NCBI GenBank assembly: GCA_964016885.1
Contig: OZ024740.1
Location: 231,570,001 to 231,634,000 of the forward strand
DNA: 64,000 nucleotides
DNA from: Eledone cirrhosa
Lineage: Eukaryota
Reading direction: 5' to 3'
Part shown: positions 1 through 64,000 of the stretch, piece after piece
How positions within the stretch are numbered: the first letter of the stretch is position 1
How the letters are laid out: each line of letters begins with the position of its first letter
Notes under the pieces: model-generated
Database searches by the model: none
The model's input: the letters and a program-made list of their open reading frames with translations, nothing else
Told to the model about the DNA's origin: nothing
Position numbers and translations under genes: made by a program

Positions 1-1438
1 AGATAGGAGTAACTATAGAGGCATTAAATTAATCGACCAGGTCATGAAGGTCACGGAAAAAGTAATAGCACAACTAATCAGAGAGAGAATTGACCTAGAT
101 GAAATGCAGTTCGGGTTTGTGTCAGGTAAAAGCACCACAGACGCTCTTTTCATTGTACGACAACTACAGGAGAAGTACCTAGCTAAAGGTAAACCCCTCT
201 ACTTAGCTTTTGTCGACTTGGAGAAAGCCTTCGACAGAGTCCCCCGCGCCATTATCTGGTGGGCTCTTAGAAAACTAGGCGTTGACGAATGGCTTGTGAG
301 AGCTATACAAGCCATGTATAAAGAAACAGTCAGCAAGGTTAGAATTAACAACGAATATAGTGAAGAGTTTAGCGTAAAAGTTGGCGTCCATCAGGGCTCT
401 GTTCTCAACCCCCTACTATTTATTATTGCCCTTCAGGCTATAACAGAGGAGTTCAAGACCGGCTGCCCATGGGAACTCCTATACGCAGACGACCTGACAC
501 TCATAGCGGAATCAATGGCCGAGCTAGAGAAGAAATTCCAAACATGGAAGCACGGCCTAGAATCAAAAGGACTTAAAATTAACCTGGCTAAGACTAAAGT
601 TCTAGTGTGTAGGAAAGAAAATAAGGCGGCGGTCCCTTCTGGGAAATGGTCGTGCTCGGGGTGTAGGAAAGGCGTAGGTAGAAAATCCATTTTATGTCCT
701 AAATGCAAAGTATGGGTGCATAAAAGATGTAGTGGGATCACAGGTAAGCTAACTAAGAACATAGATTTTACATGTGGCCGGTGTTCTGGTGCAATAAGTA
801 GCAGCAAGTGCCCACAAAATACTAGCTCTTTCAATTGCGCAGAGGGTTCTATAGAAATAGTGGACAGTTTCCGTTACCTGGGTGATAAAATCAGCAGTGG
901 GGGAGGGTGCTCTGAAAGTACAGTAGCTAGAGTCAGAACTGGTTGGAAAAAGTTCAGAGAGCTTATACCACTATTAGCTGCTAAAGGGTTCTCCCTAAAA
1001 ATGAAAGGCAGGTTGTACGATGCCTGCATACGAACAGCAATGTTGCATGGCAGTGAGACCTGGGCATTGTGTGCAGAGGATATACGCAGACTAGAGAGGA
1101 ACGAAGCTTGCATGCTCCGCTGGATGTGTAACAGTAATATACGTGAACGGCAAAGCATAAACGAACTAAGGACAAAATTAGAAATAAGAGGGATCAGATG
1201 TTGTTTACTCGAGAGAAGGCTACGCTGGTATGGACACGTGATGCGCATGAAAGTCGATAGCTGTATAACAAAGTGCAGGGCAATAAAGATAGACGGTAGC
1301 CACGGAATAGGCAGACCTAGAAAAACCTGGGACGAGCTGATAAATTCCGACCTCACACACTTACACCTCTCCAAGACAATGTCACTGGACCGAGACCTTT
1401 GGCGGTACTCAGTAACAGAGAAGACCCGCCTTACCTAA
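1..1438 (+). mobile_element. RTE-clade non-LTR retrotransposon ORF2, 3' part (reverse transcriptase with an inserted PHD-like Cys/His finger); runs off the window start
   Basis: ORF 44..1438 has RT motifs QFGF, AFVDLEKAFD, GVHQGSVL.P.LF and LLYADDL, then C-x2-C...C-x2-C-x4-H-x2-C...C-x2-C, and the RTE-type C-terminus RRLRWYGHV.R...GRPRKTW. Confidence 0.92.
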
Positions 1439-1940
<502 letters not shown>

Positions 1941-2116
1941 ACCAAAGATTAGTTCTTTACACCCCTTCTTATATCTCTAATTTGCTCTACGTTCTTTTCT
2001 TCTTTAAGTTTATCATATTATTTGTGGTATAAAAAAACGTCGAGATTTGATGAAATAAATCACTGCCAATACTGGAATTGAATAATCAAGACTGTAGCGG
2101 TATGTTATATATCAAA

Positions 2117-2200
2117 TCATATATATTGTCTGATGAGGACGTACTGAAAAAACAACACAGTACCTTTGAAATATATATAATAAAGTATATATTTTGATTA
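2117..2200 (+). ncRNA. Degenerate type I hammerhead-like motif in a ~300-bp element (1936-2236) between (TA)n tracts
   Basis: CTGATGA at 2130-2136, helix II GTACTG/CAGTAC, GAAA at 2168-2171, helix III ATATATAT/GTATATAT; helix I pairs poorly. Confidence 0.45.
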
Positions 2201-2235
2201 TGAGAATATTTTTCATTTGTTAACATTTTGAATAA

Positions 2236-2347
<112 letters not shown>

Positions 2348-2440
2348 GTATAGGATTATCCAAGATGTAGTAATAGTTAATTACTACACTGGATATGGTT
2401 GACGTTCGGTAAGAGGTTACTCTACCTGTTATTATTCATT

Positions 2441-2548
<108 letters not shown>

Positions 2549-2694
2549 AACCCTTGCTAGAGGGAAAGCAGATGTTAAAATGATGATGATGATGATTAAA
2601 TATATAGAACTGCTTTTTCTCAAAGAAATTGTTTTTTTTGTTTCTGCCCTTGCTCACTCTCCTCTCTCTTTCTATTTCTTCTTTAATTTCTCAT

Positions 2695-2737
2695 TCTATT
2701 TTCTGATGAAGGACTAGCGTCCAAAATGTTAAGAATT
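2695..2737 (+). ncRNA. Hammerhead relic (GAAA mutated to AAAA)
   Basis: CTGATGA-A-GGAC-tagc-GTCC-AAAA; same layout as the motif at 63434. Confidence 0.4.
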
Positions 2738-3021
2738 TGTTCCTACTATATCAAACATCAAACTAATAATATATTTCTTCAATGTACTGTCATTTGCTTT
2801 GGTATTTCTGTTTACTTTTTGCATACATACATACATGCATACATGATGGCTACCCCCTCGCTATTGAGTATGGCCATTGCATGAAAAAAACAACAACATT
2901 ATAACGACAATAATAATAACAATGATACCAATAATAATAATTTAAAAAAAATATACACACACATACATATCTATACATACACACACACAGACACACAATA
3001 ACAATTAACAGTGCTGTGATC

Positions 3022-4605
3022 GCATGTGGCCTTTCAGCCCAGCCAATTATCTAAAATGTCTTGTACAGAGTTGGCAACCAAAACATTCACTGGGAATAGC
3101 CGGTTCTGGCTGGAATTCATGTACTTTTGCATGTCGCTTGAGCCCTCCTGCTGATTTACACTCTCTACCATATGCTTGGCAGGCATGATGAATAGCATCT
3201 CCAACAGCAGCCTGGTAGTCAACCACTGGTCTCACTTTATGACTGCGAAGATGACTTTCGAGACCAGCTTTGCTGAGGCAGAGTCTCGCACAGACGCTGC
3301 ATGTCAGCACCATAGGAGGACCTTTGCTGTCTGGAAATGCAACATCAATGCCCTTCCTCACATCCCTTTTTACTTTCTCATATGCAATTCGAGATGCCTC
3401 AAAGGCAACATTCCCCTCATTTACAGTCTTTCTCCATTTATTACGATCAGCAGCTACGTTTTCCCATGTATCAGCACAGGTGTTAGCGTCTTTCAAAGAG
3501 GCTTTCAACGAATCCTTATACTTCTTTTTTGGTTTATGTGGAGGTCATTTACCTTTAACCAACTCTCCATAAAAGAGTTGTTTCGGTATTCTAGAATCCT
3601 TCACTCTGGCAAGGTGACCACTCCATCGGAGTCTTTGCTTAAGCACAAGAGCTTTTCAAAATCTCGACATCACTGACGTGGTCCCTCCAGTGAACGCCAT
3701 GGATGCGTCTGAGATACATCTGATGGAAATGCTCCAATTGTTTAAGGTGGTGTTGATATGTGACCCAGGTCTTGCAGGCATAAAGAAGAGAGCACACATG
3801 CCTTGTACACCTTTACCTTTGTCTTCTTGCATATGTCTCGCTAACCCCAGAGGCGCCTTTCTAGCTTTCCGAAAGCATCATGTGCTTTCCTAATCCTGAG
3901 TGGAATTTCATTATAAAGATTGCTGTATCGATTGACAGTGCTTCCCAGGTAGACAAACTAATCAACCACTCCAAGTCGTTTACCATACACATAGATATTT
4001 GGCTCACTGTACTGCTTATCAGGGGCACGTTGGTACATGACGACAGTTTTCTTGAGACAGTCAGTCAATCCTAGAGCAGTGCAAGCATCAGAAAATGCAT
4101 TCAAAATGTGCTGCATATCACTCTCTGTGTGTGCTACAAGATCGCAATCATCTGCATACAAGAGGTCTCTTATGATTGATGTAAGTACTTTTGTTTTTGC
4201 AGAAAAGTGCCTGCTGTTAAATATGCTGCCAGAAGTTCGATATTGGATGTAAACACGATGCTCGCAATTCCTGAATGCAATATAGAAAACCATTGCAAAG
4301 TATGTTTCACTCCATTTTTTACTGAGATAGGCTCCGACATGTTACCTCTGACATTAACCCAAGCCTTTATGTTGTCATGGAAAGACCTAACCAAAGCAAG
4401 GAACTTATCAGAGCAACCAAGTTTCTGGAGAACCTTCCATAATGCATTTCTGTTAACAATATCGAAAGCTTTTGTCAGATCGACAAAAACCTGATACAGA
4501 TCCAAACCTTGTTCCATGCACTTCTCCTGGAGCTGTCTAGCTGAGATGATCATATCAGTAGTGCCACGTCCAGCACGAAAACCAGATTGACTTTCAGGAA
4601 GAACA
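3022..4605 (-). mobile_element. Decayed, 5'-truncated RTE/BovB-like LINE (RT plus C-terminal C2H2 zinc fingers)
   Basis: Frameshifted ORFs: 4170..4673 (VLPESQSGFRAGRGTTDMI, FVDLTKAFD), 3958..4293 (DLLYADDC) and 3047..3508 (CSVCARLCLSKAGLESHLRSH; CQAYGRECKSAGGLKRHAKVH). Confidence 0.88.
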
Positions 4606-4619
4606 TAATCATACATACA

Positions 4620-5390
4620 TACAACACCTGCTATATTGGCTCGCAGTTTGAAGGATATGCTTTTGCAATCCAAGAACAGGAAATCATTAAAAAATACCTA
4701 ATTCACAAAATAAATAGGGATGCAGGCAAAACACCTAGATATAACAACAAATACAAACTCTGCAGAATTAACATTGAAGATGTCACCTATGTCATAAGCA
4801 ACTGTCCAAAGATGTCATCATGGTACTATCTACTTATGAGGCATGATGTAGTGGCCAAAACACTATACAATGCAATCTATAGAAAAAATATAACAACAAA
4901 CATATTCAAAATTACAGCAATGGGAAAGACATATACATACATAATATGAAACAGTGCTGGTTGAATGTTCCAGTCAAAAACCCAATAAAATGCAAGCATA
5001 ACAGACCAGATATAGTGATATAGGACAGGGAAACATTACTAACTGCCTCAGTACAAATCTTGAGAAGCTGGGTTCCACAGAATCAGAGAGAACATAACTA
5101 GTTAGGAAACTACAAGTACAATTCATTAATTGAACTGTAAAAATATGTAAAACATTCCGAAAATTCTGCATGTAATAACTACATGTACAGATACAAAACA
5201 TGCAAGTGTACACATAATTCAAAGCATTCCAATCTACACATACAATAACATCAATACCAACACACACGTATGCAAGCAGACATGCCTAATTTACCTAATT
5301 GGTGTCTAAATTCCAATGAAAGTGTCTTGTTAGAAACCAACTTTCTCTCTATTGGTAAAAATTTATGAAATAATGAAACCAGAAGAACAT
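4620..5390 (+). mobile_element. 3' fragment of an R4/Dong-like retrotransposon (CCHC knuckle, REL endonuclease region, 3' UTR); same family as 11990-16240
   Basis: ORF 4587..4949 EGYAFAIQEQEI...LCRINIEDVTYVISNC...RHDVVAK matches ORF 12309..12881; 3' end aaaccagaag runs into (CATA)n. Confidence 0.85.
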
Positions 5391-5494
5391 ACATACATAC
5401 ATACATACATACATACATACATACATACATACATACATACACACATACATACATGCATACATGCATGCATGCATGCATAGATACATACATACAG

Positions 5495-8400
5495 CCTACG
5501 TGATGATGGGCAGATATGGAAGTTTATTAAGGCTAGTGAAACATGGAAAAGAGATACCAGCTGGTCTGAAAACACCGTACCCACAACAACTGACATAAAA
5601 AAACTGAAAAAACTCTGGGAAACTAAATCAGAACAACCTGCCATCCTAGCACATAATCATAGACTGGAATCAAGGTACAAATTGTTGTCCTTGAATGCAT
5701 GTAGTCTATGCAATAAGATACATCTTTTTGACTCCTACATCATGAGTATCGACCCTGACTTCATTAGTCATGGAAACATGGGCACATTCCTTACTCTGTG
5801 ATGGGATTTTCAGCATGACTGGCTACAATATGTTTCGTAAAGACCGCATTAATCGTCGTGGTGGTGGTGTAATGGTCAACGTTCAGTCAAATTCTTTGGC
5901 AATTCCTTGTGTTGATTTGAACCAATTGCAGCAAGATGTATTTTTCTGCGATATACATATGACCATATCAACACTGCTACTTGGAATCGTTTACTGTCCC
6001 CCAAATTACCATCAGGACACTCAACTTTGTGATATCCTTAGAGTTGCTGCCAGGAAAACAGCCACTTATGTTTTTATTGCAGGAGACTTTAATCACCCTG
6101 AGATTGACTGGGAAACCTTTCGTTGGCCACTAAGTGCAAATGATTTCCTTGAGCTAGTGCTGGACTCGAACTGGTCCCAAGTAGTCACCTCCCCAACAAG
6201 AGGTGGCAACACTTTGGATCTACTCTTCACCACTATTCCTGAAACGGTTATTAGTGTTACTACTTAGGAACCTTTAGCTGACTCTGATCATGCTATGTTC
6301 ATTGCCAATCTATCTCTTATGGGCAGTAACAAAAACTACAACGATTTCCAAATTGCTCGCTTTGACTGGAATAAAGCAGACTGGAACTCTTACTGCACCG
6401 TGCTGCGACGTCCAAACTGGTTTGAGTTCTAAGATTCTGGAGATGTCAACATTCTACTCCAGAACATACTGAACTCAATATGGACAGCATGTGCAGCATC
6501 AGTGCTGAAAAAACATCCCAAAAGTGCAATTTGGGAGACTGCAACAGTCCGTCTTGCCAGAAAAGAATGTTGTAACGCTGAACGTGAGTACAAACTGCAT
6601 AAATCAGATATCAATAGGAAAAAGTGAAATAAATCATCCAACTATCTCAAACAGGTGACAAAAAAAGGCAGTGCTTCAATTTGAGCAGTGCATAGCAGCC
6701 AGCCCTGACAGTAAGGTGTTCTGGAAGTATGTTTACTCAAAGCAGAGGCCTTACTCTCCAGTTGGTCCTCTTCGCAATCCCCACACAAGCCAGGTTACTG
6801 ACGACCCCAAGGAATGCACAGAACTCATTGCTGAATGCTATGCAGGCATCATTTTCACTATTGAAGACCAGAGTTTACCGTCTCCACCACCTCTGACATT
6901 GGATCTATTACAACTATGGAATTTACACCTGCAATGCTGCGATGTCACCTTAAAAATAAATGCAACCATGCCTTTCCAGGTCTTGATGGTGTTACGTACC
7001 TGTTTCTCAAACGTGGTGGGTACTTCCTTCTGCACCAGCTATCACGCTTCTTCCAATTCTGTATGAACAACGGTGCTACTCCAGAACAGTGGAAAACTGC
7101 CAGTGTCATTCCTCTGTTCAAAAAGGGTGACCGCACGTTGCCTGTCAACTATTGTCCAGTCAGTCTTACGAGCTGCATTGCCAAACTGATGGAATCCTGT
7201 TCCAGAGAAACACTTTGGAACTTCTGGAATTCTCACAGTCTTATCCATCCGGCCCTCGCAATTTGGATTTATCCCTAACTCCAGCTGCTGTGATCAACTT
7301 ATCGAGTTTCTTGAAGACATCACCCGGATGACTGATGGCGGCTCATGGGTGAATGTTGTTTACCTTGACTTTGCTAAAGCTTTCAATTCTGTCCCACACA
7401 AGACTTATGGCAAAACTCTCTGCAATGGGTGTGAAGGATGATCTTTTTAACTGGTTGAAGTCCTTCATTCTCAGTTGAAGAGAGGTAGTCATGGTTCTAG
7501 GACAACATTCCTCACCGTATGAGATGTCATCTGGTGTACCACAGGGATCTGTTCTTGGCCCCCTTTTGTTTGTGGCATATATTAATGACATAGATGCCAA
7601 CTTAAAGAATGCCACAGTACTGAAATATGCAGATGACATCAAGCTGTACCTTGAAATCAAAACGAGAGATCCTGAACACTATAGATCTTGCTTTCAGTCT
7701 GACCTGGACACAATGCAACAATGGATCATGGACTGGCAACTCAAGCTGGTTGTGGATAAGTGTACCACCATGCATTTTGGGAATAAAAACCCAGCGTCCA
7801 CATACTCCCTCCACAATACTAATATCAAGAAGTCTTCTTGTGAACGTTACCTGGGCATTACGGTCAGCAGCGATTTGCGTTGGACGAAGCACGTCTCTAA
7901 AATTGTCAAGAAGGCCGAGGGTGTCTTAGCATCACTCACTAAGATCTTTGTCAGCCGCTCTCCAGGTATCTATTTAAAGCTCTATATAGCTATGGTGCAG
8001 CCACACTTAGAATTTGCATCACCAGTCTGGAACCCCTATCTTGCTCAGATCATTGACCGCTTGGAAACTGTTCAGCGACGTGCAACCAAGCTAAAACTCT
8101 CCATCAGGCATCTACCATACTCTGAACACCTTGCTCCCCTGGGCATGGATACATTGAAGCTCTGACGTCTGGCAACTGACTTGATAAAGACCCACAAAAT
8201 TATTAACCATCTTGCCAACAACAACCCTGAGTACATTTTTTATTTCCACGTGTCTAACACACGTGGGCATGCCCACAAAGTCAGAAAACAGCACAGCTCC
8301 CATGACTTTCGGAAACATTTTTTTCACGCTCAGAGTTGCTGAAGCATGGAACAAACTACCTGCATCAGTTATTAGCTGTCGAAACACTGCACCCTTTAAA

Positions 8401-8600
8401 ACCTCCATGCTTCCTGAGATTCGCCAACACTACAGCTAATATTCCCCCTCCATACACATACACACATGTATATCATGACTCATACACTATTCACTTCCCT
8501 GACATTTGTATATTATTCTCTGTACTATACATGCACCATTGATGAGTTGTAGTGCACCTCAGCACTCTACACAATAATTTTATTATATTATTATTATTAT
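5495..8600 (+). mobile_element. Decayed CR1/L2-group LINE (AP endonuclease + RT) with (ATT)n tail
   Basis: 5770..6267 has APE motifs (ETW, RKDR..RGGGV, GDFNHP.IDW, PTRGGNTLDL); 6916..7278 has IPLFKKGD; 7491..8165 has SGVPQGSVLGPLLF, KYADD, LEFASPVWNP. Multiple stops and frameshifts. Confidence 0.9.
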
Positions 8601-8729
8601 TATACATACATATATATATATTTATATTTATATGCATATATATATATATTGTTATACTTTGGGAGGGTCATGCTGCAAATAAAACAAATTCAAAAACGAA
8701 GTATATATATATACTTTGTTTTTGAATTT

Positions 8730-8790
<61 letters not shown>

Positions 8791-8793
8791 TAC

Positions 8794-8891
<98 letters not shown>

Positions 8892-9199
8892 GGTGGCTGC
8901 CAACTCGTTTTCGAGTTACGGCCACTACTTTATATCCATGTAGGAGAACTCCTACCGATGCGCTGAACAAGTGTGACTTTTTAGTCCAGCCAGCGACTTG
9001 AAAACTCTGGTACAAACAGTACACTTGTGACAATTATTGACACATAGTGCTGGGCCCATGGTACCATGTGACGACAAGTGCAGAGAGATCTCCAGATATA
9101 AAGCAATGCCTGTGTCGTGAAGCTTTTATAGTGAGCAAAGGCACTGCACAATATATATACATATATATATATAAACATATATATATATATATACACACA

Positions 9200-9585
9200 T
9201 ATATATATACTTCGTTTTTGAATTTGTTTTATTGGAATTTTGTATTTTTAAACATATCTGTATACAGCTATGCTTGAAGCTAAATTATAATTCTATTCTG
9301 TTATAAGTTGAACCAACTTTCATATGCAAATGAGTTTAATCACCTCATTTACACAGATCAGAAAACTATATATTCTCACCTGTTTTCAATCCAGCAGTGC
9401 AAGAGCGGAAGGGATCGTCCTGATGAGAACCAGTTCAGTTCGAAATGCATCGACGATTGTCCCCCTTTCTTCTGCTGGACACCGCCAGGTGGCGATGGCT
9501 GCTGGTGATTGCATAGCTACAGCTTTTTTGAATGTTTATTTATAAACATACCATATTTCTTTAGAAATACAAAAATCCAATACAT
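9200..9585 (+). mobile_element. ~380-bp non-coding element carrying a hammerhead ribozyme; homolog at 42050-42410 (minus)
   Basis: Bounded by (TA)n; shares aatcacctcatttacacaga...gaaaactat and ttgtccccc...ctggac with the reverse complement of 42050-42410. Confidence 0.7.
9414..9457 (+). ncRNA. Minimal type I hammerhead ribozyme (predicted cleavage after AUC, C9451)
   Basis: Helix I ATCGTC/GACGAT; core CTGATGA 9420-9426; helix II GAAC-cagttca-GTTC; GAAA 9442-9445; palindromic helix III ATGCAT. Confidence 0.88.
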
Positions 9586-9837
9586 ATATATATATTCACC
9601 ATAAACTCAAATTGACTTGGGAATGAAACATAGTAGGCAGAAACTGTATGGAAGTCTTACATTGGGAGGACAGTCCTTGTAATATAGGTACAGCCTTGTT
9701 ACACTATATCATGCTGATTCTACTAAAGAATTTTGTCAAAGGTACATGTGTCTGTGGAATATTCAGATACTTTGGATGCCAATTTAATGAGTAGGTTACT
9801 TAGTTGCTCAAGCAATATCAAACTGAAAATTTAATTT

Positions 9838-10522
9838 AGGGGAGATAATTTCCAGCCGGCCAAGGGGAGATAATATCCAGACGGCCAAGGGGAGATAATT
9901 TCCAGCCGGCCAAGGGGAGATAATTTCCAGCCAGCCAAGGGGAGATAATTTCCAGCCGGTCAAGGGGAGATAATTTCCAGTCGGCCAAGGGGAGATAATT
10001 TCCAGCCGGCCAAGGGGAGATAATTTGCAGCCGGCCAAGGGGAGATAATTCCCAGCCGGCCAAGGGGAGATAATATCCAGCCGGCCAAGGGGAGATAATA
10101 TCCAGCCGGCCAAGGGGAGATAATATCCAGCCGGCCAAGGGGAGATAATATCCAGCCGGCCAAGGGGAGATAATATCCAGCCGGCCAAGGGGAGATAATA
10201 TCCAGCCGGCCAAGGGGAGATAATTTCCAGTCGGCCAAGGGGAGATAATTTCCAGCCGGCCAAGGGGAGATAATTTCCAGCCGGCCAAGGGGAGATGATT
10301 TCCAGCCGGCCAAGGGGAGATAATTTCCAGCAGGCCAAGGGGAGATAATTTTCAGCCAGCCAAGGGGAGATAATTTCCAGCCGGCCAAGGGGAGATAATA
10401 TACAGCCGACCAAGAGGAGATAATATCGAGCCGGCCAAGGGGAGATAATTTTCAGCCGGCCAAGGGGAGATAATTTCCAGCCGGCCAAGGGGAGATAATT
10501 TCCAGCCGGCCAAGGGGAGATA
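9838..10522. repeat. 25-bp minisatellite, ~27 copies
   Basis: Unit aggggagataat(t/a)tccagccggcca repeated with few substitutions. Confidence 0.95.
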
Positions 10523-10814
10523 TTGCAGATGTGCAACGAAAGAACTTTGATAAACTATATATATGTGTTTGTGTCTATATTGTATCTGTATTATTTTTTA
10601 CCGTTGGTCAGTCAATGACAACATTGAGGACCGAATAAATTAGATTACCGATATAAAAGACACAGAAGCGAAAAGCGAAAACCAACCAAACAGTGAGTGT
10701 GTTCTGTTATTAATTCTGGCAATATTACACAAATATGACCCTCCCCAAGTATAACACTATTTGTTTCGACACACGATTTCATATAAAAAACCTCGCAAAA
10801 CTTATTCATCGCCG

Positions 10815-10863
<49 letters not shown>

Positions 10864-11187
10864 TACATGTCTCGCTCGCTTCACCCTATTTTACGTGTCC
10901 CAATAACTTTATTTAGTTATTGCGCGCACCAACCAGAGGTATATGATTTTTAAAGCGATGAAATACCAATGAAGGTTGGAAGATCACTGATGAAGGACTA
11001 ATTTTATTCATATGTAACCCATGTGCAACCACGCAGCACTCCATTTTTCTTATATTTATATATATATATATATACATGCACGCACGCATAAATACGTAAA
11101 TACATACATACATACACATACATAATATATACATACAAACATACGCACATACATACATAAATACATACATATATATACATACATATA

Positions 11188-11435
11188 TACCCATCATTAT
11201 TGGAGCTACGAGGTATATACGAACCCGCTTGGACCAAAGTATGACTGAACTTGGATTTGCGGACAAAAAGCGCAGCTCCCTAATTCATAGTCTACAAATG
11301 GCTGCGATAGCTGGCACCTTCAAAATTTGCAAAATATTCTTGCGATTCAAGGGATGACAATTTCTTTTCTTTTACAACCTTGCCACCAGGAAAGTGGCCG
11401 GTCAAAAAAAAATATACTCGAAATTAAGAGAAACA
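11188..11435 (+). mobile_element. Short 3' end of a second R4/Dong-like family
   Basis: Encodes a PIIIGA.G.I...CK.FL-like C-terminus; close copy at 33040-33300 (minus); flanked by CATA/TA repeats. Confidence 0.65.
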
Positions 11436-11989
11436 TATATATACACGCATGCATAAATACGTAAATACATACATACATACACATACACCTACTTACATAC
11501 ATATATACATACAAACTAGGGCGGGTAAAATTCTCGAGATCCATGGACGAGTTCTCTCATGCAGTCTCTGTCCCTCATCATCGCTGCTATGTCCTGCGTC
11601 TCCAAGAGACCAGTGTCTGTTCTTAGGGCATCAACATATGTCAACATACATATATACACACATACATATATACACGCCTGCATAAATACGTAAATACATA
11701 CTTACATACATACATACACACATGCATACATACACAAATACATATATACATACATACAAACATGCATACAAACATGCATACATACATATATACATACATC
11801 CATAAATACATACATACATGTATACATGCATACATGCACATACATAAATACATACATTCAGTATACATACACACACATAAATACATACAGAAGTACATTC
11901 ATGTATACATACATGCATACATACATACATAGATACATACATACATATACATGTGTACATACATACAAACATTTCTTCCTGCATACGTA

Positions 11990-14900
11990 TGCTTCTGGTT
12001 TTATAATTTCACAAAGTGTTACCAATAGAGAGAGGATCGGTTTCTAACATAGACACAAGACTCTCTCATTGGAATTTACACAACATCAACTAGGTAGATT
12101 ATGTATGCATGCCTGCATGCATGCATGCATGCATGTGTAGATATGGATGTTATTGTATGTGTGGATGTGGATGTTTTGAGTCGTATGTGTGCATGTGTAT
12201 ATGCTTTGTATCTGTACATGTGTATATGCAGTTATTAGATGCAACATATTTTGAATGTTTCACATATTTTTACTGTTCCATTAATGGATTGTACTTGTAA
12301 TTTCCTAACTAGTTGTGTTCTTTCTCTTCCTTGAAGCCTAGCTTCTCAAGATTTATATTGAGGCAGTTACTGACATACCCCAGTACCCCAATAATCACAG
12401 GCATAAATCTGAAGGTGTAATCAGGGTGGAGTATCTGCATATTTCTCATCAGTTCTGCATAAATATTCTCCTTTTCGCTGATCTTTGATATTATATTGGC
12501 ACATGCTGTACAGCTAACTTCCACTACTGTGTATGCTTTCTTTTCCCTGTCCCATATCATAATATATGGTCTGTTATGTCTGCATTTTATTGGGGTTTTT
12601 ACTGGAACATTCCACCAGTACTCTTTCATATTATGTATATGGATGTCTTCCACATTGCTGTAGCTTTTAATGTGTTTATTATCTGGGCTATCTTTTCTAC
12701 TGATTGCATTGTACAGTGATTTGGCCACTACATCATGCCTCATAGGTAGATAGTACTGCGATGACATCTTTGGACAGCTGCTGATGACATGGGTGACATC
12801 TTCGATGTTAATTCTGCAGAGTCTGCACTTGTTATCACATCTAGGTGTTTTGCCTGCATCCCTATCTCTTTTGTGAATCATATTATTTCATGTTAATTTC
12901 CTGTTCTTGGATTGCAAAAGCGTATCCTTCAAAGTGGAAGCCAATATAGCGGTTGTTGGTCCAAGATAGACTACTTTCCTTATCTATATTACTCTGACTC
13001 TGGAGCTCCTGTCAACATATCCATGCATGCTATTTTGCTGATAAGCATGCAGTTTTTCATCCATGGATTCACTGAGATACAATTGAGCGACTTCCCTGGG
13101 TGTGAGTTTTTGATTATCACACAGGGAATATCTCTCGAGGAGTTCCTTCCCAACTCTCATGATCTGTTTCATGCAGATATACTTGCTCGAGAGACGGACT
13201 CCTACGCTTCGAGGTTCGTAGATGTTGTCGGAGGGATATAATTCAAATGCTGTCTGGACTGATGTTAGGCCTCTGCCTCCCTGCTTACGTTTCAAGTAAA
13301 GGCGGTCTATGTAACTGTTGATGTGGAAGTTTCCGGTGTTGTTTAGTATTTTTCGAGTTCCAACATCAACTGCTCGGATTTCGTCTATCGTCCAATTGAG
13401 TATTACAAACACAGCAAACACATTGTGAGCCACTGTTTTGTTTTGCGCAGAGAGTTCGGATGACTAAATCTTTCTTAATCGGGTGTAGTATTCCCTGGTT
13501 ACGCGTTCCTTATTACAGATACCATTATAGGATATGTTCTCATCTATCCCTAGGTATCTGTAGCAGTCCTCATCAGATATCGGTGAAACAGTTAGGCCAT
13601 TGATGACAATGTTGCTAGATTTGGTTGTTGTTTTTTCCCGCTTTACAGTCATGTATGAGCATTTATCTTGGCCAAACTCAATTCCTATATCCTTTGAGAA
13701 CGCTGTAACCAGGTCAAGATTTTTCTTCATCCCATCCATGTTCTTGGCATAGAGTTTCAGATAATCCACAAAGAAATTATGGGTTAGGTTCGTATTTCTG
13801 TCCTCCGGTGAGCCAATGATGTATCCTTCACATTTCTTGAGCAGAAAGGACAAGGGGTTTAATGACAGGATGAATAATATCACAGAGAGACTGTCTTCCT
13901 GAAATATACCCCTGCGATATTTTCTTTTATCAGTGAAAATAGAGTCCTCCCTCTCTGTCTTTAACCTTAGGATAGTAGCCCAAGAAGACAGCTTCTCTAT
14001 GGCTCTGATAATAATGTCTGGGACTTTAGCAAGTTGGAGGGCCTCTATCATCCAAGTGTGGGGAGCAGAATCGAAAGCTTTCCTATAGTCCAGCCAGACT
14101 GTAGCCATATTCCTCCTAAGTTGTCGCATCTCCGACATCGCAGTTTTGTTGATTAGGAGTTGTTCAGCACATCCCCAAACCCGTTTCTTTCCAGCTGCTT
14201 GTTCATGTGTGATGATGTTATTATTTTCACAGTGATCTTGGAGGAATAGGTTCAGGCACGCTGTATACATCTTATACATCAGGTTCTGGCATGCAATGGG
14301 TCGGTAGTTTTTTTGCCAAGTGGGTATCTTTGTTCTTGGGGACCAGTAATGTTTGTGCTAATGTCAACCATTCTGGTATAAGTGTATCTCCCTTAAGAAC
14401 TTGTTGGTAGTGGTCAGTAAGATACCTCCGATAGAATATCAGTTTTTTGTACCAGTAGCCGACAATCATGTCTCTTCCTGGTGTTTTCTTATATTGGAGT
14501 TTTCCTATCACAGTCTCAAGGGTACCCTCACTTATTTCGTATGTTTTTGTTGTAGTGTAGGAGCAATAGTTATTTCGGATTTCTCTTAGCCACACTGCAT
14601 CTTGGTCGAAATTCTTCTTTTCACCCCATATTTTTCTCCAAAAGGAATCTATGTCTTTCTGGGATGGGGCCTCAGTGACACTTATTATTTTGCCATTCAT
14701 ATCTCTATAGATTAATGTTTGGTTTCGTCCGAATCTTTTATTAAGCACTTTTCTTTCATCTACCTTCTTCAGGTATCGGCGTTTCTCGCTAACAACTCTC
14801 AATTCTTGTTTGAGGGTGATCAGCTTATATTGAAGAGTTCTGGTTCTACTGTTACCAAACATCGTCTTTATTTTATTTTTCACACTTTGTTGGTGAGGAG

Positions 14901-16240
14901 TGAGGTCTTTTTGTGTTTGTTTTCAAGTAAGGAGCATTGTCACATATCCTATGGTTTTTCGTAGGTCAGCAATCTTTTTTTTCTATTTTAGTTATATATG
15001 ATGGTATTTTTGGTTGTGTTTTGTTCTTGTTAATATCCCTGCTATCACCAAGATAATGCTTCACTGTCGTTGCTAAGGCATATAAGCAGGCGTTGATTTG
15101 CCAATAGATTGGGGTTTTTATCCGTCGTAAATATTCATCCCCTATTTCGTCAATAACACGTAATATTTCATTATTTGTTTTTTTATTGGGCGGTGGATTG
15201 GCAGTATCGGTAGAGGGTCGGACGCCATGTTTTCCAGCATAGTTACGTCCCTTTACGATCTGAGTTCAAATCCCGCCGAGGTTCACTTTGCCTTTCATCC
15301 TTACGGGGTCGATAAAATAAAGTACCAGTAATGCACTGGGTAATTGCTGGCCTTGTGCCTAAAGTAGAAACAATTATTTGTTTTTTTATTAAATATTGTT
15401 GTTTTAATACGTTCAGCAAGAGAGATATTTATTAATTTCTCTCTGGAAGATTTCGTTGAGGGAAATTTTCAATTGTTTATACTTTTGATTATTATCATTA
15501 TCGATAGTATTTTCCACAACAGTCGAGGTAGACTCGAATGGTACACGTGGTGTCAAATTTCTTCGATTATTATTATTATTTCTTCGATTATTATTATTAT
15601 CGATAGTATTTTCCCCAGCATTCGAGATAGACTTAGATGGTAAACGTGGTGTCAAGTTTCCTACAGGCATAGTTGATTCAAGGCACTGTTCGACCTGGCT
15701 GCTAGGAAGTCTAGTAGCACGTGTTGTTGATTCCATGTTTGTTGTGGGGGACTTGCAATTAATAATATTTATCTTAATTTTACATTTAACGAACGTCGCT
15801 TGTTGGCGTAATTGTTTCGCTGTGAAATAATTTAGCTCTGGGTGTATTTCGTCCCAGTGTAGCTTCATTCTGTTCATATAGCCAATGGAGGGATTGATTT
15901 TTGACATTTTATAACAATTAAATAAATCATCATTAAGTTCGCAACTCCAAGAGAAATGCGTTTTATAAATTCCGTTTCTTCTGTAGCTACAACTGAATAA
16001 ATTTTGTTTACCTTTCTCGTTGTTGTTTTTCTTCGGTATTCCACTGATATTGTTTATTGTTGATGTTGTGTTCAACCATGCTGTTTGTAGCAAATCCTTG
16101 TAAAATGAATTATGTATTTAATCGGATATCTCCACGAATTCGAATAAAAGGTGTCTTCAAGAGATATTGTTAGAAGAATAGCCAGTTATTCAACATGACT
16201 GTAGTTGTGGCATTACTGTCGGAGATAGTATTCATCTTAA
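11990..16240 (-). mobile_element. Near full-length but frameshifted R4/Dong-like non-LTR retrotransposon (N-terminal domain, RT, CCHC, restriction-like endonuclease)
   Basis: ORF pieces 15413..16093, 14272..14883 (FWRKIW, PGRDMIVGYWYK), 13464..14279 (WLDYRKAFDS.PH, RGIFQEDSLS, HNFFVDYLKLYA), 12984..13433 (RLYL.R..GGRGL) and 12309..12881 (CRLC...H....C, RHD, RP.I.I.D...VEV). A SINE is inserted at 15188. Confidence 0.9.
15188..15376 (+). mobile_element. tRNA-derived SINE inserted in the R4/Dong element
   Basis: A-box-like tggcagtatcggtag, B-box-like gagttcaaatccc, core gcctttcatccttacggggtcgataaaataaagtaccag shared with >15 copies in the window. Confidence 0.85.
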
Positions 16241-16271
16241 ATTTAATAAATATATATATATATATATATAT

Positions 16272-16475
16272 ATAGGAACGAGTAGGACCCCGACGGCTGA
16301 GCTCAAGCCGTTTCGGCGGCTAATTCTGGACTCAATTCAGTCCAGAATTAGCCGTCGAAACGGCTTGAGCTCAGCCGTCGGGGTCCTACTCGTTCCTATT
16401 ACCCACTCTACTACCCTAAGTATTGAGTACTTTGGTGCGTTATGGTCCACTTGGTTCCTTACCACATTTCCTTCG

Positions 16476-16478
<3 letters not shown>
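16272..16478 (+). mobile_element. ~200-bp fold-back element in (TA)n carrying the 3' half of a hammerhead; family of ~6 copies
   Basis: Palindrome ataggaacgagtaggacc...ggtcctactcgttcctat plus a unique tail ending ttccttcgtta. Copies at 39183, 39406, 51497, 53513 and 61194. Confidence 0.8.
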
Positions 16479-16509
<31 letters not shown>

Positions 16510-16736
16510 GAATAATCGAGTATCGAAAAATCGGCTAACGAGTTCACGATAAACAAATTCGACATGAGTGGCAGAGGGCTCAATAATTCAGATAAATCAG
16601 AGCTATAACTATCGTTAAAATGCCAACACACAAAGATTATGTCTAAAATCACCCATACGACCGAAAAATTACGATCAGGAAGATTCGGGTCACTCAGATA
16701 AAATATCAATAAATCAATAAATCATATGAATGTAAT

Positions 16737-17738
16737 ATATAAGTTAAAACAATGAAATAAAAAATCAAGTCATTAGAGATATATTTCACTGCTTATTCGA
16801 CATTTTATGACTCCGATGTCCTTTTTTTTCTTTTTTTTTCTCTAATAAATCCATTTGAGAAGGATGTTCAAGAACACAGAATAGACATTTCTGTTCATAT
16901 ATAACAGTTTGCCGACTAGACAGAAAGCCTTTTAGATGGTAATAGTAGGAAGGAAAAAATGGCTAGAGACTGCCAATGTGTAGGTGTGTGTTAGTAGGCG
17001 AGCAATGACATGTACCCACTAATAACAGCGCTATGTTTTTTTTTCGTTTTTTTTTTTATTGTCATCATCGTGGCTTTAATTTTGTGGTATCAAGCGCAGG
17101 CATGGTGATGTTGGCACACGAGCAGTTGGAAGAAGGTTGACTGATCAACCTAAGCCAACACTCATACTGTGGTACTTCTGCAACCCTGGATAATTGGACG
17201 TGCATATTCCTCAAAGTCATCGATAAGTACTGGCCAAGCACCTTCTTCGTCATAGTTACTCATGTCATAGTTAATCATATTACAGAAATCTAATAGGAGG
17301 TTGTTCCATGTGTCTTTTGGCTTAGGTTGATCAGTCAACCTTCTTCCTACTGCTCGTGTGCCAACATCACTATGCCTGCGCTTGATACCACACAATTAAA
17401 GCCACGATGATGACAATAAAAAAAAAACCCCAAAAAATCATAGTGCTGTTATTAGGGGGTACATGTCATTGCTCGCCTACTAACACACACCTACACATTG
17501 GCAGTCTCTAGCCATTTTTTCCTTCCTACTATTACCATCTAAAAGGATTTCTGTCTAGTCGGCAAACTGTTATATATGAACAGAAATTTCTATTCTGTGT
17601 TCTTGAACATCCTTCTCAAATGGATTTATTAGAGAAAAAAAAAAGAAAAAAAAGGACATCGGAGTCATAAAATGTCGAATAAGCAGTGAAGTATATCTCT
17701 AATGACTTGATTTTTTATTTCATTGTTTTAACTTATAT
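16737..17738. repeat. Large inverted repeat: ~420-bp arms (16737-17158 / 17317-17738) with a ~158-bp spacer
   Basis: atataagttaaaacaatg...aacctaagccaa is the reverse complement of ttggcttaggtt...cattgttttaacttatat with scattered mismatches. Confidence 0.9.
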
Positions 17739-17875
17739 CATGACTATTTTCCTTTTAATGTTTTATTGTTTTCCGGGATTTATCTTAACCTATAACATAT
17801 TCAACATATGGATTACACCGAGTTCTTCATGCAGAATAGACCCCACAACTTACTGTGGATACCTCTGTGTGTGTG

Positions 17876-17938
<63 letters not shown>

Positions 17939-17998
17939 GAGTGTGTATGATTGTGTATAGAAATAGAAGATTATATTAATAAAAGGAATTCCAACTTG

Positions 17999-18029
<31 letters not shown>

Positions 18030-18246
18030 GAATTCTTTTACAATGGAATTAGCTCGAAGGAGGAAATACCCCTGAGCCGTGTATAAACTAATATATATGA
18101 TGAAACACAGATACCAACACATCTGTATTTATATTGCAAAAGAAAATTTAGCCAGAATGAAGTATACTAATTATTATACTACAGCTTGTCCATATCGATT
18201 TAAAATAATAAATCAACAAAGACGAACTGCATTGCCAAATGGCTAT

Positions 18247-18374
18247 GATGTTTAGACACATTTAAATTTCAAAATCAAACCTGTTCCGTAGATAAGTTTA
18301 AACTTTAAAATCCAAATATGTTTCGAGATAAATAAGTGTAGGAATATCATGTCCTGCTCTCCTCAGTAAACATC
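18247..18374 (-). ncRNA. Type I hammerhead with an extended helix II and a very long helix III
   Basis: Minus strand: GAUGUUUA-CUGAGGA-GAG...CUC-GAAA-CAUAUUUGGAUUUUAAA...UUUGAAAUUUAAAUGU-GUC-UAAACAUC; 8-bp perfect helix I. Confidence 0.82.
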
Positions 18375-18757
18375 CAGGGACAAATTGATATGCTTCACTT
18401 CTAAATAATTTAAAAGACTGTGTAACGCACGTGGTATTACAGTTTCTAGCCAGTCTCATAATCGTACTGCTAGAAATAACAGTCGTATATATGAGGCGAC
18501 GTTCAGCTCAGACTAGGAGCAGTTATATTATTAAGTGTAATGAATTCTTTTACAATGGAATTAGCTCGAAGGAGGAAATACCCCTGAGCCGTGTATAAAC
18601 TAATATATATGATGAAACACAGATACCAACACATCTGTATTTATATTGCAAAAGAAAATTTAGCCAGATGAAGTATACTAATTATTATACTACAGCTTGT
18701 CCATATCGATTTAAAATAATAAATCAACAAAGACGAACTGCATTGCCAAATGGCTAT

Positions 18758-18885
18758 GATGTTTAGACACATTTAAATTTCAAAACCAAACCTGTTCCGT
18801 AGATAAGTTTAAACTTTAAAATCCAAATATGTTTCGAGATAAATAAGTGTAGGAATATCATGTCCTGCTCTCCTCAGTAAACATC
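18758..18885 (-). ncRNA. Second copy of the long-helix-III hammerhead
   Basis: Near-identical to 18247-18374. Confidence 0.82.
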
Positions 18886-18896
18886 CAGGGACAAAT

Positions 18897-19058
<162 letters not shown>

Positions 19059-19065
19059 GAATATA

Positions 19066-19420
19066 TGATGGCTGCCCCCTCGTTATCGATTATGGCCATT
19101 GCACGATATACCATTATTAATAATTATTAATTAATTCTATCGCGCAATGCCTGTGCGAGAAGATATTTTTTAAAGTGAGGAAAGACTGTGCACTGAGCCA
19201 ATTCCACTCTCTGAGCGACAGTAGCTATAACCCGAAAACAACAAAAGATCAACATCATCGGTAACTACTGAGCCGCAGGTTTTATATCGGAGTTATCCCA
19301 GTTTCCTGAGTTGCCTTCTCCTAGAAGAATGCTCTGACAAAGGCTAGGGGTTCTTCACTCCCAGTGGTTTAACTGCGCGATCGGGTGTCTAGCCCGACTA
19401 TCTTCATGTCCCCGCGCATA
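19066..19420 (-). mobile_element. Short dispersed repeat, possibly an RTE-associated SINE/UTR fragment
   Basis: The end tgatggctgccccctcgttatcgattatggccattgca recurs in diverged form at ~2843 and ~8891. Confidence 0.45.
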
Positions 19421-19724
19421 TACATACACATCACCCATGTATATACACATATACACATACATACATATGTACATGTGTATATACATATTTACACACTTTT
19501 GGATGGCCGTTGACTCTTATGAGTTCTTTCACCCTTTGTCAGGTTTTGTTTTTTGTCCTGCAGGGTGTCCAAAATCACCCTCCTCACCAAGCAATCTTGG
19601 AGGGGTTGCCGGTTTAGTCGCCGACGGACTGACCATGCGACAGGTTGTACTGGATTGCATGTTACCAGTAGCACTGAAGAGTGACCCGACATAATACATA
19701 TACATACATACATACATACATACA

Positions 19725-19780
<56 letters not shown>

Positions 19781-19786
<6 letters not shown>

Positions 19787-22700
19787 TAGAATATTCGAAA
19801 ATATTCTGTATGTTTATAATAAACATTTTGAAGACCTAATCGCTATAGAATAGAATACGTCACGTATTACAATTAGATTCTCGATAAAAGCAAGGGAAGT
19901 AATCTACGCGTTTCATTCTTGTTAGAATTCATCAGGACTACATATCCAGTGCTTTTATCGAGAATGACACAGCTAGAGACTTATAGAATACTTAGCTGTG
20001 TACAGGAACTGGTTTGAAAGAGCGGTTGCCGGTCCGGCAGAAATTAGAAATTGGAATAAATGCTCTGAAATAGCGATATATATGTGAATATAGACATAGA
20101 ATATTCGAAAATATTCTGTATGTTTATAATAAACATTTTGAAGACCTAATCGCTATAGAATAGAATACGTCACGTATTACAATTAGATTCTCGATAAAAG
20201 CAAGGGAAGTAATCTACGCGTTTCATTCTTGTTAGAATTCATCAGGACTACATATCCAGTGCTTTTATCGAGAATGACACAGCTAGAGACTTATAGAATA
20301 CTTAGCTGTGTACAGGAACTGGTTTGAAAGAGCGGTTGCCGGTCCGGCAGAAATTAGAAATTGGAATAAATGCTCTGAAATAGCGATATATATGTGAATA
20401 TAGACATAGAATATTCGAAAATATTCTGTATGTTTATAATAAACATTTTGAAGACCTAATCGCTATAGAATAGAATACGTCACGTATTACAATTAGATTC
20501 TCGATAAAAGCAAGGGAAGTAATCTACGCGTTTCATTCTTGTTAGAATTCATCAGGACTACATATCCAGTGCTTTTATCGAGAATGACACAGCTAGAGAC
20601 TTATAGAATACTTAGCTGTGTACAGGAACTGGTTTGAAAGAGCGGTTGCCGGTCCGGCAGAAATTAGAAATTGGAATAAATGCTCTGAAATAGCGATATA
20701 TATGTGAATATAGACATAGAATATTCGAAAATATTCTGTATGTTTATAATAAACATTTTGAAGACCTAATCGCTATAGAATAGAATACGTCACGTATTAC
20801 AATTAGATTCTCGATAAAAGCAAGGGAAGTAATCTACGCGTTTCATTCTTGTTAGAATTCATCAGGACTACATATCCAGTGCTTTTATCGAGAATGACAC
20901 AGCTAGAGACTTATAGAATACTTAGCTGTGTACAGGAACTGGTTTGAAAGAGCGGTTGCCGGTCCGGCAGAAATTAGAAATTGGAATAAATGCTCTGAAA
21001 TAGCGATATATATGTGAATATAGACATAGAATATTCGAAAATATTCTGTATGTTTATAATAAACATTTTGAAGACCTAATCGCTATAGAATAGAATACGT
21101 CACGTATTACAATTAGATTCTCGATAAAAGCAAGGGAAGTAATCTACGCGTTTCATTCTTGTTAGAATTCATCAGGACTACATATCCAGTGCTTTTATCG
21201 AGAATGACACAGCTAGAGACTTATAGAATACTTAGCTGTGTACAGGAACTGGTTTGAAAGAGCGGTTGCCGGTCCGGCAGAAATTAGAAATTGGAATAAA
21301 TGCTCTGAAATAGCGATATATATGTGAATATAGACATAGAATATTCGAAAATATTCTGTATGTTTATAATAAACATTTTGAAGACCTAATCGCTATAGAA
21401 TAGAATACGTCACGTATTACAATTAGATTCTCGATAAAAGCAAGGGAAGTAATCTACGCGTTTCATTCTTGTTAGAATTCATCAGGACTACATATCCAGT
21501 GCTTTTATCGAGAATGACACAGCTAGAGACTTATAGAATACTTAGCTGTGTACAGGAACTGGTTTGAAAGAGCGGTTGCCGGTCCGGCAGAAATTAGAAA
21601 TTGGAATAAATGCTCTGAAATAGCGATATATATGTGAATATAGACATAGAATATTCGAAAATATTCTGTATGTTTATAATAAACATTTTGAAGACCTAAT
21701 CGCTATAGAATAGAATACGTCACGTATTACAATTAGATTCTCGATAAAAGCAAGGGAAGTAATCTACGCGTTTCATTCTTGTTAGAATTCATCAGGACTA
21801 CATATCCAGTGCTTTTATCGAGAATGACACAGCTAGAGACTTATAGAATACTTAGCTGTGTACAGGAACTGGTTTGAAAGAGCGGTTGCCGGTCCGGCAG
21901 AAATTAGAAATTGGAATAAATGCTCTGAAATAGCGATATATATGTGAATATAGACATAGAATATTCGAAAATATTCTGTATGTTTATAATAAACATTTTG
22001 AAGACCTAATCGCTATAGAATAGAATACGTCACGTATTACAATTAGATTCTCGATAAAAGCAAGGGAAGTAATCTACGCGTTTCATTCTTGTTAGAATTC
22101 ATCAGGACTACATATCCAGTGCTTTTATCGAGAATGACACAGCTAGAGACTTATAGAATACTTAGCTGTGTACAGGAACTGGTTTGAAAGAGCGGTTGCC
22201 GGTCCGGCAGAAATTAGAAATTGGAATAAATGCTCTGAAATAGCGATATATATGTGAATATAGACATAGAATATTCGAAAATATTCTGTATGTTTATAAT
22301 AAACATTTTGAAGACCTAATCGCTATAGAATAGAATACGTCACGTATTACAATTAGATTCTCGATAAAAGCAAGGGAAGTAATCTACGCGTTTCATTCTT
22401 GTTAGAATTCATCAGGACTACATATCCAGTGCTTTTATCGAGAATGACACAGCTAGAGACTTATAGAATACTTAGCTGTGTACAGGAACTGGTTTGAAAG
22501 AGCGGTTGCCGGTCCGGCAGAAATTAGAAATTGGAATAAATGCTCTGAAATAGCGATATATATGTGAATATAGACATAGAATATTCGAAAATATTCTGTA
22601 TGTTTATAATAAACATTTTGAAGACCTAATCGCTATAGAATAGAATACGTCACGTATTACAATTAGATTCTCGATAAAAGCAAGGGAAGTAATCTACGCG

Positions 22701-25700
22701 TTTCATTCTTGTTAGAATTCATCAGGACTACATATCCAGTGCTTTTATCGAGAATGACACAGCTAGAGACTTATAGAATACTTAGCTGTGTACAGGAACT
22801 GGTTTGAAAGAGCGGTTGCCGGTCCGGCAGAAATTAGAAATTGGAATAAATGCTCTGAAATAGCGATATATATGTGAATATAGACATAGAATATTCGAAA
22901 ATATTCTGTATGTTTATAATAAACATTTTGAAGACCTAATCGCTATAGAATAGAATACGTCACGTATTACAATTAGATTCTCGATAAAAGCAAGGGAAGT
23001 AATCTACGCGTTTCATTCTTGTTAGAATTCATCAGGACTACATATCCAGTGCTTTTATCGAGAATGACACAGCTAGAGACTTATAGAATACTTAGCTGTG
23101 TACAGGAACTGGTTTGAAAGAGCGGTTGCCGGTCCGGCAGAAATTAGAAATTGGAATAAATGCTCTGAAATAGCGATATATATGTGAATATAGACATAGA
23201 ATATTCGAAAATATTCTGTATGTTTATAATAAACATTTTGAAGACCTAATCGCTATAGAATAGAATACGTCACGTATTACAATTAGATTCTCGATAAAAG
23301 CAAGGGAAGTAATCTAAGCGTTTCATTCTTGTTAGAATTCATCAGGACTACATATCCAGTGCTTTTATCGAGAATGACACAGCTAGAGACTTATAGAATA
23401 CTTAGCTGTGTACAGGAACTGGTTTGAAAGAGCGGTTGCCGGTCCGGCAGAAATTAGAAATTGGAATAAATGCTCTGAAATAGCGATATATATGTGAATA
23501 TAGACATAGAATATTCGAAAATATTCTGTATGTTTATAATAAACATTTTGAAGACCTAATCGCTATAGAATAGAATACGTCACGTATTACAATTAGATTC
23601 TCGATAAAAGCAAGGGAAGTAATCTACGCGTTTCATTCTTGTTAGAATTCATCAGGACTACATATCCAGTGCTTTTATCGAGAATGACACAGCTAGAGAC
23701 TTATAGAATACTTAGCTGTGTACAGGAACTGGTTTGAAAGAGCGGTTGCCGGTCCGGCAGAAATTAGAAATTGGAATAAATGCTCTGAAATAGCGATATA
23801 TATGTGAATATAGACATAGAATATTCGAAAATATTCTGTATGTTTATAATAAACATTTTGAAGACCTAATCGCTATAGAATAGAATACGTCACGTATTAC
23901 AATTAGATTCTCGATAAAAGCAAGGGAAGTAATCTACGCGTTTCATTCTTGTTAGAATTCATCAGGACTACATATCCAGTGCTTTTATCGAGAATGACAC
24001 AGCTAGAGACTTATAGAATACTTAGCTGTGTACAGGAACTGGTTTGAAAGAGCGGTTGCCGGTCCGGCAGAAATTAGAAATTGGAATAAATGCTCTGAAA
24101 TAGCGATATATATGTGAATATAGACATAGAATATTCGAAAATATTCTGTATGTTTATAATAAACATTTTGAAGACCTAATCGCTATAGAATAGAATACGT
24201 CACGTATTACAATTAGATTCTCGATAAAAGCAAGGGAAGTAATCTACGCGTTTCATTCTTGTTAGAATTCATCAGGACTACATATCCAGTGCTTTTATCG
24301 AGAATGACACAGCTAGAGACTTATAGAATACTTAGCTGTGTACAGGAACTGGTTTGAAAGAGCGGTTGCCGGTCCGGCAGAAATTAGAAATTGGAATAAA
24401 TGCTCTGAAATAGCGATATATATGTGAATATAGACATAGAATATTCGAAAATATTCTGTATGTTTATAATAAACATTTTGAAGACCTAATCGCTATAGAA
24501 TAGAATACGTCACGTATTACAATTAGATTCTCGATAAAAGCAAGGGAAGTAATCTACGCGTTTCATTCTTGTTAGAATTCATCAGGACTACATATCCAGT
24601 GCTTTTATCGAGAATGACACAGCTAGAGACTTATAGAATACTTAGCTGTGTACAGGAACTGGTTTGAAAGAGCGGTTGCCGGTCCGGCAGAAATTAGAAA
24701 TTGGAATAAATGCTCTGAAATAGCGATATATATGTGAATATAGACATAGAATATTCGAAAATATTCTGTATGTTTATAATAAACATTTTGAAGACCTAAT
24801 CGCTATAGAATAGAATACGTCACGTATTACAATTAGATTCTCGATAAAAGCAAGGGAAGTAATCTACGCGTTTCATTCTTGTTAGAATTCATCAGGACTA
24901 CATATCCAGTGCTTTTATCGAGAATGACACAGCTAGAGACTTATAGAATACTTAGCTGTGTACAGGAACTGGTTTGAAAGAGCGGTTGCCGGTCCGGCAG
25001 AAATTAGAAATTGGAATAAATGCTCTGAAATAGCGATATATATGTGAATATAGACATAGAATATTCGAAAATATTCTGTATGTTTATAATAAACATTTTG
25101 AAGACCTAATCGCTATAGAATAGAATACGTCACGTATTACAATTAGATTCTCGATAAAAGCAAGGGAAGTAATCTACGCGTTTCATTCTTGTTAGAATTC
25201 ATCAGGACTACATATCCAGTGCTTTTATCGAGAATGACACAGCTAGAGACTTATAGAATACTTAGCTGTGTACAGGAACTGGTTTGAAAGAGCGGTTGCC
25301 GGTCCGGCAGAAATTAGAAATTGGAATAAATGCTCTGAAATAGCGATATATATGTGAATATAGACATAGAATATTCGAAAATATTCTGTATGTTTATAAT
25401 AAACATTTTGAAGACCTAATCGCTATAGAATAGAATACGTCACGTATTACAATTAGATTCTCGATAAAAGCAAGGGAAGTAATCTACGCGTTTCATTCTT
25501 GTTAGAATTCATCAGGACTACATATCCAGTGCTTTTATCGAGAATGACACAGCTAGAGACTTATAGAATACTTAGCTGTGTACAGGAACTGGTTTGAAAG
25601 AGCGGTTGCCGGTCCGGCAGAAATTAGAAATTGGAATAAATGCTCTGAAATAGCGATATATATGTGAATATAGACATAGAATATTCGAAAATATTCTGTA

Positions 25701-28700
25701 TGTTTATAATAAACATTTTGAAGACCTAATCGCTATAGAATAGAATACGTCACGTATTACAATTAGATTCTCGATAAAAGCAAGGGAAGTAATCTACGCG
25801 TTTCATTCTTGTTAGAATTCATCAGGACTACATATCCAGTGCTTTTATCGAGAATGACACAGCTAGAGACTTATAGAATACTTAGCTGTGTACAGGAACT
25901 GGTTTGAAAGAGCGGTTGCCGGTCCGGCAGAAATTAGAAATTGGAATAAATGCTCTGAAATAGCGATATATATGTGAATATAGACATAGAATATTCGAAA
26001 ATATTCTGTATGTTTATAATAAACATTTTGAAGACCTAATCGCTATAGAATAGAATACGTCACGTATTACAATTAGATTCTCGATAAAAGCAAGGGAAGT
26101 AATCTACGCGTTTCATTCTTGTTAGAATTCATCAGGACTACATATCCAGTGCTTTTATCGAGAATGACACAGCTAGAGACTTATAGAATACTTAGCTGTG
26201 TACAGGAACTGGTTTGAAAGAGCGGTTGCCGGTCCGGCAGAAATTAGAAATTGGAATAAATGCTCTGAAATAGCGATATATATGTGAATATAGACATAGA
26301 ATATTCGAAAATATTCTGTATGTTTATAATAAACATTTTGAAGACCTAATCGCTATAGAATAGAATACGTCACGTATTACAATTAGATTCTCGATAAAAG
26401 CAAGGGAAGTAATCTACGCGTTTCATTCTTGTTAGAATTCATCAGGACTACATATCCAGTGCTTTTATCGAGAATGACACAGCTAGAGACTTATAGAATA
26501 CTTAGCTGTGTACAGGAACTGGTTTGAAAGAGCGGTTGCCGGTCCGGCAGAAATTAGAAATTGGAATAAATGCTCTGAAATAGCGATATATATGTGAATA
26601 TAGACATAGAATATTCGAAAATATTCTGTATGTTTATAATAAACATTTTGAAGACCTAATCGCTATAGAATAGAATACGTCACGTATTACAATTAGATTC
26701 TCGATAAAAGCAAGGGAAGTAATCTACGCGTTTCATTCTTGTTAGAATTCATCAGGACTACATATCCAGTGCTTTTATCGAGAATGACACAGCTAGAGAC
26801 TTATAGAATACTTAGCTGTGTACAGGAACTGGTTTGAAAGAGCGGTTGCCGGTCCGGCAGAAATTAGAAATTGGAATAAATGCTCTGAAATAGCGATATA
26901 TATGTGAATATAGACATAGAATATTCGAAAATATTCTGTATGTTTATAATAAACATTTTGAAGACCTAATCGCTATAGAATAGAATACGTCACGTATTAC
27001 AATTAGATTCTCGATAAAAGCAAGGGAAGTAATCTACGCGTTTCATTCTTGTTAGAATTCATCAGGACTACATATCCAGTGCTTTTATCGAGAATGACAC
27101 AGCTAGAGACTTATAGAATACTTAGCTGTGTACAGGAACTGGTTTGAAAGAGCGGTTGCCGGTCCGGCAGAAATTAGAAATTGGAATAAATGCTCTGAAA
27201 TAGCGATATATATGTGAATATAGACATAGAATATTCGAAAATATTCTGTATGTTTATAATAAACATTTTGAAGACCTAATCGCTATAGAATAGAATACGT
27301 CACGTATTACAATTAGATTCTCGATAAAAGCAAGGGAAGTAATCTACGCGTTTCATTCTTGTTAGAATTCATCAGGACTACATATCCAGTGCTTTTATCG
27401 AGAATGACACAGCTAGAGACTTATAGAATACTTAGCTGTGTACAGGAACTGGTTTGAAAGAGCGGTTGCCGGTCCGGCAGAAATTAGAAATTGGAATAAA
27501 TGCTCTGAAATAGCGATATATATGTGAATATAGACATAGAATATTCGAAAATATTCTGTATGTTTATAATAAACATTTTGAAGACCTAATCGCTATAGAA
27601 TAGAATACGTCACGTATTACAATTAGATTCTCGATAAAAGCAAGGGAAGTAATCTACGCGTTTCATTCTTGTTAGAATTCATCAGGACTACATATCCAGT
27701 GCTTTTATCGAGAATGACACAGCTAGAGACTTATAGAATACTTAGCTGTGTACAGGAACTGGTTTGAAAGAGCGGTTGCCGGTCCGGCAGAAATTAGAAA
27801 TTGGAATAAATGCTCTGAAATAGCGATATATATGTGAATATAGACATAGAATATTCGAAAATATTCTGTATGTTTATAATAAACATTTTGAAGACCTAAT
27901 CGCTATAGAATAGAATACGTCACGTATTACAATTAGATTCTCGATAAAAGCAAGGGAAGTAATCTACGCGTTTCATTCTTGTTAGAATTCATCAGGACTA
28001 CATATCCAGTGCTTTTATCGAGAATGACACAGCTAGAGACTTATAGAATACTTAGCTGTGTACAGGAACTGGTTTGAAAGAGCGGTTGCCGGTCCGGCAG
28101 AAATTAGAAATTGGAATAAATGCTCTGAAATAGCGATATATATGTGAATATAGACATAGAATATTCGAAAATATTCTGTATGTTTATAATAAACATTTTG
28201 AAGACCTAATCGCTATAGAATAGAATACGTCACGTATTACAATTAGATTCTCGATAAAAGCAAGGGAAGTAATCTACGCGTTTCATTCTTGTTAGAATTC
28301 ATCAGGACTACATATCCAGTGCTTTTATCGAGAATGACACAGCTAGAGACTTATAGAATACTTAGCTGTGTACAGGAACTGGTTTGAAAGAGCGGTTGCC
28401 GGTCCGGCAGAAATTAGAAATTGGAATAAATGCTCTGAAATAGCGATATATATGTGAATATAGACATAGAATATTCGAAAATATTCTGTATGTTTATAAT
28501 AAACATTTTGAAGACCTAATCGCTATAGAATAGAATACGTCACGTATTACAATTAGATTCTCGATAAAAGCAAGGGAAGTAATCTACGCGTTTCATTCTT
28601 GTTAGAATTCATCAGGACTACATATCCAGTGCTTTTATCGAGAATGACACAGCTAGAGACTTATAGAATACTTAGCTGTGTACAGGAACTGGTTTGAAAG

Positions 28701-28860
28701 AGCGGTTGCCGGTCCGGCAGAAATTAGAAATTGGAATAAATGCTCTGAAATAGCGATATATATGTGAATATAGACATAGAATATTCGAAAATATTCTGTA
28801 TGTTTATAATAAACATTTTGAAGACCTAATCGCTATAGAATAGAATACGTCACGTATTAC
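19781..28860 (-). mobile_element. Left arm of a retrozyme-like array: ~29.3 head-to-tail 310-bp units, one hammerhead per complete unit on the minus strand
   Basis: tagacataga recurs every 310 bp from 19781; units essentially identical; starts directly after (TA)n. Confidence 0.92.
19899..19941 (-). ncRNA. Minimal type I hammerhead (first of 29 in the left arm, period 310 bp)
   Basis: Minus strand: GUAGUC-CUGAUGA-AUUCU-aaca-AGAAU-GAAA-CGC-GUA-GAUUAC. Confidence 0.9.
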
Positions 28861-31017
28861 CGGACCGGCAACCGCTCTTTCAAACCAGTTCCTGTACACA
28901 GCTAAGTATTCTATAAGTCTCTAGCTGTGTCATTCTCGATAAAAGCACTGGATATGTAGTCCTGATGAATTCTAACAAGAATGAAACGCGTAGATTACTT
29001 CCCTTGCTTTTATCGAGAATCTAATTGTAATACGTGACGTATTCTATTCTATAGCGATTAGGTCTTCAAAATGTTTATTATAAACATACAGAATATTTTC
29101 GAATATTCTATGTCTATATTCACATATATATCGCTATTTCAGAGCATTTATTCCAATTTCTAATTTCTGCCGGACCGGCAACCGCTCTTTCAAACCAGTT
29201 CCTGTACACAGCTAAGTATTCTATAAGTCTCTAGCTGTGTCATTCTCGATAAAAGCACTGGATATGTAGTCCTGATGAATTCTAACAAGAATGAAACGCG
29301 TAGATTACTTCCCTTGCTTTTATCGAGAATCTAATTGTAATACGTGACGTATTCTATTCTATAGCGATTAGGTCTTCAAAATGTTTATTATAAACATACA
29401 GAATATTTTCGAATATTCTATGTCTATATTCACATATATATCGCTATTTCAGAGCATTTATTCCAATTTCTAATTTCTGCCGGACCGGCAACCGCTCTTT
29501 CAAACCAGTTCCTGTACACAGCTAAGTATTCTATAAGTCTCTAGCTGTGTCATTCTCGATAAAAGCACTGGATATGTAGTCCTGATGAATTCTAACAAGA
29601 ATGAAACGCGTAGATTACTTCCCTTGCTTTTATCGAGAATCTAATTGTAATACGTGACGTATTCTATTCTATAGCGATTAGGTCTTCAAAATGTTTATTA
29701 TAAACATACAGAATATTTTCGAATATTCTATGTCTATATTCACATATATATCGCTATTTCAGAGCATTTATTCCAATTTCTAATTTCTGCCGGACCGGCA
29801 ACCGCTCTTTCAAACCAGTTCCTGTACACAGCTAAGTATTCTATAAGTCTCTAGCTGTGTCATTCTCGATAAAAGCACTGGATATGTAGTCCTGATGAAT
29901 TCTAACAAGAATGAAACGCGTAGATTACTTCCCTTGCTTTTATCGAGAATCTAATTGTAATACGTGACGTATTCTATTCTATAGCGATTAGGTCTTCAAA
30001 ATGTTTATTATAAACATACAGAATATTTTCGAATATTCTATGTCTATATTCACATATATATCGCTATTTCAGAGCATTTATTCCAATTTCTAATTTCTGC
30101 CGGACCGGCAACCGCTCTTTCAAACCAGTTCCTGTACACAGCTAAGTATTCTATAAGTCTCTAGCTGTGTCATTCTCGATAAAAGCACTGGATATGTAGT
30201 CCTGATGAATTCTAACAAGAATGAAACGCGTAGATTACTTCCCTTGCTTTTATCGAGAATCTAATTGTAATACGTGACGTATTCTATTCTATAGCGATTA
30301 GGTCTTCAAAATGTTTATTATAAACATACAGAATATTTTCGAATATTCTATGTCTATTTTCACATATATATCGCTATTTCAGAGCATTTATTCCAATTTC
30401 TAATTTCTGCCGGACCGGCAACCGCTCTTTCAAACCAGTTCCTGTACACAGCTAAGTATTCTATAAGTCTCTAGCTGTGTCATTCTCGATAAAAGCACTG
30501 GATATGTAGTCCTGATGAATTCTAACAAGAATGAAACGCGTAGATTACTTCCCTTGCTTTTATCGAGAATCTAATTGTAATACGTGACGTATTCTATTCT
30601 ATAGCGATTAGGTCTTCAAAATGTTTATTATAAACATACAGAATATTTTCGAATATTCTATGTCTATATTCACATATATATCGCTATTTCAGAGCATTTA
30701 TTCCAATTTCTAATTTCTGCCGGACCGGCAACCGCTCTTTCAAACCAGTTCCTGTACACAGCTAAGTATTCTATAAGTCTCTAGCTGTGTCATTCTCGAT
30801 AAAAGCACTGGATATGTAGTCCTGATGAATTCTAACAAGAATGAAACGCGTAGATTACTTCCCTTGCTTTTATCGAGAATCTAATTGTAATACGTGACGT
30901 ATTCTATTCTATAGCGATTAGGTCTTCAAAATGTTTATTATAAACATACAGAATATTTTCGAATATTCTATGTCTATATTCACATATATATCGCTATTTC
31001 AGAGCATTTATTCCAAT
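28861..31017 (+). mobile_element. Right (inverted) arm of the 310-bp array: ~7 units, hammerheads on the plus strand
   Basis: Abrupt switch at cacgtattac|cggaccggca to the reverse complement of the unit; ends ttccaat into (TA)n. Confidence 0.92.
28956..28998 (+). ncRNA. Minimal type I hammerhead (first of 7 in the right arm); predicted cleavage after GUA, A28992
   Basis: Helix I GTAGTC/GATTAC, core CTGATGA 28962-28968, helix II ATTCT/AGAAT, GAAA 28983-28986, palindromic helix III ACGCGT. Outer stem ATTCTCGATAAAAGCA/TGCTTTTATCGAGAAT. Confidence 0.92.
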
Positions 31018-31529
31018 ATATATATATATATATATAAGGAGCAGAAATCCAACTGGAGTCTTTTTAAGAATATTTATTTGTTTCCTTTACCGGTTTCACA
31101 GTTCTTATGCTATTCAAAAGTAGAATTGAGATGGAAGGTTTGTGGTTTTTCTCGTATTGGTTGGTGTTCAAAAGTTATTTCTGTTTTATGTGGAAAGAGT
31201 GGCTCGAATTGCTGGGGTTTTAAAAAACTAATTTTGTTGGTTGATGACTGTCACGTGAATAAATCTAATAAATTTCGCGCCAGTTCGCGTCACAAAGTTC
31301 TTATTGTATTTGTCTTTAAAAATCTGACTCAAATTGTTGTTATTTTATAAGTGTAATTTGGTTGGTTGATGACTGTCACGTGAATAAGTTCATTAAATTT
31401 CGCGCCAGTTCGTGTTTGAGGGTTCTTTATTGCCATTTTCACGATTTCTCTTTTTCATGATTTGTCATAGAGAGTTTTGTCCCAAACAAAAGATGTGTGT
31501 GCGCCTGTATGTGTAATGGTAATAATGTT

Positions 31530-31727
31530 TTCTGGTTTAGGCATAAGGCCAAGAATTTGGTGGAGGTGAAAGCCCATTAAATCGATCCTTTACGTGACTG
31601 GTACTTCATTTTATCGACTCCGTAAGGATGAAAGGTAAAGCTAACCTCTGGATTCGAACTCAGAACACAAAGAGCCGTAACTCTATGCCTCGATGCATAT
31701 TGTCGGACGCTCTACCGATACTGCCAA
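31530..31727 (-). mobile_element. tRNA-derived SINE (same family as 15188)
   Basis: ctggtacttcattttatcgactccgtaaggatgaaagg...ctaccgatactgccaat. Confidence 0.8.
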
Positions 31728-33039
31728 TAATAATAAGTGCACTAGCAACCGAAATGTATGACAAAGTTATATCTGTATAAATACAGAATGTGTAACCAAG
31801 GCTGCACCAACATGTATAATCATATACATATATCTAATTTGTAGGCATGTGAACAGAAAGATAAATTTTCCTGTAAATTGAAAAAATTATAAAATCTTTA
31901 ACAGATTCCCAGATGTTATTGGACGCACATCAGAAGACAAGTATAACATCCTTTCAACAACAAGGAAACATGTTTTTGATAGATATATATATATATATAC
32001 CCATCCGCCCATACTAATGCACATACTAATTTGCATATAATTAGCGCTCATATTGGTAATTGATTATGTATGCATACTTATATGACTTTTATATCTGTAT
32101 GTATACACAGAATTGTGTTTATATCCCGCAATTTAGAGCTTAGAGAAAAATTGAGATCGATAAGTTTCAGAACTGAAAAACATATGTAATGTGGTTCATA
32201 TGCTCGACTAAATCAAGGCGGTGCCCCAGCACAACTGAAGTCTAATGACTGAAACAAGTAAAAGAATAAAAAAATATTTTTAAAAAAGCATAGCCTGAGA
32301 TATTTTAGGAATGTAGAACTGAAAATGGCCGCTTATGTCCTTTCGATACGTTCACATCAAACTCGACACAACTTTCACTTTTTAATGAACTGATTCTTGT
32401 AGAAAAGGCAAAATTCTAGTGATTGCATTTTGGAAGTATATTTAATATATATATATATTTTTTCAAAGGTCAGTAATTCTTCAATGCGACTTCGGCACGC
32501 CCTCATTTGAGCAGAGTGCGTTGAACAGAAGACATAAAGTCAACATGTTTACATAACACAGGCCGGCATTTAAATCGGTAATAAGACTGGTCACCTTAAC
32601 AGTCCGGTGCTAGTTACGGATGAGTGGATCTGAATTATGTGAGTCAATGGATTTGATCTTTCATCTATCTTTCCTATAGGTTACTTATTTATTCAATATC
32701 CGTGTGTGTGTGTGTGTGTGTGTTTGCGTGTGTGTGTGCGTGCACGCGTGTATGTGTGTGCGCGCGCGTGTGTGTGTGTGTGTGTGGATGAGTGTTTGTG
32801 TGTGTGTGTGAGAGAGAAGGGAAGAGGGGGAATGTGAGAGTGAAGGACAGAGAAAGAAGGAGGTGGAAAGAGAGGAAGAGATATGGAGAGCGAGGAAAAA
32901 AGAGAGGAAAGAACATGAGTGAATGAGCGTTTTTGTGTGTGTGTGTTGTGTGTGTGTGTGACTCACTTTGACACCGAGAATATTTACATAGTTTTATATA
33001 AACATGTATGTATGTATGTATGTATGTATGTATGTATGT

Positions 33040-33300
33040 ACGTTTTCTCTTTCTCTTAATTTCGAGTATATTTTTTTGACCGGCCACCTTCCTGGTGGCA
33101 AGGTTGTAAAAGAAAAGAAATTGTCATCCCTTGAATTGCAAGAATGTTTTGCAAATTTTGAAGGTGCCAGCTATCGCAGCCATTTGTAGACTATGAATTA
33201 GGGAGCTGCGCTCTTTGTCCGCAAATCCAAGTTCAGTCATACTTTGGTCCAAGCGGGTTGGTATATATCCCGTAGCACCAATAATGATGGGTATGAAGCT
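33040..33300 (-). mobile_element. Short 3' end of the R4/Dong-like family seen at 11188
   Basis: Reverse-complement match to 11188-11435; flanked by (TATG)n. Confidence 0.65.
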
Positions 33301-33374
33301 AAAGGTGTATGTATGTATGCATGTGTGTATGTATGTATGTGTGTATGTATGTGTGTATGTGTATGTATGTGTCT

Positions 33375-33650
33375 ACGTATGTCAGAATGTTCAACTCACG
33401 AGCGTAAGATCGTGAGTTCGCATCCAGGCGACACATTGTATTCTTGACCAAGACATTTTATTTCAAGTCGCTTTAGTTCACTCAGCTAGTAAGAAAGGCC
33501 AGCCTTGTTACAAATTGTGTCACACCGAGTCTCCCATTAAGAGTACACATATCTGTGGAATGCTCAGTCACTTTCACAATAATTTAATGCACAGGTTGTT
33601 CCGGTGATCGTATCAACTGGAACACTCTTCATCGAAACCGACGGAAAGCT
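33375..33650 (+). mobile_element. Decayed SINE of a second family
   Basis: B-box-like gtgagttcgcatcc; gtacacatatctgtggaatgctcag is shared with ~9740 and with 62170-62310 (minus). Confidence 0.55.
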
Positions 33651-34009
33651 AACACATGTATGGGCATATGTAGATAGTTAGTTCATTGTTTTACGATCGT
33701 TTCAGAGGGTTGATTGATCGATGGAGATCGATGTATCGACTAGCATGGTAGTGGTTAAGTTACTACCTATTTCTAGTCTCGAAATCCCTGTTCAATCGGC
33801 CGTCTTAAGAATTCAGATTATGTCTAACGCTTCGATACTAATAGACTGATGAAATAAGAAGCAATAGTTCTGCTTTCCGACCTCTAAATCATTGTAACCT
33901 GTATAGAGAACCAGTTGATATGGACATCTCAGAATCATAACTAGCGCGATACATTGGGATTTTAATAATTAATATCACATTATCTTATGCATTTATCATT
34001 GAAATGACT

Positions 34010-34145
34010 GTTCAAATCCCACCGAGGTTAACTTTGCCTTTCATCCTTACGGAGTCGATAAAATAAAGCGCCAGTAACGTATTGGGGTCGATTTAATCGA
34101 CTTTCCCCTCCCCCCAAATTACTGGCCTTGTGCCAATACTATAAA
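34010..34145 (+). mobile_element. 5'-truncated tRNA-derived SINE
   Basis: gttcaaatcccaccgaggttaactttgcctttcatccttacggagtcgataaaat. Confidence 0.8.
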
Positions 34146-34669
34146 TCATTATTGAAATGACTAGATTGTACTAACAATTGGTAAGCTGAATCCCGTGGGC
34201 ATTTAGAACAATAGGTAAGAGGTTATAATGGCTCTTTGAAACAAAATTTAGTTTCATCCATCTGGATTATTGCTTATAAGTATAGTCGACTAATACTGCT
34301 TCCTTAAATACTAATAAAAGACAATAGAAATTTTATTATTTTTTTGTTGCATCAAATACACAGACATTTAAATTTCCGAAAATCTTAGAAAGACTAATAC
34401 TAAACTAACATTGAATCTCCCTTATCAGATTCCACTGATTAGTGTTGAAGATTCAAACCTCGGCCTTAGAGTCGAAAGGCCGTAGTTGTTCAATATGTTT
34501 TGCTAATTCATCTGCAATGACCAGATAGAAATGCATTTTTAACAATAGACTTGAACATTTTTCGCAGTACGATTCCTGAGCAAATGAACATCAAAATATT
34601 GTATTTCAAATGAAAGTATTTTGGTAAAGTTTTCTGGAAATGCTGAAGGTTGCAAATGGGCACATATAT

Positions 34670-35160
34670 ACGAAGTGACGTTCTTATACACTTCCTGCAT
34701 CTCTCACTTTCTGTTACGCTGTTTAGTCCTGGCTGTTTATTTTATGACTTGAGATCTGGCCTAAGCGCAGCAGCATAGAGTTGTGGCATTAACAATGCAT
34801 TTAGGTCTGGTTCGCACGCATCCGTTCCGTTAATTATAGCCTTGAAGATCGACCTCAAGCAAAACTTCCATCTGACTTCAATGACGATCAACTGCGAGAG
34901 CTGGTAGAATCTGACCTCCGAAGTGCTTGGGGCATGAAAAAAAACCCATCTTCAATCACTTGCACGCATTAAGGAATATGTCTAAGCTGGACCAATGGGT
35001 GCCCCACAATCTGACAGACAGTAATCGCTAGTGTGACTTCTCTTACTCTCCAAACATCAGTCAACCAACTGGCTATGTTCCATTGTCATTGGTGATAAAA
35101 GCTGGTGTTTCCACATTAGTGTCAAGCACAAGTGATCGTGCGTTGATCGGCAAGTAAAGG
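34670..35160 (+). mobile_element. Mariner transposase relic
   Basis: Manual translation gives DFNDDQLRELVESD, IFNHLHAL...KLDQWVPHNLTD (mariner WVPHEL motif) and IVIGDKSW (IVTGDEKW-like), with frameshifts. Confidence 0.8.
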
Positions 35161-35179
35161 CTGGCCTCCAAGCTCCCAA

Positions 35180-35487
35180 CACACTATTGGGCACCTGGTC
35201 GAACTGACCATGGGATTTGTACTTAGAAAGTTCCCCTTCGAGGCACAAATCCGGGCAATGTTGTTTGTGGAAGACCAGCAGTCACCCATGGGTACCAGTC
35301 TTCCTACTCCACATCACCGATGTTGTCCAAGGAAAGGGCAATGGCCGATACAGCTTGAAAACAGTGACCTTGCAACTCATTTCTACAGCTGAGTGAACTG
35401 GAGCAACGGGAAATAAAGTGTCCGAGAATGGAACCCAGGAGCTCACGATTTCAAGCCCAAAGATTTAACCACTAAGCTATGCGCCTT
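35180..35487 (-). mobile_element. tRNA-derived SINE of a third family
   Basis: Minus strand begins ggcgcatagcttagtggttaaa (A-box-like) with gggttccattc (B-box-like). Confidence 0.6.
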
Positions 35488-35497
35488 CTTACACAAA

Positions 35498-35542
<45 letters not shown>

Positions 35543-35732
35543 AGATACAATTTCAATAAACAAACCAGGATTTTTTCATTCTGAGGATTGAAAGCAAAAC
35601 CTTTTGCTTTTAAGAAACCACTGGTAAATGGAATAATTGCCTTATGTTGTTTATTACATAATAATAATTAAGCTCTGTTGCTTACATAGAGCACTCTTTT
35701 TTCCTGGACATTTCCGATGGAATTACTTCATT

Positions 35733-35772
<40 letters not shown>

Positions 35773-35808
35773 TAGCGAAGCAAGTGCCTGTTGAGGTATC
35801 CATCCACT

Positions 35809-36188
<380 letters not shown>

Positions 36189-39148
36189 TTTACTAGATTT
36201 CTATAAGAATATAACAATTTTGTCACTACTTTAAAACAATAGCTTACGGTCTTCAAAATGCTTTTAATTAAGCATAAAGTGTATTGCAAAATACATTATA
36301 TATACATCCATATATATATTGCTATTTCAGAGCTCCAATTCTAATTTTTAATTTCTGCCTGACCAACAACGCTCTGCATAATCAGCTCCTGATTATTTAC
36401 TAGATTTCTATAAGAATATAACATCAATGAACTCAGTAAACAGGTGGGGTGTTTGGCCTTGATAAGCTTCAACCAAAGCGAAACAAGTCTTGTCGGCTTA
36501 TCTCCCCTGTTTGCTGAGATCAAAGTGAGTGAATTTGTCACTACTTTAAAACAATAGCTTACGGTCTTCAAAATGCTTTTCATCAAGCATAAAGTGTATT
36601 GCAAAATACATTATATATACATCCATATATATATTGCTATTTCAGAGCTCCAATTCTAATCTTTAATTTCTGCCTGACCAACAACCGCTCTGCATAATCA
36701 GCTCCTGATTATTTATTAGATTTCTATAAGAATATAACATCAATGATCTCAGTAAACAGGTGGGGTAGTTGGCCTTGATAAGCTTCAATCAAAGCGAAAC
36801 AAGTCTTGTCGGCTTATCTCCCCTGTTTGCTGAGATCAAAGTGAGTGAATTTGTCACTACTTTAAAACAATAGCTTACGGTCTTCAAAATGCTTTTCATC
36901 AAGCATAAAGTGTATTGCAAAATACATTATATATACATCCATATATATATTGCTATTTCAGAGCTCCAATTCTAATCTTTAATTTCTGCCTGACCAACAA
37001 CCGCTCTGCATAATCAGCTCCTGATTATTTATTAGATTTCTATAAGAATATAACATCAATGATCTCAGTAAACAGGTGGGGTAGTTGGCCTTGATAAGCT
37101 TCAATCAAAGCGAAACAAGTCTTGTCGGCTTATCTCCCCTGTTTGCTGAGATCAAAGTGAGTGAATTTGTCACTACTTTAAAACAATAGCTTACGGTCTT
37201 CAAAATGCTTTTCATCAAGCATAAAGTGTATTGCAAAATACATTATATATACATCCATATATATATTGCTATTTCAGAGCTCCAATTCTAATCTTTAATT
37301 TCTGCCTGACCAACAACCGCTCTGCATAATCAGCTCCTGATTATTTATTAGATTTCTATAAGAATATAACATCAATGATCTCAGTAAACAGGTGGGGTAG
37401 TTGGCCTTGATAAGCTTCAACCAAAGCGAAACAAGTCTTGTCGGCTTATCTCCCCTGTTTGCTGAGATCAAAGTGAGTGAATTTGTCACTACTTTAAAAC
37501 AATAGCTTACGGTCTTCAAAATGCTTTTAATTAAGCATAAAGTGTATTGCAAAATACATTATATATACATCCATATATATATTGCTATTTCAGAGCTCCA
37601 ATTCTAATTTTTAATTTCTGCCTGACCAACAACCGCTCTGCATAATCAGCTCCATATTATTTACTAGATTTCTATAAGAATATAACATCAATGATCTCAG
37701 TAAACAGGTGGGGTAGTTGGCCTTGATAAGCTTCAATCAAAGCGAAACAAGTCTTGTCGGCTTATCTCCCGTTTGCTGAGATCAAAGTGAGTGAATTTGT
37801 CACTACTTTAAAACAATAGCTTACGGTCTTCAAAATGCTTTTCATCAAGCATAAAGTGTATTGCAAAATACATTATATATACATCCATATATATATTGCT
37901 ATTTCAGAGCTCCAATTCTAATCTTTAATTTCTGCCTGACCAACAACCGCTCTGCATAATCAGCTCCTGATTATTTATTAGATTTCTATAAGAATATAAC
38001 ATCAATGATCTCAGTAAACAGGTGGGGTAGTTGGCCTTGATAAGCTTCAATCAAAGCGAAACAAGTCTTGTCGGCTTATCTCCCCTGTTTGCTGAGATCA
38101 AAGTGAGTGAATTTGTCACTACTTTAAAACAATAGCTTACGGTCTTCAAAATGCTTTTCATCAAGCATAAAGTGTATTGCAAAATACATTATATATACAT
38201 CCATATATATATTGCTATTTCAGAGCTCCAATTCTAATCTTTAATTTCTGCCTGACCAACAACCGCTCTGCATAATCAGCTCCTGATTATTTATTAGATT
38301 TCTATAAGAATATAACATCAATGATCTCAGTAAACAGGTGGGGTAGTTGGCCTTGATAAGCTTCAATCAAAGCGAAACAAGTCTTGTCGGCTTATCTCCC
38401 CTGTTTGCTGAGATCAAAGTGAGTGAATTTGTCACTACTTTAAAACAATAGCTTACGGTCTTCAAAATGCTTTTCATCAAGCATAAAGTGTATTGCAAAA
38501 TACATTATATATACATCCATATATATATTGCTATTTCAGAGCTCCAATTCTAATCTTTAATTTCTGCCTGACCAACAACCGCTCTGCATAATCAGCTCCT
38601 GATTATTTATTAGATTTCTATAAGAATATAACATCAATGATCTCAGTAAACAGGTGGGGTAGTTGGCCTTGATAAGCTTCAATCAAAGCGAAACAAGTCT
38701 TGTCGGCTTATCTCCCCTGTTTGCTGAGATCAAAGTGAGTGAATTTGTCACTACTTTAAAACAATAGCTTACGGTCTTCAAAATGCTTTTCATCAAGCAT
38801 AAAGTGTATTGCAAAATACATTATATATACATCCATATATATATTGCTATTTCAGAGCTCCAATTCTAATCTTTAATTTCTGCCTGACCAACAACCGCTC
38901 TGCATAATCAGCTCCTGATTATTTATTAGATTTCTATAAGAATATAACATCAATGATCTCAGTAAACAGGTGGGGTAGTTGGCCTTGATAAGCTTCAACC
39001 AAAGCGAAACAAGTCTTGTCGGCTTATCTCCCCTGTTTGCTGAGATCAAAGTGAGTGAATTTGTCACTACTTTAAAACAATAGCTTACGGTCTTCAAAAT
39101 GCTTTTAATTAAGCATAAAGTGTATTGCAAAATACATTATATATACAT

Positions 39149-39152
<4 letters not shown>
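36189..39152 (+). mobile_element. Right arm of the 316-bp array: one internally deleted unit plus 9 hammerhead-bearing units
   Basis: tgctatttcagagc at 36951, 37267, etc. (period 316); ends catcc into (TA)n; shares blocks with the 310-bp unit. Confidence 0.92.
36771..36814 (+). ncRNA. Type I hammerhead with a U3-A8 variant core (representative of 10 copies)
   Basis: GGCC-TTGATAA-GCTT-caatca-AAGC-GAAACAA-gtc-TTGTC-GGCT; outer stem GATCTCAGTAAACAGG/CCTGTTTGCTGAGATC. Confidence 0.85.
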
Positions 39153-39182
<30 letters not shown>

Positions 39183-39187
<5 letters not shown>

Positions 39188-39326
39188 AACGAGTAGGACC
39201 CCGACGGCTGAGCTCAAGCCGTTTAGACGGCTAATTCTGGACTGAATTAGCCGTCGAAACGGCTTGAACTCAGCCGTCGGGGTCCTACTTGTTCCTATTA
39301 CCTACTCTACTACCACATTTCTTCCG

Positions 39327-39408
<82 letters not shown>

Positions 39409-39490
39409 CGAAGGAAATGTGGTAAGGGACCAGGTGGACCATAACGCACCAAAGTACTCAATACTTAGGGTAGTAGAGTTGGTAATATTA
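39183..39490. mobile_element. Two partial copies of the ~200-bp fold-back family separated by (TA)n
   Basis: 39183-39328 (+, internal deletion in the tail) and 39406-39490 (-, tail only). Confidence 0.75.
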
Positions 39491-39514
39491 TTATATATAT
39501 ATATATATATAAAC

Positions 39515-41118
39515 ATATAAATGTAAGTATGTATGTATACGTACATACATATATGTATACAGACGTACAGTAGTATGCATATATATACATACCTGCACAC
39601 ATATATATATGCACGTATCGGTTTACCGAACATTTGCTATAATGCTCGGTTTGTTTGTAAATAAACAAACAGCCCGAATTATGACGTACAGTGTTTAGGC
39701 AACCACTTCACCTTTTTGTTCAACACTGACACAGGAACAATGTACTAGTTTCAAGCTTATTAGCTATCGTCAGCATCGTATACCTTCCTGCCAGATGGTT
39801 GAACGCCTGAAAGTATATACTTTCTTTATGCATATTGACGGCTGAGCAGCCCAATTTGCATATCGAGTGAGTTTAATCAGTCGGGCGCACGGAAACGATA
39901 AATGGAATAGAATGAAACGAAATTTCATTTCTCACTCTTAGTACGGCAGCTACTTAAATGTAAATATGTATGTATGTATACTTACATACATATATGTATA
40001 CAGACGTACAGTATTATGTATATATATACATACATGCACACATATATATATGCACGTATCGGTTTACCGAACATTTATTATAATGCTCGGTTTGTTTGGA
40101 AACAAACAAACAGCCCGAATTATGCCGTACAGTGTTTAGGCAACCACGTCACCTTTTTGTTCAACACTGACACAGGAACTATGTACTAGTTTCAAGCTTA
40201 TTAGCTATCGTCAGCATCGGATACCTTCCTGCCAGATGGTTGAACGTCTGAAAGTATATACTTTCCTTATGCATATTAACGGCTGAGCAGCCCAGTTTGC
40301 ATATCGAGTGAGTTTAGTCGACCGGGGGCACCGAAAACGATAAATGGAATAGAATGAAATGAAATTTCATTTGTCACTCTTAGTACGGCAGTTACTTAAA
40401 TGTAAGTATGTATGTATACGTACATACATATATGTATACAGACGTACAGTAGTATGTATATATATACATACATGCATACATATATATATGCACGTATCGG
40501 TTTACCGAACATTTATTATAATGCTCGGTTTGTTTGTAAACAAACAAACAGCCCGAATTATGCCGCACAGTGTTTAGGCAACCACGTCACCTTTTTGTTC
40601 AACACGGACACAGGAACGATGTACTAGTTTCAAGCTTATTAGCTATCGTCAGCATCGTATACCTTCCTGCCAGATGGTTGAAGGTTTGAAAGTATATACT
40701 TTCCTTATGCATATTAACGGCTGAGCAGCCCAATTTGCATATCGAGTGAGTTTAGTCGGCCGGGCGCACCGAAAACGATAAATGGAATAGAATGGCAGGA
40801 AGGTATACAATGCTGACGATAGCTAATAAGCTTGAAACTAGTACATCGTTCCTGCGTCAGTGTTGAACAAAAGGTGTCGTGGTTGCCTAAACACTGTACG
40901 GCATAATTCGGGCTGTTTATTTACAAACAAACCGAGCATTATAATAAATTTTCGGTAAACCGATACGTGCATATATATATGTGGTCATGTATGTATATAT
41001 ATACATACTACTGTACGTCTGTAATATATGTATGTATGTATACATACATACATACTTACATTTAAGTAACTACCGTACTAAGAGTGAGAAATGAAATTTC
41101 GTTTCATTCTATTCCATT

Positions 41119-41120
<2 letters not shown>
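39515..41120. mobile_element. ~440-bp hammerhead-bearing array: ~2.9 units (minus sense) plus an inverted partial unit from ~40794
   Basis: Unit starts at 39519, 39957 and 40398; inversion at gaatagaatg|gcaggaagg; flanked by (TA)n; units more diverged than in the 310/316 arrays. Confidence 0.88.
40616..40658 (-). ncRNA. Minimal type I hammerhead (also at 39737-39779 and ~40178-40220 minus; 40807-40849 plus)
   Basis: Minus strand: ACGAUG-CUGACGA-uAGCU-aaua-AGCUu-GAAA-CUA-GUA-CAUCGU; palindromic helix III ACUAGU. Confidence 0.85.
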
Positions 41121-41165
<45 letters not shown>

Positions 41166-41168
<3 letters not shown>

Positions 41169-42040
41169 TTACCATCTGATTAATTGGTGAAATATATTTC
41201 TTTAATGGAATATATACAGGGAAGATTAATCATATTATAAGGTATCTATTTTTGAAGTTCTAGTCAACTTTATTTAGTTACCTACCTAACTATGTGTGGT
41301 TACACACTTGTAAAAATCATCTCCTGTGATTATTTATGTTTATATATATGTTAATCAATTTCTAGTTATAAAATGCTCGGACCTACTCGATAGAATCTTT
41401 GGGCTTATTTTCCGGGTGATATGGCGCATGCCGTTATGGCATGACACCCATAATTTTGATTTAGATTAAATTCATTTAATTTATCTTAATTTTGGATATA
41501 GATATATAAATACGGCTCCTTAATTGTAGAGCTAACTCTGTTGAAAGGAATCGACTGCTGTTTCTAGTTGTCGATAACCATATTCAGGCCACTGAGACTA
41601 AGCTGCTGTGATGTGTAAATACAACACGTGGTAGTAGCCAGTTGCAAATTTGAACTTGTAGTGTAAACATGGATTGCTGGAAATTTTCTTCCTTGTTGAA
41701 AATCCAAAATATCCACTTCCGTGCTTTACCATCTGATTAATTGGTGAAATATATTTCTTTAATGGAATATATACAGGGAAGATTAATCATATTATAAGGT
41801 ATCTATTTTTGAAGTTCTAGTCAACTTTATTTAGTTACCTACCTAGCTATGTGTGGTTACACACTTGTAAAAATTATCTTCTGTGATTATTCATGTTTAT
41901 ATATATGTTAATCAATTTCTAGTTATTATAAAATGCTCGGACCTACTCGATAGAATCTTTGAGCTTATTTTCCGGGTGATATGGCATGACACCCATAATT
42001 TTGATTTAGATTAAATTCATTTAATTTATCTTAATTTTGG
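41166..42040. repeat. ~560-bp unit, ~1.5 tandem copies; second locus at 45965-46610
   Basis: tttaccatctgattaattggtgaaat at ~41168, ~41725 and ~46406; flanked by (TA)n. Confidence 0.85.
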
Positions 42041-42049
42041 ATATATATA

Positions 42050-42410
42050 TATATATGTATAGAAATTTCGTATTTCGAAAGAAATACGATTTTAGGAAGC
42101 CGTAGTTATGCGAAACCGGGAGGCTAACGCGCTCTGGTGTTGTCCAGTAGAAGCAAGGGGGACAACCGTCTATGCATTTCAGGCTTGACTGGCTTTCGGC
42201 AGGACGCTCCCTCCCACTTTTTTGTGTCTGCTGGCTTGAAAACAGCCGAGAACATATAGTTTTCTCGTCTGTGTAAATGAGGTGATTAATCTCATTTGTA
42301 TATGAAGCTGCATTATTTGGCTCAACGTATAATAGAAAAGAAATAGGATTTCGCTTCAATCATAGCTTTATACAATATTCATAGAAATTACGTATTTCGA
42401 AAAATCGTAT
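42050..42410 (-). mobile_element. Diverged homolog of the 9200-9585 element with a mutated hammerhead (42165-42206)
   Basis: Minus strand: CGUC-CUGCCGA-...-GAAAUGCAUA-GACG; core A6 changed to C. Confidence 0.7.
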
Positions 42411-42904
42411 ATTTCACTGTACCAAGGTACTTAACACGCAACTATCCCGTTCCCCTAGTTGTAATAATTTAATGTGACGTGTACATGGTGAAACACTTAA
42501 CTCTCAACAGTCCAATTTAGCAAGCTGAAAAAGATACCTCAGGTCCTTATATTTCCCGGTTTTTGTCCATTGATATTTGACTCTCAATTCTTCAATCTAC
42601 CCAGATGAAAGTATATAAGATGTTAAATAATTGACAGGTGGGAATGATGCTAGTATAGCGGAACTGACTTACTTAGCCGAATTATCTTCAACAGGTTAAT
42701 TTCTCTGTGTTATATTAACATAAGCTACAGAAGCTGGGAATAAGAACATGCCTTATGGATCGAAAAAAAAAGAAAAAAGAATCCTCGAATATAGTTTGAT
42801 TTTTAATTACTGCCCTTGAAGCGCTAATAGTCTCCCTTGTCTGCAATTTATGGTTATGTTAGTCTCCCTCTGTTTCCATATTTAGCATGCATTCAGATGG
42901 TTAA

Positions 42905-43062
42905 GGTATCGGCGATTTGGCGAAGTCATTAGAACGTCGGATAAAATGCTTTGCAGCATTCGTCGCGACTCTCTGCTCTCTGAGTTCAAATCCCACTGAG
43001 GTCAACTTTGCTTTTCATCCATTTAATCGATAAAAAAGTACCAGTTTAGTACTGGAGTCGAT
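42905..43062 (+). mobile_element. Decayed tRNA-derived SINE
   Basis: ctgagttcaaatcccactgaggtcaactttgcttttcatcc...gtaccag. Confidence 0.7.
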
Positions 43063-43479
43063 TCTTCCTCTATATCTCTTTCTCACTTCCTTTCTCTTAT
43101 ACTATGTCCTTTTCTAGAAGAAGAGATGGGCTCATTCATGTTAAGGAGTTAAGGGTCCATACATAAAATATGGTCAATTACTTTATTCACGCTGTCTCGA
43201 TTATTAATCTTGATTCATATGCTCATTAGAGACAGTCAGTTTTCGAGTCAGTTATGAAGCTTTCAGTTTGATTAGTTTTCATTCAGCTAATTGACACATC
43301 GTCTTAACCACGACTATAAACGTATTTCGCCTAAGAGATAGAAATAAAAGCCAGATATAAAAGCCTTCAAACAACCCCTTACCGTCTTGAATAATGTAGC
43401 TTCTGATATAGAAAATGGTGAGATGGGCACGACTGGAAGGCCTTGCTTATAGGTCTGCTTGATCAGGGCTAAACCTCTG

Positions 43480-43510
<31 letters not shown>

Positions 43511-44344
43511 TTGAAAAAAAGGAAAAGAATGACTTCACTTGTAGCGTTAAATAATTTTATTTAATTTTATAATATTATAATATTATAAGTTGTACCAATT
43601 AAATCAAATTATTTAACGTTGCAAGTGAAGTCATTCTTTTCCTTTTTTTCAAATATACCTAACTGTACCAAGGATCTCACACATTTTCCAATACACACAC
43701 ACACAAAAACACACAAACACACACACACACATACCCCCCCCCCCACCATTTTCTCTAATTCGAAATATCTTCTATATAATAATATTATTGTAATACACAT
43801 GTTTATAATATTATTGTAATACACACTGTTTAACCCCAAGTTGGTCATGATCGAGCAGATATATGACAAAATAGTGTACCGGACGCTACATTATTCAATT
43901 TGTCCTTCCATTTTATGACAGTAAGATATGTTCTAAAGACTTGATTGTTCCTTTTAGCAGGTCGAGAGATAACGCAATTGTTCTCACCGTCGACTCGCGC
44001 GACAGTTAAACACGGCGATATTACAGAGATATTCACACAGGGTATCGCATCAATTGGTATTATATTTTGTTGAATTTTGAATTCATATCTTACTGTGGTC
44101 ACTTTAATTTTAATGCCTTCACTCTATAAAATAGACACCGGGCTTATTCTGACTAGTATTTACATTTCTCCTTCTAACATACATGATTTTTTTTTTTTTT
44201 TTTATCATGAGAAGAATCAATATAGGAAGGGAAATAACTCTATCAGGGGAGTTAATAAAATATTTATTTCTGGTGTATGCAAATTTTTCGAGTTATTCCC
44301 CCTGACCTTAATAAAATTTTATTACTTTTGAATACATTATTTGG

Positions 44345-44585
44345 GTTGGCAGTATCGGTAGAGGGTCAGACGCCATGCTTTGACGCATAGAGTTACAGCC
44401 CTTGCCATTCTGAGTTCAAATCCCGCCGAGGTTAACTTTGCCTTTCATCCTTACGGGGTCGATAAAATAAAGTACCAGTAATGTACTGGGTAATTGTTGG
44501 CCTTGTGCCAAAAAGTAGAAACAATTATTTGGGGTTATTGGCAGTATCGGCAGAGGGTCGGATGCCATGCTTTCCAGCATAGTCA
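44345..44585 (+). mobile_element. tRNA-derived SINE plus the head of a second copy
   Basis: Matches the 15188 family; head restarts at ~44537. Confidence 0.85.
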
Positions 44586-44699
44586 AAATAAAAATTATCA
44601 CACATACACTCACACACATACACTCACATACATATACTAACACACGCACAGACACACATTCACGCACACCTGTTTGTCATCACATGTTTATGTGTAGAT

Positions 44700-44917
44700 G
44701 TGTGTTTAATTGTCCACAGGTATGTGTAGATGTGTGCGCTTGTTTAATTATCTATTGCTATGTGTAGATGTTTGTGTGTGTGTGTTTAATTATCTATAGG
44801 TATGTGTAGATGTGTGTGCGTGTTTAATTATCTATAGGTATGTGTAGATGTATGTGTGTGTGTGTTTAATTATCTATAGGTATGTGTAGATGTGTGTGTG
44901 TGTGTGTGTGTTTAATT
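44700..44917. repeat. ~36-40-bp minisatellite (gtgtttaattatctataggtatgtgtagatgtgtgt)
   Basis: About 5-6 imperfect copies. Confidence 0.8.
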
Positions 44918-45543
44918 CACTGAAGCCTAACGTATGTAAAGAACTCGCAAACACACACACTACCAGACACATACACACTCATATACAATGTGACGTCATC
45001 GTGGTGGTGGTGGGGGTGGGGGTTTACTATAGTTCACTATAGAAGTAATATTTTATCTAAAATAACCTATTTTTTAAATCCAAATGAAAATAAAAATTAC
45101 ATGTTGACACTCCCGGGGCCTCATACTATTACCTTGTAAAATTTGATTTGATTTGGTCCAGCCGTTTGAGAATGCATAGGAACAGACAGACATACAGACA
45201 AAGAGAGAGATAAAGAATTATATATATATATATAGAGAGAGATGTAAAGATCTGTTGTGAAATAATAAGTTTGTTCTATTCTGTCTTTGATTTAAGCTTT
45301 TGGTATTTGCGTCATTGTGTCAGCCAGTTTCAGTAATTTTCTATATATAAGTGACTAGACACATCACATGTACTTGACTGAGTCAGAAATTTCGAATTTT
45401 AAAGCCCTGATGTGCTTTCCAAATGTCCTTCTATAGCAGTACTACTTAGATAATCTTTTCTCTTATTGAGGTCCAAGATTTCAAATATTTCTATATCTAC
45501 GTATTTCTACTGTTACTTTAATTCGTATTCTCCCCACCATCTA

Positions 45544-45574
<31 letters not shown>

Positions 45575-45577
45575 GTC

Positions 45578-45666
<89 letters not shown>

Positions 45667-45964
45667 TTATATATACATTTCGAATACCTGATGATGTCAC
45701 CGGATTCATACTGAACCCGGTCATTGAAATGTTCATAGTATAATAAACCTTTAAGGAATTATACCAGTTCAGCATCCTGATATTTTATAATAGTTAACTC
45801 CATACTCACAGCACCGACAACACAAACGAAGACGGGTGAGTTGCATTACGTCGAATGCTCTCCCTAATATTACATCAAGGTTGACTATACGGAATGACCA
45901 GTTCTAACCAGTGGTGAGCCAACAAACCTAAATGAATATATATATATATATATATCCAAAATTA

Positions 45965-46610
45965 CACACTTGGTTACACACTTGTAAAAATTATCTCCTG
46001 TGATTATTCATGTTTATATATATGTTAATCAATTTCTAGTTATTATTAAATGCTTGGACCTACTCGTTAGAATCTTAGAGCTTATTTTCCGGGTGATATG
46101 GCGCATGTCTTTCTGGCATGACACCCATAATTTTGATTTAGATTAAATTCATTTATCTTAATTTTGGATATAGATATATAAATACGGCTCCTTAATTGTA
46201 GAGCTAACTCTGTTGAAAGGACTCGACTGCTGTTTCTAGTTGTCGATAACCCTATTCAGGCCACTGGGACGAAGCTACTATGATGTGTGTATTTCTGGTA
46301 AATACTACACGTGGTGATAGCCAGTCGCAAATTTGAACTTGAAGTGTAAGCGCGGATAGCTGAAAATTTCTTCCTTGTTGAAAATCCAAGTATCCACTTC
46401 CGTGGTTTACCATCTGATTAATTGGTGAAATATATTCCTTTAATGGAATATATACAGGGAAGATTAATCATATTATAAGGTATTTATTTTTGAAGTTCTA
46501 GTCAACTTTATTTAGTTACCTACCTAGCTATGTGTGGTTACACACTTGTAAAAATTATCTTCTGTGATTATTCATGCTTATTTATATGTTAATCAATTTC
46601 TAGTTATTAT
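45965..46610. repeat. Second locus of the ~560-bp unit (~1.15 copies, circularly permuted relative to 41166)
   Basis: ggttacacacttgtaaaaattatct at ~45972 and ~46536. Confidence 0.85.
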
Positions 46611-46632
46611 ATATATATATATATATATATAT

Positions 46633-46691
<59 letters not shown>

Positions 46692-47101
46692 TTGCTTTTG
46701 GTAATTTTTGTTTTTATTTTAGTTAGGCGTGGAGGAAGGATCTGTATCGATGGTCTTTAAGGACCCTCTGAAACTGGTGAGAATGAGGTCGGTAACGATC
46801 CACTTTAAGTGTTGCACATATGGTAGGTTACACGAGAAATGTGTGCTGCGAGGGAAATTTGAGAAGGAAGGACTAAATGTAAAATTTAAGCTTCATAGTT
46901 CGGTTTAACACATAGAGAGGAGAAAATACACGAGTCATGAGTGCTTGTGTGGAGATAGCACGAGACTAAACCAGCCTGCCAGCCAACCAGCCAACAGGCT
47001 AACCAGTCAGCCACTCGGTTAGTCAATCTGCCAGACAGTGCCGAGCAGACGCCACATGAATGGGGTACACGAAAGAGAGAGAGAAAAAAAGAGTGAGAGA
47101 G

Positions 47102-47177
<76 letters not shown>

Positions 47178-49606
47178 TGAGAGAGTGAGGGGGGGGGCAG
47201 TTAAAGAATTTGGTGAGTATAGAAGCAAGTTCATGGCGTAATGGTATTGTCAGAACCTGTATTTTTGCATTCTTGATTTGGAGCGACGCGAGTATTGTGA
47301 TATTTTACGTGTATGTGTGAGTTCAATTTAGTGGAAACGGTGAGTTTTGGGGGAGATTTTTCTACTGTGTAACGTGTGCAATTGGATGCAAAGCGGGCAG
47401 CGAATCTGGAGGCTTTCTGTACAAGCCTAGTGCTGACAGAACCGAAGTGGAAGATAAAGTTGTTAAGAAAAGTGTCGGCTGCAGTTTGAAATGGGTAAAA
47501 ACTTGTAGGCTGTTCAATACCCGGATGCATTCTTCCCGGTTCAGATGACTGGCTAAGATGGCAGATGTTATGGCGGTAGGCAAGAGATATCCAGTTAGTT
47601 TCGGGTGGGTAATTTTCTCCAAGCATTTTCTATTGCCTAAACTGCTAGAGTGCATAAGAAACTTGAGACTGCCTGTTTTTGTTAAGTGAGATGTGGAGGG
47701 ATATGTTTGAAAGGATTATTTCAATCAACAACATAGCTCTATCTGACATGAAGTGTCATCGGGTTCGGGTATGCTATCGTATGTAGATATGTGAGGAATA
47801 GTCGTAATAAAGCAAATTTCGGATGATTCGATAGGAGCAGCTCCTAGAAGACCATATTATGGTCTTCTAGGAGCTGGGTTTGGAGGTGAGAAAGAAAGAG
47901 CAAGCGTGTTTGCATTGTTGTTTGTCGGATCAGGAATTTACACTGAGGATGAAGCTAGTTGATGAAAAGAATTGAGGATTTGAAACAATTTGGTGTATTT
48001 ATCGGTAGCAGCAGTATGCGATAAGTGCAACATCCGCGTTGTTTTGTGGACATTGTAGCCATCAAGTTGATAATGTCGGAGATGGGTGAAGTGAATTATG
48101 TATCCTTAATGCAAGAAGCGATATATTGAAATATTGTGAGTGGCTGGAGGATTTGGAGACCGGTAGAGAATATAGTTATATTTGTAGGGATGATGTGAGA
48201 ATTTCCATAATTTTAACAAACCACACTTAGGCCTTGAAGAACAGAAATATGAAATGCAATGTTAAATAGAATGTTCTCGAAAAACGTAAACCCGCCAATA
48301 ATTGTTTCAAGCGGTTAGGGTTTGCACAACCGAAATTTTCTTATTTCTCCAAGGACTGAAATCATCCAGTGAATATCTCAATTTAAAGAGCGGGCTGTTT
48401 AGAAAGTGTGTGCTTCATTTTTTGGAAACTATACTTACCTGAAAGTCAATAAACCAAGGGGACAGACCCACTCTGATTGATATCTTCCTGCAAACATTCA
48501 ACCCCTATCCCCACACGACCTTCTTCAATTATAAACTCCATGCTTCAATATATACACCTAACATAGAGCTATACATGCCTCATAGAAACGCCGGACAGAA
48601 CAACTATGATGGACATCGCCTTACAAAACTTTTCAATCTTACAATCATTCATAAACTGTATGTAATAGTTTCTCGAAAATATAGTCATAATATAAAAAAC
48701 AGCGGTGACAATTGTCTTCGATGCATAGTTACTTAATTTATAGCTGTAGTTACTTTCTAGATCAGCAACATAGACTGTGGCTCATCATAACGCGAACAGC
48801 ATTACCAAAACATTTAAGACAATTTTGAAATTAGACGTGGCATTCAGAAAGCTAAACGGGCCGCAGTTTGTCCATAACAGTTCTAGATTCAATATGATAG
48901 GTATCATCTTCCAGTCTTGTTCAACCTTAAAAATAGTATTATGCTATTTCCGACAATACGCAATCAACAGATGTGCTGTCGACAAACTATATACAATTCT
49001 CGTTTTTCATTAAGATCTTCAGATTATCATTGAAATATATTTTCAATAAAATATTCTGTAGCCAGTATGAAACCAGCCGATAGTCTGACATGATGTTGTA
49101 TACTATCGTGATTAAGTAACTATAGCTCTTTTACTGTTATAAAACTCTCTTACCACTTGTTTATTATTACACCTCTCGTATAAAACACATACACGCGCAC
49201 ACACACACACATGCATACACAAACACACACACACACATACACGCACGTGCAAACACACACATATGTACACGCACATGAGGATTCTAACTAGTAGTTCTTT
49301 CATATACGAGTCCCATTCTAGCATGTACTCTTTCAAAATGTCTGACTAACTACACGAGTTTTCCTCCTGAAAAAAAAAATCATCTGACAAATTTGGTTTT
49401 ATTCTAATAGAAACTCCTGTGTGTAGATATCAGTAATAGAATCTGTACAGAAAAATAGTTTTGTATTTAATTTTTAAAAATATTTTAGGCATTAATTTTT
49501 ATTTCATTATCGATATATAAAAGCGTTAATATGAGAAAAATGAAACTACAAATTTCGGCTGAAAAGGTGACAGGCTGACTATGAAGGAGTGATGATAGAG
49601 CTGTGA

Positions 49607-49872
49607 AATCTCGCATGCATTAATTTCAACTCTTCTTATTAATAACTGCACTGTTTTTTTCCAGGGACTGTGTTGAAAAATAAACCTTATTTGGTCATTC
49701 CATGAGAGTATCTTGCTCAGCTTATGAAGGATTGATGCTAGAGTTGAGCAATCTTGCATGCATTAATTTCAACTCTTCTTATTAATAACCGCGTTGTTTC
49801 TTTTCAGAGACTCTGGTGAAAAATAAACCACATTTGGTCATTCCATGAGAGTATCTTGGTCAGCTTATGAAC
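49607..49872. repeat. ~144-bp tandem duplication
   Basis: gcatgcattaatttcaactcttcttattaataac and tttggtcattccatgagagtatcttg each occur twice. Confidence 0.8.
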
Positions 49873-50075
49873 TTTTCAGCCGACCCTCGTACATTCGCAT
49901 TAATTGTTAGCTTTTACGATATTGTTGTAGTCAGTCCCGATGATGAGTGTTTCATGTATGTATAAATAAATGTTGACGGCTACAAGAAAAATTCTCCTTA
50001 CATGCGTACTTACCATTCTCTGTTACACAGAGATTGTCACTTGACGGTCATCTTTTATTATTATAACACATATAA

Positions 50076-50666
50076 CGGCGGGGATTGGCAGTATCGGTAG
50101 AGGGTCGGACATCATGCTTTGCAGCATAGAGTTACGGCGCTTTACGATCTGAGTTCAAATCCCGCCGAGGTTAACTTTGCCTTTCATCCTTACGGGGTCG
50201 ATAAAATAAAGTGACGCACTGGGGTCGATTTAATCGATTTTCCCCACCCCCAAAATTGCTGGCCTTGTGCCTATATAAGAATGGATTGGCAGTATCGGTA
50301 GAGGGTCGGACGCCATGCTTTGACGTATAGAGTTACGGTCCTTGCCATTCTGAGTTCAAATCCCGCCGAGGTTAACTTTGCCTTTCATCCTTACGGGGTC
50401 GATAAAATAAAGTACCAGTAATGCACTGGGTTATTGCTGGCCTTGTGCCAATAGTAGAAACAATTATGACACATATAGGGCGGTGGATTTGGCAGAATCG
50501 TTATAGCGTCGGAGAACATGCTTCGCGGCATACTTACGTCCCTTTATGTTCTGAGTTCGAATCCCACCGAGGTTAGATTTGCCTTACGGGGTCGATAAAA
50601 TAAAGCACCAGTAATGCACTGAGTCGATTTAATCGACTCCCCCCCCCCTCAAATTACTGGCCTTGT
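50076..50666 (+). mobile_element. Three tandem tRNA-derived SINEs
   Basis: Heads at ~50076, ~50282 and ~50478, each with the B-box and conserved core. Confidence 0.88.
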
Positions 50667-50667
50667 A

Positions 50668-51098
50668 TATATACAGTGTATTTTGCAATACACTGTATTT
50701 AATTAAGCATACAGTGTATTGCAAAATACACTGTATATACATTCATATATATATAGCTATTTCAGAGCACCAATTCTAATTTTCAATTTCTGCTTGACCG
50801 GCAACCGCTCTATATAATCAGTTCCTGATTATTTACTAGAATTCTATAAGAACCAAACATCCATGATTTCAGCAAACAGGAGGAGTAGTTGGCTTTGATA
50901 AGCATCAATAAATGCGAAACAATGCCTTGTCAGCTTTATCTCCCCCTGTTTGCTGGAAATTAAAGTAAGTGAGTCGGTCACTACTCTAAAACAATAGCAT
51001 AAGGTCTTCGAAATGCTTTTAATTAAGCATACAGTGTATTGCAAAATACACTATATATACATTCATATATATATATAGCTATTTCAGAGCACCAATTC

Positions 51099-51105
<7 letters not shown>
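50668..51105 (+). mobile_element. Diverged ~1.3-unit member of the 316-bp family with a short 5' inversion
   Basis: Aligns to the 316-bp unit; palindrome at 50668-50738; ends ccaattctaatttt into (TA)n. Confidence 0.85.
50891..50935 (+). ncRNA. U3-A8 hammerhead with compensatory stem changes
   Basis: GGCT-TTGATAA-GCAT-caataa-ATGC-GAAACAA-tgcc-TTGTC-AGCT. Confidence 0.85.
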
Positions 51106-51184
<79 letters not shown>

Positions 51185-51322
51185 GTTAATTTGTATTCTA
51201 ATGTTACTAAGTAGTTGCATTGGATGAAGTCAACTGACATCAGAGATTGCTCAACGTATAATAAAGTGTGTTTTAAAATCCGGAGAAAATATGGAGAAAA
51301 AATTAACGAAATGGAAATACAA

Positions 51323-51439
51323 AGGTCTGATGACATGGTGTGTTGGCTTACAGTGTACTTTCGGTTTTTGATAATATTTGTGTATTATTCAAATAGCGAA
51401 GTATAGGTAACTCATACACTATAGAAACAATTGTTACCT
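51323..51439 (+). ncRNA. Type I hammerhead with a ~90-nt helix II extension (predicted cleavage after GUU, 51435)
   Basis: AGGT-CTGATGA-cATGGTGTGT...ATACACTATa-GAAACAATTGTT-ACCT. Enclosed by a ~30-bp inverted repeat (51289-51319 / 51460-51489). Confidence 0.75.
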
Positions 51440-51496
51440 AATAAATTCTATATACCCGCATTTCCATTTCGTTAATTTTTTCTCCATATATATATA

Positions 51497-51676
51497 TAAC
51501 GAAGGAGTTGTGGTAAGGAACCAGATGGACCATAATGCACCAGGTACTCAATACTTAGGGTAGTAGAGTGGGTAATAGGAAAAAGTATGACCCCGACGGC
51601 AGATTCAAGCCGTTTCGACAGAAATAGCCATCGAAACGGCTTGAGCTCTGCCGTCCGGATCATACTTTTTCCTATA
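51497..51676 (-). mobile_element. Diverged copy of the ~200-bp fold-back family
   Basis: taacgaagga...cttagggtagtagagtgggtaatagg...cctatata. Confidence 0.8.
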
Positions 51677-51678
51677 TA

Positions 51679-51756
<78 letters not shown>

Positions 51757-52114
51757 ATATATACATAAGTGTGAGTGTGTGCGCGTGTGTGTGTATATAT
51801 ATATATATACATAAGTGTGAGTATGTGCGTGTGTGTGTGTATGTATATGTGTGAGTGAGTATGTGTGTGTAAAGAGTGTGAGAGAGAGAATTGAATTGTT
51901 TTTAAATCACACATCATATTAATTGTATGTATATCTATATAACGTATGAATGAAACATTTAACATACTGTATTGATATTTGATACTTTGTGGTTGTTTCT
52001 AATTAATTGGCGAAATTTCCACGTGATCAGCTACTAAAAAAATTAAAACCTGAAAATGAACGACGTAATTCAATTTGTCTGACGCTCTAACGATTCAGGC
52101 AAGCCAAATAATTT

Positions 52115-52503
52115 TAAAATAATTGTTTCTACTTTTGGCACAAGGCCAGCAATTATCTCAGTTTATTACTGGTACTTTATTTTATCGCTCATATGACTGT
52201 AAGGATGAAAGACAAAGTTAACCTTGGCGGAATTTGAATTCAGACCATAAAGGGCCGTAACTCTATGCTACAAATAATGGTGTCCGACTCTCTATCGACA
52301 CTGCCAATCTATCGTCCATGTTAAAATAATTGTTTCTACTTTAGGCACAAGGCCAGCAATTATCCAGTGCATTACTGGTACTTTATTTTATCGACCCCGT
52401 AAGGATGAAAGGCAAAGTCAACCTCGGCGGGATTTGAACTCAGATCGTAAAGGGACGTAACTATGGTGGAAAGCATGGCGTCCGACCCTCTACCGATACT
52501 GCA
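52115..52503 (-). mobile_element. Two tandem tRNA-derived SINEs
   Basis: Reverse complement of the 15188 family at ~52118-52310 and ~52326-52503. Confidence 0.85.
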
Positions 52504-52846
52504 ATAATGTCATTAAACACAAAAATAAAAAAATAAACAAGATTTAATCAATATAATTTCTTTAATAATTTAGCTAAAAGGTTGTGCATTATAAATTGTA
52601 AATATAATGTATGTCGAATGAGTAAAAAGGCCTTTTTTTGAGAAATACATGAAGAAATTGTGGCGTGATAAAGAATCAGTTGTAAAAAAAATGATGAAGT
52701 GCCGGTTCACTTTTTTAAACTCATGTGCTGTTTTAGTGAAGTTGAATAATGCGATAAATTTATAGTGGGCAATATGGTTTATAATATGGTGGAAAATATG
52801 TAAAAATACGTGCGTTGTTAGATAAAATATTTAAGGTACGCTTGTG

Positions 52847-52875
52847 CTATTTGGCCATCATGATCCGAATGAATT
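52847..52875 (-). CDS. Calmodulin-like protein, last coding exon ((E)FIRIMMAK*)
   Basis: Minus strand ttttatctttgcag|AATTCATTCGGATCATGATGGCCAAATAG; 29 coding nt, phase matches the upstream exon, same size as the terminal calmodulin exon. Confidence 0.88.
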
Positions 52876-53074
52876 CTGCAAAGATAAAATTAATAACAGA
52901 ATAAACAGCTTGAAGATCTTACTAGTGAAAATAAAGTGTCTTTTAAAAGAACATGACGCGCCACAGGGAATCAAACTCACGACTATACTATCGTGATACG
53001 ATCACACCAACGACTTATTAACGTGCCTTCACGTTTTCTATGTACACAAACACATACAAACACATCCAAATAGG

Positions 53075-53209
<135 letters not shown>

Positions 53210-53451
53210 TGTGGGATTGTAACGTCCAGTTACTGTAGGTTCACCAGAGTGAGCACTCGATGCGTAGTTTCCAGTAAGTATAGAGTTGTAGAACATTACC
53301 ATAACAGAAGTCCGACGAGCTTTTGATTCAGAGACAGGCCAGATCGATAAAGATCGATCCTTGAGCTGATCAATTGCGAAACGTGCGTCACTACTCAATA
53401 AACGTAATGAAGACCTAACAAATCGTCCTTTTTATTATTACTCTCTCTCTC

Positions 53452-53512
<61 letters not shown>

Positions 53513-53517
<5 letters not shown>

Positions 53518-53720
53518 AACGAGTAGGACCCCGACGGCTGAGCTCAAGCCGTTTCGACGGCTAATTCTGGACTAAAAATTCTGGACTAAGAATTAGCCGT
53601 CGAAACGGCTTCAGCTCAGCCGTCGGGGTCCTACTCGTTCCTATTACCCACTCTACTACCCTAAGTATTGAGTACTTTGGTGCGTTATGGTCCACCTGGT
53701 TCCTTACCACATTTCCTTCG

Positions 53721-53722
<2 letters not shown>
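53513..53722 (+). mobile_element. Copy of the ~200-bp fold-back family (in the calmodulin-like intron)
   Basis: Nearly identical to 16272-16478 except at the palindrome centre. Confidence 0.85.
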
Positions 53723-53754
<32 letters not shown>

Positions 53755-53756
<2 letters not shown>

Positions 53757-54002
53757 AATTACACGGATACACCGTTCACTGTACAAGAAGATAGGCATTT
53801 TCTTCATAACATGTATATATGTTTCATGAATATGTGAAGGCGCATTGCTTTTAGAAAGTGCTAATCCCAATGTTGTATTGGGAAAACTTGTATCGGGATT
53901 AGCGCTTTCTAGATGCAATACCTTCATATATTAATGAAACTTATGTAAATATTATGAAATATATGCCTATCCTCTTGTACAATGAACGGTGTAACTCTTT
54001 AT
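53755..54002. mobile_element. ~250-bp imperfect hairpin (MITE-like fold-back)
   Basis: caccgttcactgtacaagaagataggcat / atgcctatcctcttgtacaatgaacggtg, and gctaatccc / gggattagc. Confidence 0.65.
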
Positions 54003-54174
54003 CTAATTATAATTACTCCATGGCTTATTGATTGCGGAACCTTCTAAGGATCATCCTAAGAACGCCCTCAAACATTATCCCATATGTTGAGTCAGAAACA
54101 ACTGTATGCTGAAACAGTCCTCGGTCCATGTTACTGAAACTCTTAAACTCGAGTAACACAGACCGATTACTAGT

Positions 54175-54215
54175 AAATACTGATGTTGTTTTCTCTGATA
54201 TTTAATATTTGTATG

Positions 54216-54281
<66 letters not shown>

Positions 54282-54626
54282 CATACAAATATTAAATATC
54301 AGAGAAAACAACATCAGTATTTTGAAAAATTACATTTACTGGCTGACAAAATGTTTCGGAAATCTAAACATCAACTTGTACATCATCAAATTTACTATCG
54401 ATGTTTGTACAGTAAAAAAACTGTTCGATAAGATTCCCTCTTCGGAGCCCCAAAAAAAAAATTAAGACATAACAATTCAAAAGGAAATCATGTCACTGAA
54501 AAAACATCGATAGTAAATTTGATGATGTACAAGTTAATGATTAGATTTCCGAAACATTTTGTCAACCAGTAAATGTAATTTTTCAAAATTCTGATGTTGT
54601 TTTCTCTGATATTCAATATTTGTATT
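54175..54626. repeat. Nested inverted repeats around (TA)n
   Basis: 54175-54220 mirrors 54277-54322; 54282-54405 mirrors 54502-54626. Confidence 0.8.
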
Positions 54627-55264
54627 TCCACTGTGCTTATTCCATGCTTGCTGGACATCTTTTCTCTGGCTTAATCGCTTTGTTCGCTAGTTTTGCAACT
54701 TATATGCATATATATATAAGAAAATGATGGGTTTCTTTTTAAAGAGATGTCCCACACGGGTGAAAGTATAAGGAAAAGTAATTGAAAATGCAACTGGGGT
54801 CTTTTAAGAATATTTATTTACTTATGTTCTTATGATTTTAAAAAGTAAAATTGAGATGGAGGGTTTGTGTTTCTGTTGTGGTTTGTCTCGCATCTCATAT
54901 ATACATATGTATGTATGCGCATGTGCGTATGTTTGTACAAGTGCATCCTACCAATAAAAATACACGCATCAGTTGAGTTTCATTACGCTACTATAATCGG
55001 GCATAAGATTGACGATCTGCATATAGCATTAAATTGAGAGAACCTTTACATATTCACTCGATTTATTAAAAAATAACTTTCCAACATTTCAAGTCAAACC
55101 CTGCATAATATCGTTCTAAATATACCTAAAAACCGGGGTGGTTACAGCTGGAATGTTTGTAGTCATAGGTTTGCTTAATAAAGTCTGACCTAGTATTATA
55201 ACCAACAAGAACATCAACAACGACAATTCTGCTACTATCCAAGACTCAGTACGATCACTCTTAC

Positions 55265-55507
55265 CTTGATAGTTTATTTTACCGTCTCCGTCAAAGTCGG
55301 CCTCTTTGATCATATCCTCCACCTCCTTGTCACTCAGCTTCTCGCCTAAATTCATCATGACGTGACGCAATTCATCAGCATTGATGAAACCGTCTCCATT
55401 CTTGTCGAACACTTTGAAGGCGTCTGTCACTTCCTGCAACTCGTTCGTCTCGGATTGACGTTTTGACATCATAGCCAGGAACTCATTGAACTCTATGGTG
55501 CCGTTAC
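55265..55507 (-). CDS. Calmodulin-like EF-hand protein, internal 243-nt exon (end of EF2 through EF4)
   Basis: cctcag|GTAACGGC...CAAG|gtaag; encodes [16 protein letters not shown]...[52 protein letters not shown]. Boundaries correspond to the conserved calmodulin introns at CDS nt 178 and 421. Upstream exons not found in the window. Confidence 0.93.
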
Positions 55508-55569
55508 CTGAGGATGAAGGAAGGTGGAAGGAGGAGGAAGAAGAGGAGAATGGGTATATGCGTACGTAT

Positions 55570-55652
<83 letters not shown>

Positions 55653-55659
55653 TATATAC

Positions 55660-55740
<81 letters not shown>

Positions 55741-55774
55741 CATATATATATATATATGTATATATACACACACT

Positions 55775-55831
<57 letters not shown>

Positions 55832-55835
55832 ATAT

Positions 55836-55870
<35 letters not shown>

Positions 55871-56194
55871 CATATATGTATATACATATATATATATACA
55901 TATATGTATATACATATAGACATATATGTGTGTGCATAAATATATACGAAGAAATAAATGTGAACGCGATAAGATTTAGCAGTGATAATGGAAGAGGTTT
56001 TAGATAATGGTAAAGTTGATTATAGCGATGAGAATGGTGATTATAATGCTCATGAATAAGAAAAGAGTAAATAAGATGAGGATGACGACGACGACGACGA
56101 TGATAACGATAAAGATAATGATTATGATGAATATGAAGATGATAAAGAAGATGATGATAATGATGATGATGGTGATGATGATAATAATAATAGT

Positions 56195-56385
56195 AATAAT
56201 TGTTTCTACTTTAGGCACAAGGCCAGCAATTACCCAGTGCATTACTGGTACTTTATTTTATCGACCCCGTAAGGATGAAAGGCAAAGTCAACCTCGGCGG
56301 GATTTGAACTCAGATCGTAAAGGGACGTAACTATGCTGAAAGCATGGCGTCCGACCCTCTACCGATACTGCCAATCCACCGCCCT
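56195..56385 (-). mobile_element. Young tRNA-derived SINE
   Basis: Nearly identical to the reverse complement of 15188-15376. Confidence 0.88.
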
Positions 56386-57139
56386 TATAATAATAATAGT
56401 AATAATGATACAGAATTTACCACTACTGCCACCAACATCATTAGCTGGCGTCATTCGATCTCTCTTCAAATCTCCGTTATCTGAACAATATATAAAAATC
56501 CTGCGAGTGTTTAATTAGCTAGGCTGTTTGTAATCCGAACTCGAAAATAATACTGCTGTTATAATTTTTTGTTATTGTTTTGCATATTTTACACTGATTA
56601 AAAGTAAATTTGGATTACTGTACAGTATAAAAATATTATAGGAAAGGTGTGTTACCGACAAAGCACATACAAGTATGGTCTAATCAGTAGCGTAATTTCT
56701 TTCACTCTACAATTTTTTCTCGCGTATGTTTCTCTTTACATTATAATTTGTTCCTGTTATCATGCTTGAAGAAGAATCGAATACCTTTCACAATCGAGCA
56801 AAAAAAAAAAAAAAAAAAAAATAATAATAATAAAAAACAAGAAAACAACAACGAAAAAGTAAAAAAAAAGATTTTATAGTATCTGGATCGTAGTAGAAAA
56901 GACATTCGGATAATCGATTTATAACTGTATTTATAAGTTCTACAGAGTCGCATATGACATACTAAATCTAATATGCAACACTGACATGATTACATTAACA
57001 TGGGGCATGCCTGTTCAGACTGGTGTGGAGTTCAAACAAATTAAAAAATATTTTTATCGAAGATAGGAATAAAACTATGTTCACTAATAGTTATCACAAT
57101 CTTTTGTGATCTAAACTTATGGAAAGAAATTGAGAAGCT

Positions 57140-58070
57140 ATCACTGACGAAATATTGTGTAATGGTATGTAAAATGGAGAGTAAAAATTATAAAAATTGT
57201 ATCAATAATAATCAAAGGAAGAAGTTACATTCAATCACAAAGGAATGTAGGAAGTTTGTGGAAGAATTGGGAATACATTTTGACGATTCTGCATGCAATT
57301 AAAGCTGCAAAGAACATGAAGGTCAACAGAGACTGTGTACTAAATGGGAGTATCAATCACTACATGGGCAGTATGTTCTCCGTAGCAAAGAACTTGATGT
57401 AGATCAAACTATCACCCATCAGTGGCTACGAAGTTCTGGTATAAAAGCAGAGAGTGAGGGCTTCATTTTGGCTGCACAAAACCAGTTTGTTTTTAATGCA
57501 CAACTTTCAAATCAATATGATCAGAAATAGAACTGACCCAAAGTGTCGATTCGGTGATTAACATTTTGAGACCATTGACCACATGGTTTCAGGCTGCAAT
57601 GTATTAGCTGCCAAGGAATATAAAACGGGGCATGATAGAATGGGGCAATATTCATACTGGGTAATATGCAGGTTTTATGGTATCGAAAAACAGAGAAAAT
57701 GGTACAACCATTACCCAGATGCAGTAACAGGAGGCAAGAATGTGACAATCCTATGGGATTTCCCCGTGAACACCGACAGAACAATCAAGGCCAACAGACC
57801 TGATATAGAGAAGAGCGATAAAGAGAAAACATGTTTCTTAATTGACATGAGCATTCCATCAGATCGTAACATCTCGAAAGAGTACAGAAAGCTCAGCAAG
57901 TATAAAGAAAATGTGGTATCTTAAAGCCTGTACAATACCAGTGATAGTCGGCACACTTGGAATGATAAAAAAAAGATCACTGAAAAATATTTGAACCGGA
58001 TACCTGGAAAGCCATCTTTGCAAGAGATAGAGAAAATAGTGCTGACTGACCTTTCAGGCATAGAACAACA
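57140..58070 (+). mobile_element. Decayed 3' part of a third R4/Dong-like family (CCHC + REL endonuclease)
   Basis: LHGQY, ESEGFILAAQ, ETIDHMVSGC, ILWDFPVNTDRTIKANRPDI...LIDMSIP motifs across frameshifts. Confidence 0.85.
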
Positions 58071-58896
58071 TAATCGAATGTGTCCTTCCTTTTTAAGACA
58101 ATAGAGAATGATCATTGGAGTAGATTTGTCTAATATTTCTAGCAGAATGAAGCAGGCACATCAAGGCTATCTTGTACGTTATTGTGAGATGGAGGACAAA
58201 GATGTTTGTTAACCACATTCTTATGGCTGTGAAGAATGTATGTGACTTTGCTTCACTTAATCTGTGAAAACCCAACGCAACAAACTGATTTATGTCACTA
58301 AATAACATTAAGAAAATTGTCACATAATCTAGGTTGTCTCCTCTATGGGTTTGTTGTATCAACACAGTATTCAATACTAACCGAATTTCCATAACACTTC
58401 AGAGATCATCACGTCACATCAGTATTGCAGAAAGTACTTCTAGTATAGTTTCATACTGATAATGAGATACGAAATCGCACCTCCTCAGCTGATCATAAAC
58501 GTACCATGTGACAATACGACTTTACCTCAGCCCCACAATATTGGTTTTAATTTTTATCACCATATACTGAGGAATATTAAAATCAATTCTAATGTGAGTT
58601 AAAAATTCTGATTCTAAATATCCTATTCGGGATGTTGAGACCGCAGACGAGGCCAAGTGATTGAAAAGTGCAGTACTTAGTCAAAAGGTCTAGGTTTTAA
58701 ATTCTGAGCTGGGCATGTTGTGCGAGTCTTCCAAAATAGATTTTGATTTACTAAATGCTTGTTGGTGAAAATGGGCAAATGGAAACGGACATATGGACTG
58801 TAATTTAAAGGGCCAAACTTTTCACACATTATCACACGCTTATTCTGCCTTAGAATTATATTAAAGTTACAAGCGTGTATGGAATACTCAGTCACA

Positions 58897-58991
58897 TATA
58901 ATTGTTTCTACTTTTGGCACAAGGCCAGCAATTACCCAGTGCATTACTGGTACTTTATTTTATCGACCCCTTAAGGATGAAAGGCAAAGTT
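58897..58991 (-). mobile_element. SINE 3' fragment
   Basis: aattgtttctac...ttatcgaccccttaaggatgaaaggcaaagtt. Confidence 0.8.
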
Positions 58992-60471
58992 AGTCACATA
59001 TAATATAATACAATGAGTAAGCGTTTTAGTTGCTTGAACACTTATCATCAAACTCGATGAAAGGTCCATTATTCAAGCTGTTTACAACCTATTGTTTACA
59101 ACCTATATTTTCAGAATGTCGATATATAACCTAGCTTATTAGTTCTCAATCACTAGTTAGTATGATCGCTCACACAACAATTGAATAAAACCTATCATAC
59201 TCACATGCACACAAGCACACGTGCACAGATCCACACACATACACCATAACACACACTTAACGGCACCTAGAAGTACATATACATTCACAAATATACATAA
59301 ATTCTGACATAGATTTCACTTCGTAGCATTAAGCAAATAAATCAACTTTAACTAGCAAAACATTTATTACTGTTGCGACCTTGATGAAAGGGTTGGCTTA
59401 ACATGAAGAACAGTTTTAATTTAATTTGATTAAGTTGCAATGAATATTCTAATATATAAATAAAATTATCTACAGTTGAAAGTTTCAAGATCTTACGCGT
59501 CACGCAAGAACAATGTCCTATTGTATGTCATTCTTGAAGTCGCTTGACTTAAAATTAGCAGCAACTCTTTCCCTAATTCACATGCTATTGTCTTAAAAAG
59601 GGAAAAATATGGAAACATATTGCTCATGTGGCTGATTGTAATGTTATAAGAGAACATTTTATCACAATGATTCCTCATATCAGCAGCATGCATTATAATT
59701 AACGGAGAGGGGCAAATTGGCAGATGTTTATGCTTTCTTCAGAGATTTATAATACTATCGAAGTAATTATGAGCGGGAATTGAAACTAGATCATGCATAC
59801 TCTCACTGAGAACTTCGGTTTACAATATTCCACCAATATTATCATACAAACCAACATTTTAACGAAAGATATCTAAAGCGTCCAGCTTTATACGATATTA
59901 GCTATTTGCACCAATACAAACACGAAGTTTTTTTAAAAAGAGAATTAATAAATTGAACATTCATTCTAACAAAACAACTTTTAATATGGTTGTTGTCACC
60001 CCAAGTGAATTATTATTAGCTGATGTGAATTATCTTTATGCAGACATCAAGTAATTTAATAAGACGTAGCGTACCTTTTAATTATAACCAGAAGAGAAAA
60101 AATTATATACAAAAAGCTATTTTATATTCTAACCAATTGTCATTGTTATTTTATAAAGTGTTGCTATTTTGGTGCCTAACAATTAACAATAGAGTGAAAA
60201 CACTAAGGGTATTACGTCTTCTACGATAGATAAAATTTGTTGGGTTCGCCATTTACAAAAATCCATGTTACTTGAAACCTGATTTATCCGCTATTAAAAT
60301 ATTTCAAACGATACCGTTAGATGAAATATCGCTCACTGACGAGTTAAACAGGAAGCATTTATACGGTCAATTAGTTTCAACGGTAGATCAGCAAAGTCAT
60401 TCTGATATCACATCCTTGCATCTTATATAAGAAAGGATAGTTTGGATGTTATATAGCACAGTCAAGTCAAT

Positions 60472-60542
<71 letters not shown>

Positions 60543-60722
60543 GTGAGAGAGGGGATGAATATATTTAATGAGACAAGATACTGCGTGATCGTTCTCGCCC
60601 GATCTCTGTCAAAAACCTTTCTTTCGTCTCGTGAGGACATGAGATTCAGGGTCTAGGTTGTTGGACACACGACCATAAGGACACACGACCATGTGTCCAT
60701 TTCACGTGGCATTCATATTCAT

Positions 60723-61181
<459 letters not shown>

Positions 61182-61193
61182 ATATATTTATAT

Positions 61194-61376
61194 ATAGGAA
61201 CAAGTAAGACCCCGACGGCTGAGCTCAAGCCGTTTCGACGGCTAATTCTGGACGAAACAGCTTGAGCTCAGCCGTTGGGGTCTTACTTGTTCCTATTACC
61301 CACTCTACTACCCTAAGTATTGAGTAGTTTGGTGCGTTATGATCCACCTGGTTCCTTACCACATTTCCTTCGTTAT
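61194..61376 (+). mobile_element. Copy of the ~200-bp fold-back family
   Basis: ataggaacaagtaagacc...ggtcttacttgttcctat...ttccttcgtta. Confidence 0.85.
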
Positions 61377-61519
61377 ATTTATATATATATATATATATTA
61401 AATAAAACCAAATCAAAACGAAGAGATTCATAGAGGAACATGTATGCCGAAAGAGCTTTGGCAATTAAAATTGAGGCGGTTACTAAACGATCCAAGGAAT
61501 GGATTAGTTACCTGACTTA

Positions 61520-62090
61520 TAATAATTTCTAATTTTTGTTCAAGGCCACCAATTTTGGGGTGATGGAAAAGTCAAATATATCGGCCTCAGTACTTGAACA
61601 AAAATTTATTTTATCGATCAAAGGCAAAGTTGACCTCGACGGGATTTGAATTCAGAGCATAAAGGGCTGTAACTAAATACCACAAAGCATTCTGTTCAAT
61701 GCTCTAATGATTTTTCCGAAACTAATAATGGTTTCTATCTCAAGCAAAATGCTTGTAATTCTGGAGGAGACGAAAATTAAGCGTCTCGAGCCCAGTACTT
61801 GACTGGTATTTTATTTTATCGACCCGGAAAGGATGAAATGCAAATGTGACCTCAACTGGATTTGAAATCAGAACGTAATAGGCCGTAACAAATAACGTAT
61901 AACATTTTGTCAAACACTCAAATGATTTTGCCAATCCATCGCCCTCATAAGGCCAGCAATTTGTCGGGAGGAGAAAATCGATTATACCAATCTCAGTACT
62001 TTACTGGTATTTTATTTTATCGACCCCGAAAGGATGAAAGGCAAAGTTGACTTCTACAGGAACAAATAACGCAAAGTATTTTGATTCTGC
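61520..62090 (-). mobile_element. Three old tandem tRNA-derived SINEs
   Basis: Repeated ttttatcgacc..gaaaggatgaaaggcaaagttgac cores at ~61610, ~61815 and ~62015. Confidence 0.75.
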
Positions 62091-63433
62091 TAATCTCTGG
62101 TTTTGTTAAGCAAATCCACCCTGAACTAATCCGATCAAATCCGATGGATTTGCCTTGGTTTCAATGACGCGTGTTCCAGTTGTTCGATCAACGAAACAGC
62201 CGGCTCATGAAATTAACTTTTTTGTGGCTGAGCATTCCACAGATATGTGTACCCTTAACGTAATTCTCAGAGTTATTCAGCATGACAAAGCTGACCGTTT
62301 CGAATTACAGTTACAGTCCATCTGACGATCTTCCAAATAGTTTCGGTCTAGCTAGTGTATCGGTCCACCCAAGGTTATCCAAATGACACTTGCCCAGGAC
62401 ACTACGACTTATGATTGCGAAGCAAACTCCAAACTCACTCGGCCATGTTGTGTCTTCACCTTGAATTGAGTATGTGACAGGAATAGCATCCAATATATAG
62501 GAGTAGGCTTTCATCAATATATATATTGAACGGAATATCTAAATGGTCCTAAATATATATAACAATTCTTACATGCATGGTGTATTTTCTGAAACAATAC
62601 ATTATATTGTATAAGTATTACCTACAGTTACTTTGATCAAATGAACTAGGACACATGATAGCGAAGCAAATCTTCATCACATACGACTAGTCACCGAATT
62701 TCTACTGTTTAGAAAAAATCTCTTTATATTAGAAAATAATAATATGAAAATACTGCTGACAAATCACAAGATAGCACATGGAATCATGGATCAACTAAGC
62801 ACTCTTGCTATATCAACACATTTTGATCTGCTTAATTTCAAGGACTATGCCTGTAAATAACATTATTTTTTCTTCCACATTGACTTTTTATGCTCTACAT
62901 TATGGCCGTTTTCTTTTTCTTTTTTCTTTTTTCTTTTTTCATTTTTCATTTTTCTTTTTTCTTTTTTCTTTTTTCTTTTTTCTTTTTTTCTTTTTTCTTT
63001 TTTCTTTTTTCTTTTTTCTTTTTTCTTTTTTCTTTTCACTTCATAAACCTTGTTTGTAAATAACATTATTCTTTCTGCACCTTCTCTTTAACATGTGTGA
63101 CACCACACTAATACATTTCACTATCATTTGATAATGCTTAAAAATGCTGAAACCGGTAATAGACAATTATTAAATATATAAATAGACAAATAAATGCCAT
63201 TGTTAAATAATAAATAAATCAGCTAATACCTTAACACTTCACACAGAGTAAAACATTTCGTTTTAATCATTTTCTAATCCAGAAAAAAGAGAGAGAGAGA
63301 AACAAAAAAGAAAAAAAAATATTTTTCTTCCTAATAATCGTCTATATATATATATATTTCTCCCCCTCCCCTTTTAATGTCTTTCCACCACTCCCCTCAC
63401 ACCCTCGGAGCTCTTTTCCTGCCTACTTATCTC

Positions 63434-63463
63434 CTGATGAAGGGCTTATGCCCGAAACAGGTC
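63434..63463 (+). ncRNA. Hammerhead core without a pairing helix I, in a ~200-bp element (63357-63560)
   Basis: CTGATGA-A-GGGC-ttat-GCCC-GAAAC-ag-GTC. Confidence 0.55.
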
Positions 63464-63558
63464 CCCCACCTCCCACTCTCAAGCGTGAAACTAATATTAA
63501 CATTTTGTACTGTCTCTTCGCTTCCTCGTGTTTTTTTTTGTTTTCTGTTTCAACTATA

Positions 63559-63612
<54 letters not shown>

Positions 63613-63784
63613 TTCTGTAAGTCCTGATAAAGTCGCAAGGGCGCCGTATTGATATACGGTGTTTCTCGGGCATTTTAAGACTGGCGGAGCCCATCCCTTC
63701 CCAGACCCGAGTACAGCTGATTTCTTCCAGAGAAAAATAGAAAGTGAAAGAGAGGAAATGAGAAAGGGCTATAGAGGAAGAATT

Positions 63785-63948
63785 CACCCAGTACTAGACT
63801 GGTACGTTTTTTTTTTTTTTGTAGACCTCGAAAGGATGAATGGCAAAGTTGACCTCAGCGGGATTTGAACTCAGAGAGAAGAGAGCCACAACGAATACTG
63901 CAAGGCATTCGATCCGACGTTCTAACGACTCTGCCAATTCGCCGCCTT
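63785..63948 (-). mobile_element. Old tRNA-derived SINE
   Basis: gaaaggatgaatggcaaagttgacctcagcgggatttgaactcag...ctgccaattcgccgcc. Confidence 0.8.
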
Positions 63949-64000
63949 ATAACCCATTATAACAGCGTATTAATTTTTGACTTGAGAATAACAACTGTTA

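Follow-up and report, generated by a model that had tools for sequence, protein, structure and literature searches.

The window, that is, the whole stretch of 64,000 nucleotides of Eledone cirrhosa DNA that was analysed, contains an 11-kb tandem repeat, which raises the question of what this repeat is and how it was made. It represents a single young insertion; the inserted element is 310 bases long, non-coding and dispersed, and carries a hammerhead motif. We favour, with a probability of roughly 0.6, the reading that the element is a non-LTR retrozyme and that the array is likely the product of a single event, in which a borrowed Penelope-like reverse transcriptase (RT)/endonuclease would have used both DNA ends to prime on one RNA, probably a monomer circle.

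The array comprises two arms, which meet head-to-head at position 28860 and have one base in common there. Based on TRF and end mapping, arm 1 (19778..28860, minus strand) holds 29.3 units of 310 bp and arm 2 (28860..31017, plus strand) holds 7.0 units; TRF itself reports 19766-28860 (period 310, 29.3 copies, 99% matches) and 28860-31017 (7.0 copies, 99% matches). A count of core motifs by strand agrees with the 29 minus-strand and 7 plus-strand units of the first-pass annotation, and these 36 copies represent one event and not 36 independent observations. The outer (3') end of arm 1, hereafter the short end, lies at unit position ~127-139 and overlaps the unit-internal ATATATAT, and its inner break, on the 28860 side, falls at unit position 35. 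Arm 2 has its inner break at position 178 and its outer (3') end, the long end, at position 165. The long end exhibits a "tail" of ~35 bp (30983..31017, plus strand; unit positions 131-165), as defined in PMC8557442 and PMC11167929, which is absent from the opposite end. Both flanks are (TA)n target, at 19750..19781, preceded by (ACAT)n from ~19689, and at 31016..31037. The unit, with a length of 310 bp and a GC content of 34%, falls within the range used for retrozymes (150-450 bp, GC below 50%) and, as had been claimed, has no ORF, the longest ATG ORF in a scanned tetramer being 30 aa.

The first-pass annotation had placed a type I hammerhead core in each complete unit, and the full 43-nt motif, from helix I to helix I, is indeed intact in 35 of the 36 copies (28 + 7); a single copy at 23311..23351 (minus strand, core at 23345) has an altered helix III palindrome. 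In the example at 28956..28998 (plus strand), helix I is formed by 28956-28961 with 28993-28998, the core starts at 28962, helix II has 5 bp, helix III is the palindrome ACGCGU, and the cut is predicted after A28992, the proposed site. The 16-bp perfect stem reported to close the motif is also present (unit positions 250-265 with 13-28; in the example 28932-28947 with 29005-29020, spanning 28932..29020 on the plus strand), where it prolongs helix I and covaries in sister families. The label "minimal" has to be dropped: a 6-bp helix I together with a short palindromic helix III is the canonical type I form of metazoans (PMC4209133). For two units joined through a 6-bp intermolecular helix III, the model gives -72.7 kcal/mol, compared with 2 x -32.4 kcal/mol for the monomers. 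When the unit was shuffled 20,000 times with its dinucleotide composition kept, 4 of the products satisfied the hammerhead descriptor, and none of 100 shuffles is as stable as the unit fold (z = -4.45). The search of Rfam gave nothing at the gathering threshold; the match to Hammerhead_HH9 reaches 23 bits where 52 are required, with an E value of 0.06 when 12 kb are searched and of 0.0008 when 161 nt are searched.

Covariation among genomic homologues, which had been named as a check, was found across sister families, 19 of the 25 pairs showing changes on both sides. In the alignment, 95.2% of 568 cells are paired, compared with 34-43% in slid controls, and since the rows are related sequences, the shuffle control does not amount to a probability. 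The pair between positions 3 and 8 is C3-G8 in 11 of 23 sequences and U3-A8 in another 11. At the base of helix II, the majority haplotype, which is not that of the present array, exhibits a U.U pair (287A>T), and 6 of the 23 rows are unpaired there. The free position N7 is altered in 111 of the 593 cores of the family, in each case array-wide, and the other core positions are altered in 5 single copies; a site-count test for selection on the core alone was not significant (p 0.063). The conservation of the core across haplotypes and families implies that cutting matters for the spread of the element.

The described families were compared with the unit by features and not by sequence. Like the metazoan non-LTR retrozymes of PMC7229834, the unit is repeated in tandem, has a length within 150-450 bp and a low GC content, contains a single canonical type I hammerhead, lacks an ORF and exists in thousands of copies. 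Axolotl retrozymes cleave in the dimeric state, and in one of them the basal pair of helix II is a U.U mismatch (PMC7229834). Cleavage and circles have been demonstrated for that group and are predicted for the present unit; furthermore, neither an inverted layout with two arms, nor a fixed double end, nor a (TA)n target is described in the portion of PMC7229834 that was considered. The retrozyme assignment of the first-pass annotation is supported by the unit size, the core in each unit, the lack of an ORF, the GC content, the dispersed family, the covarying fold and the modelled dimer through the palindrome. Amphibian retrozymes have a unit of similar size (~316 bp; 10.64898/2026.07.22.740005). 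The same preprint proposes that retrozymes of Xenopus and other vertebrates are non-autonomous partners of Penelope-like elements, on the basis of co-occurrence and terminal-repeat homology, and that they are amplified locally at the DNA level; of nine predicted dimers tested there, one was cleaved. In our case the argument is based on the footprint left by insertion. This footprint indicates that arrays are made whole when they insert, and homology to a coding element was not found at the loci inspected. The words "tail" and "mollus" have no occurrence in the available text of that preprint.

Genome copies were counted by sequence patterns, which gave 17,812 hammerhead cores of the family. 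Exact long ends joined to (TA)n number 1,015 and short ends so joined 1,214, with 0 in the controls. There are thus at least 1,200 dispersed insertions, short arrays with fixed ends and a central inversion, most of which consist of two outward-pointing arms within (TA)n. Unit length and phase are identical at all loci, and flanking DNA is absent from the units. With these numbers of cores and insertions, a local satellite was rejected. The short dispersed arrays, their fixed ends and the central inversion also speak against a classical satellite, which would consist of a few long arrays grown in place and lacking fixed ends. Contigs of the public run X2 also contain the unit, together with its forms 287A>T and 295A>G. 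Runs X1, X3 and X6 contain the unit as a single contig of 340 nt (310 + 30) with 0-1 differences, a shape that tandem DNA gives as well. Another element with a nearly identical helix II has 3,727 exact matches in the genome; it has only the core in common with the unit, and no consistent ORF was found between its inverted ends at 8 loci.

The ends are equally constant when arrays are chosen by the ribozyme core alone. In this set of 13 arrays, 11 are two-armed; one end lies at 126-139 in all 11 and the other at 165 (8 arrays), 170 (2) or 154 (1). Both ends lie within (TA)n in 12 of the 13, L037 being inserted in AT-rich non-repeat DNA. A second set of 20 arrays, chosen by the short end and having no partner at 165, exhibits a second arm in 12 cases, all terminating at 168-172. 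Arrays terminate directly in (TA)n, with no LTR pair, and as both flanks are (TA)n there is no boundary by which a target duplication could be delimited. One arm only was seen in 14 of the 75 insertions examined. The offset between the ends (~130-139 and 165-172) fits the 30-40-bp tail of Penelope-like elements. The combination of fixed ends, (TA)n target and inversion is a Penelope-type insertion footprint, which recurs genome-wide; it is the most informative part of the locus and was missed by the first-pass annotation.

This footprint can be compared with that of known enzymes. The Penelope-like protein of the green anole, Poseidon, has been purified; it cleaves AT-rich DNA on both strands and begins copying at two neighbouring sites inside the RNA, which define the tail (PMC11167929). 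Poseidon and the Neptune and Naiad types (PMC8557442) share with our arrays an inverted 5'-truncated copy, partial tandems, a 30-40-bp tail at one end and a bias for (TA)n. Their two internal start sites are reported ~85-125 nt downstream of the hammerhead cut, compared with 130-170 here. In contrast to these elements, the unit carries no RT/endonuclease ORF, and an arm may hold as many as 29 complete units; of the two array ends, one overlaps the primer-like ATATATAT, whereas no homology is needed for the anole protein to start (PMC11167929). The non-autonomous Chlamys elements, such as MRC1, are likewise non-coding passengers of Penelope-like elements with multicopy head-to-tail insertions; as far as PMC8557442 describes this clade, it differs from the unit in lacking canonical hammerheads and in having 3' ends in common with autonomous partners.

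Candidate enzymes are present in the same genome, where elements with RT and GIY-YIG domains, hammerheads, (TA)n targets and two end sites occur; locus L113 encodes an intact RT/GIY-YIG protein of 938 aa. Of 10,596 GIY-YIG candidates, 150 were scored and 50 inspected, and these 50 loci include several hammerhead-bearing families of the Penelope type. The search beside the ORFs of these loci, and at 35 further loci, found no autonomous element whose terminal repeat is homologous to the unit; the resemblance of the unit to the Penelope-type elements inspected is restricted to the hammerhead cores. BLAST matches near GIY-YIG ORFs were considered as partner repeats and turned out to be separate insertions of sister retrozymes. 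An RT or GIY-YIG ORF forming part of the element was found neither in the unit nor beside the insertions examined (55 + 20), and the unit is not itself an autonomous Penelope-like element.

Based on these observations, the following cycle may be proposed. The array would be transcribed, and adjoining units would pair through ACGCGU to form double hammerheads that release 310-nt monomers, which, by analogy with other retrozymes, a host ligase would close into circles. A Penelope-type protein would then cleave both strands in (TA)n. The first DNA end would start at unit position ~130-139, a region in which the primer could base-pair with the AUAUAUAU of the RNA itself, and the second at 165-172, with little or no homology; this would account for the two observed ends. 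Each of the two cDNAs would run several laps and stop at random before joining head-to-head, as the layout suggests; the inner breaks are compatible with a uniform distribution (KS p 0.12). Fold-back copying of the first cDNA was ruled out because either arm may be the longer one (the long-end arm in 28 of 45 arrays, the short-end arm in 17). Among 36 arrays in which both arms have at least one unit, 35 carry the same haplotype on both arms, compared with ~10% expected if the arms were independent. The most specific form of this proposal, in which each array records two-ended rolling-circle reverse transcription by a dimeric Penelope-type enzyme, from two fixed sites on one ribozyme-made 310-nt circle and for up to ~30 laps per arm, has in our view about an even chance of being correct. 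Against the favoured reading stand the single cleaved dimer among the nine vertebrate predictions, the U.U pair in helix II of the majority haplotype, the 14 one-armed insertions and the failure to find an autonomous partner at the loci inspected.

A monomer circle does not account for all variants. L066 and L213 each have a variant that both arms carry in their first pass and nowhere else, L060 combines two haplotypes in a mosaic, and in L051, L052 and L068 variants occur in several scattered units, one of them shared by passes 3 and 17 in L052. The variants of L066, L213, L052 and L060 are better explained if the same two-ended Penelope-type priming usually copied a linear multimer, long and uncleaved, that had been transcribed from arrays already in place, any circles being a side product. 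The weak correlation of the arm lengths (rho 0.33, p 0.028) points the same way, as does the in vitro Penelope system, in which the ribozyme is dispensable and uncleaved RNA is the main template (PMC11167929). However, arms copied in this way could not exceed the length of their source, nor could a new mutation cover an entire array, whereas the 36 arrays exhibit 18 array-wide haplotypes, 12 of them seen once and some spanning 17-22 units. The conserved core, with the role for cutting that it implies, also argues against such a template, which we consider unlikely.

The 2026 preprint on vertebrate retrozymes (10.64898/2026.07.22.740005) offers a model in which a short Penelope terminal-repeat stump would insert first and later grow at its site through unequal crossing-over or slippage, with the ribozyme as a passenger. 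The scattered recurring variants of L051 and L068 resemble the outcome of DNA-level exchange, and one-armed short insertions and sub-unit insertions exist. Nevertheless, expansion in place is hard to reconcile with one unit length and phase at all loci and no flanking DNA in the unit, with two inverted multi-unit arms of one haplotype, fixed ends and units that are ~99.9% identical, and with the absence of a coding element bearing such a terminal repeat among the loci inspected. We regard it as improbable. Even less credit can be given to a template consisting of the linear monomer cut by the ribozyme, on which the enzyme would repeatedly jump from the 5' end to a 3' end. This monomer is the direct product of cutting, and three array-wide changes (2+C, 2+T and 2A>G) lie at position 2 after the cut. 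Inner breaks, however, are not concentrated around the cut site (of 90 breaks, 2 lie within 5 nt of it and 2.9 are expected there), and the cut/ligation junction is uniform within arrays, 589 of 599 copies matching the locus majority and 2 of the 10 deviating copies belonging to a second array within one locus, whereas jumps should leave run-offs and ragged joints. An ordinary satellite or assembly artefact with a chance hammerhead-like motif, to which the missing Rfam match and a possible inflation of inter-unit identity by polishing could be credited, is largely refuted by the shuffles, the covariation, the more than 1,200 dispersed loci, whose haplotypes are distinct and whose ends are fixed, and the variants in run X2, and has a negligible probability.

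The retrozyme class and its suspected Penelope-like partner are already in print; an insertion footprint of retrozyme arrays was not found in the literature searched. Two proposals exist for how animal retrozymes move: that Penelope-like enzymes copy them by a rolling-circle mechanism (Cervera and de la Pena 2020, PMC7229834), and that their DNA expands locally (the 2026 preprint). More than 1,200 young insertions with a Penelope tail, a (TA)n target and two single-haplotype arms favour copying at insertion. The footprint supplies exact start sites, a template and candidate enzymes for a bench test, and it bears on how Penelope-like elements produce inverted insertions and on a natural route for writing many tandem copies from a small RNA. 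If two-ended copying of ribozyme-made circles is correct, it would prove at the genome level the cycle that has been proposed for retrozymes and offer a natural model of how Penelope-like elements come to make inverted insertions, which are so far unexplained, and the family would evolve as a population of RNA circles, of which one molecule is cloned at each insertion.

The earlier description of the 310-bp tandem array held up: it comprises a minus arm of 29.3 units (19778-28860) and a plus arm of 7.0 units (28860-31017), which are 99% alike. As claimed, each unit carries a hammerhead with a 6-bp helix I, CUGAUGA, a 5-bp helix II, GAAA and a palindromic ACGCGU helix III, the complete motif being present in 35 of the 36 copies of the window. 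The 16-bp outer stem is also present, and the unit has no coding capacity, its longest ATG ORF being 30 aa. The Rfam check suggested by the first-pass annotation gave a divided result, with no match at the gathering threshold and an HH9 match spanning the full model at 23 bits. The hammerhead descriptor is satisfied by 4 of 20,000 shuffles of the unit. In the example hammerhead of the window, the predicted cut site lies after A28992, and unit positions are numbered from the predicted cut site.

Covariation among 23 aligned motifs, in which natural variation is supplied by the sister families of the window and the genome, supports the ribozyme fold; as the aligned rows are related, this is support and not a probability value. 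Paired cells account for 95.2% of 568, compared with 34-43% in slid controls, and both-sided changes occur in 19 of the 25 pairs. These include the core pair, which is C3-G8 in 11 motifs and U3-A8 in 11, a swap also known from Penelope-type hammerheads, according to the accessible text of PMC4209133. Among 593 family cores, the free core position N7 deviates in 111, array-wide, and the other core positions deviate in only 5 single copies; the site-count test for selection on the core, taken alone, gave a p of 0.063. Helix III is predicted not to close within a monomer; when two domains are co-folded, they form a double hammerhead in which a 6-bp helix is shared, the established arrangement of canonical metazoan type I motifs (PMC4209133). 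Self-cleavage of the 310-nt unit transcript is a prediction of the model; only one of nine predicted retrozyme dimers cleaved in a 2026 preprint (10.64898/2026.07.22.740005). Two bases past the predicted cut, at unit position 2, seven loci (L031, L033, L040, L053, L064, L071 and L075) exhibit three differing array-wide changes, which may represent scars of ligation or repairs of helix I. CCAAT (161-165) and TATAAG (226-232) are common to all eight aligned sister units, TATAAG lying upstream of the ribozyme stem in each and CCAAT being shifted in placement; they are possibly an internal promoter.

The 310-bp repeat is a mobile family, with 17,812 cores genome-wide (~5.5 Mb). Exact ends at unit position 165 abut (TA)n in 1,015 cases and short ends (~130-139) in 1,214, with none in the reversed controls of either. 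We studied 75 insertions among the matches listed, all on one contig (C1), of which 13 were selected by core alone, 42 by the 165 end, and 20 by a short end without a 165 partner. Two outward-pointing arms are found in 11 of the 13 core-picked insertions, with one end at 126-139 and the other at 165 (8), 170 (2) or 154 (1). The 42 insertions picked by the 165 end, which are hence no test of that end, show an opposite end at ~128-139 in every visible case. Among the 20 picked by the short end, 12 have a second arm, always ending at 168-172, and 8 have a single arm. Overall, 14 of the 75 have only one arm and 4 ran past the fetched sequence.

This layout is a Penelope footprint: in the accessible text of PMC8557442 and its preprint, Penelope-like elements exhibit an inverted 5'-truncated copy, a one-ended 30-40-bp tail and a (TA)n bias. 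The purified anole Penelope-like protein cleaves both strands of AT-rich DNA; it begins cDNA synthesis at a pair of neighbouring internal positions on the RNA, downstream of the hammerhead, and this pair defines the tail (PMC11167929). This genome is rich in elements that encode RT and GIY-YIG, carry hammerheads, target (TA)n and have two end sites. One locus (L113:4309-7122, minus strand) holds an intact 938-aa ORF with a CX4CxxC linker, Neptune-like by the definition in PMC8557442; the repeats on either side of it carry U3-A8 hammerheads, the surroundings are (TA)n, and its family has two end sites ~64 nt apart. The loci surveyed did not reveal a specific partner of the 310-bp family: no unit-homologous terminal repeat was found beside the ORF in 50 loci (from 150 scored, of 10,596 candidates), nor in 35 further loci. 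A young abundant element (L118:1500-1930, L122:8500-8720 and L163-L195; 3,727 exact matches, 2,916 plus and 811 minus) has a hammerhead core and helix II nearly equal to those of the 310-bp family and its own two end sites, ~70 nt apart.

We favour, at roughly 60%, a monomer circle as the template of the 310-bp arrays: a 310-nt circle would be copied over many laps from both DNA ends, giving a two-armed array. One haplotype is common to both arms in 35 of the 36 arrays having at least one unit in each arm; these hold 18 haplotypes (leaving out one L063 variant present in a single pass), so that ~10% arm matches are expected by chance. The distribution of arm lengths is close to exponential (mean 4-5 units), the inner breaks fall all over the unit, with 2 of 90 near the cut site, and the cut/ligation junction is uniform inside arrays in 589 of 599 copies. 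A monomer circle accounts for all of these, and also for a new mutation fixed across 20 units. It does not explain six arrays: L066 and L213, where a variant is confined to the first pass in both arms, the mosaic L060, and L051, L052 and L068, with recurrent variants in scattered units. To account for them, one has to invoke multimeric templates, switching between templates, gene conversion at a later stage or errors of assembly. Uncleaved linear multimers are a less probable template than the monomer circle. The spread of the inner breaks, so few of them near the cut site, speaks against a cleaved linear RNA copied up to its 5' end as the template, and simple fold-back copying is rejected by the fact that either arm may be longer (the long-end arm in 28 and the short-end arm in 17 of 45 arrays).

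The window holds further hammerhead repeats. A sister array (35918-39150) of 316-bp units with a U3-A8 core has a short minus arm and ~9 plus units; the unit shares 74% identity with the 310-bp unit over 145 nt, both ends lie in (TA)n at the same two end sites, and its group has 1,431 exact ends genome-wide. Another sister-family insertion (50660-51105; ~1.4 units, U3-A8 core) has a short inverted start and ends in (TA)n. An unrelated 438-bp array on the minus strand (39500-41000; ~3 units and an inverted partial copy) carries a type I hammerhead with a palindromic ACUAGU helix III. Single hammerhead-like motifs at 9414-9460, 45682-45745, 60971-61015 and 63426-63465 are probably ends of Penelope-type elements. 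A near-perfect inverted repeat of ~110 bp lies between (TA)n runs at 39190-39300, and broken LINE-type RT/endonuclease ORF fragments at 3050-8200, 12300-16100 and 57560-57920. At 55270-55510 (minus strand) lies a single exon, bordered by AG and GT, of an EF-hand gene resembling calmodulin; a motif search of the window revealed no further exons.

The 310-bp array is a real feature of an already known class, its genomic features pointing to a non-LTR retrozyme as described in the accessible text of PMC7229834. There, rolling-circle copying of retrozymes by Penelope-like enzymes is a proposal without insertion evidence. The 2026 preprint uses homology to link retrozymes with the terminal repeats of Penelope elements and favours local amplification; it makes no mention of tails. 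Algae are known to contain non-autonomous passengers of Penelope elements whose insertions run head to tail (PMC8557442). Our literature search, mostly outside subscription journals, found no published account of the 310-bp family, nor of any retrozyme insertion with two arms and a tail. The value of the family lies in this insertion footprint, through which the way retrozymes are mobilised can be put to a direct test.

What the first reader, a model, noticed from the sequence alone, without database searches (positions are those of the whole stretch)
39515..41120. Unrelated ~440-bp array with its own hammerhead (CUGACGA core)
Seen: no obvious similarity to the 310/316 units, yet each unit has ACGAUG-CUGACGA-uAGCU(aaua)AGCUu-GAAACUAGUA-CAUCGU with palindromic helix III, a possible distal extension (GCAGGAA/UUCCUGU), and the same divergent-arm layout. 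Inference: an independent family using the same mobilisation machinery.
Basis: partly seen in the sequence, partly recalled or inferred. Interest (0 to 1): 0.72.

Follow-up and report, generated by a model that had tools for sequence, protein, structure and literature searches.

The report
Penelope-type hammerhead retrozyme, two-armed insertion
This is one of thousands of copies of a small non-coding repeat carrying a predicted self-cutting RNA motif, and its back-to-back arms, one ending at a short and one at a long fixed point, match the footprint of Penelope-like jumping genes in the same genome, which likely supply the enzyme that copies it.

Summary
The array is real: 2.9 units of 438 bp (39518-40794, ribozyme on minus) joined to an inverted 329-bp arm (40793-41120), with four identical hammerhead cores. 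The core has 12,384 exact genome matches. Its helices covary across the 438, 466-470 and 310 families. Corrections: only one of four copies has a perfect helix I. The conserved distal helix is AGG/CCU, not GCAGGAA/UUCCUGU. The unit body is unrelated to 310/316 but is a full-length homologue of a 466-470-bp family, so it is not independent. Copies have variable 5' ends and two fixed 3' ends 57 nt apart, mostly abutting (TA)n. Of 50 two-armed insertions with both ends at fixed sites, 46 pair one short with one long end. Seven of seven resolvable two-armed coding Penelope-like insertions do the same. Best reading: a non-LTR retrozyme copied by a Penelope-type reverse transcriptase from both sides of a cut. 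Cleavage, expression, circularity and the helper's identity are unshown. It is a new member of a known kind. The scan earlier reported this layout, and a 422/424-bp form that I take to be this family's subfamily, elsewhere in this genome.

The parts
39518..40794 (-). Left arm, 1277 nt, 2.9 units. Runs from unit position 266 (5') to the short fixed end, position 225; positions are counted from the predicted cleavage site.
40793..41120 (+). Right, inverted arm, 329 nt, from unit position 388 (5') through the ribozyme to the long fixed end, position 282. The two arms overlap by 2 nt at the head-to-head junction (40793-40794).
40612..40664 (-). Best predicted type I hammerhead: 6-bp helix I (40658-40653 with 40621-40616), core, U.U at the base of 4-bp helix II, 1-bp helix III with palindromic tetraloop, predicted cut between 40622 and 40621, distal AGG/CCU helix
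40178..40220 (-). Hammerhead copy, intact core, two mismatches in helix I
39737..39779 (-). Hammerhead copy, intact core, one G.U in helix I
40807..40849 (+). Hammerhead copy in the inverted arm, intact core, one A.C mismatch in helix I
39518..39531 (-). Short fixed 3' end (small hairpin, unit position about 225), running into a TA tract
41065..41120 (+). 57-nt 'tail' between the two fixed ends, with a hairpin; the long fixed 3' end is at 41120
40420..40498 (-). Long microsatellite-derived hairpin (unit 124-202), present in each unit and pairing also in the 466-470 family
40733..40740 (-). Octamer-like motif about 60 nt upstream of the ribozyme region (also near 40296-40302 and 39854-39861), conserved in the 466-470 family. 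Candidate internal promoter element, untested; the name of the motif is recalled.
   Evidence: (125 of about 143 listed copies carry the majority 8-mer)
41121..41168 (.). (TA)n tract at the long end, the inferred target; a second TA tract lies at about 39490-39517 by the short end

Best explanation
This is one insertion of an abundant, non-coding, hammerhead-bearing repeat family (a non-LTR retrozyme) that was likely copied into a TA tract by a Penelope-type reverse transcriptase/endonuclease borrowed from a coding element. Inferred cycle: an internal promoter would give multimeric RNA. Paired hammerheads would cut it, as dimers because helix III is a 1-bp palindrome, into 438-nt units that may be circularised. 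The helper would cut both strands of (TA)n, and each DNA end would prime reverse transcription at its own internal start site (positions about 225 and 282), pairing through 2-3 nt of TA. The two cDNAs run for variable lengths and are joined at their 5' ends, giving back-to-back arms with one short and one long end. All units of this insertion descend from one unit sequence and have since decayed by about 2-3% each. Shown: array, copy number, covariation, fixed ends, pairing rule, same rule in coding elements. Inferred: promoter, cleavage, RNA intermediate, helper, circle.
For: 12,384 core matches, control 0. 11 of 16 hammerhead pairs change on both sides across 13 homologues, with 97.1% of cells paired against at most 51% for slid controls (only three related lineages). 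Core intact in 51 of 57 copies from the similarity search. In 119 insertions from 108 loci, 163 of 178 outer 3' ends fall at the two sites; 60 insertions are divergent and 1 was parsed as convergent; 46 of 50 with both ends at fixed sites are short/long (45 of 49 without one duplicate, p 8e-10). 134 of 161 such ends have (TA)4 within 34 nt, against 357 of 4747 background windows. Coding Penelope-like elements: 5 of 5 and 2 of 2 resolvable divergent pairs are short/long. The homologous 466-470 family ends at the homologous positions. A variant at 2.5% genome frequency (160 vs 6,314) is in 3 of 3 passes of the left arm, and a commoner one is in 4 of 4 passes over both arms. Literature: inverted 5'-truncated copy, one-sided tail and (TA)n bias in PLEs (PMC8557442, passages); two internal start sites define the tail and both strands are cut and extended (PMC11167929, parts 1-2 of 4).
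Against: No coding element sharing sequence with the unit was found among 146 Penelope-like 3' regions; the best tail matches are short AT-rich ones. No strand bias pointing to an edited RNA intermediate: A>G 41 vs T>C 22 (p 0.031) in subfamily A rests on about 10 events at one recurrent site, and B (17 vs 12) and C (11 vs 12) show none. No Rfam hammerhead match at any threshold used. The isolated motif folds no better than shuffles (z -0.85) and its lowest-energy fold ties up the core. DNA-level amplification also occurs in this family (L233 pattern; a 60-kb array with higher-order repeats), so shared variants do not prove repeated copying of one RNA. 15 of 178 ends lie elsewhere, and 4 of 50 pairs break the rule. 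In Xenopus 8 of 9 predicted retrozyme dimers did not cleave in vitro (bioRxiv 10.64898/2026.07.22.740005).
Confidence: 0.82

Rival explanations
1. Same helper, but the template is a linear, largely uncut multimeric transcript primed twice (twin priming). The ribozyme and any circle are by-products or irrelevant to insertion.
For: In this locus the right arm starts at position 388, where 5 of 179 mapped arm 5' ends fall at 388-389 and where a transcript might start. The left arm stops at 266, 16 nt past the other start site. Several long arms stop near position 225 (L014, L247, L272, L277). In the lizard element, ribozyme mutants did not affect insertion in vitro (PMC11167929).
Against: 5' ends cluster at several hairpins (57-76, 85-106, 250-274, 316-357), so 388 is not unique. 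Array-wide rare variants need repeated single-unit bottlenecks. The ribozyme has been kept with compensatory changes between families about 35% apart.
Confidence: 0.35
2. A satellite or fold-back DNA element amplified and dispersed by DNA mechanisms, with a vestigial hammerhead.
For: A 60-kb array with higher-order repeats at G000:C2:382.98-383.04 Mb, an unequal-crossover pattern in L233, and long hairpins in the unit.
Against: Most copies are short and dispersed, with variable 5' ends and two fixed 3' ends of one polarity. There are no terminal inverted repeats of fixed sequence. The short/long rule is shared with reverse-transcriptase elements, and the ribozyme covaries.
Confidence: 0.07
3. 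A SINE-like element mobilised by an ordinary LINE (RTE/CR1 type, abundant in the window).
For: LINE reverse-transcriptase fragments are common in the window and loci. 5' truncation and inversion also occur in LINE insertions (established knowledge, recalled).
Against: No tRNA-derived head, no poly(A) end, and two internal fixed ends rather than one terminal end. The tail at one end only is described as peculiar to Penelope-like elements (PMC8557442, PMC11167929).
Confidence: 0.05

Closest known systems
Metazoan non-LTR retrozymes (Cervera and de la Pena 2020, PMC7229834, parts 2-4 of 6 and passages read; Li, Clavereau and Pollet 2026, bioRxiv 10.64898/2026.07.22.740005, parts 1-3 of 5 and passages read)
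   Same: Non-coding, low-GC tandem units in the 150-450 bp range, each with a type I hammerhead; thousands of copies; co-occurs with Penelope-like elements.
   Different: Neither text describes inverted arms or two fixed ends (word searches; supplements not read). Cleavage and circular RNA are shown there and untested here. No parent pLTR was found here, whereas 21 of 57 Xenopus families matched one.
Axolotl HHR_Amex1 / HHR_Amex2 and newt satellite 2 hammerheads (PMC7229834)
   Same: One-base-pair helix III with a palindromic tetraloop (as Amex1) and a U.U at the base of helix II (as Amex2); weak as monomers, better as dimers. Newt satellite 2 has an internal snRNA-type promoter (cited in PMC2220036, passage; the original paper was not available).
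   Different: This motif combines both weakening features. Sequence is not compared with the amphibian elements, and the promoter here is only a conserved motif.
Penelope-like elements with endonuclease: pseudo-LTR, inverted copy and tail (Craig 2021 PMC8557442, passages; Frangieh 2024 PMC11167929, parts 1-2 of 4; Cervera 2014 PMC4209133, passages)
   Same: 5' truncation, partial tandems, an inverted copy at the 5' end, a tail at one end only, two internal start sites, TA-rich targets.
   Different: No open reading frame. The tail is 57 nt rather than 30-40. The ribozyme is the canonical 6-bp/4-bp type I form, not the minimal pLTR form.
MRC1 and other non-autonomous Chlamys elements (PMC8557442, passage)
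   Same: Non-autonomous Penelope-type elements forming multicopy head-to-tail insertions.
   Different: Those share their 3' end with an autonomous family and mostly lack a hammerhead; here a hammerhead is present and no shared end was found.

Membership tests
Metazoan non-LTR retrozyme | Short (150-450 bp), low-GC, non-coding tandem unit in many copies | tested here: met
   438 bp, about 34% GC in the region, only low-complexity frames; 12,384 core matches
Metazoan non-LTR retrozyme | Type I hammerhead motif in consecutive units | tested here: met
   Core intact in all 4 window copies; helix I perfect in 1 of 4; covariation
Metazoan non-LTR retrozyme | Self-cleavage | not testable with these tools
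   Needs an in vitro assay
Metazoan non-LTR retrozyme | Expressed as unit-length linear and circular RNA | not testable with these tools
   No RNA run was listed; this is no evidence either way
Canonical metazoan type I hammerhead (PMC4209133) | Helix I 6 bp, helix II 4 bp, helix III 1-2 bp with a palindromic loop, conserved loops 1 and 2 | tested here: met
   loop contents are conserved across 438, 466-470 and 310, but the tertiary contact itself is inferred
Canonical metazoan type I hammerhead (PMC4209133) | G10.1-C11.1 pair at the base of helix II | tested here: not met
   U.U in all 438-family copies aligned, G-C in the 466-470 family; the same U.U occurs in the active axolotl HHR_Amex2 (PMC7229834)
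Rfam hammerhead families | Match to a covariance model | tested here: not met
   0 matches at gathering score in the whole window, including the 310 array; none of 105 matches at E up to 10 is a hammerhead
Non-autonomous Penelope-like element | Variable 5' ends, tandem units and an inverted 5'-truncated copy | tested here: met
   60 divergent of 119 insertions
Non-autonomous Penelope-like element | Two fixed 3' ends with the tail at one end only, in (TA)n | tested here: met
   163 of 178 ends; 46 of 50 pairs; 134 of 161 ends next to TA
Non-autonomous Penelope-like element | Sequence shared with the pLTR of an autonomous family | tested here: inconclusive
   None among 146 sampled 3' regions from a few families, out of tens of thousands of candidates
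tRNA-derived SINE | tRNA-like head and single A-rich 3' end | tested here: not met

The most novel reading that the evidence does not exclude
Each insertion is the product of one Penelope-type enzyme dimer that cuts both strands of (TA)n and copies a single circular 438-nt ribozyme RNA round and round from both DNA ends, each end obliged to use a different one of two start sites. The short/long rule would then be a genomic record of rolling-circle target-primed reverse transcription of an animal retrozyme, a step proposed in PMC4209133 and PMC7229834 but not shown there. The young coding family with a 60-nt tail (L188/L189 type) would be the first helper to test.
Probability: 0.35. Interest if true: 0.65.

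Novelty: new member of a known kind. Interest (0 to 1): 0.42.

Why it matters
Animal retrozymes are assumed to be moved by Penelope-like elements, on grounds of co-occurrence and pLTR similarity. This family adds insertion-level evidence: two fixed start sites, one per arm, the same rule as in coding elements of the same genome. It defines exact nucleotides and a natural 438-nt template for an in vitro test with a purified Penelope-type enzyme, linear against circular. The homology to the 466-470 family also supplies covariation for the ribozyme and the conserved hairpins. The class itself is known, and this copy is a partly decayed one.

Tried and rejected
Search for the helper: genome searches with the GIY-YIG family and three local Penelope-like proteins and fetches found family copies only as separate insertions in nearby TA tracts. 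Local alignment of tail, promoter and 5' segments to 146 3' regions gave nothing clearly above AT-rich background. By tail length the 60-nt family fits best; by end sequence another family has a 13-14-nt AT-rich resemblance; neither is evidence. RNA-editing scar: not supported. Circular dimer template suggested by alternating units in L233: rejected, since two columns show an A-B-C-B-C order that fits unequal crossover. L237 alternates at two columns across both arms and is unexplained. L273 has one alternating column, compatible with chance. Collision of one cDNA with the other start site: 8 of 45 long arms stop at 205-245 by my count, against about 4 expected; inconclusive. Rfam matches to microRNA families are microsatellite hairpins far below their thresholds. 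Seven rare matches to a relaxed ribozyme pattern lack helix I and adjacent Penelope frames. Literature searches for a cephalopod description found only an Rfam count of 235 hammerheads in the giant squid genome (PMC6962438, passage); most subscription papers and all supplements were not seen. Sequence look-up of earlier findings gave one irrelevant hit.

Full report
Observation. The window holds a 438-bp tandem array at 39518-40794 (2.9 copies) and an inverted partial copy at 40793-41120. Counting unit positions from the predicted cleavage site on the ribozyme strand, the left arm (minus) runs from 266 through two whole units to 225, and the right arm (plus) runs from 388 to 282. Both outer ends run into TA tracts. 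Four identical 31-nt hammerhead cores are present. Helix I is perfect only at 40616-40658; the other three copies carry a G.U, two mismatches and an A.C. The two whole units agree at 416 of 438 positions. Rfam gives no hammerhead at gathering score anywhere in the window, nor among 105 weak matches in the region.

It is a dispersed family. The window lies in a 3.0-Gb animal genome; earlier notes call it a cephalopod, which I did not test. The exact 34-nt core pattern occurs 12,384 times, the reversed control 0 times. Aligned copies fall into several subfamilies of 420-442 bp. Divergence from the subfamily majority is 2.8%, 3.4% and 4.4% in the three counted (37, 15 and 13 loci). The catalytic core is intact in 51 of 57 copies from the similarity search.

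Relationships. With the ribozyme trimmed off, the unit does not align to the 310 or 316 units better than shuffles (z 2.0, 1.1), while 310 and 316 are homologous (z 15). A relaxed ribozyme pattern found another abundant family of 466-470 bp (9,560 matches). It is collinear with the 438 unit over its whole length (z 11.8 and 13.9; 251 matches over 376 nt), keeps the same hairpins and an octamer-like motif, and ends at homologous positions (about 231 and 300; 7 of 8 copies shown). So the family is distinct from 310/316 but not independent.

The ribozyme. In an ungapped alignment of 13 copies from the 438, 466-470 and 310 families, 97.1% of cells pair and 11 of 16 pairs change on both sides, against at most 51% pairing for slid controls. 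These are only three related lineages, so the counts are not independent events. All share a 6-bp helix I, a UAW/U internal loop, loop II UAAYAA and a palindromic helix III, which matches the description of canonical metazoan type I motifs that work as dimers (PMC4209133, passages). The distal helix conserved in all 13 is AGG/CCU (100%). Within the 438 family alone, one helix I pair occurs as A-U, G.U, U.G and C-G. Against strong activity: U.U at the base of helix II, a 1-bp helix III, and a lowest-energy fold that pairs the core with the helix III loop. The intermolecular helix III duplex is -6.8 kcal/mol. Axolotl motifs with each of these weaknesses cleave 6% and 22% as monomers and better as dimers (PMC7229834). 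The whole unit folded as a circle is far more stable than shuffles (z -6.5, 40 shuffles), largely owing to microsatellite hairpins.

Insertion anatomy. I parsed 38 loci from the similarity search and 70 loci covering the first 100 listed pattern matches, after dropping overlapping loci and low-complexity-only hits. The first set is biased towards copies that span the query; the second is not selected on ends. Of 119 insertions, 60 are divergent and 1 was parsed as convergent. Of 178 outer 3' ends, 80 fall at 196-232 (short; the window is wide because of microsatellite slippage), 83 at 266-286 (long) and 15 elsewhere or at a locus edge. Of 50 divergent insertions with both ends at these sites, 46 have one of each, 3 are short/short and 1 long/long; 10 more have one end elsewhere. 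Without one duplicated insertion this is 45 of 49, p 8e-10 against one half. (TA)4 follows 134 of 161 ends, against 7.5% of background windows. The 310 and 316 arrays of the window obey the same rule with ends 26 nt apart.

The same rule in coding elements. The genome has tens of thousands of candidate Penelope-like endonuclease domains. One family has reverse-transcriptase and GIY-YIG Pfam hits. A second has only a weak reverse-transcriptase hit and a third none, so these two are assigned by motifs read by eye. In the second family 12 regions were examined: 5 had both ends of a divergent pair resolved and all 5 are short/long, 60 nt apart (two read from the printed sequence because my pattern missed them). 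In the third family 2 of 2 are short/long, about 158 nt apart; one further fetched region was not analysed. Craig et al. describe the inverted copy, the tail at one end only and (TA)n bias (PMC8557442). Frangieh et al. show that the tail is the stretch between two internal start sites and that both strands are cut and extended (PMC11167929). The two retrozyme papers do not mention such ends in their main text.

Template. In this locus only two differences from the subfamily majority are shared by all passes over a position: one in 3 of 3 passes of the left arm, at 2.5% genome frequency, and one in 4 of 4 passes over both arms, carried by 10 of 37 loci. One more site is shared by two passes and the rest are single. 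The units therefore descend from one unit sequence. Three other loci share a rare variant across both arms (L058, L223, L262). This fits repeated copying of a circle, but also a homogeneous donor array or later duplication. Both DNA-level processes are seen: unequal crossover in L233 and a 60-kb array with higher-order repeats. The locus also fits twin priming of a linear precursor starting at position 388. 5' ends cluster at several hairpins and only 2 of 179 fall at positions 1-4, so cut linear monomers are not the main template. No editing bias was found. Circle against uncut multimer is unresolved.

What was not found. No helper sharing sequence with the unit among 146 sampled 3' regions. 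No RNA run was listed. No tRNA head. Searches found no paper describing this family; supplements and most subscription journals were not seen.

Verdict. A new member of the animal non-LTR retrozymes that works like a non-autonomous Penelope-like element (0.82). Membership rests on sequence and structure; cleavage and circular RNA are untested. My reading was formed before I consulted earlier notes. They report the same layout for several families in this genome, including 422/424-bp arrays that I take, from unit length and end spacing, to be a subfamily of this one. They are unchecked and are not counted as support. Interest 0.42.

Noticed in passing
window 19766-31017 and 35916-39160: The 310 and 316 arrays are homologous (74% over 145 nt), both two-armed with short/long ends 26 nt apart. 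The 316 ribozyme appears to have a U3-A8 core variant.
   Followed up: partly
G000:C2:382,983,000-383,044,000 (L375-L381): About 60-kb one-strand satellite of the 442-bp form of this family, with higher-order repeats and no inverted arm carrying the anchor motif in the flanking 18-20 kb.
   Followed up: partly
L281-L329: 466-470-bp sister family with compensatory changes in helix I and II and a G-C at the base of helix II; arrays up to at least 31 units, divergent pairs.
   Followed up: partly
L237 (G000:C1:19518400-19521800): Two columns alternate A-B-A in one arm and B in the other, which could record a dimeric template.
   Followed up: partly
window 39186-39490; also 16275-16506, 51486-51768, 53452-53753, 61095-61398: Another small repeated element with a strong hairpin, found as inverted pairs at TA tracts; it forms the left flank of the array.
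   Followed up: no
window 41169-42056 and 45971-46607: A 557-bp tandem repeat (1.6 copies) forms the right flank, with a permuted copy 4 kb away; no hammerhead found by my scanner.
   Followed up: partly
window 9408-9465 (+): A separate well-formed type I hammerhead with a 7-bp helix I and palindromic helix III, outside any array found by the tandem finder.
   Followed up: no
window about 55170-55500 (-): Calmodulin-like EF-hand exon (Pfam EF-hand_7, E 5e-19); the repeat cluster may lie in or near that gene.
   Followed up: partly
L091-L110, L112-L118, L141-L189: Coding Penelope-like families carry hammerhead-like motifs after the frame, several with U3-A8 cores and palindromic helix III. One family is very young (97-99% protein identity over the 150 listed matches).
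   Followed up: partly

What the first reader, a model, noticed from the sequence alone, without database searches (positions are those of the whole stretch)
50668..51105. A diverged third locus provides covariation support for the U3-A8 hammerhead
Seen, relative to the 316-bp array: helix II GCUU/AAGC becomes GCAU/AUGC, the core-proximal helix I pair C-G becomes U-A (GGCC/GGCU to GGCU/AGCU), and the helix III loop changes. UUGAUAA, GAAAC and GUC are invariant. Compensatory changes around an invariant core indicate a conserved RNA structure.
Basis: seen in the sequence. Interest (0 to 1): 0.72.

Follow-up and report, generated by a model that had tools for sequence, protein, structure and literature searches.

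The report
Hammerhead retrozyme with switching core pair
This is one copy of a very abundant non-coding jumping repeat whose predicted self-cutting RNA motif keeps its base pairs through many paired changes, including a swap of a core pair, so the motif is likely under selection to cut, although cutting itself is untested and this kind of element is already known.

Summary
In detail: relative to the 316-bp array, helix II U-A becomes A-U and helix I C-G becomes U-A around the same U3-A8 core. The locus is one single-ribozyme insertion of a ~320-bp non-coding repeat with thousands of genomic copies. A larger alignment upholds the covariation (9 of 14 pairs change on both sides in 88 distinct copies, nearly all picked by a flanking box; 11 double changes on a tree built without the core; R-scape not run). 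The core is not invariant: sister subfamilies carry canonical C3-G8. Genome-wide counts are U3-A8 3964, C3-G8 355, mismatched 26 and 30, and the switch maps to two branches (AU p 0.048). A helix III pair that cannot form in a monomer covaries, pointing to dimeric cleavage. This copy carries a private G-to-U change there and is probably a dead end. Insertions show the Penelope footprint (inverted arm, 25-nt tail on one end in 51 of 74, TA targets). Verdict: new member of the known non-LTR retrozymes; U3-A8 is a published variant. The scan noted the same footprint on other octopus retrozymes. A 248-copy lineage with an extra A before G12 is the least expected part.

The parts
50668..50697 (-). 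Short inverted arm (reverse copy of the start of the unit); makes the 50668-50739 hairpin
   Evidence: the hairpin draws sub-threshold miRNA model hits
50698..51017 (+). One full 320-bp unit of the retrozyme-type repeat, no ORF of 120 aa or more
51018..51105 (+). Partial second unit (88 nt), the 3' end of the insertion
51078..51102 (+). 25-nt tail (unit positions 59-83), the Penelope-type extension found on one end of insertions
   Evidence: (loose ends at 50755 and 50780)
51105..51180 (.). (TA)38 microsatellite, likely target site
50867..50958 (+). Extended helix I hairpin enclosing the type I hammerhead
   Evidence: z -5.4; Rfam HH9 at 50878-50953, 20.8 bits, E 0.012, below the gathering score of 52
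50891..50894 (+). Helix I 5' strand GGCU, pairing with 50932-50935
50895..50901 (+). Core strand U3 U G A U A8 A9
50902..50915 (+). Helix II GCAU/AUGC with loop CAAUAA; all four pairs have two-sided changes in the family
50916..50931 (+). GAAA core strand, helix III (50919-50930) and C17; predicted cleavage between 50931 and 50932
   Evidence: numbering from the hammerhead consensus (PMC4209133, PMC3088659)
50923..50923 (+). Private G-to-U change that breaks the helix III palindrome (self-duplex -19.5 to -6.3 kcal/mol)
50698..50827 (+). Part of the unit (together with 50994-51017) shared at about 75-78% with the 310-bp family, which has a non-alignable canonical hammerhead; holds both 3' termini, likely the reverse-transcriptase recognition region
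35916..39160 (+). 316-bp array (sister subfamily): inverted arm 35916-36187 with tail, 9.3 forward units with a short end
19766..31017 (.). 310-bp array (distant relative, canonical C3-G8 hammerhead): 29 units on the minus strand, 7 on the plus strand with tail

Best explanation
The locus is a single-ribozyme insertion of a ~320-bp non-coding repeat with thousands of copies, whose units carry a type I hammerhead motif that is predicted to self-cleave, likely as a dimer, and that is likely copied into TA repeats by a Penelope-like reverse transcriptase. Shown in sequence: the anatomy, the subfamily series, the paired changes, the C3-G8/U3-A8 alternation with few mismatched copies, the two fixed 3' termini and the TA flanks. 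Inferred: tandem source arrays are transcribed; two neighbouring hammerheads share an intermolecular helix III and cut out unit-length RNA, which may be circularised; a borrowed Penelope-type RT/endonuclease nicks TA DNA and starts at two internal sites 25 nt apart, one on each strand, giving an inverted arm plus a forward arm that runs across the cleavage site. Selection acts on RNAs that replicate, so subfamily founders keep the fold while inserted copies such as this one decay. With one ribozyme and a weakened helix III, this copy would not yield a unit-length RNA on its own.
For: Pair states in 179 homologous copies: I.1 UA157/CG15, II.1 GC136/AU28, II.2 CG98/UA74, II.3 AU161/UA11, II.4 CG94/UA70, III.4 GC92/AU53, III.5 AU102/GC57/GU10, core 3-8 UA135/CG31. 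Changes that break a pair: 254 of 445 on tips against 14 of 67 on clades of 3 or more (flank tree). 90 copies picked only by a flanking box show the same. Genome-wide 2x2 with one pattern: C3G8 355, U3A8 3964, C3A8 26, U3G8 30. Two changes of the 3-8 state on a tree without the core. All 7 non-Watson-Crick states held by 8 or more of 179 copies over 23 helix pairs are G.U on the + strand, none A.C. III.5 would close a 2-nt loop in a monomer yet covaries; monomer helix III has pairing probability 0.00 in the two subfamily copies folded. 51 of 74 two-armed insertions have one short and one tailed end; 64 of 74 have (TA)n on a flank against 5% background. Literature: U3-A8 natural and active in vitro (PMC3088659); dimeric type I hammerheads in tandem repeats (PMC4209133, PMC7229834); tail equals the stretch between two RT start sites (PMC11167929).
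Against: No cleavage or RNA data. The monomer's active fold is 4 kcal/mol above the predicted minimum. Rfam score is far below threshold and three related loci gave no hammerhead hit at E up to 1. Events are few (about a dozen), R-scape was not run, and two measures were weak. AU rejection of a single U3-A8 origin is marginal (p 0.048) and the 68 rows were chosen for intact helix II and core. A lineage with an extra A between C11.1 and G12 has 248 copies, others have U.U or A.A at the base of helix II, and one locus holds a tandem deletion derivative with no hammerhead (L077): cis-cleavage may be dispensable at times. In a Penelope element tested in vitro, hammerhead mutants still inserted; 8 of 9 predicted Xenopus retrozymes did not cleave in vitro. 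No autonomous partner with a homologous end was found. The 316 array mixes two unit haplotypes, so it is not a simple read-out of one monomeric circle.
Confidence: 0.8

Rival explanations
1. The fold is kept for reverse-transcriptase binding or RNA stability, not for catalysis; the hammerhead is a mostly idle passenger inherited from a Penelope terminal repeat and the template is an uncleaved multimer.
For: Amplified lineages with a core insertion (248 copies) or helix II base mismatches; 11 of the 30 U3-G8 matches (7 loci, counted by hand) fall in the insertion lineage; hammerhead-less derivative at L077; catalytic mutants of an Anolis Penelope hammerhead did not affect insertion in vitro.
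Against: The 3-8 pair is an isolated core pair, not part of a helix, and it switches in a compensated way on two branches with mismatched states staying at about 1% (56 of 4375); only 2 of 50 internal-branch changes in 50891-50935 hit the ten other core positions, both at C17.
Confidence: 0.12
2. The paired changes arise at the DNA level (template switching or repair in inverted repeats) in a satellite that has no RNA function.
For: The family is rich in palindromes and inverted arms; helix III is a DNA palindrome as well as an RNA duplex.
Against: Seven G.U and no A.C subfamily states on the + strand; covariation of the 3-8 pair and of three separate helices around a conserved single-stranded core; dispersed insertions with fixed termini rather than local amplification only.
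Confidence: 0.04
3. These are truncated ends (pseudo-LTR stumps) of an autonomous Penelope-like element rather than an independent non-autonomous family.
For: Same footprint as Penelope insertions; retrozymes match pseudo-LTRs in Xenopus.
Against: Units join head to tail without coding sequence in every locus inspected; none of 24 tail-bearing loci examined had a retroelement ORF joined upstream; nearby Penelope ORFs have different ends.
Confidence: 0.04

Closest known systems
Metazoan non-LTR retrozymes (Cervera and de la Pena 2020, PMC7229834, parts 2-4 of 6 read; Li et al. bioRxiv 10.64898/2026.07.22.740005, parts 1-3 of 5 read)
   Same: 150-450-bp, low-GC, non-coding tandem units with a type I hammerhead; monomers, dimers and long arrays; dimer-dependent helix III; U.U at the base of helix II also seen in axolotl.
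   Different: U3-A8 core dominates this scaffold and alternates with C3-G8; helix III is a 10-12-nt palindrome rather than 1-2 bp; insertion ends show inverted arms and a tail, which the parts read do not describe for retrozymes; circular RNA is not shown here; this locus has one ribozyme and fails the two-unit 'active' criterion.
U3-A8 hammerhead variants (Perreault et al. 2011, PMC3088659, section on core variation read; Cervera and de la Pena 2014, PMC4209133, parts 1-2 of 4 read: about 1300 hits in Schistosoma mansoni Penelope elements)
   Same: Same compensated core pair, natural and reported active in vitro.
   Different: Here both states occur on one alignable scaffold with genome-wide counts of all four combinations; the S. 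mansoni motifs are minimal hammerheads without helix III.
Endonuclease-bearing Penelope-like elements (Craig et al., bioRxiv 10.1101/2021.04.23.441226, passages; Frangieh et al. 2024, PMC11167929, parts 1-2 of 4 read)
   Same: Inverted 5'-truncated arm, partial tandem, tail on one end, AT-rich or microsatellite targets, hammerhead about 100-170 nt upstream of the RT start sites.
   Different: No ORF; tail 25 nt rather than 30-40; partner element not identified.

Membership tests
Type I hammerhead ribozyme | Core consensus with a Watson-Crick pair at 3-8, GAAA and NUH | tested here: met
   U3-A8 variant, GAAAC, GUC; 3-8 paired in 4319 of 4375 genomic pattern matches
Type I hammerhead ribozyme | Three helices with covariation, helix I open | tested here: met
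Type I hammerhead ribozyme | Rfam gathering score for a hammerhead model | tested here: not met
   No hit at gathering in the window, not even for the canonical 310 array; HH9 20.8 bits against 52
Type I hammerhead ribozyme | Loop 1-loop 2 tertiary contact | not tested
   Loop II CAANNA and a helix I internal loop are present; likeness to the canonical contact is recalled, not tested
Type I hammerhead ribozyme | Self-cleavage 3' of position 17 | not testable with these tools
   needs in vitro transcription
Non-LTR retrozyme | Short non-coding low-GC tandem units, each with a type I hammerhead | tested here: met
   Met by the family: 316-bp array, dimers and a ~17-unit array
Non-LTR retrozyme | [quoted passage not shown] | tested here: not met
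   This locus has 1.3 units and one hammerhead
Non-LTR retrozyme | Expressed as linear and circular unit-length RNA | not testable with these tools
   no run on record as RNA was offered
Penelope-mobilised element | Inverted arm, tail on one end, AT-rich target | tested here: met
   51 of 74 short+tail; 64 of 74 beside (TA)n
Penelope-mobilised element | Autonomous partner with homologous pseudo-LTR in the genome | tested here: inconclusive
   Penelope-type ORFs lie near several copies but share no end sequence in the loci seen; search was a small sample
Autonomous Penelope-like element | RT plus GIY-YIG ORF between pseudo-LTRs | tested here: not met
   no ORF in the unit or joined to 24 tail-bearing loci

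The most novel reading that the evidence does not exclude
The family is a population of circular-RNA replicons whose hammerheads cut each other in mixed dimers: helix I and the palindromic helix III act as lineage-specific docking codes, and the 248-copy lineage with an extra A before G12 (which also spread U3.G8 copies) is a catalytically crippled cheater cleaved in trans by the sibling lineage that shares its helices, the lineage to which this locus belongs.
Probability: 0.15. Interest if true: 0.75.

Novelty: new member of a known kind. Interest (0 to 1): 0.42.

Why it matters
Hammerheads in animal retroelements are mostly inferred, and published tests disagree on whether they are needed (8 of 9 Xenopus candidates did not cleave; a Penelope hammerhead was dispensable for insertion in vitro). 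One scaffold in which the catalytic 3-8 pair flips only as a pair, with a near-complete subfamily series, is natural evidence that the active fold is selected during spreading, and it hands over matched natural variants (C3-G8, U3-A8, core insertion, different helix III palindromes) for direct assays of dimeric and trans cleavage. It is an extension of known biology, not a new kind of system.

Tried and rejected
Rfam at gathering thresholds: nothing in the window. miRNA-model hits at 50664-50745 rejected: they come from the inverted arm hairpin and are far below thresholds. Sequencing runs: no RNA holder listed; only DNA-type contigs of X1 and X4 were laid, which say nothing on expression. Search for the autonomous partner: ORF scan of all loci, extension of three loci with Penelope-type ORFs, tail-plus-(TA)n pattern and 24 loci read upstream: none joined to an ORF. 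Same-strand copies about 3 kb apart (L161, L162) proved to be arrays or nested insertions, not pseudo-LTR pairs. The last exon of the neighbouring EF-hand gene was not located, so intronic position is unproven. R-scape and CMfinder are not available here. Rows dropped: 4 of 183 before (two deleted, two chimeric); 129 of 197 not used for the tree (50 without a parsable core, the rest subsampled or singleton states); this locus is not among the 74 because its inverted arm is under 60 nt. Distal helix I pairs next to the C-run are misaligned between subfamilies (Id.1-3, Id.5) and were left out. Literature searches that found no description of this family or of cephalopod retrozymes; none describing an insertion between C11.1 and G12; most subscription papers are outside the library and no supplements were read (figures S6-S7 of PMC3088659 and S2-S5 of PMC4209133 could hold such variants).

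Full report
Observation. The window is G000:C1:231570001-231634000 of a 3.0-Gb animal assembly; an octopus is likely (inference from size and repeat content; earlier notes on this genome say the same). The finding's coordinates cover one insertion: a 30-nt inverted arm (50668-50697), one 320-bp unit (50698-51017) and 88 nt of a second unit, followed by (TA)38. The hammerhead motif lies at 50891-50935 on the + strand. Rfam finds nothing at gathering scores but its HH9 model lands on 50878-50953 at E 0.012, 20.8 bits.

Family. The 101-nt hammerhead region has 1944 first-look candidates in the genome, the best 40 at 97-100%. A flanking box shared with the 316 and 310 arrays has 18171 exact matches, 880 after excluding those two types. 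Copies fall into subfamilies with helix II GCAU/AUGC (this one), GCUU/AAGC, GCAC/GUGC, GUAC/GUAC, AUAC/GUAU, ACGC/GCGU and others. Copies differ by 4-9% within subfamilies. The window copy has four rare letters against 45 subfamily rows, among them U at 50923 where 43 have G (X1 contigs agree). The 310-bp family shares about 75-78% over the flanks but its canonical hammerhead does not align with this one. Run X4, from another coded organism, holds 316-type and 310-type contigs.

Covariation. In 179 homologous copies (183 found, 4 dropped; some loci were fetched with hammerhead patterns) the second state at each variable pair is again a pair: I.1 UA157/CG15, II.1 GC136/AU28, II.2 CG98/UA74, II.3 AU161/UA11, II.4 CG94/UA70, III.4 GC92/AU53, III.5 AU102/GC57/GU10. 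Changes on tips break pairs in 254 of 445 cases, changes on clades of three or more in 14 of 67 (flank tree; 221 of 345 and 21 of 69 on the all-column tree), as expected if inserted copies decay while founders are selected. On 92 rows (90 picked only by the flanking box, this copy and one array unit; 88 distinct), 94.6% of cells pair against 88.0 +/- 0.4 shuffled, 121 cells change on both sides against 37, score 0.332 against 0.204, slid registers 0.016-0.081; 9 of 14 pairs have a two-sided change, reached by 15 of 500 shuffles, and the number of pair types is not in excess (345 of 500). On a likelihood tree of 68 of 197 copies, chosen for intact helix II and core and built without the core block, 11 double compensatory changes lie on internal branches; re-matching partners at random gives means of 0.41 and 0.65 and never 11 in 5000 and 20000 draws. 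All seven non-Watson-Crick states held by 8 or more copies over 23 helix pairs are G.U on the + strand, which argues for RNA on that strand and against DNA palindrome repair. R-scape was not available.

The core pair. One pattern with only positions 3 and 8 changed gives C3G8 355, U3A8 3964, C3A8 26, U3G8 30, controls 0; independence would give about 350 of each mismatch, though shared ancestry makes this no probability. An older group (1638 matches) shows 77 CG, 16 UA, 4 UG and 3 CA in the first 100 rows (hand count). The tree needs two changes of state; forcing all U3-A8 rows together is rejected only marginally (p-AU 0.048). The 3-8 pair is a core pair whose disruption abolishes cleavage and whose double change partly restores it (PMC11167929; PMC3088659), so its compensated switching is the best sequence evidence for selection on catalysis.

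Dimer. Helix III is self-complementary across subfamilies (ACAAGGCCUUGU, ACAGAGCUCUGU, ACAGGGCCCUGU and odd-length forms). Pair III.5 would close a 2-nt loop in a monomer, yet reads AU58/GC19/GU7/other 2. Predicted monomer helix III pairing is 0.00 in this copy and in a typical subfamily copy; the self-duplex is -19.5 kcal/mol for the typical copy and -6.3 for this one. This fits the dimeric hammerhead described for animal tandem repeats (PMC4209133; PMC7229834). The III.5 change is a single path through G.U on the tree, so it is one line of evidence, not many.

Mobilisation. Of 74 two-armed insertions, 51 have one end near unit position 58 and the other near 83, 3 are tail/tail, 2 short/short and 18 have an irregular end; 64 have 10 nt or more of (TA)n on a flank against 5% background. 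X1 contigs have loose TA ends at 50755 and 50780. This is the Penelope footprint: inverted arm and a tail on one end (10.1101/2021.04.23.441226), the tail being the stretch between two internal RT start sites (PMC11167929). Penelope was proposed as the mobiliser of retrozymes (PMC7229834; Li et al.). Earlier notes of this scan report the same footprint for other octopus retrozymes; I reached it here before reading them, and they are not independent support.

Against and unexplained. A lineage with an extra A between C11.1 and G12 has 248 matches at many loci and with both helix I states; 11 of the 30 U3-G8 matches, in 7 loci, belong to it (hand count), against 13 among the roughly 3700 other U3-A8-type copies. 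The natural insertions listed in the section of PMC3088659 that I read are elsewhere and a search found no description. Old lineages carry U.U or A.A at the base of helix II (U.U is known). L077 is a tandem deletion derivative without a hammerhead. The 316 array alternates two unit haplotypes, so a multimeric template or later DNA-level expansion is needed. These points show that cis-cleavage is not required for every copy, and they motivate the trans-cleavage reading given as the novel case.

Verdict. The element works like, and at family level meets the sequence criteria of, a metazoan non-LTR retrozyme with a published core variant (PMC3088659; PMC4209133). This particular copy has one ribozyme, a weakened helix III, and is likely inert. 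Cleavage, circular RNA and the partner enzyme remain untested. New member of a known kind; interest 0.42.

Noticed in passing
window 55263-55510 (-): Calmodulin-like EF-hand exon (Pfam EF-hand_7 E 2e-16) ending in a splice donor at 55262; the insertion may lie antisense in the following intron, but the last exon was not located.
   Followed up: partly
window 19766-31017: 310-bp array with a canonical hammerhead (palindromic ACGCGU helix III) shares the tail region with this family but has a non-alignable ribozyme half: a possible module swap. It dominates the 18171 box matches.
   Followed up: partly
window 36260-39105: Units of the 316 array come in two haplotypes; the inverted arm and the terminal unit share one, blocks of the other lie between.
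   Followed up: partly
window 9412-9460 (+) and 2122-2190 (+): Two further hammerhead-like motifs of other families: one with a 4-bp helix II and palindromic helix III, one with a long helix II that recurs in L002 and L003.
   Followed up: no
L077:1279-1850: Four tandem 163-bp deletion units that keep the tail region and lack the hammerhead.
   Followed up: no
L015, L249:1000-1100, L018, L101: At least two unrelated U3-A8 hammerhead families exist in this genome, often as inverted pairs.
   Followed up: no
L249:1250-5001: Two-armed Penelope-like (Neptune-like by recall) element with a long-helix-II hammerhead about 130 nt before its TA-flanked end; no sequence likeness to the retrozyme tail.
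   Followed up: partly
window 39186-39330, 51490-51680, 53515-53725: Recurrent palindromic MITE-like element sitting in TA repeats.
   Followed up: no
window 50075-50667 and 52116-52502: Several copies of a SINE-like repeat flank the insertion; the one at 50600-50667 abuts the inverted arm.
   Followed up: no
window 50999 and 50755: These two positions, which flank a predicted stem closing the RT-start region, vary together across subfamilies (G with C, A with A, U with U), only one state being complementary (by eye).
   Followed up: no
L161:459-5956: An old array of about 17 units, 85-90% identical to the window unit, shows that arrays of this family persist and decay.
   Followed up: no
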